Made by a program: the position numbers and the translations under genes
Part shown: in pieces, positions 1-64,000 of the stretch
Layout: every line of letters begins with the position of its first letter
Position numbering within the stretch: position 1 is the stretch's first letter
The notes under the pieces: model-generated
Told to the model about the DNA's origin: nothing
What the model saw: the letters and a program-made list of their open reading frames with translations, nothing else
Database searches by the model: none
DNA from: Takakia lepidozioides
Taxonomy: Eukaryota > Plantae > Bryophyta
Assembly (NCBI GenBank): GCA_030704615.1
Contig: CM060731.1
Coordinates: 26,226,001 to 26,290,000 of the forward strand
Length of the DNA: 64,000 nt
Reading direction: 5' to 3'

Positions 1-669
1 ATTGCGGATGCAGCAAAGTGAGTGTTTTTTCCCCCCCCTCTCATTAACATTCATTTAAGGTACATTTAGGTTTATCTAATAATATAGTATGATTGGTAAA
101 CATACATGAATCAAAATTACGACATAAGTATTAATGCGTCGTTTACTATGCATATTACACACCACGACTTGATGCCCAAGCTTGCAATCACATTGCACAT
201 GAGGCATTTCGCGCCGGTCTATTTGCAGAATTTTTGCCAGAGCATGTGCCCCATGTGACCAGTTGGTTTCCCAAACAGCACGTAGATGAGATGCGTAGGG
301 TCGAGGGGTATCGTAGGTGTCGTAGGTGTTTTGGCCGGCGACGAGCACCCCCCCCCCCTCCCCCGCCCCTCCAGTTTCCTCAGGCGGTCCCCTGATTGTG
401 GCCTCCTCCCCCTCGTCTGTTTCTTTGCCTGATCCACCTCCAATTGTACTTGATCCGAACGTTGTACCCCCGGCTGCACCTCCGACATTACATCCTCAAT
501 CACCTCCACTTTCATCTCCTCCGCCAGCACCACCTCCACCCACCTCCACCCCACGGCATGTGCGCCCGAACCCCTAGGAAGGGTCGGCTTCGCCCTAGGT
601 TTCCTCCCCTTCGGCTTGGGTGGCCTGAGCCGGATCCTCCTCCCCCCGATGGGAAGCGCATAGGACTAT

Positions 670-1606
670 TGTTAGAGGACGGTAGGGACTTAGACACTTA
701 TACGGGATCTGTAGGGTACCCTTAATTTTTGCACAGACTGAGACAAACAGGAACCTTAGGGGTGACAGCAGCGCACTGTAGAGGGGGTTACACCCACACA
801 GCCAACACAGCCGTCACAGCCACAGCCGCCGTCACAGCCACAGCCCCACAGCCCACAGCCCGTCACAGTCCACAAACACAGCCACACAGCCAGTCACACA
901 GCCCACACAGCGTCACAGTCGTCACAGCCCACACAGCCCACACCCAGTCACAGCCACAGCCACACAGTCACAGCCCGACACAGCCAGCCAGTCACCGCTT
1001 GACACAGCTGTCACGATAATAGGGAACGAAGAGTAGGACAGGGAACGACTGTGGGGAACAACACCTTGAAGGGAACATGTTAGTTCACATACGACGGTTA
1101 GAGAGGGAAACGGTTAGAACCGCGGATAGGAGGATAAAAAGGGGAATTGATGGGAGGACTCAGGAGCGAGGAGCGGAGCGGAAGTCGGAGAGCACGATGA
1201 AGGAGGAAAGAGGATTAGTAGATGCTTGTTATATGCAAAGCTGTAGGGATATTGTAGAGGAGAATAGAGACACAATGGCTTCGGCCTGATACCTGATAAA
1301 TCATAATCTGATACTTATACGATACAATCACACTGTGTAGAGAGATCTGAGTGAAGCTGTGGATTGAATGGAGGAGTGAAGGAAACCGATAAATTGATGA
1401 AGCAAACTGATACTTAATTATCAATGGTAAGGTAGCTAAGATGAATGCGGAAAAGGAAACAAATAGGAAACACCCCCATGATACACTAGCTGTAGGTCAT
1501 GACTGATTGTTCTGCGCGGGCTGAGTACTTAGAGATTTCCAACTCTTCTATCTTGGAGTTTCCGCCTCGGATAGCGAAGGGATGGGTGAGTAAAAGCCGC
1601 GCGACA
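670..1606 (+). repeat. 5' LTR (937 bp)
   Basis: TGTTAGAGGAC...GCCGCGCGACA; direct repeat of 12717-13542; contains a CACAGC-rich low-complexity tract at ~790-1000. Confidence 0.97.
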
Positions 1607-1607
1607 T

Positions 1608-2123
1608 TTGGCGACCATACTGGGGACCTGGGATGAACAACCAGATGTGACAGGCATCTGGTGGGATCATGGTGGTTGGACCATTAAAGAATTTGAAGTG
1701 AATCAAATTCCCTGTGGAACGAAGGAAGAAAGATTGTCCAAACAATTCTTTCAAAGGTTCTTGGAATTGCCAGACGGATGTAAAGAAAATATTCTTAAAC
1801 GAGTGCATGATGCTGATCCAGAATGGGGTCTGGAGAAAGGAGTGATAAAGATTTATCAGGTAGCCTGTAGAGGAAGAGCACGTTGGTTACCAACATTAGT
1901 TTATGTGATAGCGTTGCTATCCATTAAACGAGTAGAGTTTGAAGGCTGGGAAGAAAGAAAGGTGAATGTTTATACTCATATGCATGAAGAGCTTGTACTG
2001 GTAAAGAATTGGATTCCAAAGGATATTTTGTGGATCAAACTCACACCAAGAACAGCTTTTCAGACTTGTTTGCCATATGGTTATATGGTAACGGAGACTT
2101 CAAGTATAGCCAAGGTGCATTGA
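1608..2123 (+). CDS. Extra ORF upstream of gag, unknown function (may continue by frameshift to ~2270)
   Basis: 171-codon open frame directly after the PBS; no recognisable motif. Confidence 0.35.
   Translation: MATILGTWDEQPDVTGIWWDHGGWTIKEFEVNQIPCGTKEERLSKQFFQRFLELPDGCKENILKRVHDADPEWGLEKGVIKIYQVACRGRARWLPTLVYVIALLSIKRVEFEGWEERKVNVYTHMHEELVLVKNWIPKDILWIKLTPRTAFQTCLPYGYMVTETSSIAKVH
1609..1627 (+). promoter_or_regulatory. Primer-binding site, probably tRNA-Arg type
   Basis: TGGCGACCATACTGGGGAC starts 2 nt after the LTR and resembles the TGGCGACTCCACTGGGGA tRNA-Arg PBS of Tat/Ogre elements. Confidence 0.7.
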
Positions 2124-2669
2124 AGCTTGAAAGAAACCCAGGCATATACGAGAGATATTACAGAAGAGAGTTTTGGTTATTGCCACATTAAAAGAAATGA
2201 AAGACATGGGACATGAGTGATGAAAGAGAAGCTAGACGACAAGATATTCATCAAAAAGAGAAAGCTATCTGAAAGCTAATTATCCATATCTTTGGGAGAG
2301 AGGAATAGACATAGGGGAATCATCTGGACCTCTCACACCATCAAGATCAAAAAGTGCATCACCTATACCGGAAGAACTAGAGTTGGATGCCACTCCTTCT
2401 GTTTCTTTGCAAGAAAGATTAAGGGAATTGGTACAGGAAGAAGATCAATCACGAGGTGAAAGATCTGAGGTACATCCTTGGATAAAAGACTTGACAGAAA
2501 TCTTTGATAAGAGTTGGCATGGAACACCAAAAGCAGGAACTCCAGTTTCTGAAGCAGAAGATGAAGAAGGAGAGGATGTGGCAGAGCCAACGGAGAGTTC
2601 AGACTCTCCAACACCATTACAGTTGAGTTACATGAGTGAAAGAAGAAACCCAAGGGCAGAACTTGGAGG

Positions 2670-4530
2670 ATGAAAAACAGAGAGAAGAAATTGGAAGAGG
2701 AAGAATATGAAGAAGTAGACCCAACAGCTGAGGTTGAGACTACAACCAGGACATCCCAACCCGTTGGACCTGGATCAAGTGGAGCACTTGGATCACAGGC
2801 CAACGAAGGTGTCGGCTCAGGGGGATCAGGCGGGCTGCCTGGATCTGGCTCTGGGGGGACAGGGAGTGTGGGAAGTAGTGCAACTGAAGCTGGGAATACT
2901 GTGAATATCGTGGGGCCAGAAGCAGGGAGTGCTCAAGGGCCACCACTTGGTGGAAGATCCACCACAAAAACAACAGGTCCAGAAGGACCAGCACCAGCAA
3001 GGGTGCCAGCACCTGTCAGTGGGCAGAAGGTAGGGCCACAGATGGCGTTACAACCAACACGGGCAAAACCACCCTTTCCAATATATTCAGGAAAAGGGAT
3101 CCCGATGTACACATTAGCCAATTTGAGCACATGTGTATAGTGAACAATGAGAATGGCGATGATGCCAAGATGAGACTGTTTCCTTGTTCACTTATCAAGA
3201 AAGCAAGTGAATGGTATGCAAGATTCCCTGATAATCATTTCCTAACCTGGAATGGCTTGAATACAGCATTTCGAAATAGGTTCAGGACAAGTAAAACTGA
3301 GGATGAAGTGTATGGAAGTTTACAACAGCTGAAGCAGAAGAAGCATGAAACTGTTGAAGAGTATATGGAGAAGATGGAATTGATGATGAAAAAGCTGGCT
3401 GCAGTACCAGCACCCGGTTTACAGAAGACTTGGTTTGTGAGTGGACTAAGACCAGAGTTGCAGAAGAAAGTGGATATGTTACCCATAATACAGTGGAGGA
3501 GGCATTTGAAACTGCAAACAGAATTGAGCAATTGGGAATGCTCAGGAGAGAGAAAAAGGAAGATGAGGACTCTGAAGATGAGTCAGATGAAGAAGAAGAG
3601 CAAGAACTAAAAAGAAAGAGTAAGAGAAAGGAAAAGTTGAAGAGGGATAACTATGAGAAAAGATTGGAAGAAATCTTGAAGAAGTATGCCACAGAGGCTG
3701 CAACACATTGGAGGAAGGGTGTATGGTGTGCAAAGTGCCAGAATGAAGGCCATACCACCCAGAATGCCACATGAAGGAGAAACACTGTACTATCTGTAAA
3801 ATGGATAACCATTCTACTGAGAATTGTTACTACAACAGAAGGACAGCTGCAAGAGAACCTAGGCAAGTAAGGGTGCATCAGGTGCAGCCCCAGCCAAGAA
3901 GAAAAATGATCAGGACCACTATGGTAGGTCTGGTGGTTATAACAATGGCATGGAAGGGAGAGGTAATTCAAGAGGGAATTACCAAGGAAATTCCAGAGGC
4001 AACTATCAGGGTAATCCAAGGGGGAATTACCAGCCCGGGAATCAGGATTATAGAAATAATCCAAGACCAGACCAAGGGCGAGGACCCAATGGTGAAGAGC
4101 TATGTTACTATTGTAATCAGCCAGGACATCGCAAGGCAGCCTGTTCATTCTGGATAAGACACCAGAATGAGATGAGAGCTCCTGTGAATGAGGGCCCAGT
4201 GGTGGCAGCTCACATGGTTAGGCCATGTGTTGTACCAGAAGTAAGTACAATGATAGTAACAAGAAGTAAAGCCAAACTAATACCTCCAGTAGAAGAGGAA
4301 GAAGATGAGACTGGAAGTGGCAATGATATGCCTGAAGATGAAGAGACTTGGAAAGATGAGAAGGAACTGCACAAGGAAGTGGCAGATACTATAAGGGAAA
4401 TGCAAAAGAGTACGGATATTCCTGTGGCAGATTCCTCTGATTCGGATGGAGAAAAGAGGGGAGTGAGGAAGAAAGGAAAAAAGAAGATGCAGACATGCAA
4501 AGTAATGAAGAGACTTTGGCTGAAGTAATA
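2670..4530 (+). pseudogene. gag: gag (frameshifted)
   Basis: Retrotrans_gag-like LFPCSLIKKASEWY...LKQKKHETVEEY...FVSGLRPEL; zinc knuckles CTICKMDNHSTENC and CYYCNQPGHRKAAC; split over several frames. Confidence 0.9.
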
Positions 4531-4618
4531 TGTCAGACCAAAGCAGAAATTACCATTGGACAGCTATTAGCTGTGGCACCTTATTGTAGGCACAGGCTGT
4601 ATCAGGCAATCAATCGAA

Positions 4619-7600
4619 TTGCCCAAGACAGGAAACACAGACCTGAACAGCAAGGTGACCAGTTATAATGTGAAGCCGGAAGGGCGAGAACCAGTCATGG
4701 ACTTTGATGATTCTATGCCAGTAATCCAATTGAGAATTGGAAGCACAGAACTAACTGATGTACTGATAGATGGTGGTTCTGGAGTAAATATCATGACAGA
4801 CCAATTAAGGAAGAAGCTTGGTCTAAGTAACATGAAACCAGCCCCATTTACAGTAACAATGGCAGATCAAAGAAGTGTACAGCCATTGGGATTAATAAGA
4901 GGAGTTAAGATACAGATACAGAAAATGATCTTTATGATCACAGTAACTGTATTAAAAATGGATGAAGTCATGGAGGCTTACTCCTTATTATTGGGACGTC
5001 CGGCTGAAACAGGCCAGGGTATTCCATGACTGGAATTCTCAGTTACTAACTGTGCATAATGGGATGCACGAGATACAAATTACCACAAAGAAATCTAGTA
5101 GATTACCTGCTACAAGAAGACCTCGAGGAGTCAGAGAGTATGACTGGAGGGGAGGACTGGATGAGGAGCAGGAAGCTACCCTATTTGCTGCACACCCAGA
5201 GTGGGAGCAGGTTGCAGAGATGCGGCTGGAAAGCCTAAGTTGTTTGAGAGGTATCTGCTGTGGTGTAGTGACAGCAACACCAACTGAAGAGAAACCAATT
5301 TACCCATCACATTTCTATGAAGAAGAGAAGGAGAAATAGAAATCCTAGAAGAACCAGCCACTGTGAGCTTACAGGATGAAGTGGTGACTGGTTGGACAAT
5401 CACAGCTGATGAGCAGGTGAGAGAAGTAAATGTGGGAACTCAGGAGGAACCGAGGATGGTGAAAGTAGGAGCTGATTTGGAGCCGGAATTCTTCGAAGAA
5501 GCTAAAAGCTTGTTCATCAAATACAGAGATGTATTTGCTTGGAGCTATGAGGATCTAAAAGGGATACCACCTGAAGTCTGTCAGCATAAAATTGAACTGG
5601 AACCAGGGTCAGTACCAATCAAGCAGGCGAGGTATAGAATGAATCCCAACTACGCACAGAAGGTTGGAGAAGAGATAAAGAAGTTGGCTGAGGCTAAGTT
5701 TATATACCCAATAGAGTATACAACTTGGTTGTCACCCATTGTTATAGTTCCCAAGAAGAATGGCAAACTAAGAGTATGTGTGAACTATAAGAAGCTGAAT
5801 GCTTGTACGAAGAAAGATCCTTTCCCTTTGCCATTCACAGAAGCAGTATTAGACACTGTGGCAGGCCATGAGATGTACTCATTCATGGATGGCTTCAGTG
5901 GTTATAATCAAGTGCAAGTGGCAGAAGAAGACCAAGGGAAAACAGCTTTCATCACAGACTGGGGGGCTTATGCATACAAAGTCATGCCCTTTGGACTTTG
6001 TAATGCACCCGACCTTTCAGAGAGTGATAAGTGAATCTTTTCAAGAGTATCTGGATGATTTCATGCAGGTGTTTTTGGATGATTTCAGTGTGTACAGCTC
6101 TAAGAATGAGCACTTGCATAAATTGGAGTTATGCCTGGCCAGATGCAGGATGAGAGGTCTGGGCTTGAATCCAGAGAAGTGTACTTTCTGTGTGAACTCA
6201 GGGGTGCTTCTGGGACACATTGTGTGTAAGAAGGGACTCCTTGTGGATCCCAGGAAGACAGAGTCCATTAAAGCCTCTCCACCACCAGTGAATGTTAAGA
6301 GTTTAAGGAGATTCCTTGGGCAAACCAGTTATTACAGAAGATTTGTCAAAAGGTATGCACAAATAGCAGCACCATTGAGCAAGCTTCTGAAGAAAGATGC
6401 AGTGTTTGCATGGACAGCTGAATGTCAACAGGCGTTTGAGGAACTTACACTGTCAGTAACAACTACACCTGTGCTGATTAACCCTCACTGGCATGTAGTA
6501 TTTCATGTTCACTGCGATGCATCAGGAGAAGCGTTGGGAGCGGTGTTAGCCCAGAATGTTACAGGGAATATAGATTCACCTGTGTACTATGCTAGCCGGT
6601 TGATGAACAGTGCTGAGAGGAACTATAGCACAACGGAAAGAGAAGCATTGGCAATGATCTATGCAGTGAAGAAATTCAGGCATTACCTATTGGGAAGAAA
6701 GTTTATGTTTTATGTGGATCACCAGGCTCTGATATATCTGGTGAACAAACCTTTGATAAGTGGAAGGATAGCGAGGTGGTTAATAATCTTGCATGAGTTT
6801 GAGTTCGAGGTTATTTACAAGCCTGGCCGTTTGCATCTTGTGGCAGATCATTTGTCACGACTAACAACAGGAGAGGCCGCCACAGGAGTGGACGATCAGT
6901 TACCTGATGCGAGTTTATTTGTAATGGAGGTGCAAGGAAGTGCAGATGAATGGTTAGATTGGCAGTGGCCAATCAGATACTACCTTGCTCATGGTCAGTG
7001 CCCACCTAGTTATGGTAAGGAGCAGAGGAAGAGAATTGCTATCAAGCTTTACCTTATACTATGGTAGGAAGCAGAATGTATAAGTTAGGACCTGATGGAG
7101 TACTAAAACGATGCTTGTACCACCATGAAGTAAATAAAGTCTTGGAGGAAGTTCATAAAGGAGTGGCTGGAGGTCATTTTGGAGAAGAGACTACCAGTAG
7201 AAAGATACTACTCGCAGGATACTGGTGGCCTACTATTGTCAGAAGTGTGATGAATGTCAGAGGCTAGGACCTTTGCAGAGATCTGGAAGAATGGCCTTGC
7301 ATCCTACAATGCCTACGGAACCATTCAGAAATGGGGACTAGACTTTGTTGGACCAATTAATCCACCATCCAAGAATACACGAAACAGGTACATAATTACA
7401 GCCACTGATTATACTACAAAGTGGGTGGAAGCTAAAGCTTTGAGGGACAACACAGCCAAGTCCACAGCAAGGTTCCTGTACGAGAACATACTTACACGAT
7501 TTGGATGTCCCTTAGAATTTATCAGTGATCAAGGAAGTCACTTCATGAATGAGACCATTGAGTTATTGACTAAAGAGTTTATGATTGTGCATAGAAAGAG

Positions 7601-8305
7601 TACAACATATTACCCACAGGGTAATGGACAGGCAGAGGCTACCAACAAAATACTATGTACTATCTTGGCTAAGATAGTCAATGCAAACAGAACGGATTGG
7701 GATACAAAGCTGCTGACAGCTTTGTGGTCATACAGGACTTCATAAAGTCACCACTAAGTATACACCATTCCAATTAGTTTTATGGTATGGAAGCCTTACT
7801 TCCAGTGGAATTCCTGTTACCTACCATGAGAACGGAGTGGGGAAAAAGAATGGAATTGCAAGACTCCATCAAGGTCAGGAAACATGAATTATACCATGTG
7901 GAAGAAGTACGTGCTGATGCAGCTGATAATATGACCAGAATTCAGATGAAGCGAAAGGAACAGTTTGATGAAGGCAAGTTAAAGACTTTTAAGACGGGGG
8001 ATTTGGTTCTATGGTTGCAGAAGAAAGGAAAGATTCAAGCTTCTAAGCTTAAATCACCATGGAAAGGACCTTATGTCATACAAAAGATGTATGATAACAA
8101 CACAGCCATGTTACAAACCATTAACAAAGAAATGCTGGGAAGAGTCAATGCAAATAAGTTGAAGGGGTACAGTGGTATCCATGACAAACCCCTGCAGCAT
8201 GATTTGCATGTTGAACCGCAAGAGCAGTCACGGGCTGCACCAGTGTTACGAACGGAGTATGGAACACTTGTCGCTAGGCCCATATATTGTGGGCAAACAA
8301 CGTGA
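4619..8305 (+). pseudogene. pol: pol: protease, RT, RNase H, integrase (frameshifted)
   Basis: PR VLIDGGSGVN; RT SFMDGFSGYNQV and VFLDDF; RH HCDAS...YSTTEREALA...VDHQAL; IN WGLDFVGP, ISDQGSHF, GNGQAEATNK; GPY motif WKGPY. Confidence 0.95.
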
Positions 8306-9141
8306 CACAGCCTATCACAGCCATTTGACATGGTTCGGTTTTGACACAGCCTATCACAGCAACACATTGGTTGGCCTATCACAGCAACACCTATCACAGC
8401 TTACCACAGTGCACACAGTACACAGTATGACACTGTCACAGCTCAACACAGCCTACTAAAGTTACACGATCCATAGAATCAGTGACAAGTGGACACATAA
8501 AAACTTCAGGAAAATGGCTGAAGGAAGAAGAAACGGAAATTAATTTAAAAATAGACACGTGGAGGTCAGGGTGCGACACACAGCAGAGAATGAAGTGCAA
8601 GGACAGGTGTCAAAAAGAAAGAGGACAAGAACGGCCGTCAAAAGGGATGAAAGGCGGGCCCATTAATGAATACGGAAAAAGGGAAACAGAACGAACGGCA
8701 AGTACAGAAAAACTGAATTCATGTCGCATGTGTGATCCTAGTGGACTATCCAACAGGGAAAGTCCACTAAAGAAGATAAAAGTTAAAATCCAGTCACAGC
8801 GGATACAGCCAATAGAAAACCAGAAAATGATCAAGAAAATGGAGGGAAATTGAGCGCAAGAGGCGGCGTCGTTCTGAGTAACGGGCGTCTCGACAGGACA
8901 GGCCATAAATGCTATAACTTGGAAACTATGGAGGAACTAACAGACTATACGCTCGCAATATTACTTACGCAATGGCAGACACGAAACGAAAGAGCAGAGC
9001 TTTTCTCTTGAACAATGCTTGCAAGCCCCGCAGGCTTACAAGAGATTACCCATAGCTTTCTGCGGCAACCATACGTTTCTGCTTTGTGCACTACAGGCAT
9101 TCCTGCAGTTGTTACAGCCAAAGCAGTTCTGTGAGTCTAAG

Positions 9142-12100
9142 ATGAAGAGAGTGAGAGGAATGGAGGAAATCAGGGTGAAGAGCACCACAATTCTGCAGAA
9201 ACAAACGATGGCTACCCCCCACAGGCGATAAGATACTGAAGGAGCTGAGATTGGAAGGATTGCAAAGCATGGATTGGACACTACACCATAGACAGTACAT
9301 GTTACAATTTTTGCAGAACTTTGAGCCAAAGACAGGAACAACAACGGTGAAGGGAGTTGAATTAATGATTACTCCCCTATACCTCCAGCAATTGTTTCGA
9401 TTGCCAGCAGGTCATGTGTATGTGGAGGAACACAGGGAAAGACTGCAAATAGGGGATTTATTCCAAGAAGGGAGTTTCTTTAAAACTCAGGGTTATGCTT
9501 GTACCAAAGCTGTGTACCCAGGGTTAAAAGACATAGGCCAAGTATTGAACGTTCTGATTGCCCTGAAACAGAACCAACAATATTTGAGCAGATCCTTCAC
9601 AGAGGAAATCCTCAAAGGCTTGAAGGGACAAGAGGTACATGGGCGGACATAATGTACAACGCACTGGTAGAGGAGATGAAAAGATTACAAGGTACTACCG
9701 CAAAATCTCCTATCATAGTGTCTGGCCCAATCATTGCTCAAATAATCCTTATTCTGGCATACTTAATGCACAAGAAAGGAAGGAAATGGGAGTGTTTGAG
9801 CCAGAAACAACTGCAATGGAAGAGCAAGGCTCTTCACACAGTGAGGGTGGACTAGCAGCACAACCCGAGACTAAGAGGCAGAGAAGGGGAAAGACTGTAG
9901 TGGCGGATCCACTGGCTTCACGGATTCCGCATGATAATGTTTCCCAAGCTCATGACCAGGAAGGGGCACAGCAGCACAAAAGAATGTTATTACTGGAAGC
10001 AGGACCTTCAGAGAGGGAGGAAGAAGTTACTTCTGCATCACAACCAACACAGCCACTTGAACGACTTGTCACAAGGTCACAAGTTATCCATGCAGCTCAA
10101 CCCGAAATAATTGATTTGGAAAGTGAAGGGATAGATATTCCAACTACAGAACAGATAGTGGCAGAAATAGAGAAAGGGGACCTTCTCTATGAATATTCTG
10201 GTCTGGTCAAGGAGACAGAAATCCCAGAGGTGCAACAGTTGCCCAAGGAAATCCTGAGGTGCATATAATGCACACACCTGTGTCGGAGGTACCACAGGCG
10301 GAAGGCCATGACACTGTAGCACCGGTCATAAATGAAGTAGTTCAGGAAGAAAATCCGGTGGGACAATGGTCTGAATGGTTAGTGAGACATCATACTGTTG
10401 AAGATCAGGAGGAACAGCAGCAACCTCACCATGATGACCCTCAACAGGCAATGCTGATGAGTTCCATAGGCAGGACACTTAATTTGTTGGGGACTTATGT
10501 CAAAACCCATGTTCCAATTACCCAATTGACAGCCTTGAAAGAAGAACTCAGGAAGGAGTTTGAGGCTCGACTTGCCACTGAGTGTGCAAACAAGGTCGAT
10601 GAAGAGGTCACTCTCAAGATGAAGCAGGACTTGGCCAATACAGAAATGGCTTTGCAATTGGCCAAGCAACAATTGATTGAGGCAGGCCTCGCGCAAGACC
10701 AGTTGCACGAAGCACATAAGCAACAGCTATACCAATGCAGGTGCAGCATGAAAGCAAGTTGCAAGAACTGAATGCACTACATACGGAGTTGCAGACAGTG
10801 CATAACAGGATGGCGATACAATGCGCTACATTTACAACTATGCTTGACCAATCAACAAAAGAAATAAACAGTCAAGCGGAAAAATGTACGAAGGCAGAAG
10901 AAGAGAATGTGGAGCACATGAAGCTCATTGTCGATATGAAGAATACAATCTGTCGCAATGAAGATACTTTCAAGCAATACAGGCAAAGCTGAGAAAAGAA
11001 ATACATCGTGGAGTTGCAACAAACCATCGTGGCCAATAGAAATGAAATCGCGGTCAGTAACAAGGCTTCGAAGAAGCCAATAATCTACTTGCTGCCTATG
11101 CGCAATTGGTTGAGCCACAGGCGAAGCGCATGAAGGCTTTACAACAGCAGTTGGAATTGTATAAGCTAAGAGAGGAGCAAACTCTCAGGGGAACCACAAG
11201 CAGCTTGGTGGATAACAGCCTTATGCAGGTCTGGTTAGCACAAGGGCCAGTAGAGGCAAAGCCCCACGGAAGCTCACCCAAAGCGAGATGAATGAGCTCA
11301 GACTGCAGGTGCAGAACATTGCCACAACTACTATAGACAATGTCTATAGTAGGATAGCAGAGTTACAAGAGGATGTAGACGGACTCCAGACTCAAGTGGA
11401 AGACCTCACTTCAAACATCGACCAAAGAGTCTATATCCCTCAGGAACAGCTAATGGCTTCTTATTTGCAAGCCAGAACTCTGGCTTTTCAGTCTTCACAG
11501 GTGCAGGAGATGCCAATGGTACAGGAACCAGTACCACCACCACCACAACAGGTCAGTACCAGTAGCTGAACCTGTGGTTACTACAACCACACCACAGCCA
11601 CCACAGCCGGAGGTATGGGGCAATGCAGCTTTTAACCCACCTAAAACTCCAGCTGCCAGGGAGTACAGTAGGGCTATGATTATGCCCTTCAACAAATTCC
11701 CATCATGTTGGATTTGGCTTGGAAAGAATTTAGTCCTCCGCAGTCATTCGCACATTACTACTACCAAATCATGCGTATTTGGCTGCCAGTGGCAACCAGG
11801 ACTAAAGTTCTTCCAAACAATCGACATATTGAAGATCATCACTTTGCACAATACTGGCACGAGGCAGGTACCATGTTGAGGGAAATTGGTTGCTTTCCAG
11901 GTTGTACATGGACTCATTTATACCAAGACCAAGGAGATAGCAAGTATTGTCATGGGGTGCGGGCTATACTACGCTGCTTGTTTTCTGATACGTTACCACA
12001 TTGAGCAACAAAAGATGCAAGCACACGCTTTCAAAGTTACTCCAGTGGAGATCATTGGGTATTACCTTCGGTGCCACCTCATATGTACCTATATGACCCA

Positions 12101-12703
12101 AAAGTTATGATACAGAAGGATTCTCAAATTCGTTCATGGTTTCAAGCAGCCTGCAACAATTTGTCAACACAGAAATTCGGACTTGATGACATTTTCTATA
12201 AGGGACATATCGCATGGAAACTTGCACGCTGCACCAGTAATTGGTACCCCCCCACTCATCTGGACAGACAAGGAGCTCAGTGTCTACACAATTTTGCTGT
12301 TCAACGGTTACACCAGGTTGTAAAATGCAAACTTCCAGACATGGTAGGACAGCATTGTATGCCCCAGATGATTCCACAAAAAGTTCGAAAATTAAAACAC
12401 CTGAGAGGCGATGAGGATTCTGATACAACTGTTTCTTCACAAATTCTTTTGACATGGGAGAAGACTATGCAATTCAGATGGAAGAGAAGAAACAAAGGGG
12501 ATCTCCTATGCCGGAAAGATTACCTCGATATCAGCCTCCAGAAGGCCTCACTTATCCAGGTAGTGATCAACCATCTCCGTCAACCAGAGACAGACCTCGG
12601 GCTCGTACACACAGCCCGCCACGAAACTCTCAACGTCAACAAGGTGCTCACTCACAAAGGTTTGCTACTCGAAACAGTAAACCGTGAGGACACGGCTTTT
12701 TGA
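9142..12703 (+). pseudogene. Long sense-strand extra ORF region 3' of pol (Athila env-like/plant transposon protein-like N-terminus plus coiled-coil)
   Basis: Chain of overlapping ORFs with one compositional style; MLQFLQNF...TVKGVELMITPLYLQQLFRLP followed by long E/Q/L-rich helical stretches. Confidence 0.6.
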
Positions 12704-12716
12704 GGGGGAAGGGTAA
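12702..12716 (+). promoter_or_regulatory. Polypurine tract
   Basis: GAGGGGGAAGGGTAA immediately before the 3' LTR. Confidence 0.9.
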
Positions 12717-13542
12717 TGTTAGAGGACTGTAGGGGACTTAGACACTTATACGGGATCTGTAGGGTACCCTTAATTTTTGCACAGACTGAGACAAACAGGA
12801 ACCTTAGGGGTGACAGCAGCGCACTGTAGAGGGGGGTTACATGGCCCACAGTCGTCACAGTCGTCACAGCCAAGCACAGCCCACACACAACACAGTCACA
12901 GCCACAACACAGCCACACAACAGCCGCCAGCCAGTCACCGCTTGACACAGCTGTCACGATAATAGGGAACGAAGAGTAGGACAGGGAACGACTGTGGGGA
13001 ACAACACCTGTGAAGGGAACATGTTAGTTCACATACGACGGTTAGAGAGGGAAACGGTTAGAACCGCGGATAGGAGGATAAAGGGAAACGGGGAAGGGGG
13101 GGGATGGGAAGGACTCGGAGGAGTCGGAGAGCACGATGAAGGAGGAAAGATTAGTAGATGCTTGTTATATGCAAAGCTGTAGGGATATTGTAGAGGAGAA
13201 TAGAGACACAATGGCTTCGGCCTGATACCTGATAAATCATAATCTGATACTTATACGATACAATCACACTGTGTAGAGAGATCTGAGTGAAGCTGTGGAT
13301 TGAATGGAGGAGTGAAGGAAACCGATAAATTGATGAAGCAAACTGATACTTAATTATCAATGGTAAGGTAGCTAAGATGAATGCGGAAAAGGAAACAAAT
13401 AGGAAACACCCCCATGATACACTAGCTGTAGGTCATGACTGATTGTTCTGCGCGGGCTGAGTACTTAGAGATTTCCAACTCTTCTATCTTGGAGTTTCCG
13501 CCTCGGATAGCGAAGGGATGGGTGAGTAAAAGCCGCGCGACA
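12717..13542 (+). repeat. 3' LTR (826 bp)
   Basis: Direct repeat of 670-1606 with a shorter CACAGC tract. Confidence 0.97.
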
Positions 13543-13545
13543 ACT

Positions 13546-14205
13546 ATGTTACTCAGGACCGTCCAGCCTCGTTATTGGGGGAATCATCTCGACCCTCCCA
13601 CCCCCATCCGAGAAAATGTGGAGTTTGAGTATTGGGGGAGACGGTATGTTGTGAGAGCCGCTACAGACCCTGCTATGGGTCGGGTTTTATTCACGATCAA
13701 TGATATTGTGGTTCCTCCTCGGAGAAACAGCATGGTGGACTTGTTTCCCTACTACGGTCCATACTACACCTCCCCGGAGTTCCGTACATTACGCCTTGAA
13801 GCCCCATACATCCTACCCTACATTTTGTGTGTCAACGGACAGGATGTACGTAGACGGGGGTTGTTTCCCATTGAGATCAGATTTTGTGATGGTGACCCCG
13901 ACATCTTCGGCAATGTTGCTGGGCTGGTCAATAGTTCTTTTGGTCATCTGAGGAGAACCAATGTAGTATGGGACGAGCGAAGCGATGGGCATGAAAGCTT
14001 TTGTGGTCATACGTCAGTATACTGTGAGGGGATGCACATATTTGTGATGACATGTGCTAGTAGGACTATTAGGGCTGGCAACGAACTATTTGCATCATAC
14101 GAGTTCTCTCGGGATGATTGGGACCTCCAATTACAGCGTGAGTGGGATGTGTATGATAGAAATAGGGTTCCTTTGAGACAGCGATCGAGTAGAGGGGCAT
14201 TGTAG
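13546..14205 (+). CDS. Divergent SET-domain protein (C-terminal part; gene interrupted by the gypsy insertion)
   Basis: GRVLFT, DGDPDIFGNVAGLVNSS and ASRTIRAGNELFASY align by eye with SET motifs GxGLFA, GNxARFINHS and A.RDI..GEEL..DY. The Pro-rich sequence at ~330-669 is the pre-insertion upstream neighbour. Confidence 0.7.
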   Translation: MLLRTVQPRYWGNHLDPPTPIRENVEFEYWGRRYVVRAATDPAMGRVLFTINDIVVPPRRNSMVDLFPYYGPYYTSPEFRTLRLEAPYILPYILCVNGQDVRRRGLFPIEIRFCDGDPDIFGNVAGLVNSSFGHLRRTNVVWDERSDGHESFCGHTSVYCEGMHIFVMTCASRTIRAGNELFASYEFSRDDWDLQLQREWDVYDRNRVPLRQRSSRGAL

Positions 14206-15249
14206 ATATTCTCATGATGTGCTTTGTATACATCCGATTAATCGATTGATGTAAAAAAAATTCTTGTTGCTCGTGTGGGTTGCAACTTTGCATATGTGAT
14301 CTAAACATACTTATGCACATGTGGACCAAATATGAGCTTGAACCAAGTTGATTCAATGGGTCATTCTAGTGTTGAACGCAGCTACGTGTCATAGAGACGG
14401 AAAATTGTGTTTCGCCTGGAGATGATTTTATTTTTATTCCATTTTCAAGCCATATGCTTAATGATAGCATATGCAATGTGCGTGCAAAATTTGGGAGTAA
14501 ACAAAAGTCATTTGGACCCATAACTAGATTTTGTTATCTCATTTGCACTCCAAAATTGAGTTATCTTCAACTTTATGCACTCTTCATAGAGAGTTTTGCA
14601 AAAGTGACCCTAGAAACACACTTTTTTTTTGTCCCATTTTTTGCATGGATGTAGTGGTGCAAAGCCTGATGTCATAGAACAAAATAGAGCTAAAAATAAA
14701 ATCATTACGCCCCTCAAAACGCAATCATATATTTCTAAATGCAAATATTTATTTTAAATTTTAAATTTTAAATTCGATTTAATTCAAAATTGAAGGGTGA
14801 GTGCCGTTGGGAGTTTTTTTTTTTTTTTTTTTTTTTTTTCCCCTGCTGGATCTTTGTACAGGTGTTGCACACATATTTAAGCACATGTAGGAAAAAATGA
14901 AGCTTGAGCCACATCCGTTTGTTGGGTGCAATGGCATGAGAGGATTTTCTTTCACATTAATACACAAAAATTGGTTGATAGGGTGAATGCGTCATTGGGG
15001 GGGCAAATGATTTTGTTTGGGTTTGAAACTTTGCATGCGTGTACGTTGCGCACATACATGTAATTATTGAATGACATATTTGATGCATACACACATTGAA
15101 GGTTGTTGTTTGCATTTCGTTTATAATGAAGTGTATGGTTGCAAGGACACATTATAATATATGTCCCTATGTTCATTTGTTCGTATCAAGACTTTGTCCA
15201 TCCCTTCCTGGTCTTTTCTCTTGGCACCCCATCCAAAAACAACTCAAGT

Positions 15250-18200
15250 ACATCAGGCGGGAGCCATGGGCGAGACGCCGCCCCCACGGTACCGGACGAT
15301 GATGACTATGACAGTGATAGTGACAGTGACAACAACAATGAGCATGGAATTAACCAGGAGGATGTGCAAGCCATGGAGGATCTCACCATGTGGGCGCTGA
15401 TGCATCCCATGAAGAGGGAACCCGGCCAATCGATGATCCTGAAATGGCCCCCTCAAATGACATGGAGAGGGAGGCGAGAACTCCCTTGTACGAAGGGGCG
15501 AAAGTGAGTCGACTTTCAACAATCTTACTTTTGCTCAATCTTCAAATTCGATTTGGCATAAGTATTGTTGGGATGTTTGCCATAATGCAAACTATTGTAG
15601 ACTATATCCTTGCTCCACACTTGAAACCCAAGATGCCACGGTCGCGGAAAGAGGCGCGCGAAGTCTTGGACTCTGTGGGGATGGGCTATAAGATTTTTCA
15701 TGCATGTCCATGTGATAAAACCCTATACTACGGAGAGGATTCGCATCTCACCAAGTGCCCAAAGTACAAGAAAGACCGATATCGGGATGATGTCCAAGGA
15801 AAAAAAGTACCACGCAAGGTATAAACGTCATTCCCCCTCGCATGAAGATTATTTTCTTTAATCTTCTCAATGTATGTAAAGTGTATTCCACAAAGTTTAG
15901 GGTTTAGAGAGTAGTACTCATGCAAGATCTGATTGTGGTTTTGGAAGGAGTGAGTGAGGAGTGGAAGGAGCGACGTATGGTTTTGACCATTCACACCCAA
16001 ATGAGGGAGAGGCTGCATAAAGGGAAAGGCATAAGGGTGTTGTATTATGTGTGCTAATGGGATGATTACATGTGGGGGGCGTGGGGTATTTCATCCTAGA
16101 AAATGCATTACTTTCCGATCATCCCATAATTGAGGGCACAGTACTGAAGCCCCGAATTGGCCAGACTCATGAGATGGCACGCCTCGCATCGGAGCCCCCC
16201 GGGAAAGGTGTGTGGGCCACAAGATTCACAAGCATGGTGGCATATTGAAGAGATGTGGCTTTTCTCTTGGAGGACCCACGACATGTCCACCTCGGCTTCT
16301 CCTCGGATGGGGTCAACCCATTCTCTGTCCAGTCATGTAGTCATTCCACTTGGCCGTGACCATGGTGAATTACAACATCCCTCCATATCTTTCAATTAAA
16401 AAGGCCATATCATGTTGGCTGCCATTGTGCCAGGTGAGTGTACTCATTTCATGTTTATTAGTGCCTTCGACTTTACATTAAACTTCTGATCTTTGACGCA
16501 ATTCGGATGCAAGATTGATGAGTGACATAATCATGGAGTAAGACGTGTAATTCATTTTGTAGTATAATCTGCATTGGTGGAGCATTGAAACAATGATGTG
16601 AATGTTCATAGGGAAAAAATAAGTGGCAAACATGACACGTACTTGCGACCTCTTGTTGATGAACTTAAAGAGCTATGGAGGGGGGTCCCGCATTGGATGC
16701 TTCACTTGACCCTATGGCCGGACAATCTTTTCAGATGAGAGACATCTTACTTTGGACAATGCATGATTATCCAGGAATATTATGTTCCCCATGAACAACC
16801 CGCGTACATTCACTTGTCAATGCCGGATAATATCGATGAAAATTGGGATTGATTGAAGTAGCGGCGACAGTCTTGTGCACCGTAGTGGGGTAGATGACAT
16901 TATGGGCCATGCACATGACAACTTTTTGTTTTTGCTAATGTGGCGGGATGTGTAGTACATGACTAACTGTTCGGGGCTAAGCACCAAAGGTACCATGCAT
17001 GCTTGCATTGTGGCGATGATCTTGATGCACATAGCTCCCGCCATCTTCACAAGATGGTGTATCCCAACTACCGCAAATTTCTTCCTATGAGCCATCGATG
17101 GAGAAGAAGAGAGAAACACTTGTTTGATGGCAAAGAGGAAGTACGTCCCCCCCCTATGACACCGTCCGGGCAGTTTTGGGAGGACCGATGGAAGGAGGCC
17201 CATGCGGGCACGGACGGTGAAGTGGACGTGCCCGACATGAAACGACTTTCAATCTTCTACGAGTTGTCATATTGGGCGGTACATATTCCACAAAAACCGT
17301 CAATATCCCTATGCATGCATGTGATATTGCACATTTGGTATGCATTGCATTGTCACTTTCACGTAAAAAATTTGTGTAAGTTTTTTGGTGGGGATATATG
17401 TAGGACCTGAAGATTCGCCATCTTCTAGATCCCATGCATATTGAGAAGAATGTCTGTTCGTCCTTTTTTCGGGTTCTTCATGGCACGCGGCAAGAAAGGG
17501 AGTGGCTGCAAAAGGAGATTCTCTCTGTTAGAAAGGAGCTTGAAGAGCAGGGTCGCATGCGCCATCTATGGGCCGAACAAAATGGTGTGGACCCAAAGGG
17601 TGTTGTACGGTGGAATATAGCGCGCACCTTGGCAATGGACAAAGGAGGAATACAAGAAAGTGATAGCCACCATAAATGCTGTCCGAACACCAACTGATGG
17701 GTCATCCCTCCGTACGAAGTTCAACGAAGAAGACGGGGTCCATGGTTTGAAGTCTCATGACTACCACAATCTATTGCAAGACATCTTGCCATTGCAGTAC
17801 GTGGGACATTGACTCCCGAGATCTGAGACAATCTATAGATTGAGAGGCTTGTTCCGGTGGATTTGCTCCAAAGAGTTGGAAGAAGCAGATTTTCCACGCA
17901 TGAAAGAAGGAGGCGGCGGAGGTAAGTTGTATTTGGAGATGCACCTTCCTCCCTCCTTCTTTGACATCCAAGTGCAGTTGGTAGTGCACTTAGTGGAAGA
18001 GGCTTCGCTTGCCGGCCACCGTTCATTCTCTTCTCGGTGGATGTACTTTCCTTGAGCGTTATTGAAGACGTTGCAAGGATTTGTAAGACAAATGGCGCAC
18101 GCCAGAGGGTAAGCACGCGGAGGTGTATACGTTGCAAGAAGCTATGTTCTATTGCACAGAATACATTGACAGGGTGGAATGATGAAGCCCCTCGGATGTG

Positions 18201-19350
18201 GAAAGAAGAGGAGATGCACGAACCAATGACATCATTTTGCCCAAAAAATCGAAGAGGGTAAAATTGCCGACCTTGGTGATTGAGCAAGCGTCATGACTTC
18301 ATACTGAAGAACACCCCATCCATACATGAGTGTGAGGAACGATACAATATCTTGTTCAGCAATGAGAGAGGAGACGCCTTGCATTGGGCGGAACCATCCA
18401 AGGCCGTTTACTATGGCCCACGACGATGAGCGGGCCGCCGGAATGTTCCTCATAAATTTGCCCAGGAATTGTTGCCTCTAAGTTCATTCAACATGGCTTC
18501 GGACTTCAGTTTTGACGCCGTTGCTTAAGGAGAGGTGGTTCAGATTTGGTGCAAGACATTCCAAGGGCCCTCTCAATTTCGCGACCTCATACACTGCGGT
18601 TGGGTTCACGGTCATCATTTCCGCATTCGTGCTCTTGACATGAAGCGCAAACAACCTTTGATTCTGGCTTGTATATTGGCAATACCTCCGTATGGGGCAA
18701 GGGAGATACACGACCTGCTATGAGCAAACTTGAGTACTTAGAGAGCTTGAGACATACTCCAACTTCAGTATACAATGTACCGGCCTCTTCTCTTCAAGGG
18801 AAGGTGGTTCCAGCCACATCTTGTGGGGCCTCCCACACTAGTGCACGATGATTGTGGTTTCATGCGCGTCAATGCAGATAGGCTCAACCCTACTCATCGT
18901 CCCTCCGATGAAGCCTTTTTCACGACTTTCAGACATGGAGCAGTTTTCTTCTCCGATGACAAAACAAGAGGGGGGAAGTGGAGGTGGTTGTGCATAGCTC
19001 AGCCAAGAGGAAGACGGTCTATTCATGGTCTCTCGGATCTCCATTGGGTGAGGCAATTACGGTGGACAGAGAGACTGGTCATAATGATGCTGATGATGGA
19101 GTTTGGGTAGAGGGGGGGTAGAAGAGGATGATGATGCCCCGGACAATGCATCTTGGACCCTATATTATGAAGCTCGAGAAGAATACGGATTTTTGGAGAA
19201 GGAGACAACGACATGGCCATTGGCAACGATGTGGAGGATGATTCGGAGGTGTCTTTTGAGGGCCGGCCCTTTATGACGATGACTCCGATGACCAAGAAGA
19301 CGTGCCGCTTGATGAGGATGAAAAGGCTCCCGGATGATGATGTTTAAGTT
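15250..19350 (+). pseudogene. CACTA/En-Spm transposase (TnpD/Tnp2-like), intron-containing, frameshifted
   Basis: IFHACPCDKTLY..C (Transposase_21 N-region), DGVNPFS, WTMHDYPG, IFYELSYW, LDPMHIEKNVC, GLKSHDYH, LEMHLPPSFFDIQVQLVVHL, and LFKGRWF...DDCGF (DUF4218/DUF4216-like). Confidence 0.92.
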
Positions 19351-20243
19351 GATAAGACACAAAATCAAAGCTACATAACAATTCTCCCTCGCCGCGAACT
19401 GGACCCATCCCTTCGATTGATTTTACATGTACATGCATATTGTAGTTTATTTCTATGATTCAATCAAATATGGCTGTGGCTGGTAGTCTTTCAAGAAATA
19501 AGGCAGAGGCAATGAATATATTGGAGTCAACACATATAAGATTTGGCATCAAAAGAATTATCATATCGAAATAATGTCACAATCTACAAGAAGGTCCACA
19601 ACAACAAGCTAAACCATCAAGAAAAACAAACATCCTAAACCCCTCAGTACCATATGGAAAAAAAAAAAAAAAAAAACTAAGAACCCCCAAAGGGCCCTAA
19701 ACCTAAACCTAGAAAGCCCTGCCGTCGCTGCCTGCACCTGTCCATGCGACGCGATTTTTTAGGCCGGGGGTCGCAAACTGCGCGGCCAACCGTCACCGAT
19801 CTGCGACCAATTTTTTTGAATGGATTTATGAGGCCGGGGGTTGCACACGGCGACGGCCAGCCATGCACACTGTGACCCAATTCTTTTTTTTTCAAGAATA
19901 GGGCAGCCGGGGCAGTTTTGCGAGCGCCCCGTCGCAGGGGCCTTTTGTGCCCTTCATGGCACCATGCGACGGCCTGGTCGTCGCAAAAAAGGTTGCGATG
20001 AAAGAAGGGTTTTTTTTTTTTCCCGGCGTGCAACGAGCGGCCGTCGCCCGAAAGGGCTGCCTTCTGCCTCTCGCTGGGGGCGACACTTTGGCGTCGCATG
20101 GAAGGCTGCCATTTGCCCTCCATTACTTTCCCTCCGTGCGACAGCCAGGCGAGTGCGCCTGGCCCCGGCGCCAGGTAGCTGCCCCTCGGTTTGGCGGCGA
20201 CGGCTCGGCGCCACGCGGGGCGTGGGGGCACGGCTTGCGTCGC

Positions 20244-20274
<31 letters not shown>

Positions 20275-20286
20275 TTTGTTGTAGTG

Positions 20287-22300
20287 AGAGGTGGTTGCAT
20301 ATTTGCTCCTCTGATCCAAGGAGGTAGACTCCCTGAAGAAAAAATGTACTTCGTGAAACCCCCACCGTAACGCACGTAAGAAACAAGATTTGATGAGGAA
20401 GCTTGGGTTGAGAAGAACACGAATACGTTTGAAAAGACATTGCGCTTCCTAAAGGCAGACAGTATGTGATGTATTCCTTCCTCTCAAACACAAGATCCTC
20501 TCTGTCTCCAATTGTGTTCACAAAGACCATACCAATGTTTTGAAATTTCATCCTGTTGAAGAATGAAAGACGGCTAGCAGCGTTCGAGAACCTCCTCTTT
20601 GCACCCAACATGACATAGCAGTCCTTAAATGATCGTGTCAGGTCGTCGTTGTACGTCGTCATCTCCTCAGTTTTTTTCTTCCAAGACAGTACATAGCTCT
20701 TGAATGGCTCCGGGATCGAGGGTGTCATCTTGTTCATATTGGCCTTGTCTGTCAGATATTCCGCCGTTGTTTTAGACTGCATGGCCTTAAAAACCGTCTT
20801 AGTGATTTTGAGGTCATGTTTCACCTTTGTCCATTCCTTCTTCGTGTACGGTTCTGGATTGCTTTTGGACCGGTCTGCTCCTCTGAGTACCACCATGATG
20901 TCATCAACCACAAACCTTCGTGTTTTCATGTAATCATATAGTCGTTCATGCTCCTCAAGGTTTGATCCTTACCCTTATATGGATTTCTAATGCCCACCCT
21001 CAAGTCCAGGATCCTCTGTGCCACCTTCTTGATCTGTCGCTGGTTAAGCCCTTGAAGCTTTTGGATAGCTGACTTTGTCAATGGAACCTGCTCAGAGTTG
21101 CGTACAATCCCCATAGCATCAATGAGCTCCCCCTTGTCCCACTTTCGAAACCCAGTCTCCCACAACTCCTAGATGTCCTCATCAGCATGGACCAATGCCA
21201 ACGCTTCTTTCGAGGAGTTCTTCTCCAGTATAACCAATGCCGTTTGCATAAACTCCTGGGATGAAGAGCACAATTATTTTTAGACCTAACAAATTATCAG
21301 TGAGGAAATTCCAAAAACCCTATCTAGATACTAGTATGTACATAAATGAAGAAAAAGACTATTAGAAGAATGTTTACCTTCCACAAGCCAGTCTTGTTCT
21401 TTTTTGCATTATCGTTGTATTTCGGCAGCTTCCTAATTGATGCATAAAAGCTTATCAAGTGACCCAATTTCTCGTTAAAAGTCGTGTCAAACTTTTGTGC
21501 TTTGTTCGGATAATTTAAAAGCTCGGAGAGCTTCACCAGTTGCAAGTGCTCTTTTGACCACACAATCCTGGCCAGCCATTCTCCAAAGTAGTTTGCGAGC
21601 TGCTAGTCTATATCCAAATCCTCAACAAGTTCCTACAGACATAGTTCCATGTTGTAAAGATTTAATTCATTCGACGTCGACATTGACGTCGACGTTCAAT
21701 TGACTCGACGGTATCCTACTTCATTCTAATAGACGTCCATAGCATATAACGTCGACATGAATGTCGAGGTTCTAGACCAATTTCAAATCCACTTGTTGAA
21801 TTCTAGAGTTAAGAGACATAGATCTGGTTAACGAGTACCTTGGTAGCCACGATCGTGTGTTGCCCTCCGATAATGAAATTTTTTGTCGAAGCATCGTCGA
21901 TCTCCGCTGATCTCGTTGGTATCTTCTCACACACATCGTCCTCCTTCTCTGGATCAATTGGAGTGAGGTATACCGGATGTTGGGCATCCAGACGTCGAAG
22001 CTGCAGGAGTCTGGTTTTGACCTCATCCTTGTGCTTGAGGTTCAAAGGTCGGTAAACCATATGTTTAGGAGCAAGATTCATTCGCGATATCGGTATTTTG
22101 AAAGTTCTACTAAAATCGAATGGAAACATGTCTCCATAGTATTCTACTAGATTTTTTGTCAGTTCTATTGACGTATCCTTGTCGTAAATAATCAAAAAAT
22201 GATTCAAGTTCAATGAAGACAGCAACATTGGTCAGGATACCAAACATTTATCCGCTCCTGGGGCCGTTTTCAGGATATTGTTCGCAGCCGGTAATGAAAA
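20287..22300 (-). pseudogene. Multi-exon gene for an unknown protein with a ParB/sulfiredoxin-like N-terminal motif, truncated by the CACTA end
   Basis: Collinear minus-strand ORFs 21809-22228, 21324-21563, 20926-21165 and 20290-20929; motif KIPISRM...YRPLN..H.......FIIGGQHTIVA. Confidence 0.5.
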
Positions 22301-22936
22301 CATGAAACAAAGAACGGAAACACCAGCAAGACGAAGACGTAAGTCTATGGTAGGGTCATCAGTAACAGAACAGGATCAGGAAGGTGCTGGATCATCCTCA
22401 AAGAAGAGGAAACCAAAGAAATCCATTGATCAGCCCTTGCTCCCGAAGTAAAGATCACCAGCATTGGAGACAACATGTTCGTTTGGGTTGTCGTGCGCAT
22501 ACATATCGCTACACAATTACATCGCTGTCCAAACCACACCACACATATATGCACAATAAAATAGTCTGCCACAATAGATAAACAAAAGCTAAAAGGACAC
22601 ACATTCTCAACACAAGAAATATGAAATCCATCGCTATCACTCTTTAAAATAGAAGTCGAGCCAGGGGCACCCCAAGCTATGGGGACTCCACCCAACAACA
22701 ACCTACACTCCCATCATAAGCACACTCAGATCTAAACGCATGAAGGAGCTCGGTCGAGCAGGCTCAACTCGAGAGAGATGAGCTGCGCGACTGACACTCT
22801 CGTGAAGATAAGATAGTTCAGGTGTCAAGCTCAAACTTGACACCTGACTTAACACTTGAACTAAATCCAAGTGTTAAATACAAATAACTAGTTTTATTCT
22901 AGTTAGTTTCACACTGCGTTTATTTAACTTGACAGC

Positions 22937-23372
22937 TGTCCTCGCCTGAACTTGTGGTAATCGTCCATAGGCGGGCCTTCCAAATGCTGGAACAGTCCCT
23001 TCCACGCCATGAATGGGGTGAATAGCTGTGGATTGCGCATCTGCTGCAAATCACACCAGCTGTCGAACTCCTGGATAAAGTCATCCAACTCGATTGTGCC
23101 CACAACTCCTGAGTACCTACGAGGCCCCTTGGTAGCTCCATACATCTCCTCCATGTCGTCCCACAACAATGGCGAATGAAACTGCACACCTGTTGATGAA
23201 GCCTTCGAGTCTGTGTCTGACTTTGCACTAGTTGAGGGTGGAGGTGAAGGTGGTCTGAAACGAACACCTCGTCTGGTGAACCCACTCTCACTGCTACTGC
23301 CTGTAGCCGTACTCCCCTCAGAACCCCTGGGTAACTCCGTGATGACACTCACAATGTGCACCTCCCCCACGT
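22937..23372 (-). pseudogene. gag: 5' fragment of gag
   Basis: Near-identical to the N-terminus of ORF 35532-37370 (IELDDFIQEFDSWCDLQQMRNPQLF); truncated at the TGTC junction. Confidence 0.9.
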
Positions 23373-23919
23373 GACACTTTAAGGCTCTATTACTAATTCT
23401 AATAGTGACACGGGTAGGCACCTGTTGTAGTTTAAGGGTCATATCCCAGTGGCTCAGGGCACCTGCACCTGCATCCACCGCAAAAACTCCTTTGGTTGGC
23501 TGGTCATCAACCCAGTCTCACCATAGAAGAAACACTGGTGGTCTTGCTGGTCATCACTCACTCCAGCCTCACCACCGACAACATACTCTAGGATTGACCG
23601 CTGATCAAATCCGGCCTAATCCCTATGAAAGCAAGCGCCCACACAAACCAACATGGTGCACAGTCAAGCATGCAGGTGTTTGGGGGGATCCAAACACAAG
23701 AAATCAAAACATCAACACCCCCACACCAAAATCCATCTACAGTGCTGACCTGCAGAATATCCCAGCCCAAAACCCCGGACTGACTGGCCTCCACCAAGAG
23801 AGGCTTTGGCAACTACGAGTACAAGGTAATGAAAATAGTACAGAGATGGAGGGGAAGAATAGAAGCCCGACCAAGCAAGATCTAACCCTGATCTATGCTA
23901 TCAACTGCCAGACTTCTCT

Positions 23920-24642
23920 CTAAGTGCCTCGCTCTGCATGATGGTAAGGTGTAGGAGGTATATCTATGTCCAGAAACCTGCCACTAACCTTGTCCCAAGC
24001 TACAGTAGCTCGCTCTAACCAACCCTCCTCCTCTTTCTGCCAAGTAGAAACAAAGCAATACTCCCCTATCTCCCGCTCACTGAACACTAAAGAAAACAAA
24101 GGTAGGGTCTGATAGTCTCTCAACTCGAAAGCTTTGAGACGGTTGCGGGTGTCCTCATTGCGAATGACTGCATCTCCTTCAAACAGAACAAACTTGTCCT
24201 CGCTAATGAACCCCCGCTCGTGGTTGCCTTGTGCAGAGCGTGTTTGGCTGCAATGCTGTCTGATTGCACAAACTTGTGTAGCTCCTGCTCCTCTACTCCA
24301 ATACACCACGGCCTTGTGGCTGAACACCTTGGTCCCCGGGGCTGTCTTTGGCTGTGTTCCAAGCCTAGCTTTCACCCACTTTGGTATTCCACCTAAAGCT
24401 GCAGAACTGCTGGCTCCAACAGGGTCCTGACTGTCCAAAGCAATATTGAGGCCCTCAACGCCAACTACAGCAGTTTGTTGTCCACTGCTAATGCCTGACT
24501 CCCAGTATGCAATCAACTCGTCCAACTGTTTTCCATTCAAATCAGTCTGAGTTCCTTGGGAAACATAAATCTTGTCCCCTTGGGTGCACAGGCTAAGAGA
24601 AGAGACCTGCCCTTCAATTACGTCCTCATTTCCCCCAGCCAT
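23920..24642 (-). CDS. Element-encoded extra ORF (ORF0, 240 aa) upstream of gag, unknown function
   Basis: ATG-initiated open frame; homologous sequence at the same position in the second copy (~37915-38636). Confidence 0.65.
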   Translation of the reverse strand: MAGGNEDVIEGQVSSLSLCTQGDKIYVSQGTQTDLNGKQLDELIAYWESGISSGQQTAVVGVEGLNIALDSQDPVGASSSAALGGIPKWVKARLGTQPKTAPGTKVFSHKAVVYWSRGAGATQVCAIRQHCSQTRSAQGNHERGFISEDKFVLFEGDAVIRNEDTRNRLKAFELRDYQTLPLFSLVFSEREIGEYCFVSTWQKEEEGWLERATVAWDKVSGRFLDIDIPPTPYHHAERGT

Positions 24643-25032
24643 ACAAGGAGTACATCCCCAGATTTATCTCTCATGTAGACCAGAACAGGTTCTAGAAACA
24701 AGATTGTGGATCTTTCATGGCACACTCATACTCTAAAAATTCCATAGATTTTTAGCAGAGTCCCAAAAACAAAAACCAGGTCTAGATAGGTAGATTTCCC
24801 CTTTCTTTAGGTCCATGCGCAAGTTTTGGGTCCAACGGCCTTGGTAGGCCAAAGTTATGGCCAAACAGGCTCTATCTAATTTAAATTAGATCAAAGAACA
24901 ATTTTTTTTTAAAAAAAATACTTGTCTTGGTTCCTGTTCCCTGGTTAACTACGGGTTCCCGAGGCCGTTCCCCTTGCACTGTGGGCACACTACTGCCCCA
25001 TTTCCGAGCGCACTCCATAGCAGCAGTCTTCC

Positions 25033-25034
<2 letters not shown>

Positions 25035-25070
<36 letters not shown>
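25035..25070 (+). repeat. (GA)n microsatellite
   Basis: Pure GA run. Confidence 0.95.
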
Positions 25071-25073
<3 letters not shown>

Positions 25074-25134
25074 ATGGTGGGACTTACAACAATAGCACAG
25101 GGCATCACCGCGTCCTTGGCATCAGCGGCATGGG

Positions 25135-25311
25135 GGCATCTCCTATTTGAGGTATTCGGATTGACCTAACCCTGATCTTCACAAACCACAGTCCATCAGC
25201 GTTGGTTGTCAACAGAACCTGATCAATCATGCCACTTTCACTGTGGCGCAAATATGTGCTCTGGTCACGCTTGGTGTAGCGCTGTGCTTGACTGGCATTG
25301 TCATCCTCCAC
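25135..25311 (-). pseudogene. NRPB2: Captured fragment of RNA polymerase II second-largest subunit
   Basis: [48 protein letters not shown] matches conserved RPB2 sequence. Confidence 0.9.
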
Positions 25312-26349
25312 ATGTTCATATCATGCCTGCGATCACCACCCAAGTTGACCCCAACCAGTATTGATAGTGAGTGCAACTCGGTTGTTCTCCACACGCTCCA
25401 TCATGCCTGCGATCAGCTTCCACACAAGGTGGTCCATTTCCGATGCCTGGCCTCCGCCCTCAATGTAGATGATATGACTCTTAACTCCCCAAATGTATGG
25501 GCCTGAGCAGCTCTCCAGCTATCCATTTCACTCCAGGCACTTTGTATTCATCCTAGGGACGTTGTGGTAGTGCAGATATCAGCGTTCACAGCTTGCCAGC
25601 CCCTCCCTTGCGAACTGCGGTTATCCAACTCATGCCAGCGCTGCTCCATGCTGCACGGTAGAGCTTTCTTTGTGAAGGATCTTGAAATAAACCTGGCAGG
25701 TTTGAATCTTTCTTATAGTAGTCACATTGTAACAGAGCCATCAAGCAACAAATTGCAGTGGCAGTCGTTTACTGGATCCTCGCAACAGCCTTCCTTGCAG
25801 GATTCTTTACCTAGTTGGTTCACATTAGCAAATGAATCAGCATCTTCATCTCGTCAAGTGGTTGGAATGCCTGAGTGGTCACTGCCCATCAATCAAACTC
25901 AGACGGAGAACGGTTTGCTTGGTCTGCAAGGACACTCTTTGTCAGTAGGTGTTTGCCCCAAACAGCCAGAGCTGCAGCAGGTCTGCACACCCAGCCCGCA
26001 GGTGGAGCAAGACTGCAAGATATGTGGGTTCACGTTGACAAACAAGCGGACATGGCCAGTCTCCAGTCCCCAGATCACTCAAGGTGAGGATTCTGAAAGC
26101 TCAGGGCATTGCCCAGTGGCAGAAATAGCTAAGCCTTCTACCTATGGTAACTTGGGGACAGGAGCATCACTTGCAATGGTTGAGCAAGAGATAACCCCAC
26201 AATCCACGGGCCCCAACACCAATCTTGGAGGGCACGGACGACACTCGCAAGGCCCGACCACTCAGCAACCTCTGCTGCCGCACAGCATCCACGCCTGCAG
26301 CGGGAGTCACCAAGGCCCTGGCAGCTACGGTCGCTACGGTCGGTTTTCC

Positions 26350-26590
26350 CTGCATGTGATAGTATCGCGCAGCTAGTGGGTGCACTAAAGGCTGGCATGA
26401 AAGAGCACATAAAGCAGCACTTGAGGCTTTGTTCCTACTACATCAAGCCTGGTCCTCCAGTCCTGCCGAGGTGGGAAAAGCACAAGCCATGGCAGCGGCA
26501 GAAGCCATCCCTATGCTGCAACTGTTGATGAGGACATGCCCCCCACGCTTTCAGAACAAGGCAGACAGCCTGCTGCAATGCCTGCCAGGA
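26350..26590 (+). pseudogene. Captured fragment of a cellulose synthase-interactive (CSI1/POM2-family) gene
   Basis: [54 protein letters not shown] resembles the CSI region just before the C2 domain. Confidence 0.8.
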
Positions 26591-29256
26591 GGACGAGAAT
26601 ATTGTTGGCTTTGAACTGCTGCAGCGACACTTCGAGTGGTTCCCGCCTTCCTGTTATGCTCCACTAGGCACACATAGCCAGTCTACCTGCAGGCTATCGT
26701 AACCAAGCTATATTATAATAGTGCTTAAAAACAGGAACGTCACATCTAGCTTAGCACTAGAAAACTAGATACAGTTCCATCTCTCTCGAGTGATAAACAA
26801 AAGCTAAAAGGACACACACTCTCAACACAAGAAATATGAAATCCATCGCTATCACTCTTTAAAATAGAAGTCGAGCCAGGGGCACCCCAAGCTATGGGGA
26901 CTCCACCCCACAACAACCTACACTCCTATCATAAGCACACTCAGATCTAAACGCATGAAGGAGCTCGATTGCGCAGGCTCAACTCGAGAGAGATGAGCTG
27001 CGCGACTGACGCTCTCGTGAAGATAAGATAGTTCAGGTGTCAAGCTCAAACTTGACACCTGACTTAACACTTGAACTAAATCCAAGTGTTAAATACAAAT
27101 AACTAGTTTTATTCTAGTTAGTTTCACACTGTGTTTATTTAACTTGACAGGGTTTCCACTTCCTTCACGTATGCGTACTTGAGTTCTGTAACATTGCTTC
27201 CCGTCTTGTACTGAAACCGGAGCTTGTGATCTGGAGGTTCCCCAACGACTTCAATGCCCCCATTCTTTTATACTGCTATTCAATTTGTATATAGCTACAT
27301 GCTCGGTCTTGTATCCCGGGGATCTGACAGGTAAGAAATCCCCACAAATGTCTGCAGACATTCCGGGTTGGCAATCTTCGGGGGCCTGAGAACTGCAAAA
27401 GCCAGATGTCCAATATTTGATCAGGAAAACACCTCGAGTCGACGTTAGAAAATGTTTATGACGTGACCATGATATTTAATCACACTATCTTTTCCACATA
27501 CAATGAAGGCCAAACCAAATCCCACAAGGTTTGTAAGCTCAAACACATTGAAAAATCTTTGTAAATATCCATCTTTTATTTATATCAGAGAGCAACTGAG
27601 ATTTACAACACATTCCTCAATAATGAGACAACATTACTCAAATGTCCAGAGACCAGTGTCTTCATCACAATAGATTCGGCCTAACCAAACAGGTTCCAAA
27701 AGAGGATCTTGACCTTGAGTTCCCGACAGCCCAAGAATCTCGGCACAGACATTGTCCATGGGTAGTTCATATTCTTCGGGGTATGACGTGCGTGGAACGT
27801 AAGTCTCTGGACTGTATGATTCTGGAACATAGGTAGAGTAGAATAACATGTATTCATATGGCCGTTGGCTATCTCGTTTAGAGGAACGAATGTACTGTGA
27901 TGAGGTTGGCATATATTCAGGGGAAGACGGACAATATCCAGGCGAGTCTGCTGCCTCTGAACCGGATGATGAGTAGACTATTTTAGTTGGTTCAATGAAG
28001 TCTGGAAGCTCGTATTTGGAGTTCCGGGAATTGGGTAGAAGCTCGATGAGTATTCGGTCGTTTCATCATTTCCACAGTAATCACTCCTACACAACCACCT
28101 ACGAACTGCCTCAGTTCACTCAAACACAAAATTAGTTTGGTCCTACCTCTCTAAAAAAATTGTTCCAAATTCTCAACGTCGACATGAATGTCGACGTCCC
28201 TTCGGAGGAGACTAAGGAGTACTATTTTTTGGAACATTTCTTCTACTACCTATGTCGAATTCAGTATGATCCTAAGTAAGGGACAGAAGATTTTACGTCA
28301 GGTCTAATGAACGTCGACGCAAATGTCGAGGTTCCAGATAAATATGTCAAGAAATAGTGGGACATTTCGCCACGAAGACGCTAATGTAAAAACCTCACCC
28401 AACCTAGCTTGCCACATCTTACCTCAGTACAAGAATCCAAATTGACCTAAGTGAAACTCAATCTCATGAAAACCGAACATAATCCAACCTCTTTGAACCG
28501 CATTTCCCAACCTAACCTGGCCTCATTAAACTCCACAACGTCGACACTCATGTCGATGTTCTTGGCATTAGCTTTTCATGATTACGTGAACCAGGAAGTT
28601 GCTATATTTCTAGATTTTTTAGACTTTCTAGACATTAATGTTGACGTTCTGACTCACTATCAATCGTGTACGCATATGGTCTTATGATTTGTTGTCTCAT
28701 ATTTGGGAATTTGGAATGGTTACAAGGAGTGTTTCCATGGTACAAGTAGTGTTCAATTCATTTCCTATGCATTGTTTATGCATGTGCAGTGCATTACATT
28801 AGCAATTGAAATTGCAGTAGAATTTGAAATACATTTGAAAGTTTGGGGCTCTTTGCATTTGGGTGTTACAGTTTTGGATCTATGGTTTGGAGCCAAGTTA
28901 AGACAAGATAAAACAATAGAAATCAAGGGAAACAAGACAACACAATGAATTAATAATTCTGCAATTTTACCTACTATTGGATGCCATGTCGAAGTGCTTC
29001 GGTGTGTCTTGGAGGCTTCCAAATAAATTCAAATGCCCTCTATCCACTGATTGACCCTTCCACAAATACATCTATTAGCTTGAAAGGTATAAAAAGAGAT
29101 CTAATAAGGACAATGGAAAACAAGGTAACCAATATGGTGGTAATGACAAGAACTTCTGGTTGGCCCTACTGTACCAAAGCCATTAGAATACCTGAAAATA
29201 ACTCGGGGCGGGAAGCCCGAACAACAAATAGAAGCTCACAGGGAAAAGAAGATTGC

Positions 29257-29343
29257 TGTCGTGCACATACATATCGCTACACAACTACATCGCTGTCCAA
29301 ACCACACCACACATATATGCACAATAAAGTAGTCTAGCACAAT
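29257..29343 (-). repeat. Repeat S (87 bp), terminal copy
   Basis: Direct repeat of 29701-29787 with one visible mismatch. Confidence 0.95.
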
Positions 29344-29698
29344 GATAATGAAGCTTGAAAGGACATACACTCCCAACACAAGAAATATAAAATCCATCGC
29401 TATCACTCATTGAAACTGAAGTCGAGCCAGGGGCACCCCAAGCTATGGGGACTCCACCCCACAACAACCTGTATCCCTACATAAGCACACTAAAACCTAA
29501 ACACATGCAGGAGCTCGGTCGCGCAGGCTCAACTCGAGAGAGATGAGCTGCGCGACTGCCGCTCTCGTGAAGATAAGACAGACCAGGTGTCAAACTAAAC
29601 TTGACACCTGATTTAACACTTGACCTAAATCCAAGTGTTAAATACAAATAACTAGTTTTATTCTAGCTGTTTTCACACTGTGCTTATTTAACTTGACA
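29344..29698 (-). repeat. Repeat L (355 bp), 3' copy
   Basis: Appears identical to 40800-41154. Confidence 0.97.
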
Positions 29699-29700
29699 GC

Positions 29701-29787
29701 TGTCGTGCGCATACATATCGCTACACAACTACATCGCTGTCCAAACCACACCACACATATATGCACAATAAAGTAGTCTAGCACAAT
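29701..29787 (-). repeat. Repeat S (87 bp), inner copy
   Basis: Follows the PPT on the sense strand; joined to L through GACA-GC-TGTC (29695-29704). Confidence 0.95.
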
Positions 29788-29797
29788 CGCCCCCCTA
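29788..29797 (-). promoter_or_regulatory. Putative polypurine tract
   Basis: Sense TAGGGGGGCG directly abutting the inner S repeat. Confidence 0.7.
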
Positions 29798-30045
29798 GCT
29801 GGTGGATAGGTCCCTCTACCTCCAGATAGCTACAAGACGTAATAGCCATAGCCGTACTAAGTCCTCTATCACTGTCCCTATCGTACTCAAACTCTATAGA
29901 CCAAGAGGCCGGGTACAAGAGTAGCCCCATCGTTAGTCGCCGTCTTGCAATCTGTGAACTTGAGCCAGGACTTCGTGTATTCAAGGTCTCCTGTAGCTGG
30001 GCCTTGCGTTTGCTTGTTAGCCTCCCATGGTTGTATCCACTCCCA

Positions 30046-33000
30046 CTATCCAATGCATTGTGGACATAACCAATCCCCATCTGGAACCATCTCAAGAGGT
30101 GGAGTCAAGCACCCCATATGCCAACCTCTAGAGCATCGATCACACACCAGCATGGTGGCTGCCCCTTTAGCAGACCCACACAACATGCACCTCAAACCTG
30201 CAGATACCACTGCCAGGTTTGGGTCAATCCTGCCATCGACATTCGGAAGGTGACATGGCGCACAATTACGCACATGGTCCTTCCAAGTTATGCCATCCCG
30301 ACCCTCCAAGACCAAGACGCCTGAGGGCAAGACCTCTCGAACCCTCAAAATAACACGTCCTGCAGTCACATCCAGGGTCGTAGGAGCAGTCTGCTGCAGA
30401 TAGACATAGTCACCAGGGTTGAATCTCCGAACCCCAGGACGATAGCCCCCACCACGTATGGTAGCATACCTCAACGTATCACGGTGTTGTGCAATGGCAA
30501 GGTTCTCGAAAGCCATAGGCATGACTCTCTTGAACAACTCTGCACGCTGCTCACATGCACGTGCCCACACGTCCGGATCGTCAAGGTTAAGAACTGTAGC
30601 AGCTTCTCTGCGAATGGATGTAGGCAAATCCGGCTCTCGGCCAAAGAGAAGAAAGTATGGTGAGAAGGAGGCAAGTGATGCTTGCTTGCTGAACCTGTAG
30701 CCCATGGCTAACCAGGGTAACTGAAGGTCCCAATCTCCTAGGTGTCCCTTCTGCAAGCCATACTTGCGCAAACCCCTCTTTACTGTCTGAACAACTCTCT
30801 CTGCCAAGCCATCGGCTTCAGGATGATCCCGAGAAGTGGTGCGGTGGTCTATCAAGGCCTTGTCACACAAAGCCTGAAACTCCCCCAAGAACTCTCTCCC
30901 TTGGTCCGTGAGTACCTCAGCTGGAGCACCGAATCGGCTAAGCACACAATCCAGGAATGCATACGCAGCTCCCTCACTAGCCTTATCAGGCAATGGAACC
31001 AATTCAATCCACTTGGAGAAGTGCTCCACCATCACCAACACGTACTTGTTGTGGCGCATGGTCAGTGGCAACGGCCCTGCGAAGTCAAGACTCCACCTGT
31101 AGCCCAATCCCATGATCGGAAGAGGGTGCAATTGTGGAGTAGGGGCGTTGAATGAAGCACGCACCCTGTCACACACCATGCACCTAGCCACAAATTGTTG
31201 CACCTCTGTGTGCATACCACGCCACCAATACTGCCCCTGCAGTAGACTATGAGTGCGTCGCACCCCAAAATGCCCCAACTCGCGCACTAACCGTGCCCGC
31301 TGTGTTGGGTGAGGCACAATCCTCACTCGACCATCCTCCCACACTCGGAGCAGGTGTGTCCCCTCCCACTTGAACCTCTTGGCTCGTTGTAGGATCCGAT
31401 CCCTCTCCTTGGCAGTCATAGTGGCTGCCGTGTCTCCACTGCGGAGGTAGTCCAACACAACTGAATCCTCATGTATATCTTTGGCGCCACCCTGCTCATT
31501 GCTGGCCTCAGGGTCCTCAGACACTTGATCTACAGTCATCCCTGTTGTAGGTCCAACCTGGCCTTCCGCTGCCAAGATACACAGAAATGCAGATGCATGC
31601 CATCCGGGCACCATCTCCTCGTCCGTCTCACCATGCCACCGAGCTCCAGTGTCATCCTGCTGGCTCGTGCATGGATTGCGACTCAACCCATCTGCATTTC
31701 GATTGACCAAACCCGGTCGATGCACCACCTGAAAGTCATACTCTTGAAGGATGAGTGCCCACCGTGCAAGCTTCCCCGTAAGCTTGTCTGACTCCATCAA
31801 CCACTTGAGTGGTTGGTGATCCGTGACAAGGGTGAAGAGATTGCCGTATAGATAGCACCTGAAGTGTGCCACGGCCCACACTGCAGCTAAGCATTCTCCC
31901 TCATATGAGCTATACTTAGACTCTGCAGCATTGTTCGAGCGGCTAGCATAAGCCACTACGAACTCTCTTCCCTCATCATCCACCTGTGTGAGCACCGCTC
32001 CAAGCCCCAGCATGCTCCAATCTGTATGCAGCTGAAAAGGACGCCCCCTGATAGGTCGTCTCAAGATGGGCGCCGAGGTCAACCTCGCCTTGAGCTCTTG
32101 AAAAGCTTGTTCTTGCTCATCTTCCCACTGCCACTCCTGGTCCACCTTGGTCAGCTTGGTTAGAGCCTTTGCAATGGCACTAAATCCCTTAACAAACCGT
32201 CTGTAATAGTTTGCTAACCCCATGAAAGCTCGAACTCGGCTCACATCCGTGGGGCGTGGAACCTGTGCAATGGACTCTACCTTAGTCTGCTGTACCCCCA
32301 ATCCTCCAGGATATATCATGTGACCCAGATACTCAATCTGGTTGTGGAAAAACTTGCACTTGCCCGGATGTAACTTCAATCCGTGCGTCCTCAAGCGCTC
32401 AAATACCCCCTGAAGGTGTCTCTCATGCTCCTCCACCGTAGCACTAAAGATGATGATGTCATCTATGTAGCACCGAGCAAACTCCACCCCTGCTAGAATC
32501 CTGTCCATGACTCTTTGAAACTCAGCGGGAGCGTTTTTAAGCCCAAATGGTAAGAACCGCCACTGGTATAGGCAATCCTTCCCGTGCTCATTGATCCCCC
32601 AGAATGCCGTCTTTTGCTTATCCGCCTCCTTGATCGGCAACTGGTGATATCCGGATCGTAAATCCAACGTGCTAAAGACCTTGGAATGCCCAATGGCATC
32701 AAAGATCTCCTCTGGTGTTGGCATGGCATACCTATCGGACTTGGTCTGACGATTTACAGGCCGGTAATCACCGCACATACGTCTCTCCGTCCAATTGCCA
32801 TAGACATCCTTCTTAGCTGGCATCACTGTGGCTGAAGCATACTCTCCACCAGAGAGCTCCACCAAACCTGCCTCCCAGAGATCTTGAGTCCTCATCTGAA
32901 TCAAAGACCTCTCCATGTCACTGTATCTATAGGGTCTCCGAAAGATTGGCGTGTCAGTGGCCAACTCAATACGGATCTCTTGACCCTTCAGTGCTCCCAA

Positions 33001-33168
33001 GTCCTTCAAACTGAAGGCAAAGCAATTCCTGTAAGCCCTCAGGAACCGCCGTATACGTCGTCTCTCTCCTCCGGTGACAATGGGTCCAATGTCAGGCTCC
33101 CAATTGTCCTCCGTAACTGCAACCTTAAGTCCAGTGGGCTTAGAGGTAGAGGACGCGTCCCGTGGTTG
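30046..33168 (-). CDS. pol: RT-RNase H-integrase-PHD polyprotein
   Basis: RT STLDLRSGYHQ, PFGLKNAP, CYIDD; RH LHTDWS...YEGECLA...TDHQPL; IN WSLDFAGP, LTDQGREF, GLAERVVQ; C-terminal PHD CMLC...CDRCSRGWHMGCLTPPL...GDWLCPQC. The frame is open right up to the UAG at 33169-33171. Confidence 0.96.
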   Translation of the reverse strand, partial: QPRDASSTSKPTGLKVAVTEDNWEPDIGPIVTGGERRRIRRFLRAYRNCFAFSLKDLGALKGQEIRIELATDTPIFRRPYRYSDMERSLIQMRTQDLWEAGLVELSGGEYASATVMPAKKDVYGNWTERRMCGDYRPVNRQTKSDRYAMPTPEEIFDAIGHSKVFSTLDLRSGYHQLPIKEADKQKTAFWGINEHGKDCLYQWRFLPFGLKNAPAEFQRVMDRILAGVEFARCYIDDIIIFSATVEEHERHLQGVFERLRTHGLKLHPGKCKFFHNQIEYLGHMIYPGGLGVQQTKVESIAQVPRPTDVSRVRAFMGLANYYRRFVKGFSAIAKALTKLTKVDQEWQWEDEQEQAFQELKARLTSAPILRRPIRGRPFQLHTDWSMLGLGAVLTQVDDEGREFVVAYASRSNNAAESKYSSYEGECLAAVWAVAHFRCYLYGNLFTLVTDHQPLKWLMESDKLTGKLARWALILQEYDFQVVHRPGLVNRNADGLSRNPCTSQQDDTGARWHGETDEEMVPGWHASAFLCILAAEGQVGPTTGMTVDQVSEDPEASNEQGGAKDIHEDSVVLDYLRSGDTAATMTAKERDRILQRAKRFKWEGTHLLRVWEDGRVRIVPHPTQRARLVRELGHFGVRRTHSLLQGQYWWRGMHTEVQQFVARCMVCDRVRASFNAPTPQLHPLPIMGLGYRWSLDFAGPLPLTMRHNKYVLVMVEHFSKWIELVPLPDKASEGAAYAFLDCVLSRFGAPAEVLTDQGREFLGEFQALCDKALIDHRTTSRDHPEADGLAERVVQTVKRGLRKYGLQKGHLGDWDLQLPWLAMGYRFSKQASLASFSPYFLLFGREPDLPTSIRREAATVLNLDDPDVWARACEQRAELFKRVMPMAFENLAIAQHRDTLRYATIRGGGYRPGVRRFNPGDYVYLQQTAPTTLDVTAGRVILRVREVLPSGVLVLEGRDGITWKDHVRNCAPCHLPNVDGRIDPNLAVVSAGLRCMLCGSAKGAATMLVCDRCSRGWHMGCLTPPLEMVPDGDWLCPQCIG

Positions 33169-35565
33169 CTATGCTGCAACCTCTTGAGCAGTACCCCCTT
33201 CCTGCTCAGTCAATGACAAGGCCTCATCCTGCCCCATCATCTCATCATTGAGAACCTCCTCATCCCGAGAAGAATCCCCAACCTCATCCATCACAGCTGC
33301 CTTCGCTGCCAACTCCCTCTGAACCTCGAGCACCTCCCACGTGTGCCATGGATGTCTACACCTCGTGGTCCTCACCGGCTCGCCCCCACTCGCTGCCTGT
33401 ACCGTCTCGGTAGGCAGAGAGACCGTCAAGGGAAGTGCACTCCGCACTCTACGTTGCTCAGCCATAGCCAAGCTGACAATCCAGGTCAAGCAATTGAGAT
33501 CCATTGCTTGCCCCAACACCTGACGACGTGATGCCTCAGAAAGAGAAGGCACCGCCGTGGTCCCAGTGGAAAACCCCATAGCCCGCTCTCGCTCGTCGGC
33601 ATTAGGCTCCACTAACTGCTGCAACTGAGCATCCCACAAGAGGCCAGGTCCACCATCCCGAAAAGCATGGGATCCTGGGAAGCTGAGCAGTGTAGGTAAT
33701 GCTGCTCGTGGTTGACCCACCCTGTTGACCACTGCCAAAGGCGAACGGTCATCGTGTCTCACACGTTGAGACTGCCTTCCTGTGTCCAAAATGCCATCCA
33801 CGGTGAGGTGTGCTGGCCGCTGCACCCCATCAAATGCACGCTTGAGCAGTGCGGGTGGCATCAAGTTAGTCCACCATAGTCGTGGACGATGAGCCCGTGA
33901 CCCCACTGCAGCTGCATCCAGCAATACTGCTGACCCAAGCCACGACCGGACTTGATGCACACTGGCCATCACCCTGGCCCGAGAATCACCCATCAGTGGT
34001 ACATTCTCCAAGATGTATGCTGGAGATACAGCTTGATGAAGCTGCAAGCAGCGCAAAATCCGCACCATCTCCCAAAACAGACCCGTCCTCGAGTCTCGCA
34101 ATCCATTGCCATGCCCGGCTGATGAATGCCCTTGGCAGGGCCAACCTGCCACTATCAGATCAATGGAGCCAACCTGCTCCAAATCTTGCGCCCCCAACAA
34201 GGAAATGTCTGCTGGCAAGGCTTGTTGGTATCCACGAACTGCAGACACAGGCAACAAGTCAGGGTACTGCTGTACCAACTGAGCCACATGGCGCAGTGAG
34301 ACGCGTCGTGCAGTCTCATCCCTCTCCACATACAGGTAACGCCTTACCCGCACACCTGCCTGTAGCACAGCAGCCAATCCGGTGCTGATCCCGCCAAACA
34401 AGTCCAGAAGGCAAATGCCTTCATCCGGCCGCTGCCACACAAGAGGTGTGGTGTCCAATGGCGACAACTGAGGTGGCCCTGGTGCAATCACCGCACTCTC
34501 CTCCTCTCCTGACGGTACAAAAGCTTCTACCCAAGCTTGTTGCACCCGTCCATCAGCAGCTTGCTGCAAATCCTTGCTCGTACCCCACAACGGAGTGTGA
34601 GCAACCATGGCAGGCAACTCCGCCGTACCATGCATGTCATCCTGCTCTGCTGGAGGTGGCACATCCTCTGCATGGGCATTGCCTTCCAGCAACTCTCCAG
34701 GCCAACTAACTGCAGCTGTGAAGGCGGCTAGTGTTGGCATCTTGCCCCGCTGGGCAGCTGCAATACCCCCAATGAATGTCACAGGGAGCTGTGCACGGCG
34801 ACCATCCCCTGACTGCCATCCAGGCCTGTAGGATGCTGACTCCTCCCAGAAATCCAGGGTGAAGCCCATGGGGTATAACACTGCCCCACCAACGAGGACA
34901 TCGTAAGAGACCGCGTCTGTCACAATGGCCTTGGCTCGCATCACTGAGCCATCTACAGGATGATCCGGCTGCAGTCTAATAGCCAACTGATGCCGTGTCA
35001 TGCCGCGAGCCTGCTCTGATCCTCCCAGAGATGTCTGTATCTGGAAAGGACAAGGCTCCATATCCGCCTCCATGAGGCCCAAACCTGCAATAGCAGCTCT
35101 GCCCAACATCAGTGGCTGAGCTCCTGAGTCCAACAAGACCCGCAGTGGCCGGTACTTCTTGCCTGCCGGTCCACTCAAAGTGAAAATGCCTCCCTGGTTG
35201 TCTAACAAGACAACTCCAGGTGTCACCATGGCGCGCTCAATGGCTGGCCTAGCTGGCAGCTCCGTCAACCTGGCAGCTGCAACTTGCCATGGCGCAGCCG
35301 TGGCAGTCTTGACCCTCAAATCCGAGGATCCCTCTGCCACTACACCTTCCACTAACTCCGCAGAAGATGAAGTGACCTCCCCACTCTCACAGAGTGTTGC
35401 TGCTAGTCTGAACACTGCAGCTGGTCTCACCCCCGGCGTCGCAATCATGGTTGCCGAGAACAGTGGGGCTTGACACACAGAGGTGGCTGCCCCCAATAAC
35501 ACACCGGTTGCACTAGCCTTGGTAGCAGGTGTCAGTGCTGCACGTGTAGCTCTCCCCAATGGCAT
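33169..35565 (-). CDS. Aspartic protease plus C5-cytosine DNA methyltransferase (DNMT3-like; domain ~33450-34425)
   Basis: PR VLLDSGAQ; MTase motifs I LDLFGGISTG, II YVERDE, IV VAGWPCQGHS, VI YILENV, VIII AHRPRLWWTN, IX ERERAMGF, X RRQVLGQAM, in canonical order. Confidence 0.93.
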   Translation of the reverse strand: MPLGRATRAALTPATKASATGVLLGAATSVCQAPLFSATMIATPGVRPAAVFRLAATLCESGEVTSSSAELVEGVVAEGSSDLRVKTATAAPWQVAAARLTELPARPAIERAMVTPGVVLLDNQGGIFTLSGPAGKKYRPLRVLLDSGAQPLMLGRAAIAGLGLMEADMEPCPFQIQTSLGGSEQARGMTRHQLAIRLQPDHPVDGSVMRAKAIVTDAVSYDVLVGGAVLYPMGFTLDFWEESASYRPGWQSGDGRRAQLPVTFIGGIAAAQRGKMPTLAAFTAAVSWPGELLEGNAHAEDVPPPAEQDDMHGTAELPAMVAHTPLWGTSKDLQQAADGRVQQAWVEAFVPSGEEESAVIAPGPPQLSPLDTTPLVWQRPDEGICLLDLFGGISTGLAAVLQAGVRVRRYLYVERDETARRVSLRHVAQLVQQYPDLLPVSAVRGYQQALPADISLLGAQDLEQVGSIDLIVAGWPCQGHSSAGHGNGLRDSRTGLFWEMVRILRCLQLHQAVSPAYILENVPLMGDSRARVMASVHQVRSWLGSAVLLDAAAVGSRAHRPRLWWTNLMPPALLKRAFDGVQRPAHLTVDGILDTGRQSQRVRHDDRSPLAVVNRVGQPRAALPTLLSFPGSHAFRDGGPGLLWDAQLQQLVEPNADERERAMGFSTGTTAVPSLSEASRRQVLGQAMDLNCLTWIVSLAMAEQRRVRSALPLTVSLPTETVQAASGGEPVRTTRCRHPWHTWEVLEVQRELAAKAAVMDEVGDSSRDEEVLNDEMMGQDEALSLTEQEGGTAQEVAA

Positions 35566-37370
35566 AGTAACCTCCGCCTCGGTAACGTCGGGCGAGAACT
35601 AGGTGCCATGGATGGCGTTGACACTGTCTCCGCCAAGGTGAATGACTGAGGCAGCCTCGCCTGACGGCTTGCCTCCCCACGTTGTGGATCCAACTCCACC
35701 TCTGCACCTCGTGGCTCAGGAACTCGTGCTGCTCCTCGAGTCACGGCTGCAGCAGACTCCACCTGCTCTAGTGGTAGTGCTGCTCCGCACATGAATCCCA
35801 TGCCTCCCATATCTCCTCCATCAGGAGCAGGAGGTGGACCATCCCGCCTGGGAGCCGGTACCGCCTGAGCTATAGCCATGGCAGCGAGCCTCTGCTCTAG
35901 CTGCTGAAGCCGATTGGCCATGCCTTGGTCAACACCTTGACCTCCGCGTCCTTGGCCATGTGGAGCTTGCCCTTGGCCTGCACCTCGTGCCCGACCACCT
36001 CGTCCTCTTTGGGCTGGTCCACCTCGCCCCCGGCCACCATTGTTCCCTTGGAACTGGCCTGGGCGCAACTCAGGATGCAAGTCATAACACTGGGCATCTA
36101 CATGCCCATACTTGCCACAATGCCCACACTGCAACTGTGCAGGCTGTGCTTGTGCCGGCCTTCTGCCATTCTCTGGGCAATCTCTTTTGACATGGGGTCC
36201 TCCACATGTCCAACATATCACCCCTGGTTGCTGTTGGCCTGCAAAAGATGCCACGGGCCTCTGCACCTGAGGTCCCCTGTGTGCTCCATGGAACTTGGGC
36301 TGGGCAACCTTGCCCCCCTGACCACGCTGTTGGGCAGTCCCTTGTGCCTGTGGGCTGACAGCTGTGCCCCGTACAGGCATGTCCTTGCCAAATCCAATTG
36401 TAACAACTCGCTCCTCCACCATGTTGAGCTCAATCCGCTCAGCCAGCAGAAACACATCTGCTAATGTGGGTTGGGCTGCTTGTAACAAGGTTGCATCTCG
36501 CACCCTTCTCTTGAGCTCCTTGTCCAGAATTCCATACCAAAACTGGATTGCCTGAGCTTCAGTAACCCCTTGGGTCACACTTATCAAGCGCCTCATACGA
36601 GTGTACGCCTCTCGCAGGCTCTCACTGGGTTTGCGCTGGAAGTCTTGCAAACTTCGCAGCTTCTTTGTCCGTACACCTTGGTAGTTCCTCCGCAACTCCT
36701 GGAAGAACTCCACCACCGGGTTGAATCTAGGCACATGTGTTGTAGTCGTGGCAGGAGGAGTAGTAGCACCTTTTGAACTGGTACCACCTACAGAAGTACC
36801 AGCACTACTTGCTCCACTACTAGTGCTGGCAGTGGGAGCTATTGGTACTGATGCAGCTACTGGTCGCGTCGTGCCTCGAGTAATGGAGACGTAGTCAGGT
36901 GACCAATACATCCTCCACTCCTCAATCTCTGCTTCATGTCCTCGCCTGAACTCGTGGTAATCGTCCATAGGCGGGCCTTCCAAATGCTGGAACAGTCCCT
37001 TCCACGCCATGAATGGGGTGAATAGCTGTGGATTGCGCATCTGCTGCAAATCACACCAGCTGTCGAACTCCTGAATAAAGTCATCCAACTCGATTGTGCC
37101 CACAGCTCCAGAGTACCTACGAGGCCCCTTGGTAGCTCCATACATCTCCTCCATGTCGTCCCACAACAATGGCGGATGAAAGTGCACACCTGTTGATGAA
37201 GCCTCCGAGTCTGTGTCTGACTCTATAGTAGTTGAGGGTGGCGGTGAAGGTGGTCTGAACCGAATACCTCGTCTTGTGAACCCACTCTCACTGTTACTGC
37301 TTGTAGCCGTACTTCCCTCAAAACCCTTGGGTAACTCCGTAATGACACTCACAATGTGCACCTCCTCCAC
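35532..37370 (-). CDS. gag: Gag
   Basis: LQDFQRKPSESLREAYTRM...FWYGIL; zinc knuckles CWTCGGPHVKRDC and CGHCGKYGHVDAQC; RGG-rich region. Confidence 0.92.
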   Translation of the reverse strand: MEEVHIVSVITELPKGFEGSTATSSNSESGFTRRGIRFRPPSPPPSTTIESDTDSEASSTGVHFHPPLLWDDMEEMYGATKGPRRYSGAVGTIELDDFIQEFDSWCDLQQMRNPQLFTPFMAWKGLFQHLEGPPMDDYHEFRRGHEAEIEEWRMYWSPDYVSITRGTTRPVAASVPIAPTASTSSGASSAGTSVGGTSSKGATTPPATTTTHVPRFNPVVEFFQELRRNYQGVRTKKLRSLQDFQRKPSESLREAYTRMRRLISVTQGVTEAQAIQFWYGILDKELKRRVRDATLLQAAQPTLADVFLLAERIELNMVEERVVTIGFGKDMPVRGTAVSPQAQGTAQQRGQGGKVAQPKFHGAHRGPQVQRPVASFAGQQQPGVICWTCGGPHVKRDCPENGRRPAQAQPAQLQCGHCGKYGHVDAQCYDLHPELRPGQFQGNNGGRGRGGPAQRGRGGRARGAGQGQAPHGQGRGGQGVDQGMANRLQQLEQRLAAMAIAQAVPAPRRDGPPPAPDGGDMGGMGFMCGAALPLEQVESAAAVTRGAARVPEPRGAEVELDPQRGEASRQARLPQSFTLAETVSTPSMAPSSRPTLPRRRLLCHWGELHVQH

Positions 37371-37914
37371 GTGACACTATAAGGCTCTAGTACTAATCTA
37401 ATAGTGACACGGGTGGGCACCTGTTGCAGTCTAAGGGTCATATCCCAATGGCTCAGGGCACCTGCACCTGCATCCACCGCAAGAACTCCTATGGTTGGCT
37501 GGTCATCAACCCAGCCTCACCATAGAAGAAACACTAGTGGTCTTGCTGGTCATCACTCCAGCCTCACCACCGACAGCATACTCTAGGATTGACCGGTGAT
37601 CAAATCCGGCCTAATCCCTATGAAAGCAAGCGCCCACACAAAACCAACATGGCGCACAGTCAAGCATGCAGGTGTTGGGGGGGATCCAAACACAAGAAAT
37701 CAAAGCATCAACACCCCCACACCAAATCCAGCAGCAACGCTGATCCTGCAGAATATCCCAGCCCAAAACCCCGGACTGACTGGCCTCCACCAAGAGAGGC
37801 TTTGGCAACTACAAGTACAAGGTAATGAAAATAGTACAGAGATGGAGGGGAAGAATAGAAGCCCGCCCAAGCAAGATCTAATCCTGATCTATGCTATCAA
37901 CTTCCAGACTTCTC

Positions 37915-38636
37915 TCAAAGTGCCTTGCTCTGCTTGATGGTAAGGTGTAGGAGGTATATCTATGTCCAAAACCTGCCACTAACCTTGTCCCAAGCTACAG
38001 TAGCTCGCTCTAACCAACCCTCCTCCTCTTTCTGCCAGGTAGAGACAAAGCAATACTCCCCTATCTCCCGCTCACTGAACACTAAAGAAAACAAAGGTAG
38101 GGTCTGATAGTCTCTCAACTCGAAAGCTTTGAGACGGTTGCGGGTGTCCTCATTGCGAATGACTGCATCTCCTTCACGCACAACAAACATGTCATTGCTG
38201 ATGAACGCCCGCTCGTGGTTGCCCTGTGCAGAGCGTATCCGGCTGCAACCATGTCTGATTGCACAAACTTGTGTAGCTCCTGCTCCTCTGCTCCAGTACA
38301 CCACGGCCTTGTGACTGAACACCTTGGTCCCCGGGGCTGTCTTTGGCTGTGTTCCAAGCCTAGCTTTCACCCACTTTGGTATTTCACCTACAGCTGCAGA
38401 ACTGCTGGCTCCAACAGAGTTCTGACTGTCCAAGGCGATATTGAGGCCTCAATGCCAACTACAGCAGTCTGTTGTCTACTGCTAATGCCTGACTCCCAGT
38501 ATGCAATCAACTCGTCCAACTGTTCTCCACTCAAATCAGTCTGAGTTCCTTGGGAAACATAAATCCTGTCCCCTTGTGTGCACAGACTAAGAGAAGAGAC
38601 CTGCCCTTCAATTACGTCCTCATTTCCCCCAGCCAT
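37915..38636 (-). pseudogene. ORF0 (frameshifted copy)
   Basis: Homologous to 23920-24642 but split into ORFs 38388-38636 and 37960-38433. Confidence 0.65.
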
Positions 38637-39234
38637 GCAAGGAGTACATCCACCAATTTGTCTCTCATATAGACCAGCACAGGTTCTAGAGACAGGATTG
38701 TGGATCTTTCATGGCACACTCACACTCTAAAAATTCCATAGATTTTTAGCAGAGTCCCCAAAACAGAAACCAGGTTTAGATAGGTAGATTTCCCCTTTCT
38801 GCAGCTATCCCCCCAAAAACTGGGTCAAACGGAGCTCATTTGACAAAGATATGACCAACCAGGCTCTTTAAACATTTAAATTAGATCAAAAAGGTTTTTT
38901 TTTTTTTTTTTTAACACCAAAACGCTTTTGCCATTACAACCTGTTCCCAGGTTATCTACGAGTTCCCGAGGTCGTTCATGTAGTTCTCACAGGTTCCCTT
39001 ACCAATGTCCACAGAGCTTGAGCTGCGAAAACAAAACGGGATCTTTGCACCACGGCCAAGGAAGGGGCCGCAGCAAGCCGCGTGCATGCCATTGCTGTCG
39101 CCATCTCTTTCCCGCTTCCTCACCTAGCCCAAGCTTGCAAACTCTGAGTGGGCTCTATTGCGAGTTTCTCCTCGCCGAGCAGATGCCAGCACAACGACGA
39201 CAGATCGAACGGACGACCAATCTTCGAACCTAAA

Positions 39235-39524
<290 letters not shown>

Positions 39525-39642
39525 TGATTTGGTGTCCGCCAGACTTATGCTTCCTGGCCCCAGCCGAATAGAGAGAACACTGCCCCAACAATTGTAGATT
39601 CCGCTTCGCTTATTTGAAGACGATGCTTGGCAAAATCTTATC

Positions 39643-40290
39643 TCAGTAAGTGATATTAAGAAACTTGGCCATGGCTTCCACGGCACCTGGTGGCCACTGC
39701 AGCTCTACACCAATCCACCTGATATTGCTGTACTGCGGTTCCCGAGCAGTGGTCTCAGAGAACCGTTCCTCTGCCCGGCTGCGGTCACCTTCTCTCCACA
39801 GCACTGCCGCTAGAACTGCATGAGCCTCAGTGTAATTTGGATACTTCCGGACAAGGCCTTGTATCAGTTTCTTGGCCTCCCCCAATCTGTCGAGCTGAAA
39901 GAGAACCAGAGCTTACTTGAGTCGGTATCTGAAATCCTGGGCCGCCTCCTCAAACTTCAGAAGGGAGACCCTCACACTCCCCCGGTTGGACCAGACACTG
40001 GCATTTGCGGAATCCTCATCTATCAAAGCTGAAAACAATTCTTCAGCAGTTTCCAGGTTTCCAGCAACCGCCGCCCTGAGAGCATCCTGCAGCTTGGGAT
40101 TTTCAACGTCTTTGAGCTTTACTCTCGTTGAAACTGCTGCTTTTGCAGGAAGATCAACATTGCCCAACCTTAGTGCTCCAAGTGCCACAGAAAGGCTGAA
40201 TAACAGTTGGCGTCAGGCAGTTACTGACGAGTGCCCTGCGATACCGGCATTACCATCTCTTCCTTCTCGTTGTAGTCGTCTCTCTGCCTA
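39643..40290 (-). pseudogene. Captured TPR-protein coding fragment
   Basis: AEELFSALIDEDSANASVWSNRGSVRVSLLKFEEAAQDF and LVRKYPNYTEAHAVLAAVLW...WPPGAVEAMAKFL, typical of cyanobacterial/plastid-type TPR proteins. Confidence 0.75.
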
Positions 40291-40559
40291 GCCGCTCCTC
40301 AGCTACAGACCGCAGGCTTCGTTGAAACTTGAGCTGGGTAATACCCTGATTCTTGGGCTCTCCATAAGCGGTACCCTTGCTCACAGGCCTCTTCAATCCA
40401 AAAAAACGGGCTGGCTTGGAGTCACCCACGGCAAGCCCTTCATTTCCACTCCACACGGCAGCCCTGAGACGATGACAGGATCGCTGCAGAAGAATCTAGG
40501 CACGAAAAAGAGCTAACCTCTAACCCGTCGTTACTTGATGAATCAATCAGGCAGCATTC

Positions 40560-40703
40560 ATCTCCAGTAGCCTGAGCAAGATCTCTACTAAACGCGTGAC
40601 TCCAGCAAGATCCGCTAGCAGTAACTGCAAGTGAAGTATCCACCGCAAGCTTAATAGCTTTCTGCCGCTCCGGAATGGTTAAACACTCAGTTGAATCATT
40701 CAC
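40560..40703 (-). pseudogene. Captured fragment resembling IBH1/atypical bHLH N-terminal region
   Basis: RQKAIKLAVDTSLAVTASGSCWSHA resembles the R..AIK.AAD..LA......WSRA pattern. Confidence 0.55.
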
Positions 40704-40786
40704 AGACCTGTGTCACACCAAGGTATATTATAATAGTGCTAAAACAAACATTATATCTAGCTTAGCACTAGAAAACTAGATGGCTG

Positions 40787-40799
40787 ATCTCTCTCGAGT
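40787..40799 (-). promoter_or_regulatory. Self-priming-type PBS
   Basis: Sense ACTCGAGAGAGAT abuts the 5' L repeat and is the perfect complement of 40988-41000 within it; no TGG-starting tRNA PBS is present. Confidence 0.75.
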
Positions 40800-41154
40800 G
40801 ATAATGAAGCTTGAAAGGACATACACTCCCAACACAAGAAATATAAAATCCATCGCTATCACTCATTGAAACTGAAGTCGAGCCAGGGGCACCCCAAGCT
40901 ATGGGGACTCCACCCCACAACAACCTGTATCCCTACATAAGCACACTAAAACCTAAACACATGCAGGAGCTCGGTCGCGCAGGCTCAACTCGAGAGAGAT
41001 GAGCTGCGCGACTGCCGCTCTCGTGAAGATAAGACAGACCAGGTGTCAAACTAAACTTGACACCTGATTTAACACTTGACCTAAATCCAAGTGTTAAATA
41101 CAAATAACTAGTTTTATTCTAGCTGTTTTCACACTGTGCTTATTTAACTTGACA
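40800..41154 (-). repeat. Repeat L (355 bp), 5' copy
   Basis: Appears identical to 29344-29698; not accompanied by S. Confidence 0.97.
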
Positions 41155-42894
41155 TTGCAATTATCGCAACCTGAAGATAATATTCCTTATCTAATTTAAT
41201 CCCCTTGCCTCTCTCCCCTCTCCCTCCTTCTCTATCTCTTAGGACGGGAAGCCCGAACAGCAAATAGAAGCTAAGAGGAAAGGAGATGCAATTGTCATTT
41301 TGTTGGCAACTTTAAGACAATATTCAGTTTTCAATGCCTTACCATCTCTCCCCTCTCTCTCTCCTTCTCTCTCTCTTAGGGCAAGAAACCCCAACAACAA
41401 ACACAAGGTGAGAGGAAAGTGAGATTGAAAATGAACCTAAAACATGCATTGCCAGCATTGTTTATGATCTTTAGAATCTATCTATGCACACTGAAATCCA
41501 TGCCTACATCCTCATGTAACTGTTGTTCTCTGTCTTTACAACTTACCCAACTTCCATTTGAAATTATTCATGCTTGACTGCACATGCTGTTTAGCAGGGC
41601 TGTCCTCCTTCGTAACAACAGTCTCTATCGCAATCTTGCTCAGGTCACACTCTAGTGGCAAACAAGCAAGGTAACACGCAAGTACCACAATCTTGGTTTG
41701 TAGCAGCAGCTCCTGCAACAAGCTTAGGCATGGCTGTATATTTCATAGTCCAGAACCTGCACTTCTATTGTTGGATTAGAGTCAGCAGCATCTTGCCAAA
41801 CGGCCAGTCACTAGAAGAAAAACGCGGAATAACCACTGCCCCCTTAACCACTCTTGTCTTTTATCACTCTATAAATCACTTCAAGTAATGGTAACCACTG
41901 GTCAGTGGTTAATTCCGATGAAATGCCACGGTGGCATCATATGGAGTGGTTGGAAGTGGTTTCAACCACTGAGTAATCCACGTGTAATATTTAATTTTAT
42001 ATTTATTATTCGACATTTGGTCAAATATTTATATTAATAATGATAATATCCGACATGGACGGGTATAGTGATAAATTATGAGTGGTTAAAGACACCTCAC
42101 TGATGGGAAGTGGTTGAAACCACTTTCTACTCCACGTGTAATAATTTTTTTTAAGATTTTTATCATTTCAAAATATATTATTCCACGTGGACGAGGATAG
42201 TATACGTAGATCTGGAGTGGTTAAAGACCCCCCAGTGATTGGTACCACTTGCACAGTGGTGGAATGTGAGTGGTTAAGACCCTTTTGTAACTGGAACCAC
42301 TCTTCAAGTGGGCACTTGTGAGTGGTTACATACACGTGAGTGATTGTAACTACTTCTGTGGTGGGTTGTGAGTGGTTGAAGACACCTCAGTGATGGGAGG
42401 TGATTGAAACCACTTGCTACTCCACGTGTAATAATTCAATTTTTATTTAAGATTTATCATTTCAAAATATATTTAATTATGAACTATATTATTCCACGTG
42501 GACGGGGACAGTATACGTAGATCTGGAGTGGTTAAAGACCCCCATTGATTGGTACCACTTTGAGAGTGGTGTAGAGTGAGTGGTTACAAACCATTTAGTA
42601 ACTAGAACCACTCGGCTAGTGGTTACGCGTTAGTGATTACATACACACCAGTGATTGGTATTACTTCTGTGGTGAAAAACTTTAGTGGTTTGTGTGTTGA
42701 TGGAAAACCCAAAATCCATCCATCTATCGCTACATTCATCCATCCAATCATGAGTGAGGGGACTTAGCGTTTTTTTTGTCTTCCCTGCCATCGTGGCATC
42801 TGTTTGTTTTATTTGTGTCGAGTTTGATTGTGAAAGACAAACATGACAGAGCTATGTTTGTTTTATTATAGTGTCGAGTCTGATCATGAGAGAC

Positions 42895-43232
42895 GACGAG
42901 CGGAGCTGGTGGGATAGGGACAGACATGGACTCAAGACCTAGAATCGGGGCATGAAGGTGTGCACGATGGCGGGACAACCGCGATCGCAAGGTGTGGCTT
43001 TTTCTCAATGTACAATGACGAGCGAAGCTGGTGGGATAGGGGGTAGACAGGGACTCAAGACCTAGAATCGGGGCATGAAGGCGTGTGCGATGATGGGACA
43101 ACCGCGATCGCAAGGTGTGGCTTTTCTCAATGTACAATGACGAGCGGAGCTGGTGGGATAGGGGGCAGACAGGGACTCAAGCCCTAGAATCGGGGCATGA
43201 AGGCATGCACGATGGTGGGACAACCGCGATCG
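42895..43232. repeat. ~122-bp tandem repeat, ~2.8 copies
   Basis: Unit ACGAGCGGAGCTGGTGGGATAGGG...CTAGAATCGGGGCATGAAGG...CAATGTACAATG recurs at ~42895, 43018 and 43140. Confidence 0.9.
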
Positions 43233-44534
43233 CGGGGTTTGATACTCATGTGAGAGGGAACAATATTCTGAATTACAGTAGGAGGTCATGAAAGTGCTTG
43301 AGTGCTATGGAATGGGTGTCTCTGCTGGTGACGTGTTGCTGGTGTACTACCTTTAGATGTTGCTCATGCCAGCGGTACAATCATTAAAGTAGGGGATGTC
43401 TTGTGTGAAGAGATGGTGAAAGGATTGTTGAACATCTGCTGAACTTAGTTGGAAGGATGACACAAATGAAGGATAATGGGGAAGAATGCCAATGACATAT
43501 GAAGAGGGCAATGTACCTACTATAGGGGTAGGCTGTAGCTTTTCTGAAAGAAGATGTCAGGTGGCATGCATTTGTTCCCTACTGCTTGTATCAATCAGCT
43601 TAAGAACATTCATAGTCTGAGATCTACAATCAATGGGGCATAAGGGTCTTTCAAATAGTTAAAATGCAGTTTTAAGGAGGAGTTAAAAGTGGGGGCTCTG
43701 TGATATCATGCCCTCTTCATGCAAAGGGAAAGAAAAGAGAAATCTGAAATAGAGAAGCTAGGGTTTTGCATTTTCATTTAAGTAGATGTGAATGATGTCA
43801 AAACACCATGCATCAGTGTACAATCCATGGGCAGGATATGAAGGGGTAGCAATGTCATGCCAAAGGGGAGATAGCTGTAGTATTAATAAAGAAGGAAAAT
43901 GAGAGCTCATGTGTAGAAACTAGGGCCTTATTCTGGTTTATAGTAGAGTAAGTGGCACACATATTTGTGCATCACTTACCTAGTCCAAGTATGGGCCAAT
44001 GAGGTATCTCTGATATGTTTACACTGTGGATAGGATCTGAATCTGTATAAGGATCAGAATGTACACCCTGTGATTTTCCAATGATGACATCTGTAGGGAA
44101 GAAGAACCCTGGCATATATGATGATCCGTTCACTAAAGAGACCCAATAACAATTTAGATCACCTCAGCCCTATCCATGTCTTCTCTTCTGCTGCGGCGTG
44201 GATAAGGGTATAAAGGCTCTGGTCATAAATAGATTTAGAATGAATTAAGTAGGGTCTAAGTCATTTTAGAAAGAGCAAGTAGGTTGATGTCATAGGGCAG
44301 GGCCATGGATCACTGCTCAAGAAATAGTTAACTATAGTTTACCAGAAGGGTTTCATGCCCCTTCTTTTTCACACTACAGTGTGGCTTTTCCTTAATGTAG
44401 GATGTGAAGAAGTTTGTCCATCCTGCAAATGTGGGCTTTTGGCTCCTGTTAGTACGGTATTCTTCCTGATGTTTACAAGGTTCTTGGGAGAATCAGCTTG
44501 GTCTTAGCAGCCCGCTGATTCATTTCCTGATTCA

Positions 44535-44920
44535 ATCTATTTCAGCCTGTTTTGCCCTCTTATCAGACTCGGGCCTGATATGCATATTGAATTATGTAAG
44601 TTAGCTCATTGGTGCAAGAGAGAGAGTCAGCTTGGATTTGGCCGTCCGTGAGGGCACCTTCTTCTTCAACCTATTTCAGCCTGTTTTGCCCTCTTATCAA
44701 ACTCAGGCCTAATATGCATATTGAATTCTGTTAAGTTAGCTCATTGGTGCAAGAGAGAGAGTCATGTTGGTCTTAGCAGGCCGTGATGGCACCTTCTTCT
44801 TCAACCTATTTCAGCCTGTTTTGCCCTCTTATCAGACTCGGGCCTGATATGCATATTGAAATCTATAAGTTAGCTCGTTGGTGCAAGAGAGAGAGTCAGC
44901 TTGGTCTTAGCAGGCCGTGC
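44535..44920. repeat. ~135-bp tandem repeat, ~3 copies
   Basis: Unit CTATTTCAGCCTGTTTTGCCCTCTTATCAGACTCGGGCC...GGTGCAAGAGAGAGAGTCA. Confidence 0.85.
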
Positions 44921-44924
44921 CTTG

Positions 44925-46760
44925 TTCAAAGCTGGAATTGTACCTAATGTCATTCTGAACACTGCCTGGCAGCTCTGGAAAAGGGGAAAGAGGTCGACAT
45001 GTTTGCAAAATGAAGGCCTTGCTTGGTGCCTGCAGAATCCATGGCAATGTGGAGATGGCCGAACGTGCGGCATGAAGGTGTATTCTTCAACACATTTCAC
45101 CCTGTTTTTCCCTGTTACCAGAGTAGTCCCTAAATTTTCATGTAGAATTCTGCAAGTTAGTTCATTTGTGATGTGAGGTTGCATGAGTTTTATACCGATC
45201 CTTCACGATGGTGGGACAACCGCAATCACCAAGTGTGGCTTTTCTTAATGTACGATGTGAAGAAGTTCGTCCATCCTGCAAAGGTGGGCTCTTTGTACCT
45301 GTGAGTACCATGATTTGGTATTCTTCCTAATGTTTACAAGGTTATTGGGAGAGTCAACTTGCAGGTCTTAGCAAGCCGTGTTTCAATCTCTCCCTGCTCA
45401 GCTGGCCGTGGTGGTTCTCACAGACCAATCCGACGTTACCTGACTACAGACAAACAACACGCACAAGAGGTCATTTTGGGTTGATGGTCGGTCAAATCCT
45501 CCATGGGTCAAGGACAATGTGGTGAGGGCACGTTTCAGCCTATTTTGCCCTCTCATCAGACTTGGCCCTGAGATGCATGTTGAATTCTGCATGGGTGATA
45601 AGTAGGGTTGGGTGTTTGCTGGAACAATTGTAGGCTGTCATTGTCAGCCGCTAGCAACAAGGAAAGGATGTATGCATGATTTGTGCAGAGCTTGGATAGC
45701 TGAGGGAGTAGGGGTAGAGTCTGGCCGGTCCAGATTCATCCAAGAGGGCGGGACTTCAAGCTCACGATTACCTATAATTCCCTGTGGATCAATAGCTGCA
45801 AGAAACCTGCATGGGTAGATGGTCAACTGGAAGCCGCAACAGCAGCGACACAATTGATAAAATCAGGCACTGCTAATGAAGGCACCTTCTTCAACACATT
45901 TTCATCCTGTTTTTCCCTCTTATAATTGGCCCTAAATTTTCATGTTGAATTTTGTAAGTTAGTTGGTTGAGTGAACCTTTGATAGTTTGGAGTGACTTTG
46001 ACATGGTACTGCCAATGTGACAATAGGGAAGTATCCAGTTCTAAACAGGTAATAGCTGAGACGAGGAGAAGTTGTGGAATGACTACTTTTCTGACCCCAG
46101 TCAATGGTGGGACAATCGAGGCAAAAAAGTGAATGCCTGTTGGATTACAGAGAGTAGCAGATGCAATTGACCATAGTGATAAGTTGAGTTGGGTGTTCCC
46201 TAGAACAAATCTAGGCTGTCATTGTCAGGTGCTAGCAGCAAGGTAAGGTTGTATGCATGATTTGTGCAACGGCATGTATATATGAAGGAGCAAGGATAGA
46301 GTCTGGGTCCAGATTCATCCAAGAGGGCCGGACTTCAAGCTCCAGATTACCTATGATTCCATGTGGATCAATAGCTACAAGAAACCTGCTGCATGGGTAG
46401 ATGGTCAACTAAAGGTAGCAGCTGCAGCGGCACAGTTGATAAAATCAGGCACCTCAACCATGACCACAGCTTCTGAAAGTGGATCAAGAGAGGTGGCTGA
46501 ACGAGATGTGGTCTTTTGGAGTGCCATGATTGCAAGGTATGTGCAGCATGGATATGGGATTAAGGCTTTGGAAACCTAGGAGCAAATGATGTGGGATGGG
46601 ATGAAGCAAGACCAGGTCATGTTCATTTGTGTTTGTAATATGCATATGGAAGCCTAGCAGCCCTGGGAAGGGGCAAAGAGGTTCATGGTGACATTCTCAA
46701 AGATGGAATTGTACCAGATGTCATTCTGAACATTCCCCTGGTGTACATCTACATCAAATG
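44925..46760 (+). pseudogene. Scattered PLS-class PPR gene fragments inside the CACTA
   Basis: KALLGACRIHGNVEMAER (E-domain-like, ~45013-45068); ERDVVFWSAMIARYVQHGYGIKALET*EQM...DQVMFICV (~46495-46635). Confidence 0.75.
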
Positions 46761-48599
46761 TGAGCCTGGCAGCCCTGGCCAGAGAAGAACATGAAGAGGG
46801 CTTACAATTTCGTTCGCCCGGGCGTAGACATTGCTGGCAATGAGAAGAAGGCAGGAAAGCAGTTCAGTGTTCCTAGCATGCATGCGGAGACGCCGTATAG
46901 AAGTTAGGCTTAGACTTTTATCATGGTTGGATTTTGTTGACAGTGTTCCAACACTTACTCTCTGAGATTTTATTTTATTTTGTGGAGCTTGAATCCCCAA
47001 TGGTACTTCTTTCACTACAATAGTGGTATGTGTTCCTCTAGTCATGTTCATAATCACTTGCACATCACTGTAATAGTGATATAATTTAAAATTATGGGAG
47101 TAGCCAAATGCACACAATTGCCTACATTACCACTTGTATAGTGGTATAAATAGTCACATATATATTACTGTACTAGTGGTATGAATTCCTCCAGTGGTAT
47201 TCCTAATCACTTATACACCACTCTGTTAGTAATGACTCCAATCCATAGTTCCCACTCAGAGAGACACCATGACTCAAATAGCTTACACACCACTCTGTGG
47301 GTAATCATTCCAATGACATGCTGAGAGACGTCATCCACTCACATAACCACTCTGTGAGTGATATTGTATATTCTCAGTTTTTATAGAATGACTCTATGAG
47401 TCATTTTGTGGTCACTCAACAAGTGGTTTCGGAAGTCATTGAATTTTTCACTCCATCCATTTCGTGCACTGACACACGACACGTGTCCATGTTGAGAGTG
47501 TCGCCACGTGTCGACATAATCTCCAATATCATCCACGGACCACCGGCTTACACGTCTCCACTACAAAACGGAAGTGGTTACTTTACCACTATGACACGTC
47601 AGTTTACCACTGTGACACGTCATAAGTGGTTGGTTTACCTTAGTGACACGTCAGCTTACAGGTGGACCCGGACGTGAGTGGTTCGAACCACTGTCCTTAA
47701 CCACCGGTGCCACGTAATGTCTTTTACCACTCACTTGTCCTAATGCAGTGGTTCTTCATCACTCTGAGGCCAGAGTGGTTTAGTGTCTTTTACCACTCAA
47801 AATGAGTGATTAACAGAGTGGTTATTCCGCGTTTTTCTTCTAGTGAGTCACTTCTCTTTTACTTCTCAATTTCCCAAATGCAGCGCCATAGTTCTTGTTA
47901 TGGATGGGAGTGCTTCTTGAGATTTGTTGGCACTTGTATGGGCTGATGGGTGAAAGTTTTCAGCCATAGTGTAATTTTAGTAATTTTTAGCTTATACTAT
48001 AGCCTATAGGTTTCAGGTTTCAGGTATTGTGAGAGAGTTGTTGATGGGCTCATGTCAGCACACAACAACAATTCAATGACGACCAAAAAAAGCTTGAGTC
48101 CTTCATCAGTCTCTCTCTTGTTTCTGGTTCTCTTGGTACATTTTAATTCAGGCATGTTCTGTAAGCAGTATGTACAACTTGGTAGCATGAAGCTGTAGAA
48201 AGGTCCTTCGTGTAGTAAGGTGCTTGTTGTAGTTATGATGTTATGGACCTGGACAGAGAGATATGGATGTGTGACTTGGGGAGGAAGGGCTGCAGGTGAA
48301 CTTTATTCCAGAGGAGAAACCTCCGCCAGCCTTCCATCACTCATGAGAGCTTTATCAGTACTGCGTTGTTATGTCCACACTATTATCCTAGTCTGTCATT
48401 AATCACTGAATAGAGCTTGGAGCTTGGAGCTTAAAGCTTGCACATTCATGCAACATTCAATCTACATTGCGTGCATGTACATGTGTTGAACTCAATGAAA
48501 TCTCCCTTTATCATGAATGTTCTATGTAAGACGGTACACAACAATGACACAATACATGTACTAGCTCTTTCTAATGTTGTATGGCTCTATAGAAATTTC

Positions 48600-49630
48600 C
48601 ATAAGCATTGCAGCAAATAATATTGTAGAGCATCAACAAAGAATGTGTATGAATGTGTATTTATATTCTGCCCCCAAGCAAACCTATTATGCCATGCAAG
48701 TGCATGTGATTATCATGGGCTTTGTTATCTATATACTTGACAGGAAGAAAAAACATGAGTACTCTATTGCATTGCAACAAATAATATTGTGTACTACACT
48801 AGACTATGTTGCAGAGCAATAACAAGGTGAGCAAGTATTGGACTAAAGTCTACTGTAGAGCAATAGGAGAGCCCTAAAGAACATGACAAAATCAATATGT
48901 GTACATAGTAGTACTTATTAAAAGCATGACTCTTTGAATTCCCAACACTATGAATGTGTATTTATGTTGTGCCCCCAAGTAAACCTATTATGCCATGGCA
49001 GTAGATGTGATTATAATGGGCTTTGTTATCTTTATACTTGACAGGAAGAAAAAGCATGACTCTATTGCATTGCAGCAAATAATGTTGTAGAGCATGCACA
49101 AAAAAGTAAGTACTGCACTATATTATGTTGTAGAGCAATAACAAGGTGAGCAAGTATTGCACTGAAGTCTATTGTAGAGCAATAGGAGAGCCCCATAGAA
49201 CGTGAAAAAATCAATATGTGTACATAGTAGTACTTATTAAAAGCCTAACTCCTTGAATTCCCAACACTATAGATGTGTATTTATGTTCTGCCCCCAAGCA
49301 AACATATTTGCAATGCAAGTGCATGTGATTATCAGGGCTTTGTTATCTATATACTTGAAGAATAAGCATGACTCTATTGCATTGCGACAAATAATGTTGT
49401 AGAGCATCAACAAAGAAGTAAGTACTGCACCAAACTATGTTGTAGAGTAATAACAAGGTGAGCAAGTATTGCACTGAAGTCTATGGCAGAGCAATAGGAG
49501 AGCCCTAGAGACCGTGACAAAATCAATATGTGTACATTGTAGTACTTTATTAAAAGTCTAACTCTTTGAATTCCCAACACTATGAATGTTTATTTATGTT
49601 CTGCCCCCAAGTAAACCTATCATGCCATGC
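48600..49630. repeat. ~300-320-bp AT-rich tandem repeat, ~3.3 copies
   Basis: Unit ATGTGTATTTATRTTCTGCCCCCAAG...GAATTCCCAACACTAT recurs at ~48650, 48950, 49270 and 49580. Confidence 0.9.
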
Positions 49631-51310
49631 CAGTACCCATCCTCAAGAGCTTGAATACCTTCACAACGTGTTTGCAAATGTATCCTTGTGAGGCAACATG
49701 ACAGTCACACTGGGCCCTTTCACTTCCGGGTGCGTGCACAGTCCAGACCAAAGGTGGGTTATTTACGGAAGCCACATACGCAACATCTTGGTCATCTGCA
49801 TGAAGCATAACATGGCCATCTGGTATGCTTCTTGCATGCAGAACAATACTACAAACAATACCCTCTTGGCGTTTGTTGCACAGTACAAAACCAAATGTTT
49901 TGCATTGTACCTGATATCAATAATGTGTGACTACATCACCTACCAACTGATAAATCAACCAATCAAATCGCCGTCCTTCGAACCTTTCTTTGGAAGAGTT
50001 GAGAATGGACTTCTATAGTCCCCATGGCCATAATAGCAACGATACCTGTTCACAAATTCCAGATATATATATCAGATGCAATATATGTTTGAAACACAAA
50101 GTTTGAGTTCCGGGTGAAAGCATGCTAGAGGTAGGCCAAAAATACTGTCACAAATGGATTTTGACAGACTGTGGTCTTCAAAGTACTCTAGTGCATTCTG
50201 GTCTTACATTGAACTTCCTTGAAAATGACATGGGAAGAAAGATGATGTTGTAAGGAAAACAAAACACTTTTCCAATCTGCAAACGGGTATGTTTTGATGG
50301 TACTTGTGAAGTATTGTGCGAGGAGGTTGTAGATGTAGCACGCTACATCCTCGAACATGAAAAGCCAAAAGTACCCCTAAAACGTACCAATTGCACGCAT
50401 GAATCTTTTTTCATGCATGCTTGAATACTTGCAAAATAGTCTGAGAAGGAGCCGTCGAGTACCTGCTATGTATGAAAGGTCTAATGATTTTTGTATATGC
50501 AACTACTAATTTATAAAGGCCATGGATTTAAGTACCTGAGAATGTTATTATTTAAGAGTGACTCCTGAAGAAGATGTGTTCCAAACCACGGTACTTAGTG
50601 CTACGTGCAATTGAAACCTCTAAACAATGGTGAAATTTTGAACTAGATTATTTTCGCCGGCAGGTTTATTTCTGTTTTTTTGTTTAATCTTGGACTGTTG
50701 GATGCGGGACTCGGACTCATGGCACGATTGTGTTTTGCCATTATTTTTATATTATCATCTACCACTACTACACTACGCCACAAAACTACTCCCAAGTACC
50801 CATTATCCGCCAATTTTGGCCTACCTCTATCATGCTTACACCCTTCCAAGGACAGTTTTGACAGTGCACTTGATAGTTCACCTCACAAGCAAAGTGCTAT
50901 TGTTTGCCCGTGGGTGGGTGATAGATCCAGGAGCATTTCTCTTCATGACCTCTTTGGTGAAACTAGTAGGAAATTGATGATTGTTCTACTCCCCTTCAAT
51001 GAAATCAGACACACGATGTCATGGTATGATGGCGATACAAGTGTCTTTGTATTGTCCGTGTCCTACAGTCACATGTGGATCAGTCCTTTGTAGGTCCACC
51101 TTGCTGAAGATACCATCTGGAGGGGCGCTCTGCATCTTAGCCCGCATGGAAGTAATAAGATCACGTTGAAGTACAGCAAATGCAACGCTCCCACCAACAT
51201 CCCCAGCCTCTAGTTCGAGCTCATGCTTCACATCTTCATTCTCAGCTTTGTTTAAGAATGCAACAGTATTGGTGTTGAAAACATCTTGACATTCCAACAT
51301 GGCAGAGAAA
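49620..51310 (-). pseudogene. Degenerate SWIM zinc-finger / MULE-like transposase, internally deleted
   Basis: SWIM CDCHVASQGYICKHV; DWLIYQLVGDVVTHY*; N-terminal IAIIP*HRVSDFIEGE* and YRCYYGHGDY; in-frame stops. Confidence 0.75.
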
Positions 51311-52480
51311 GATGCAAATACGTCCAGCTATCACCACTACTGTATGAACAGAGTACTACAAGAGAGCATTGTAGACAGATGCAATGTCGTGAACTGAGAG
51401 TAGCTGACAGGAGCGCAGCCCACAAAACCCACGAAACCCACAAACCCTATTTCCACCGCTTTTCAAGGAATGCCACAACCGCGCTTGGAAAATTCAAAAT
51501 CCATGGATCATGGCATGTCCTATGGCCTAACCAGATGATGACATGGATTATGGCTAAAGCTTCATGGCATGACAACCCAATGACTCACATGCCCAACACC
51601 TGTAGAGTGCAGATCATGCATAACATTCCACCATGCAGAACGCCATTGTGTAGAACAACCTCTTCCTTGTGACCGCGGTTGTGGTGGCGACATTGACTGT
51701 GGGGTCCATGGAGCCAAGGAATGGGTTGCCCACCAAGAGCACGAAGACCACCGCTGACATATGGCAGCGAGCAGACCTGGCCCATTGCCACTGGGCTACA
51801 ACTTGGTTGTCGGATGGATGTATAGTTTGTAGCAGGGTGAACGTGTGGGTTTGTCAAACCAACCATTCAGACTTCATCAGTCATCCAACGTCTGTTCATC
51901 CCACGTGGCACGATCTTCGTCAAAACGTAGAAGATGGCAGGCATCAGTCCAAGACGCAAGGAACCTTCGTTCTCGTCTGCGAGTGCGCTTGCTCACAAAT
52001 TGTGCAGCACATGATGCACTGCTGCATCAGTCCACGCTTGCAACTTTCTCGTAAACTGCAACAATTCAGCTGCGAATTGCGGGAGATAGACAGGACTAAT
52101 TGCTTCAGTTGTGAATTGGTACTGCAGTTGTGATAATTCCGAGTTCTTGGAGGCCGTGTTTGTACGAGGTTAGTAGATGAAGAACTTGCTGATAGGCGTG
52201 AATTGTTTGTATTTTGGACGAGGACATCAAATTAAGTACTCCATGATCAATACCTCTTCGTGTTGTACAACGATAACACACATCACTAGATTTTGTGACA
52301 GAGAAAGGTAGATTTTGGTTTCGTGACGAGCCAATGTCCAGGAAGTCATGATTGCTGTTTGTGCATTACAGCTGCTCGCGTGGAGTGAGAGAATATTAGG
52401 TCTGATCTACAGAAAACGCCTTGACGGTGAGAACCATGGGTGAACGATTTCAGTAGTCACAAAGAGAAAGGGTTAGGGAT

Positions 52481-55400
52481 ATGGAGCAGGAGTTCACATC
52501 CGCCGGTCAGCTATGGGCGCAAAAATTGCAAGGCCTGTATAGTTCTTTCATGCATCGTCTGACAGCAATTATAACTCTCGGATACTTCAAGTCTTTTCAT
52601 TCACCCTCAAGTCGCAATCTACCAGGCCTCCCTGGTCTGGTGACTCTGGAGAATTTCCCGAAAAAGGATCTGGCAGAGGTACTTGTCTCGGAGAAATTAA
52701 TATTTCTGGCCGAGTATGGGAACGAGTATGGGTATCCAGAGGGCACTGTTTCGGTTGACGAGCTGCGCTCTTCTGAATTTTCACGCTTGAACGGTATGTT
52801 GCTGTGCCTTTCTCTAAATAGATTCTTTCGTTCACTCAAATGTATCATCTGGATCGGTTTAGCAGTGGGTGATCACTAAGTCAACCACGGTTCAAGCTCC
52901 TTTTGAATTGTGCTGGTGACACTTCATCTGTGCCAAGGGTCAAAAATGCACTATTGAGCCAGCCATACAATTTGAAATGGTGCAACTGGACCCTTCAAAA
53001 ATCCTTGGCTAGAATCTGATAAACCTGGTTTGGAGACTGGAGGTTCCAAGTCCACTATGGGGGAGAAGAGAGTCTGTTCTTTTGTATGTTACTTGACATA
53101 AGAGACAGATTGAGTTTTGAGACAGAAGATTGGCTGTGCGGGTTGGGGGTGACCAGGAAAAATCTATGTGGATCATGCAGGAGCCACACTGCATGCAGAT
53201 TCACAATTGAAGGCAGCTATGGATGATCTCTCTGCCAACCTTTATGGCAACCCTCGTATCCTCCTTTAAGTTGCAGAATTGTCTGCTCTTTCGTAGTCAG
53301 TCAAGGGCAAGGGTTCAGGGTTTTATTCTCCCTCTCTTTTTGTTCATGGAAGAGGGCTTGGAAATATTTACCCTTTGTCTACGTATCAACGCTCATTTTC
53401 CTCAGTGTGTTTGGTCATCTGGCTGCTCCGTCTGACCTCTTCGCAATTGATTACAAAAGATGGAGAGCCAAGTGAAATGCCTTGATGAGTAATATTAGAC
53501 AGTCAAAGTGAGAGCAGTATACGGACATCTGACGAGGTTGAGTCTGCTCGGCAGCAGGTAATAACTCTGTCCAGGAGTTTTTTTTGTCTAAGCCCTAACA
53601 TCATGATAAAGTTAAGCCGAAGACTAACTTGTGTCAATCATTGGCCTTGGTTGCACTTGGTATCCATTGAGAAACTGTGCACAGCAACCTGTCCAATTTT
53701 TTGGTCTTTCCCTATAGATGGTCATGCTCATGGCCAGATAATTTGGAAAAGCTAGAATTATGCCTTGATTAATGTGGACTCTATCGTGACAGACCCACAA
53801 AACTTCTGGGAACAGTGAGTTACAGCTCATTGCATATCGTTGACAGCATACCACAATTGGGCATTTGTTGGCAATCCTTCTTTGGATTCAATTGTTCAAG
53901 TTTGGTTCAGCATTTTGGATTTGTGCTTAGAGGGCATTTAAAAAAATTAAGCCAAAGGGGGTAGTACGTTCCATTTTGTCTTGCAGGTTCTGGATCTCTG
54001 CAATGCTCCCGCTGGCAAATACAAGTGTGTGTATACATCAGGGGCCACAGCAGCACTGAAGCTGGTGGGGGAGGCATTTCCCTGGAGCAGTGAGAGTGAA
54101 TACCTTTACACTATGGATAATCACAACAGTGTTCTTGGGCTTCGCGAGTATCCTTTCTAAGTTCCCACTGCATTGCACCTCTTTTCTCCACCCTCTCCAG
54201 CTCCATGCTAATACAAGGCTTAAACTCAATCTGATGAGTGCATTTTGGATCCCTCCCCTGCATCTGCCTTTCCTGGGACGTTGAAGCCTTTTAAAGACCC
54301 ATACTTGATCATTGTCTAAAGTAGTCTACAATCTTGGAATTTACCACTTCAATCTGCAACCGTGGTAATGGCCACCTGGCTGTTGCAACAAAAGCTGCTC
54401 CAGTTTTAGCCTTGCTTTTGGACCCTTTGAGTTTCTTGACAGTGTAAGATATGCTCTGGATCATGGAGCCACTGTCACTGCTGTGGATGTTGAATGGGCC
54501 TGCCCAAGTTTCAACTCCGGAGTTAGTGAAGGAGGTCATGATGTAAATTTGAAGCGGAGGAACCCACAGAAGCGAAGCTCTCTATCGGCTGCAGAAAATG
54601 ATGGTGAGATGGAAGTCCAATATGTGTCACATGTTGTAGGTGGTCAAGATCAAGCACTATGGGCCAGCAGGGATTGTAGCTGACAATTCTATGGTCTGTG
54701 GAGGGATGGCAGAGGAAGAGGTGTACAACTTGTTTGCATTTCCGTTGGAGTGTAATTTTTCAGGTGTGAAGTTTGACTTGAACTTGGTTAACTGGGTCCA
54801 ACAGGGCAAACACTTTCCAAGCCCTCAAAGGTACTCACCCTATTCACAGTTGTCTACTTGGTCCACTGTCTGTAGAGTGCCGCAAACCGGCACAACACCG
54901 GCAAAGGCAGATGTTTGGATCTTACCACTGAGTTGACTGAAACTCATAAATTAATGGATGAAGTTCCGATTGTTAACTTTATTCAATCATGTGTTCACTG
55001 GCATAGATTGTACTTTTATTCGTACAGCTTTACTTTGATGATACATGTATGGTTCCTTTTCGGTCATCACAATAAGTACTGCCATATCCACATAAGGACA
55101 AGAGTCTTACCCCATGGCTATTAGATGGGATCCATGTCAAAGATTGAGGGTGATGTGGGGCATTTTCTAGGGACCGATGGATGGTGCTTCTGGATGCTGC
55201 CAAGGGATGTGGAACTTTGCCACCAGATTTGTCTCGTTTTCCAGCAGACTTTGTGGCCATTTCTTTCTACAAGGTAAACTTTCCTGTTGCTGTTTTTGGA
55301 GAGTTGGTTGTGATTTTCTCATTTGTAGTCTGCTCTCACTTGGAATTATTAGGACGTATCAAGGTAGTTGACAAAGATTGTTGTACTCTTAGTGAGTAAT

Positions 55401-58400
55401 TTCTCAGCCTTGAACCGGCTATCTGGTGGGTTGTTGGATGACAGATTTTTGGTTATCCTACAGGCCTAGGGGCACTTATTGTTCGTAATGGTATGCAAAT
55501 TTCTTTCCTGATCTTCAACTCTATGTATGTGCTTTCATCATTCCTCCTCTTACAGACTTATGCCAATTCCATCAAAGATATTGGAGAGTAGGCATGTTGA
55601 GTGTCTCTTACAGCTTCTTTGCTAGATAGCTCCATAAATGCATGTGGCTGGAACTTTTGCAGGACTTCTAAGTATGGAAACCGTGAGGGTAGGAGACATA
55701 CACCTAGATGTCAGTGTCATTCATCTTAATTCCATAATTTTGAGCAACTGTTGTCCGTGTGTTGGAATTGACAGATGCTGCAAACTTGTTGAAAAAGAGG
55801 TATTTCGGAGGAGGTACATGACTAGTCAGATTTTGTTGAAAAAGAGGTATTTTGGAGGAGGTACATGACTAGTCAGATTGTATCTCTCTTTCTCTCCAGC
55901 AGTGCCTTTAATTGTGAGACCCCAAGTGCTTGTCGGCTGATCTGCATGAGGCAGTTCATCTTCCTACAGCAGTTTGTGGTTTGCTTTGTTCTTTGGTTTG
56001 TGTTTTCTAGAGTGTCCCCATACTTCACTCTGTGCCTCCTTTGGATATACATAACCTATCTGTTTTCCATCCCTCACTAGGGCTTTGACCTTCAGAGTGC
56101 TCCTACTTGTCCAGATCAAGGCAGTTTTCTTAACACCATGATAGGATTTGCCTAGCTCGTACCATTCAAGATTGGAGATTGAAAATTCCTTTTCCCGCCC
56201 TGTAGATAATGGGAGATATCGTTGTCTCTTTGGAGGCTGGTCTTCCCTGGCAGATGCCTTTAGACAATAATACAAGAAATGTGTGGCAGCTGCATTTTCG
56301 AAGGTGCTCCGTGCTTTGTGCAGCAACTGGGGTTTTCCTGTTTACTCTTTGTGGGCTTGTTGTGGACTTATAAAGCACTTCTCTTTCTTCTTCTTTCCTG
56401 TGGATGAAGTCAATAATTTTCTTAACCTTTCTTTTCTCCAAAAGGGTGTTGAGGATGCCTCAGGTGGCAATGTTAAACTTGTTGTTGTCTATAATCTCAT
56501 TGCACTGCCTAGGGGGCTCTGAAGGTTCTTGGGATCCCCGTGGATGTTGTTGCGTTTCACTTTTCTCTTTTTCTTTTCTCTAAGATCGTTTTCCAAACTG
56601 GATTTGCAGGCACAGTGGCAGTGTCCATAGCTGATGCAGATTTCATGCAAAAGCGAGAGAGAGTGGAGCACTGGCTTGAGGATGGCTCTGTCTCATTTCT
56701 TGCCATTGCTGCACTTCGCCATGGATTTGCTGCTATCAATCGGCTTGAAACATATGGCATTAGCCGGTGAGGGTCTGGGGTTGGAAGTTCTGTTGCTGTG
56801 TCTTCATATCATCCTGTAAATTATGTGCTTGATAAAAAGGTCATTCGCTGTGGTATACCATGCCTACCGTGCTTTGTCAACATGCAGCTCAAGGGCTGTG
56901 AGCTCTATTTATGGTTTTATTTGGGAATGCTGGGGACCAGTTTAAGGGATTCCCATCGGCAATGCCCTTCTCCTCTTTCACGGAGGACATAGTGAAACTT
57001 TCACTAAGTTGAGGTGCTTCTCAAAGTGTAAACTCTCATCTCCAAAGAAGTTATTAAATATTGGGGAGGAGGGCATTTGACCGGTCCTGTGGTATCAGAA
57101 TATCAACCCTGAATTCCCTGCAGTACCCATATTGGATTGTCATGGCAGGCACACTGGATCCCTGACGAGTTACACTGCCACTAAACTGGCAGCCCTACAG
57201 CACGGGAATGGAGCTCCAGTCTGTGTTTTGTATGGGAACCACAGTACTATCAGTAGCCACCATGCGGTAAATTCTGTAACCAGCAATTGATAGCTGTGCA
57301 AGGGGTTGCTATTTGGGTCACAAATGGTTACAGTGTACAATTGAAGTCCTTTGTGATGTCTGACTGTAGTTCCAGAGGGCCCCTCTCTTTTCTTGTTCCA
57401 TGTGGTCTTCATCATGTCATGTATTTTGCCAGCCGAAGGCTAGAACTGCAGTGCTAGATCAACCTCATTCTCGTTAGTATGGTGTTAATGTATCAATACT
57501 CAATTTGCTGTGACTGCGCTCTCGATGGGTCTTGGGCAATCTCGGGTTGAGTCTTGCATACGCTGGTGGTCTAAATTCCATGGGGAGGGCTAGGATACTG
57601 TAGGATGCATTATAGCCAATGTTTGCAAGTAAGCGTCAATGGGTACATTCGTTCTCAGTTTGTCTCTGTTCTTTAAATGGACCAAGGAATAAACACCCCA
57701 GAACAAACTCTATCATCCACCAACCCAATCAACACCTGGGCAAGGCCTGAAATGCCTCTCAAAGTGGAGCTTCCAGTGTTGTGAAGTTTCTTTCTTTTCC
57801 TCTTCCCTCTACTTTTTATGTTATGAACCCTGCTCCAACCATCAGTGGCAAAGCTAGGGTGCATAGTCAATGGAATACATCACTTCCCACAGCCCCTCGT
57901 GACATTTTGTTGGTCTTCGCACTGACAATGTTGGCTTGTGGCAGCAGAAATACTGGGGTCAACATTGTAACCAGGGCCCAATTTTGACCTTCAACATGAA
58001 ACGGGCTGATGGATCTTGGGTTGGCCATCGTGAAGTGGAAAAACTTGCAGCCCTCAGCAACATCCAGCTCCGGGTTAGTATTTCTCTCCGGGTTAGTAAA
58101 AGTCCAGATATTAGAATGGCCTCTACAGGAGGATTGATAAGGACATGCTTGCCCATATAGGAGCAGACTGTACAGTGAATAACAGGCTCATAGGCTATTG
58201 AGGTGACTAGTTTAGCCTATGATCCCCCCTGTGCCTGGGTGGACCACATAGTGTAACTTGATCAGTCTTCTGGATCTGAACCCTGCCTCGCATTAGCCTA
58301 GCCAATCATAAGGTGTTCCTTCCACTGTTAATTGGAAAGGGTTGGTGGAGGTCTCCCTGGAGCAAAAGGTGTCTTGTTATCCCTCTTCTTGCAGTTTTAG

Positions 58401-61400
58401 TGCCTCATTGGTGGTGTTTACTTGTTTGTGCTTGTGTGCAGACTGGCTGTTTCTGCAACCCGGGTGCATGTGCAAAGTACCTGGGACTCTCCCAAATGGA
58501 TCTTCGACTTAATTTTGAGGTAAGAGGGTCTTGTTTTATGTTCCTTGAGCATGCTCACAATGGGTTAAGACGGACTGACCTGAATAAACCTTATTAGGAG
58601 TGAAAGACATCGATGTTCACTTGTTGTCCATAATGTACTCTCTTAAGTGGCAGGGGTTTAATCTCTTTTAGTATATTTCGCTTAAGACAATGATGTTGAT
58701 GCTTAGTTGATGTCTTCAGAGCCTGATGGTGGTGTCCTTGGGGGGAGCTCATGCAGGCAGGTCACGTCTGTTGGGATGACCACGATGTCATCAATGGACG
58801 ACCTACTGGCGCAGTGCGTTTATCTTTTGGTTACATGTCCTCATTTGAAGATTGCTTGGTAAGCAGTTGCTTACTTCCTCAAGCTTTTCACTGTAGCATA
58901 TCTACTAGTTTCTTTTTGAAGCAGTCTAGTTGAATTTTGTACACAAGTTTTGAATTGCTGGGGTTAGTTTATGGAAAGCATAACCCATAAACATGTTGAT
59001 GCTATCATGTTGATTGTCCGACTAGGTGGAACATTCAGTCCAGTCACCATATCATGAATTTAGTCAGAAGGCAGAAGCTTACGATCTGATTGGGCCTGAG
59101 TTAGCCTTGGCGAGGTTGCTAATATAATATAAACTAGTTCAGTTCATTAAATTTGGAAGGCACATGTAAAGTTTCTTGTGCGAGAAGACAGGAACTTTCA
59201 CACTGGTGTAGTCAATTCAAAGTGCAAGGAATTGGGGATGCTATGTGAAGTTCATACAAAGATGTCACTTTGACGGACACATGGAGTATGAGTGAGCTCC
59301 AAGTAAGAGCAGAGAACGGTAGAGACAAATTGGTAGACTTGCTATACATCTGAGGTTTCTGTGTTCTGAGTGTGCAGGCAGTCATCCAGTTTATCTGCAA
59401 GTATTTCGTGGAGACCAAGGTTGGGCTGAGGAATTCAGCAATTGAGAAAGAGGGCAAATTGGAGAGGAGTATGCTTAGATCGATAGAGAACCTAGGTAAG
59501 CCATCAAACCTGATAAAGCATTTTTTGCAGTTGATTTATGTGAGAGCAAAGGTGCATCATTACTTGGAAAGACTTGGAGTCTCTGAAAGATCGCTTCCTG
59601 ATCTGATCTGATATGATATGTGGGACAGGAGAAAATGAAATGAAATGGTGGTTCATAACGTCTGCGGAAAGCTCATAGAGCTTATGGGACAAAATGGAAA
59701 GAAAAACATGAGAGAAAACAGGAAGCCAGAGAGATAAGAACTATTGTTCTAGTGATTGTCCAAGGGTGAATGCCTCGTGCAGGTAGGCTGCCAAACATTT
59801 CTGATCTTCATAGTGAAAAGACCTCAGTGAGAGATTGGGTTCCACGGAATAGACTTCACGGAGAAAGAAATGATACTCCATCTCTACTTTGTGTGTGGAC
59901 ATATTTCCCATCTCAATCAGTAGGGTGAGAGCAGCCCAAGACGTTCGCCATAGCCTTGTGGCCGTAGACCCCGCTCCCAGTTTGTGCAGCACACGACACA
60001 GAGAAGAGAGAGAACCCATTCCAGGAGGTTACAGTTCTGTATTGTGGCCTGTGGACAGAATTTGCAGAGAGCAATATGGAAGGGAGGGTTGGTAGCTACA
60101 AGGGTAAATCAGATGGAGATGAGATATGCACAAGTCCAATACATGTGGAGTCCATGGCGGTGTACCCCATCAAATCATGTGCCGGTTTTACTGTGGACGT
60201 GTGGCCTCTTAGTGATTGTGGTGAGTCCAGGACACTCCAGACTGTGCTAGACTTGATTATTTTCCTTTTACCTCCCCCGTGACTTTCTCCATGGCTTTGT
60301 CTGCTTACTTCTGAATATTATATATTCCTCAGGCTAGTAGTGATGGTCATTGTGCATGTTCATGATGGATATGCAGGCCTCCTCTATGACCGAGAGTGGC
60401 TTATTAGGAGTCTTTCTGGTGACACCCTGACACAGAAGAAGGTGAGTCTCTCCACTTTTAGTCACCGAGTAGGTTAGGCTTAACAATTTTCTGAATGGCC
60501 ATCTACAGTAAGACATGGGCCAATTTATGGTCCAATTTCTCTTTCTGAAATTGAAGTCCCCAGAATTTGTTTTGGCAATGCAGTGTCCCCACCTGCAGAT
60601 GGGTGGACCATGTAGCATAACCTCCAATTGGACCTAAAGTGTGGTTGCAGTGCCCTTGTCACTGGTCAAACTATGGGATTGATGAAGAGCTTGGCATCTG
60701 TTGGAAGTTCTGAAGAATGCACCATCATTGGATTGCAGACCGAGTCCAAACTAGATTGTGGGAAATTACAGTCCTTGAGTCAGTGAGACTTGCATCAATC
60801 TGTGGGAGACTGAAAAAAGCTGGGCGTCTTGATAGTGAGCTCATAGCTCGTTTTTTCCTGGCATTCAACATCAGTTGAGAATTCCTGATTTGATCAATGA
60901 CTATGGCTTCTCTGATTACCAATTGCAGCTTCCTTCACTTTTTTCCATCCGACCTTCAATTGACCTCTTGAAAGGGATGATGCATGTCTCAGCACCAAAC
61001 GTTGAGCAACAGTTGGTCATTCCATTAGATGAAGTACCTAAATGTGGCCTGACTGGTGACGTGCTGCTGTGTGGTGAAAGGTATCCTTGAGCTTACCAGC
61101 TTGTGATTGTTTAGTCCCATATTATCCTTTGACATGGTGTCTATATATTAAATTTCAGACCAAAAGTTGTACCACGACTCATTAGCCATGCTGAACAAAT
61201 CCATACTGGATTCTGGGATGTACCAGCCAGAACAGGTCTTGCAGGGCAAGAGCTTGTCTTATCAAAGCTGTATTTAGAAGGAATGTATGAAGGAATAAAT
61301 GAGGGGATCTTTTGATAATCCATTGACCCCTCCTGGACTTCCCTGGGTGCCAACAGATGTCTTCGTACAGCTTGAGGGGCTCAGGTCAAAGCAAAGTACT

Positions 61401-63345
61401 TTTTATATGCTACAGGATGAAACTGAATGTTGCTGGATTGGTAAGCAATATATGCTATATATAGAAGTGCTTTAAATTTTGTGAACTAGACTTCTCCTGA
61501 AGGTTCGAAGAATTGGAATGGTGTAGGGCAGAAGCCAATACATATGGAGCAGAGGTGACTCAATGGTTTACCAAAGCTTTAGGGGTACCCTGCAGCCTAG
61601 TGAGAAGAGAACCGAAAAGTCGGCAGATACATCCGGCGAGAAGAAATCCAACACATCTGGGATTCAAAGAGAGTGATGCTGTAGGGAATGCAGCGTCAGA
61701 GCTCAGTTTTGCAAATGAGGGCCAATTTCTGCTTGTATCAAAACCCAGTGTGGAGGAACTCAACCGACGCATTGCGGCCTCCAGGACCACATTCCTTGGT
61801 GAAGGTAAGGCTGGCTGTTTCTTATTGCCAATGGTGTCCTAGCTCAAGGGACGCATTGTGGGCGCCCAAGAGGGATTCCGTAGACTTTGGGAGTCTTGTG
61901 GTATTTAAAAATTAGGAAACAGAATGGAGGTGTAAGAGATTGTGGAGAGTTTTGACCTTCGGTGTCCTGCAGATTGGCAGAGGAAAGAGAGCGGTGCAAC
62001 TGAACATGGGCAGATTTTCCAAGTGGATGCATTGCGTTTCCGGCCAAATCTTGTGGTCTCTGGCGGCGTCCCTTATGATGAAGATAATTGGAAGACTATT
62101 GGCATCTGTGATGAGACATTCACCGTATGTAGCTCTCTCTTTCTCAGTCTATCTGTTGGCTGGTATCTCTCATGGACACAACAGATGTGTTGGTGTCTGA
62201 GTGTCAGTGGGCAATGCTTCCCATCCCGTCCCAAAGCTTTTACAGCGTGTGGGCTTTTCAGCATCATGTCTTCTATACATCTGAATATTGGGCATGCTTT
62301 TCAGTGCCAAAATATTGTGAATATACTGTCTGCAAATACAACTGTAACCATGTGGGTCCTCACGACCCTCTATGGACGACATAAAGTTAAACATAAAGAG
62401 GCGTTGACTTGGAGTTTACAAAGGCAACAGAGCCTGTCTTATGAGAGGCTACTGAATGTTATTGCTCTAGCAGTACTTATCAGATTTAATCATTTGTCAA
62501 GTGCAAAGTGGTTTCAACGAACTTCTTTTTACCGTCTGATGAGTAGTTGAGCTGTTTTGTGTCTGGCAGGTGCTAGGAGGCTGCAACCGCTGCCAAATGG
62601 TGAACGTTGATCAAGCTACAGGTTGCCGCCAATTACAGAGCCAGCCTCTGGCCACACTTGCATCCTATCGTCGGATCAAGGTAGGGTATAACCACATTTC
62701 TCAGTAAACAGCAGGCGCCTGGTTGTACTAAAGTTAATTAACTTTGCATGTATTGTACACCTGATACTCCCACCAGGTGTCGCTGTCCAGCGGTTCTTCT
62801 TGGTATATGGATGGCTGTATTTGTTCATGGCTGTGACAGCCCCCCAGAATTGTCTTTCTGTTTTGGTTGCGTGAGGATGCACACACAAAATCTATGACAG
62901 TATTTCATTGGGAGTAGAAGGTAATCAGAAGCATTTATGACTCCTTTCGGCCTGTAATTCTGTACTCGTCTCTTGTAATAATTGAATGGGGGTCTTTAGA
63001 TGAACATTGTTGCAACATGCAAAGGCCTTTCTCAATTTCGTGCATGCATATTGGCCCTGTTCACTCTGCCCGGATCTAGGTCACCTCTCCTGGATGTTGA
63101 CAGGATGATTTAGTGAATTGGATGTCAATAGAGTAGTCCCCTATTTTGGCTGATTTATTATGTTGACCATGCAGGGGAAGATCATGTTCGGAATTTTACT
63201 TGTTCATGGAGAATCAGGTTTGCTGTCTCCTGAGCAAACACTACCGGCAGGCTTGGAGACTGCGTATACAAAGTGGTTGAGAGCACGATATGGAAGGCTT
63301 TTGTCAGTGGGATGTAAATTGAATGTTGAAAGGCAGGTTGCTTGA
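52481..63345 (+). CDS. ABA3: Molybdenum cofactor sulfurase (about 22 exons; start codon uncertain)
   Basis: GT-AG exons encode [57 protein letters not shown]...[16 protein letters not shown] (PLP lysine), [12 protein letters not shown] (catalytic Cys), [22 protein letters not shown], and [39 protein letters not shown]. Confidence 0.96.
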
Positions 63346-64000
63346 TTGAAACGTCTGACAGTAATGAGGTGAAGAATCTAAGTGGGCCAACCACCTCCCC
63401 ATCACATAGAGGGGTTCATTAGCTTACCATTGTTGGGAGTTAAGACAACGTAGGCACCATATTGAAGTCCCGACCACTGAAAAGCTCAGCACACGGACCT
63501 CTTCAAAGATGTAGCTTCTGAAGAATTGCACAACGGTGTGATTGTAAGACCTGCTGGGGATTACTTACAATCCCATGAATTTCTTAAGCACTGAAGGTAT
63601 TTTATCATTACTCTACCCAAAGTGTTCCTACCAAGTCCGAGGGAGTTGTGAGATGTTAAGTCATGATGTGCATAGTGCGAGTATGGCTTTAACACATCCT
63701 TGAGTACAATCAACCCAACCCAGCACATGTTGGAGCAGAACACGTATAACAGATTTGCTCAAAACCGGCCCACCTTCAGCGCTTCGGCAGGATTTGTGGA
63801 GGCCTCCGTGCCGAAGCCTTATTAGCTATGATTTCGGATGGCCAATTAAGTAGCATATATATATATATATAAATTAAAGGGAAACACTTGGGAGCGACAG
63901 CTCACAAATCAGGCCCCTTGATAGTGAGAGGAGAAAATAACCAGTGTTGGGCGGTTCTTGCATTTGTGAAGGAACCTTCGGTTCCGGTTCCACAATTATT

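Follow-up and report, generated by a model that had tools for sequence, protein, structure and literature searches.

A conserved in-frame TAG, probably a leaky stop of the tobamovirus type, behind the methyltransferase of a Ty3/gypsy-type DNMT3 retrotransposon

In plant viruses, the context UAG-CAR-YYA stimulates readthrough of the stop codon and is active with UAA and UGA as well. It is named as a readthrough signal in a review (PMC3542737), as the first-pass annotation of the present locus had it. Stop suppression has also been described in retroelements. In SIRE1, a soybean Ty1/copia element of the Sirevirus group, the pol and env-like frames are reported to be split by a suppressed stop (PMC2829016; PMC2194720). 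The first-pass annotation placed the viral signal at this Sirevirus junction, a statement that is borne out as far as stop suppression in SIRE1 (PMC2829016). In Tca2, an in-frame gag stop is reportedly bypassed mainly through pol expression that is independent of gag translation (PMC2194720), thus an in-frame stop alone is no proof of readthrough. Retrotransposons carrying a DNA methyltransferase (DNMT) are already known. A literature search of freely available main texts turned up no account of a readthrough site following a retrotransposon DNMT, and term searches in PMC5890265, 10.1101/363937 and 10.64898/2026.05.21.726589 found none either. In the searchable main text of PMC5890265 the word "readthrough" is absent, and the only mention of "stop codon" is in a figure legend on Symbiodinium.

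The element described here lies on the minus strand of a 64-kb stretch of Takakia lepidozioides DNA, which we refer to as the window. Its PR-DNMT (protease-methyltransferase) open reading frame (33172..35565; 33169..35565 with the stop) encodes 798 aa from ATG and 809 aa from stop to stop, and matches PF00145 (E 6.8e-13). It ends in GCA (33174..33172) followed by TAG-CAA-CCA. The nine bases at 33163-33171, which read TGGTTGCTA on the plus strand, constitute the candidate readthrough signal, with the stop codon itself at 33171..33169. Downstream of the stop the same frame remains open for 1040 codons, from 33168 to 30046, where it ends in TAG. Translation from 35565 to 30046 gives 1840 positions with a single internal stop at position 799, so that sequence and translation agree with the earlier description of a PR-DNMT frame continuing openly through reverse transcriptase (RT), RNase H (RH), integrase (IN) and a PHD finger. 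The ORF finder places the first start in the downstream frame at a TTG at 33009, 53 codons past the stop, the same distance as given in the first-pass annotation. The first methionine follows approximately 85 codons after the stop, already past conserved N-terminal RT sequence. The window therefore contains a stop followed by CAR-YYA, and behind it an in-frame ORF for a needed product without a conserved start of its own. The nonamer by itself is unremarkable, since the 64-kb window has one TAGCARYYA against 3.96 in shuffled sequence. Its placement at the sole in-frame stop and its conservation in relatives do go beyond chance.

Our preferred reading, which we consider likely, is that PR-DNMT in a Ty3/gypsy-type DNMT3 retrotransposon ends at an inherited TAG (33171..33169), and that this TAG is programmed to leak in the manner of tobamoviruses (UAG-CAR-YYA). 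The majority of ribosomes would stop at the TAG and release a protease-methyltransferase product, which in relatives would be a single Gag-PR-DNMT polyprotein. A few would instead decode the UAG as an amino acid and go on to translate RT, RNase H, integrase and the PHD finger. Retroelements usually keep polymerase low and structural protein high by such a device; here it would be shifted downstream, with protease and methyltransferase among the abundant products. Given inefficient readthrough, which is the rule in known cases, PR-DNMT would be much more abundant than RT and integrase. The sequences themselves show the stop, its context, the open frame behind it and the conservation of these three in relatives; from them we infer readthrough, its frequency and a functional excess of DNMT, for example through packaging with Gag.

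The surrounding anatomy is that of a retrotransposon. A 5′ terminal repeat of 356 bp with TG...CA ends (40799..41154, minus strand) is 100% identical to 29343-29698, which indicates a young insertion. The 3′ terminal block (29255..29787, minus strand) consists of 89-bp, 356-bp and 89-bp repeats in series, in which the two 89-bp copies (29699-29787 and 29255-29343; 98.9% identical) flank the 356-bp repeat at 29343-29698. This layout is of the split-direct-repeat, DIRS-like kind. Upstream of PR-DNMT lies a gag-like ORF of 612 aa ending in TGA (35532..37370, minus strand), whose Pfam matches are weak (Retrotrans_gag, E 0.0019; zf-CCHC, E 0.24) and which aligns with the N-terminal halves of three relatives (P0002, P0005 and P0006). 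In the window copy this ORF is offset from PR-DNMT by a -1 frame, and the gag/PR overlap contains no X XXY YYZ slippery heptamer for a -1 frameshift, whether canonical or near-canonical; the window copy may be defective upstream of PR-DNMT.

Within the PR-DNMT frame, the protease region (~34930-35151, minus strand) has aspartyl protease matches in Pfam that fall under the cut-off (E 0.013-0.02); the translation does show a DSG motif, and the protease of relatives matches PF13650. The DNMT3-like domain (~33286-34473, minus strand; PF00145) shows the motifs FGG, PCQ and ENV, and its top matches among solved structures are DNMT3A (E 2.7e-10) and DNMT3B. AGWPCQ is among the most conserved stretches in relatives. 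The continuation behind the stop (30046..33168, minus strand) begins with a linker and then encodes RT (~32314-32784; RVT_1), RNase H (~31738-32127; RT_RNaseH), integrase zinc and core domains (~30820-31278; Integrase_H2C2 and rve), and the PHD finger (~30055-30189; PHD), all on the minus strand.

The junction was compared across 56 sequences, comprising the window, 54 of 80 metagenome loci, and L081, a contig in a bacterial bin and the one relevant locus in a scan of genome contigs. A stop codon is present in 55 of the 56 (TAG in 44, TAA in 11), and the single sense codon, TAC, belongs to a decayed copy (L028). At ≥85% nucleotide identity the junctions form 10 clusters, and TAG is kept in every one. 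Because many of the junctions are dead copies sharing the stop by descent, the independent witnesses are nearer 10 than 56; in the largest cluster, a moss-like group of 40 loci, most members are decayed and carry further stops. Three relatives have intact ORFs on either side of a lone stop: L033 (1369 aa, TAG-CAG-TTA, then 1047 aa), L081 (at least 1162 aa, TAG-CAA-TCA, then 1047 aa), and L037 (728 aa, TAG-CAA-TCA, then 1047 aa). Gene calls from other assemblies (for example P0021-23, P0031-33, P0036 and P0037) terminate at the same junction, with conserved tails that extend to the final residue. With a stop at this position in 55 of 56 junctions and all 10 clusters, the stop is inherited and conserved rather than private to this copy, and the private nonsense mutation that the first-pass annotation had set as its own counter-case is contradicted.

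Placement of the junction was by eye on three-frame translations for L028, L038, L066-68 and L076; in L023, L069 and L070, where two stops adjoin, the first was chosen by hand. The other 26 of the 80 metagenome loci stand outside the tally. In some, the contig does not reach the junction or the DNMT is partial (for example L007, L011, L024, L030, L034, L044, L046, L065, L074 and L075), in L009 the element has an internal deletion, and others have an RT-RH-DNMT-IN architecture or distant methyltransferases (L051-53, L056, L058-60, L063-64, L071 and L077-80). Matches among viral contigs were just distant phage-type methyltransferases with 24-50% identity over short segments and were left unused.

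Conservation extends to the bases behind the stop. Of the 56 junctions, 49 have CAA or CAG directly after the stop and the other 7 have TAA or TAG, one C>T step from CAR. The codon after that fits YYN throughout while its residue changes (proline from CCA or CCC, leucine from TTA, serine from TCA), and the codons flanking this context differ freely among junctions. The full YYA is found in 9 of the 10 clusters, again with varying residues (P, L, S). In the 40-locus cluster the context is CAA-CCC (or CCT, CTC, TCC), without the A that closes the consensus. The proposal that CARYYA is kept among relatives thus holds in part: CAR-YY or its C>T product is present in 10 of 10 clusters, but the largest departs from it in the last base. 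Stop and context are conserved among relatives, the exceptions being the TAC of L028 and the CCC of the largest cluster. That cluster is also the only one with an ATG two codons past the stop (CAA-CCC-ATG); it is absent from the window and the other 9 clusters, and across clusters no AUG is conserved behind the stop.

A tree of the DNMT domain with 48 rows recovers a 28-row clade (support 100/98) that includes all rows with a DNA-verified stop and all rows whose ORF ends in the linker, and no stop-less row. This clade is deeply diverged, with long tree paths and DNMT identity to the window down to ~44-50%. More distant relatives (P0068, P0069, P0072, P0074 and P0045) have the PR-DNMT-RT order in continuous ORFs, so the stop is not required for this architecture. 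P0045 shows a tyrosine, the residue also encoded by the TAC of L028, and tyrosine would suit as the amino acid inserted at the UAG. The nearest named protein matches are from liverwort, moss and Closterium. The liverwort and moss gene models splice around the stop, which is a warning for annotation, as such models in these genomes bypass it.

No conserved 3′ structure was detected by RNAalifold with 8 representatives (-3.51 kcal/mol), a model that does not include pseudoknots, and near the stop it predicts only a 4-bp stem embracing the stop. The single-sequence fold of the junction has z = -1.77, and no Rfam match was found there at E up to 1. The RNA structure ~8 nt 3′ of the stop that characterizes sites of the MuLV type is therefore not seen here.

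In reads from the source organism (1066 contigs, run X2), no variant reaching 1% of depth was found at the nine bases 33163-33171, and the neighboring positions 33161, 33162, 33174 and 33175 are polymorphic. Since 13 of 121 positions vary, zero among nine has a chance of about 1 in 3, and this invariance is weak evidence alone. A single 2173-nt contig from run X5, which is RNA only by guess, covers 32600-33543 unspliced across the junction, with three listed differences, none within the nine bases. Two runs with other organism labels (X9 and X13) contribute one contig each across the site. The X9 contig has no listed difference at 33163-33171, and the X13 contig has none there among the 7 differences listed of 17, an absence which proves nothing.

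The stop could instead be a conserved, genuine terminator of (Gag-)PR-DNMT, with RT-RH-IN-PHD made by other routes such as internal or non-AUG initiation just past the stop, termination-reinitiation, or a subgenomic or spliced RNA. Tca2 provides the precedent of pol expression largely independent of gag translation behind an in-frame stop, and the CAA-CCC-ATG of the 40-member cluster would suit reinitiation. We nevertheless regard this as improbable, as the ATG is missing from the window and the other 9 clusters, the X5 contig, with its guessed RNA status, is unspliced, and CAR-YY is kept at the nucleotide level despite amino-acid change, a pattern that readthrough predicts and this alternative does not.

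Two further explanations would make the stop nonfunctional. In one, it spread from a defective master element copied in trans by stop-less helpers and is conserved but unused, which would agree with the majority of moss-cluster copies being dead and with the existence of stop-less relatives of the same domain order. The depth of the stop clade argues against this, and the known stop-less forms lie outside it and come from other samples. Both flanking ORFs are intact in several lineages (L033, L081, L037 and the window), and an unused stop would not leave 1040-1047 codons open behind it; we give this explanation very little weight. The other, in which a decaying copy gained a nonsense mutation privately or recently and matches CAR-YYA by coincidence, draws on the nonamer not being rare here and on the gag/PR frame change without a slippery site in the window copy. 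Its probability is close to nil given a stop at the same codon in all but one of the junctions and in every cluster, the three relatives with long intact ORFs flanking it, and the grouping of stop-bearing rows in a supported clade.

If the leaky stop is real, the methyltransferase would be made in the same excess as capsid protein, suggesting that it does abundant, active work in the life cycle of the element instead of riding along as a passenger domain of Pol. The type I motif of plant viruses would also gain a place in early-diverging land plants, within a chromosomal Ty3/gypsy lineage. A more speculative extension, which we put forward tentatively as possible but rather doubtful, is that the bryophyte Gypsy-DNMT3 clade has shifted its gag/pol ratio switch to a place behind protease and DNMT, so that DNMT, within a Gag-PR-DNMT polyprotein, is made at Gag stoichiometry and enters the particle to methylate the element's own cDNA, and UAG-CAR-YYA doses RT and integrase. 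The junction offers a simple experimental handle, in that changes to the stop or the hexanucleotide could be read out as transposition and methylation.

Among known systems, MuLV, a gammaretrovirus, is similar in that an in-frame UAG is described as setting the ratio of structural to enzymatic protein (PMC2194720, PMC4178896). It differs in needing a spacer and pseudoknot, whereas no conserved 3′ structure was found here, and its stop separates gag from protease, while the present element has both protease and DNMT ahead of the stop. SIRE1 is likewise a plant retroelement with two frames parted only by a suppressed stop, but it belongs to the copia superfamily and the junction is pol/env-like. 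The KnitGypsy-Dnmt3 and streptophyte Gypsy-DNMT3 elements (de Mendoza et al. 2018, PMC5890265) are described as having a Gypsy-type pol, a DNMT3-like, non-rearranged methyltransferase, and DIRS-like repeats rather than plain LTRs (Fig. 4 legend). The window element has the corresponding Ty3/gypsy-type RT, RNase H and integrase (RVT_1, RT_RNaseH, Integrase_H2C2, rve), a DNMT3-like C5 methyltransferase with the catalytic motifs PCQ and ENV, and DIRS-like split direct repeats. The K. nitens elements are likened here by their published description, none being among the sequence matches, and in that account the DNMT is part of the Pol ORF, in contrast to its position before the stop in this element. 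The type I readthrough sites of the TMV replicase, benyviruses and pomoviruses differ in belonging to RNA viruses, whereas this is a chromosomal LTR-type retrotransposon, and its largest relative cluster is without the final A. They are alike in that the in-frame extension encodes a polymerase in a plant-like host, in the UAA of some relatives, which the motif is reported to tolerate (PMC3542737), and in the exact fit of UAG CAA-CCA to CAR-YYA in the window.

The element, a DNMT3-carrying retrotransposon of Ty3/gypsy type, lies on the minus strand of the window and is about 11.9 kb long. Its 356-bp terminal repeat (TG...CA; 40799-41154 and 29343-29698) is present in two copies that are 100% identical, and the 3' copy is flanked on either side by an 89-bp repeat (29255-29343 and 29699-29787, 98.9% identical). 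The layout is A1 ... B1-A2-B2, where A is the 356-bp and B the 89-bp repeat, rather than two plain LTRs. The outer ends showed no evident target-site duplication. Upstream in the window, the family is represented at 22489-24910 by a second, partial copy (93% identical to 36937-38904) that has 89-bp and 356-bp repeats of its own, and at 26702-27150 by a further solo repeat fragment.

On the minus strand, a gag-like ORF ending in TGA (37370..35532) is followed by an ORF (35565..33172; 798 codons counted from the ATG) that encodes a protease-like region (PR) and a C5 cytosine methyltransferase (DNMT). Among solved structures, the DNMT matches DNMT3A and DNMT3B best (E 2.7e-10 or weaker), and the FGG, PCQ and ENV motifs are found in its translation. 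The PR-DNMT ORF terminates at an in-frame TAG (33171..33169), behind which the same frame continues on the minus strand for 1040 codons, to a TAG at 30048..30046, and encodes reverse transcriptase (RT), RNase H, integrase zinc finger, integrase core and a PHD finger. The first-pass annotation had described the context GCA-TAG-CAA-CCA with the frame open downstream, and reading the sequence confirmed this, with only one stop in the 1840 positions translated from 35565..30046. The gag and PR-DNMT frames differ in this copy, with PR-DNMT at -1 and a 34-nt ORF overlap (35487-35601 region, minus strand) in which no canonical or near-canonical slippery heptamer was found. Gag, PR and DNMT share one frame in two relatives (P0006 and L033); the frame change in the window copy may be a private indel or upstream defect, or an unrecognised shift.

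In order to compare the junction at the DNA level, metagenome contigs were scanned with a DNMT alignment, yielding 80 loci, and genome contigs, yielding one (L081). The homologous junction could be placed in 56 sequences (54 of the 80 metagenome loci, L081 and the window), and most metagenome relatives derive from a few related sample series. The junction codon was TAG in 44, TAA in 11 and TAC in one, the last being a decayed copy (L028, at 5254) with DNMT and RT in different frames. The codon after the stop was CAA or CAG in 49; in the other seven it was TAA or TAG, which a single C>T change would produce from CAR, and all seven copies are also damaged elsewhere. The third codon was YYN in all 56 (CCA, CCC, CCT, CTC, TCC, TCA or TTA), encoding Pro, Leu or Ser, and neither the codon preceding the stop (GCA, GCG, GAT, GAC, AAG and others) nor the fourth codon after it (CGG, GTG, ATG, CAG, GAG, CCG) was conserved. 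The residue change at the third codon and the variable flanking codons indicate that conservation is at the nucleotide level and covers the stop and the five to six nucleotides that follow it.

Because many of the 56 are near-duplicates, they were clustered at 85% identity or more over at least 250 nt. TAG was kept in all ten resulting clusters and YYA in nine; the remaining cluster has 40 members, mostly TAR-CAA-CCC-ATG and largely dead copies. A private nonsense mutation is excluded by these comparisons, with a stop in 55 of 56 junctions, and the stop and its context are inherited. In three relatives the frames flanking the single stop are both intact, and the downstream ORF is 1047 aa in each: L033 (upstream ORF 1369 aa, TAG-CAG-TTA), L081 (at least 1162 aa, TAG-CAA-TCA) and L037 (728 aa, TAG-CAA-TCA). 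At decayed junctions (L023, L066-L070, L076), TAG-CAA has become TAG-TAA or TAG-TAG and nearby CAG has become TAG; such C>T changes are what deaminated methylcytosines would be expected to leave in silenced copies.

Reads from a run labelled as the window's own organism (X2), possibly its own sample, showed very high family depth, with 14336 contigs and many variants over 1.2 kb (32600-33800). Across a 121-base stretch in 1066 X2 contigs, none of the nine junction bases had a variant reaching 1% of depth, and positions 33161, 33162, 33174 and 33175 were polymorphic. With 13 of 121 positions variable, chance alone would leave nine positions unchanged about 1 time in 3, so this observation is weak by itself.

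Searched against proteins, the DNMT half matched liverworts (Calypogeia, Marchantia), Sphagnum mosses, Closterium and many metagenome ORFs. Many of the latter, which come from 8-9 kb contigs, have a length of about 1330 aa, combine gag, PR and DNMT in a single frame and terminate a few dozen residues past the DNMT domain, with tails conserved to the last residue. Three eukaryotic gene models (P0011, P0012 and P0042) omit the stretch containing the stop, as gene predictors do on meeting an in-frame stop. Complete or partial copies in bacterial bins (L081, labelled Synechococcales, and P0027, labelled Obscuribacterales) are most simply mis-binned plant DNA.

In a maximum likelihood tree of 48 DNMT domains, a 28-row clade (support 100/98) contains all DNA-verified stop rows and all proteins whose ORF ends in the linker. 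Five stop-less ORFs of PR-DNMT-RT order (P0068, P0069, P0072, P0074, P0045) fall outside it. This placement suggests that the stop was gained once, or was lost once long ago outside the clade, and has been kept since. P0045 has Tyr aligned with the stop, followed by Gln-Leu, in a loose linker alignment; the TAC of L028 also encodes Tyr. Further out is a second architecture, RT-RH-DNMT-IN-PHD in a single uninterrupted frame (L051, L053, L056, L059, L063, L064; P0049, P0053, P0070-P0100). Here the DNMT is between RNase H (RH) and integrase (IN), and therefore the same module occurs at two places in related Gypsy-type elements.

The window junction matches exactly UAG-CAR-YYA, the efficient-readthrough consensus of tobamoviruses and other plant viruses, which also works with UAA and UGA according to the available text of PMC3542737. 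No conserved structure was found 3' of the stop (RNAalifold, eight representatives, -3.51 kcal/mol), the single-sequence fold of the window junction was unconvincing (z = -1.77), and Rfam gave no match there. No AUG behind the stop is conserved among the relatives' junctions, and the window's first Met is about 85 codons past it, beyond conserved RT sequence. Because of the exact match and the lack of conserved structure or AUG, candidate readthrough driven by the hexanucleotide is favoured. Ribosomes terminating at the TAG would release PR-DNMT, or Gag-PR-DNMT in elements with gag in the same frame, such as L033; those that occasionally read through would make the complete polyprotein, including RT, RNase H, integrase and PHD. 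Readthrough amounts to a few percent in TMV and SIRE1.

The main rival accepts the stop as real and as conserved, and has RT-IN made by another route, for which Tca2 is a precedent (available text of PMC2194720); conservation of CAR-YY at the nucleotide level and the lack of a conserved start argue against it. That a defective master element spread a stop which is not used is an unlikely reading, since several deep lineages keep the 1040-1047 codons behind it open. The readthrough proposed in the first-pass annotation is thus well supported by comparison, and the excess of DNMT over RT/IN that it also proposed would follow from the predicted readthrough; the DNMT may, as it further suggested, be packaged into particles.

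Readthrough is already well known in retroelements, as in MuLV gag-pol, at 5% (PMC2194720), and SIRE1 pol/env-like (PMC2829016), as far as the available texts describe. A search of the openly accessible literature, figures and supplements aside, found no account of a leaky stop that follows the DNMT of a retrotransposon. What is new is the position of the proposed switch, after protease and methyltransferase, along with a putative signal of virus type in a Ty3/gypsy lineage whose hosts, judged by the nearest named proteins, are bryophyte-like, and the conservation of that signal across a clade. Gypsy elements with DNMT3 within the Pol ORF and a DIRS-like repeat layout are described in Klebsormidium nitens (PMC5890265), and a 2026 preprint names "streptophytes (Gypsy-DNMT3)" (10.64898/2026.05.21.726589); a term search of the available main text of both returned no mention of readthrough. 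The window element is like these streptophyte elements in its Gypsy-type pol, DNMT3-like domain and split direct repeats, and it shares the split-direct-repeat layout of DIRS/PAT-like elements but differs from them in encoding a DDE integrase.

Follow-up and report, generated by a model that had tools for sequence, protein, structure and literature searches.

Is a cytosine methyltransferase gene that lies between the protease and the reverse transcriptase (RT) of a retrotransposon a working part of that element, and on what DNA might the enzyme act? The question is raised by a locus in the window, the whole 64-kb stretch of DNA analysed here, for which the original prediction had proposed an apparently intact, DNMT3-like enzyme in a young element of a land plant.

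The element and its methyltransferase domain

The gypsy-type element occupies 11,898 bp (11.9 kb; 29257..41154) on the minus strand, which also holds all of its coding parts given below; it starts with TGTC, ends with GACA and is flanked by a 4-bp target-site duplication. Downstream of its 5′ repeat lies a variable cassette in the leader (38977..40717), in which Pfam matches identified captured host gene fragments of ribosomal protein L15, a TPR protein and a kinesin motor. It is followed by a gag frame with a weak Retrotrans_gag match and two Cys/His knuckles (35532..37376), an aspartic protease region recognised by sequence and conserved among relatives, with PF13650 in some of them (approximately 34789..35298), the methyltransferase domain (approximately 33454..34443), RT and RNase H (31738..32784; PF00078, PF17919 and PF17917), the zinc finger and core of a DDE integrase (30820..31278; PF17921 and PF00665) and a PHD finger at the integrase C-terminus (30055..30189; PF00628, E 1.3e-10). 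The order Gag-PR-RT-RH-IN with a DDE integrase, the TG...CA ends and the short target-site duplication are all those of Ty3/gypsy elements; two full direct LTRs are not present, the ends being A and B-A-B. Another copy of this family, with an internal deletion (22489..27149, minus strand), consists of A1, a different cassette, the gag start and then junction-A2-B2, has its own 4-bp duplication and does not share the cassette region of the full element.

A stop-free frame of 809 codons (35598-33169, minus strand) runs from the protease region through the C5-methyltransferase domain. The HMM search that the original prediction had proposed gave a match to PF00145 (E 6.8e-13, 49 bits against a cut-off of 22), and the best PDB sequence match was DNMT3A (E 6.7e-11), with DNMT3B, DRM and M.HhaI next. 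The AlphaFold2 model of the domain (mean pLDDT 94.4) found DNMT3A (6f57) as its best Foldseek match (E 5.1e-20, TM 0.71/0.84), and all the top fold matches listed were DNMT3, so that sequence ranking and fold matches together place the enzyme closer to DNMT3 than to DRM, DNMT1 or bacterial enzymes. Motifs I to X are unpermuted, and the domain has the catalytic Pro101-Cys102, Glu145 and Arg185/Arg187 (numbered from 34440; Cys codon at 34137-34135; motif coordinates were derived by arithmetic and are possibly a few bases off at the domain edges). The catalytic Cys, the motif VI Glu and the motif VIII Arg pair are shared by 90% or more of the 47 relatives aligned. By sequence and predicted structure, the domain is complete and DNMT3-like, as had been proposed from its non-permuted motifs and catalytic residues. 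Its position between protease and RT also stands, but it is not simply embedded inside Pol, since it ends its ORF at a conserved stop. Viral contigs offered no more than 18 methyltransferases, all of them distant (24-49% across short stretches).

Neutral evolution in other copies, which would have spoken against the original prediction, was not what the comparisons indicated. Between the window and nine close loci, the methyltransferase gave pN of 0.18-0.22 with saturated pS of 0.72-0.75, RT gave pN of 0.15-0.17 against five loci, and unsaturated pairs gave omega of 0.09 and 0.13; in a decaying, moss-like family, omega within the family was 0.45-0.55. Judged from these substitution patterns, the domain is under purifying selection, like RT.

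"Apparently intact" thus describes the domain and its catalytic residues, not the element as a whole. The window copy has a frame break between gag and protease, which lie in different frames, and, relative to its relatives, a four-codon gap in the integrase zinc finger near 31281; it is likely non-autonomous. A programmed frameshift at the gag/protease offset was rejected, because gag, protease and methyltransferase form a single ORF in Marchantia and Calypogeia relatives and share one frame in 20 of 32 loci; length variation of other copies at the break in all four of four runs also counts against it.

An algal precedent, also anticipated by the original prediction, is the published KnitGypsy-Dnmt3 of Klebsormidium nitens (de Mendoza et al. 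2018, PMC5890265), which in the account available shares with the window element the gypsy domains, an unpermuted, intronless DNMT3-like domain, purifying selection and DIRS-type split repeats. No Klebsormidium-named sequence was among the matches, and the likeness rests on domains and repeat layout. The two differ in host, Klebsormidium there and a likely land plant here, and in that KnitGypsy-Dnmt3 has its methyltransferase in one ORF with RT and RNase H, whereas a stop intervenes here. Readthrough, self-priming, target duplications, a palindromic junction and a PHD finger (zero occurrences of PHD) are not mentioned in the available text of PMC5890265. A gypsy polyprotein with a PHD finger has a counterpart in Chlamydomonas Gypsy-7a_cRei; in the portion of PMC9940879 available, its named domains include no methyltransferase and its LTR layout, according to the legend, differs.

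A conserved stop codon after the methyltransferase

The methyltransferase is separated from RT by an in-frame TAG (33171-33169) in the context TAG CAA CCA (33163..33171, minus strand). Among 48 such junctions compared, all 26 close ones have TAG or TAA followed by CAR-YY at the homologous place, these being mostly copies of one family that represent only four independent lineages; three further junctions read TAA CAA TCA. The Marchantia ORFs of 1278-1281 aa and the 1319-aa members of the Calypogeia cluster terminate at the homologous stop as well. A chance mutation was rejected on the grounds of this conservation. The context agrees with the type I readthrough consensus of TMV, UAG-CAR-YYA (PMC3542737, as far as available), CAR-YYA codon pairs numbered 7 in 1847 in the window ORFs, and the sequences on either side of the stop share one frame in 21 of the 26 close junctions. 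The stop is therefore likely leaky, and the conserved codon with its TMV-type context suggests that Gag-protease-methyltransferase is likely made in excess over RT-integrase. In-frame stops between structural and enzymatic parts are also described for MuLV, SIRE1 and Tca2 in the available part of PMC2194720; there the stop follows gag, whereas here it follows the protease and an accessory enzyme.

This arrangement is not general. A sister lineage (18 of the 48 junctions) lacks the conserved stop, and in another clade the methyltransferase sits between RNase H and integrase, which indicates that Gag-level dosage is not universal; one ORF with RT and RNase H, not found in the window element, does occur in the sister lineage and in P0079.

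Split repeats and a proposed model of integration

The repeats that the original prediction had noted are identical, with 0 differences over 356 bp, but they are not ordinary LTRs; they are the A parts of a split structure, A...B-A-B. A1 (40799..41154) forms the 5′ end, and the 3′ end consists of B1 (29701..29787, 87 bp), A2 (29343..29698) and B2 (29257..29343, one difference from B1), all on the minus strand. A polypurine tract (29788..29800), found at the same position in relatives, directly precedes B1. At the B1/A2 junction, GACA-GC-TGTC (29695..29704) forms a palindrome in which both element ends stand back to back with two extra bases; A2 and B2 meet through the primer-site end of A and the polypurine-tract end of B. 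The same layout was found in L051, L076, L085, L087, L090 and L096. Among nine elements with both ends, the 4-bp duplication is exact in six and agrees in three of four bases in two, and L076 has no matching duplication. The B repeats had been considered as a target duplication and were rejected, since B1 follows the polypurine tract and the real duplication is 4 bp.

Directly after A1 lies a predicted self-priming primer-binding site (40787..40799, minus strand), complementary over a 13-nt Watson-Crick run to a stretch inside A1 (40988..41000) that would mark the transcript 5′ end; none of 200 shuffles reached this run. Complementarity of 10-17 nt at this place recurs in eight of the nine elements, from four unrelated repeat sequences, with the partner always at A positions 152-180 and reached by 0-1 of 200 shuffles; L096 has a weak stem only. 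The self-primer stretch and the primer-binding site are paired in the predicted fold (z -3.9), a tRNA-type primer-binding site was not seen after A1, and no tRNA genes were found within the 64-kb window. Self-priming as delimited in PMC6317226, by a match of 10 bp or more that begins 0-5 bp beyond the LTR, thus describes the window element, which resembles Tf1/sushi and Tcn1 in having a primer site complementary to the 5′ LTR (Neumann et al. 2019) but differs from them in that they have ordinary LTRs; the words methyltransferase, PHD and Marchantia do not occur in the survey text available.

These features suggest the following model. The RNA would start inside A1 and prime itself as in Tf1-type elements; with the minus strand primed after A and the plus strand before B, a linear cDNA with the LTR B-GC-A would then result, making B+A the true LTR. 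Joining of the cDNA ends, in a two-LTR circle or by an end-to-end jump, would create the A2/B2 junction. The integrase would then open GACA-GC-TGTC of the upstream LTR by a cut behind CA in each strand, which would leave processed ends of the usual type, and the opened molecule would be inserted as A...B-A-B. One-LTR circles or B-to-B recombination would give a dead A...B form. The A2/B2 junction falls exactly on the two priming sites (after A and before B), and it varies by roughly one base from one sister copy to another, as expected if the junction is made anew. The 4-bp duplications and CA ends point to the DDE integrase. Foamy virus integrase offers a precedent (Delelis et al. 2005, PMC1180852, as available), as it cleaves a palindrome formed where two LTRs meet, behind CA in each strand. 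That palindrome arises from the joining of the linear ends, whereas the one in the present element is part of the LTR itself, and here the joined linear ends become part of the inserted copy. The circle model, however, predicts that the other junction could be cut as well, and B was found upstream in none of 20 distinct 5′ A copies, so that the absence of A-B-A...B needs an unexplained bias. The contigs over the 3′ repeats, being short, neither separate A2/B2 variants nor display an A-B-A form.

Host, relatives and candidate role

The multi-exon molybdenum cofactor sulfurase gene of the window (52690..63330, plus strand) shares 60% identity with a moss protein across 19 segments, and the matches included no algal protein for comparison; by this one gene, the host is likely a land plant of moss or liverwort grade, in agreement with the original reading of the surrounding genes. 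Close relatives occur on assembled Marchantia chromosomes (many copies, annotated as unnamed hypothetical genes; Mp4g09160 is an example of a relative) and in Calypogeia and Sphagnum, and the window methyltransferase groups with them (24 rows, SH-aLRT 96) in a quick, midpoint-rooted tree built without host DNMT3 or DRM. The element is covered in runs from several studies, and an empty site in run X8 has both flanks joined with one copy of the 4 bases. The insertion is young, as had been predicted, given the identical A repeats and the empty site in another sample. The family is widespread in bryophyte genomes. That the contig derives from a charophyte alga or a misassembly, leaving no land-plant novelty, is very improbable, for although the host-gene comparison included no algal protein, the moss-like identity, the bryophyte relatives, the coverage across studies and the joined flanks all argue against it.

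On balance, we lean towards an element of the KnitGypsy-Dnmt3 kind whose Gag-level methyltransferase methylates cDNA in the particle, whose RT-integrase is made by readthrough and which integrates via the internal palindrome. The enzyme would be released by the protease, be abundant in the particle and methylate cDNA cytosines, so that a new copy would arrive pre-marked, and the PHD finger would tether integration to chromatin. Self-methylation of cDNA, which de Mendoza et al. had proposed earlier (PMC5890265, as available), would be a plausible candidate function. According to the same text, SymbioDIRS-Dnmt3 of Symbiodinium, likewise a retrotransposon-borne DNMT3 with split repeats, performs de novo CG methylation in yeast, but it belongs to a tyrosine-recombinase element and is considered by the authors an independent capture.

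Other readings are less favoured. The methyltransferase could instead be a structural or nucleic-acid-binding module, or act on RNA, without methylating cDNA: KnitGypsy-Dnmt3 gave no methylation in yeast (a result its authors call inconclusive; PMC5890265, as available), a sister lineage has altered motifs IV and VI (17 and 16 of 58 sequences), and Gag-level abundance would suit a structural role as well. We consider this unlikely, though worth weighing, since the catalytic residues are so widely kept, the whole modelled fold and recognition region match DNMT3A, and human DNMT3B failed in the same yeast assay. About as unlikely is copying as in Ngaro/PAT elements, in which the RNA would run through B2, A2/B2 would be templated and the internal B/A would only rebuild the ends, with no two-LTR circle. 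It would account for the missing A-B-A...B, and the repeat layout is identical to that of DIRS-group elements in the available text of PMC5890265; yet the conserved self-priming stem that follows A and the polypurine tract that precedes B mark out an LTR B+A of the standard kind, the A2/B2 junction with its one-base variation sits on both priming sites, and 4-bp duplications and CA ends accompany a DDE integrase, no tyrosine recombinase family of Pfam being found in the scanned ORFs of the element.

Somewhat less probable still is action on host DNA at the insertion site or in trans, kept for limiting transposition or marking the locus. The PHD finger links the element to chromatin, and a host benefit is raised in PMC5890265, in the part available, but the methyltransferase belongs to the Gag-protease product and a stop separates it from integrase-PHD, an arrangement more in keeping with a role in the particle than at the target. 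It is improbable, too, that splicing, re-initiation or a separate RNA, rather than readthrough, carries expression past the stop. An ATG lies two codons past the stop in the moss-like family, and in 22 of the 26 close junctions the stop is followed by CAA CCC, short of the full CAR-YYA, with an ATG two codons on, so that re-initiation is possible there; the in-frame gag stop of Tca2, moreover, is not necessarily read through by a simple signal (PMC2194720, as available). The frame retained in most close junctions and the CAR-YY present in all of them nevertheless speak for readthrough, and no ATG soon after the stop exists in the window family or L065, the first Met of the window lying about 85 codons in, within conserved RT sequence.

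A wider scheme is offered tentatively, as rather doubtful: in a widespread green-lineage clade of integrase elements, the integration ends would have moved inside the LTR, making cDNA obligately end-joined and opened at the palindrome, and in land plants the readthrough stop would load a Gag-level DNMT3 that methylates cDNA before integration, perhaps telling the two identical palindromes apart.

The kind of element itself is already published as KnitGypsy-Dnmt3; what is added here is the conserved stop with its readthrough context, and the end structure with an integration model. A search that left most subscription papers and Repbase outside its coverage found, beyond the works cited, no land-plant report of methyltransferase-carrying retrotransposons and no account of split repeats with an integrase or of this readthrough. 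The end structure gives a concrete account of an integrase element with DIRS-type repeats and, if the model is true, integration would proceed from the two-LTR circle, which is usually a dead end. Standard LTR finders expect two full LTRs, and split-repeat elements are thus likely missed. Finally, a review holds methylase-encoding transposons to be absent from land plants (PMC6338049), in contrast with the many copies on Marchantia chromosomes; as Marchantia is a genetic model, the role of a retrotransposon-borne DNMT3, a question left by de Mendoza et al., would be testable there.

The methyltransferase domain and the element carrying it

On the reverse strand, the frame 35598-33169 runs for 809 codons without a stop and encodes an aspartic-protease region and then a DNMT3-like C5 cytosine methyltransferase (DNMT) domain (about 34443-33454, reverse strand; Pfam PF00145). 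The gag frame lies upstream (37376-35532, reverse strand), and a single in-frame TAG (33171-33169, reverse strand) separates the DNMT frame from a 1040-codon frame 3′ of it on the same strand, which encodes reverse transcriptase (RT), RNase H and a DDE integrase, with a PHD finger at the C-terminus. The original prediction of a DNMT3-like methyltransferase after the protease and before the RT, with a PF00145 search as its check, was upheld: PF00145 matched (E 6.8e-13), and human DNMT3A was the best match both in sequence (top in PDB, E 6.7e-11, followed by DNMT3B, DRM and M.HhaI) and in fold (E 5.1e-20; TM 0.71 by query, 0.84 by target), the predicted model having a mean pLDDT of 94.4 on a 47-sequence alignment. 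The domain has the catalytic cysteine, the motif VI glutamate and the motif VIII arginines, and at least 90% of the 47 aligned sequences share them, a set picked by similarity and hence biased towards conservation. Compared with nine close loci, the DNMT gave pN of 0.18-0.22 with saturated synonymous sites (pS 0.72-0.75), and the RT compared with five loci gave pN of 0.15-0.17. DNMT omega was 0.13, 0.09 and 0.29 in unsaturated pairs, and 0.45 and 0.55 inside a decaying moss-like family. Between lineages, conservation of the DNMT domain is about equal in strength to that of the RT, which points to purifying selection.

The element starts with TGTC, ends with GACA and has a 4-bp duplication on both flanks. 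On the reverse strand, repeat A1 (41154-40799) forms its 5′ end before the internal region, which is followed by B1 (29787-29701), two bases, A2 (29698-29343) and, at the 3′ end, B2 (29343-29257). A1 and A2 show no difference over 356 bp, in keeping with the identical-looking repeats of the original prediction, and one of the 87 positions separates B1 from B2. The repeats are arranged as A...B-A-B and not as two LTRs. A contig from X8, a sequencing run of another study, joins the left flank directly to the right flank with the four duplicated bases present once, indicating an insertion polymorphic within the species and exact element ends. Both this empty site and the A1/A2 identity agree with the young age proposed. 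About 90,000 contig pieces from one run aligned to the element, a figure that is not a copy number but implies an abundant, diverse family in its host.

Gag and protease lie in different frames in the window copy, whereas relatives have one ORF: the two share a frame in 20 of 32 loci, and a single ORF also occurs in Marchantia. Length at the gag/protease boundary differs in other copies (4/4 runs), and the integrase zinc finger of the window copy lacks four codons. By this offset and this gap, the window copy is damaged, so that "apparently intact" holds for the DNMT catalytic residues but not for the element copy. A second, internally deleted copy (27149-22489, reverse strand) shares these ends and is flanked by a separate, still perfect 4-bp duplication; its deletion fused gag and the B/A junction through a common GACA (22937-22940), losing B1 and retaining the junction palindrome. 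The leader cassettes of the two copies (38977-40717, about 1.74 kb; 24970-26702, about 1.73 kb) differ in content at the same position, the former holding host gene fragments of ribosomal protein L15, a TPR protein and kinesin in mixed orientations. The leader slot looks like a fixed place of repeated host RNA capture.

Relatives and host

The DNMT region had 69 relatives at E ≤0.001 (7996 scored). The closest named ones come from Calypogeia fissa (74%), Marchantia polymorpha (up to 75%) and Sphagnum, and the window domain shares a group of 24 rows with them (SH-aLRT 96) in a quick tree of 81 domains. A profile search returned 689 clusters at E ≤1e-30 among 1.84 billion representatives, some of which may not be DNMT matches given that the profile spans flanking positions. 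Related DNA comprised 80 metagenome loci (the best 80 of 385 confirmed), many from a few related samples and hence non-independent. In a separate clade (L067, L072-L074, L082 and P0080-P0089; 20 rows, SH-aLRT 99), the DNMT sits between RNase H and integrase, so that related polyproteins have carried the domain at two positions; the palindromic junction of the window element recurs in L082. Two Marchantia proteins (P0093, P0094) are full-length Gag-protease-DNMT ORFs annotated as host genes, on the V chromosome and autosomes.

The window also contains a multi-exon host gene for molybdenum cofactor sulfurase. Over 19 segments it shares 60% identity with a Ceratodon protein, and two fern proteins stand at 52%, in a comparison of eight proteins whose names include no alga, liverwort or seed plant. 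The host is likely a bryophyte-grade land plant by this gene. One stretch of it (54441-54830) changes frame inside an apparent long exon, which could reflect a short intron, a lesion or an assembly error. Elsewhere are a broken second gypsy element with long terminal repeats (667-13542; gag, RT, RNase H and integrase in pieces) containing several unexplained ORFs (9179-12703), remnants of CACTA-type (Transposase_21, DUF4218) and SWIM-finger transposons (16967-18052 and 49623-49916), and several short arrays of tandem and dispersed repeats (42000-49700; periods about 120-320 bp).

The stop codon after the methyltransferase

Among 48 DNMT-RT junctions, each of the 26 closest carries a TAG or TAA at the corresponding site with CAR-YY next to it (CAA CCC in 22, CAA CTC in one, CAA CCA in one and CAG TTA in two), with the frame maintained across the stop in 21. 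Three decayed junctions read TAA CAA TCA, a sister lineage that lacks the conserved stop accounts for 18, and one is ambiguous. In that lineage (L070-L098), motifs IV and VI are altered and the split repeats are the same; L076/L077 have gag in a different frame. The window stop, TAG CAA CCA, matches in full the consensus for type I readthrough, UAG-CAR-YYA, and UAA functions too according to the text of PMC3542737. Marchantia and Calypogeia-cluster ORFs terminate at the homologous place, and four independent lineages carry the stop, which is a feature conserved across them. Gag-protease-DNMT would be the main product, with RT-RNase H-integrase-PHD as a few-percent extension. In the moss-like family, re-initiation past the stop is possible, an ATG lying two codons 3′ of it.

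Split ends and known systems

The whole A...B-A-B layout occurs in six loci with unrelated repeat sequences, and 4-base duplications among nine elements with both ends were exact in six, matched at three of four bases in two and absent in one. Directly 3′ of A1, 10-17 bases are complementary to A positions 152-180 in eight of nine elements (a match reached by 0-1 of 200 shuffles), failing in L096; by the definition in the text of Neumann et al. (PMC6317226), such a run is a candidate self-priming site. A polypurine tract lies immediately 5′ of B1. At the B1/A2 junction, GACA-NN-TGTC, both ends of the element meet back to back, separated by two bases; in the window this junction is perfectly palindromic. 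The A2/B2 junction differs by roughly one base among sister copies. An A...B form, ending after the first B, was found at 6 of 15 distinct 3′ ends with the polypurine tract (L026, L027, L036/L037, L043, L057, L070). No tyrosine recombinase was found among the element ORFs scanned.

If priming takes place after A and before B, an LTR of B-GC-A would result from ordinary reverse transcription, and end-to-end joining of linear cDNA would create exactly the A2/B2 junction. A cut 3′ of CA in each strand of the upstream palindrome would then leave integrase ends of the processed type, with A...B-A-B as the product; the same cleavage chemistry on circle junctions is described for foamy-virus integrase (text of PMC1180852). 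A one-LTR circle would yield the A...B form, as would B-to-B recombination. The mirror product A-B-A...B was seen at none of 20 distinct 5′ ends, which speaks against a simple circle model: either one palindrome is picked by some rule, or copying is Ngaro-like, with RNA running through B2, the A2/B2 junction templated and a two-LTR circle unnecessary. We consider the Ngaro-like route unlikely.

KnitGypsy-Dnmt3 of Klebsormidium nitens, with gypsy domains and DIRS-type repeats, was described in 2018 (de Mendoza et al., text of PMC5890265), and a DNMT in a retrotransposon is not new in concept. In KnitGypsy-Dnmt3 the DNMT shares one ORF with the RT, whereas a stop lies between them here. Land plants, tracheophytes for example, lack such elements according to the text of a 2019 hypothesis paper (PMC6338049), and a 2025 paper, as far as its text goes, only restates the 2018 report (PMC12344493). 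No earlier land-plant description was found in the literature searched, whose coverage was limited. Compared with the text of the 2018 paper, whose supplementary figures may depict the PHD finger or details of the ends, the apparent additions are the conserved arrangement for predicted readthrough and a readable split-end model. The element is genuine and young, probably from a land plant, and belongs to a known but little-studied kind. Methylation of its cDNA by the element's own DNMT would follow a proposal of de Mendoza et al., in whose text the Klebsormidium enzyme had no activity in yeast (PMC5890265); because the DNMT sits in the abundant Gag product, we argue that it would act within the particle upon new cDNA.
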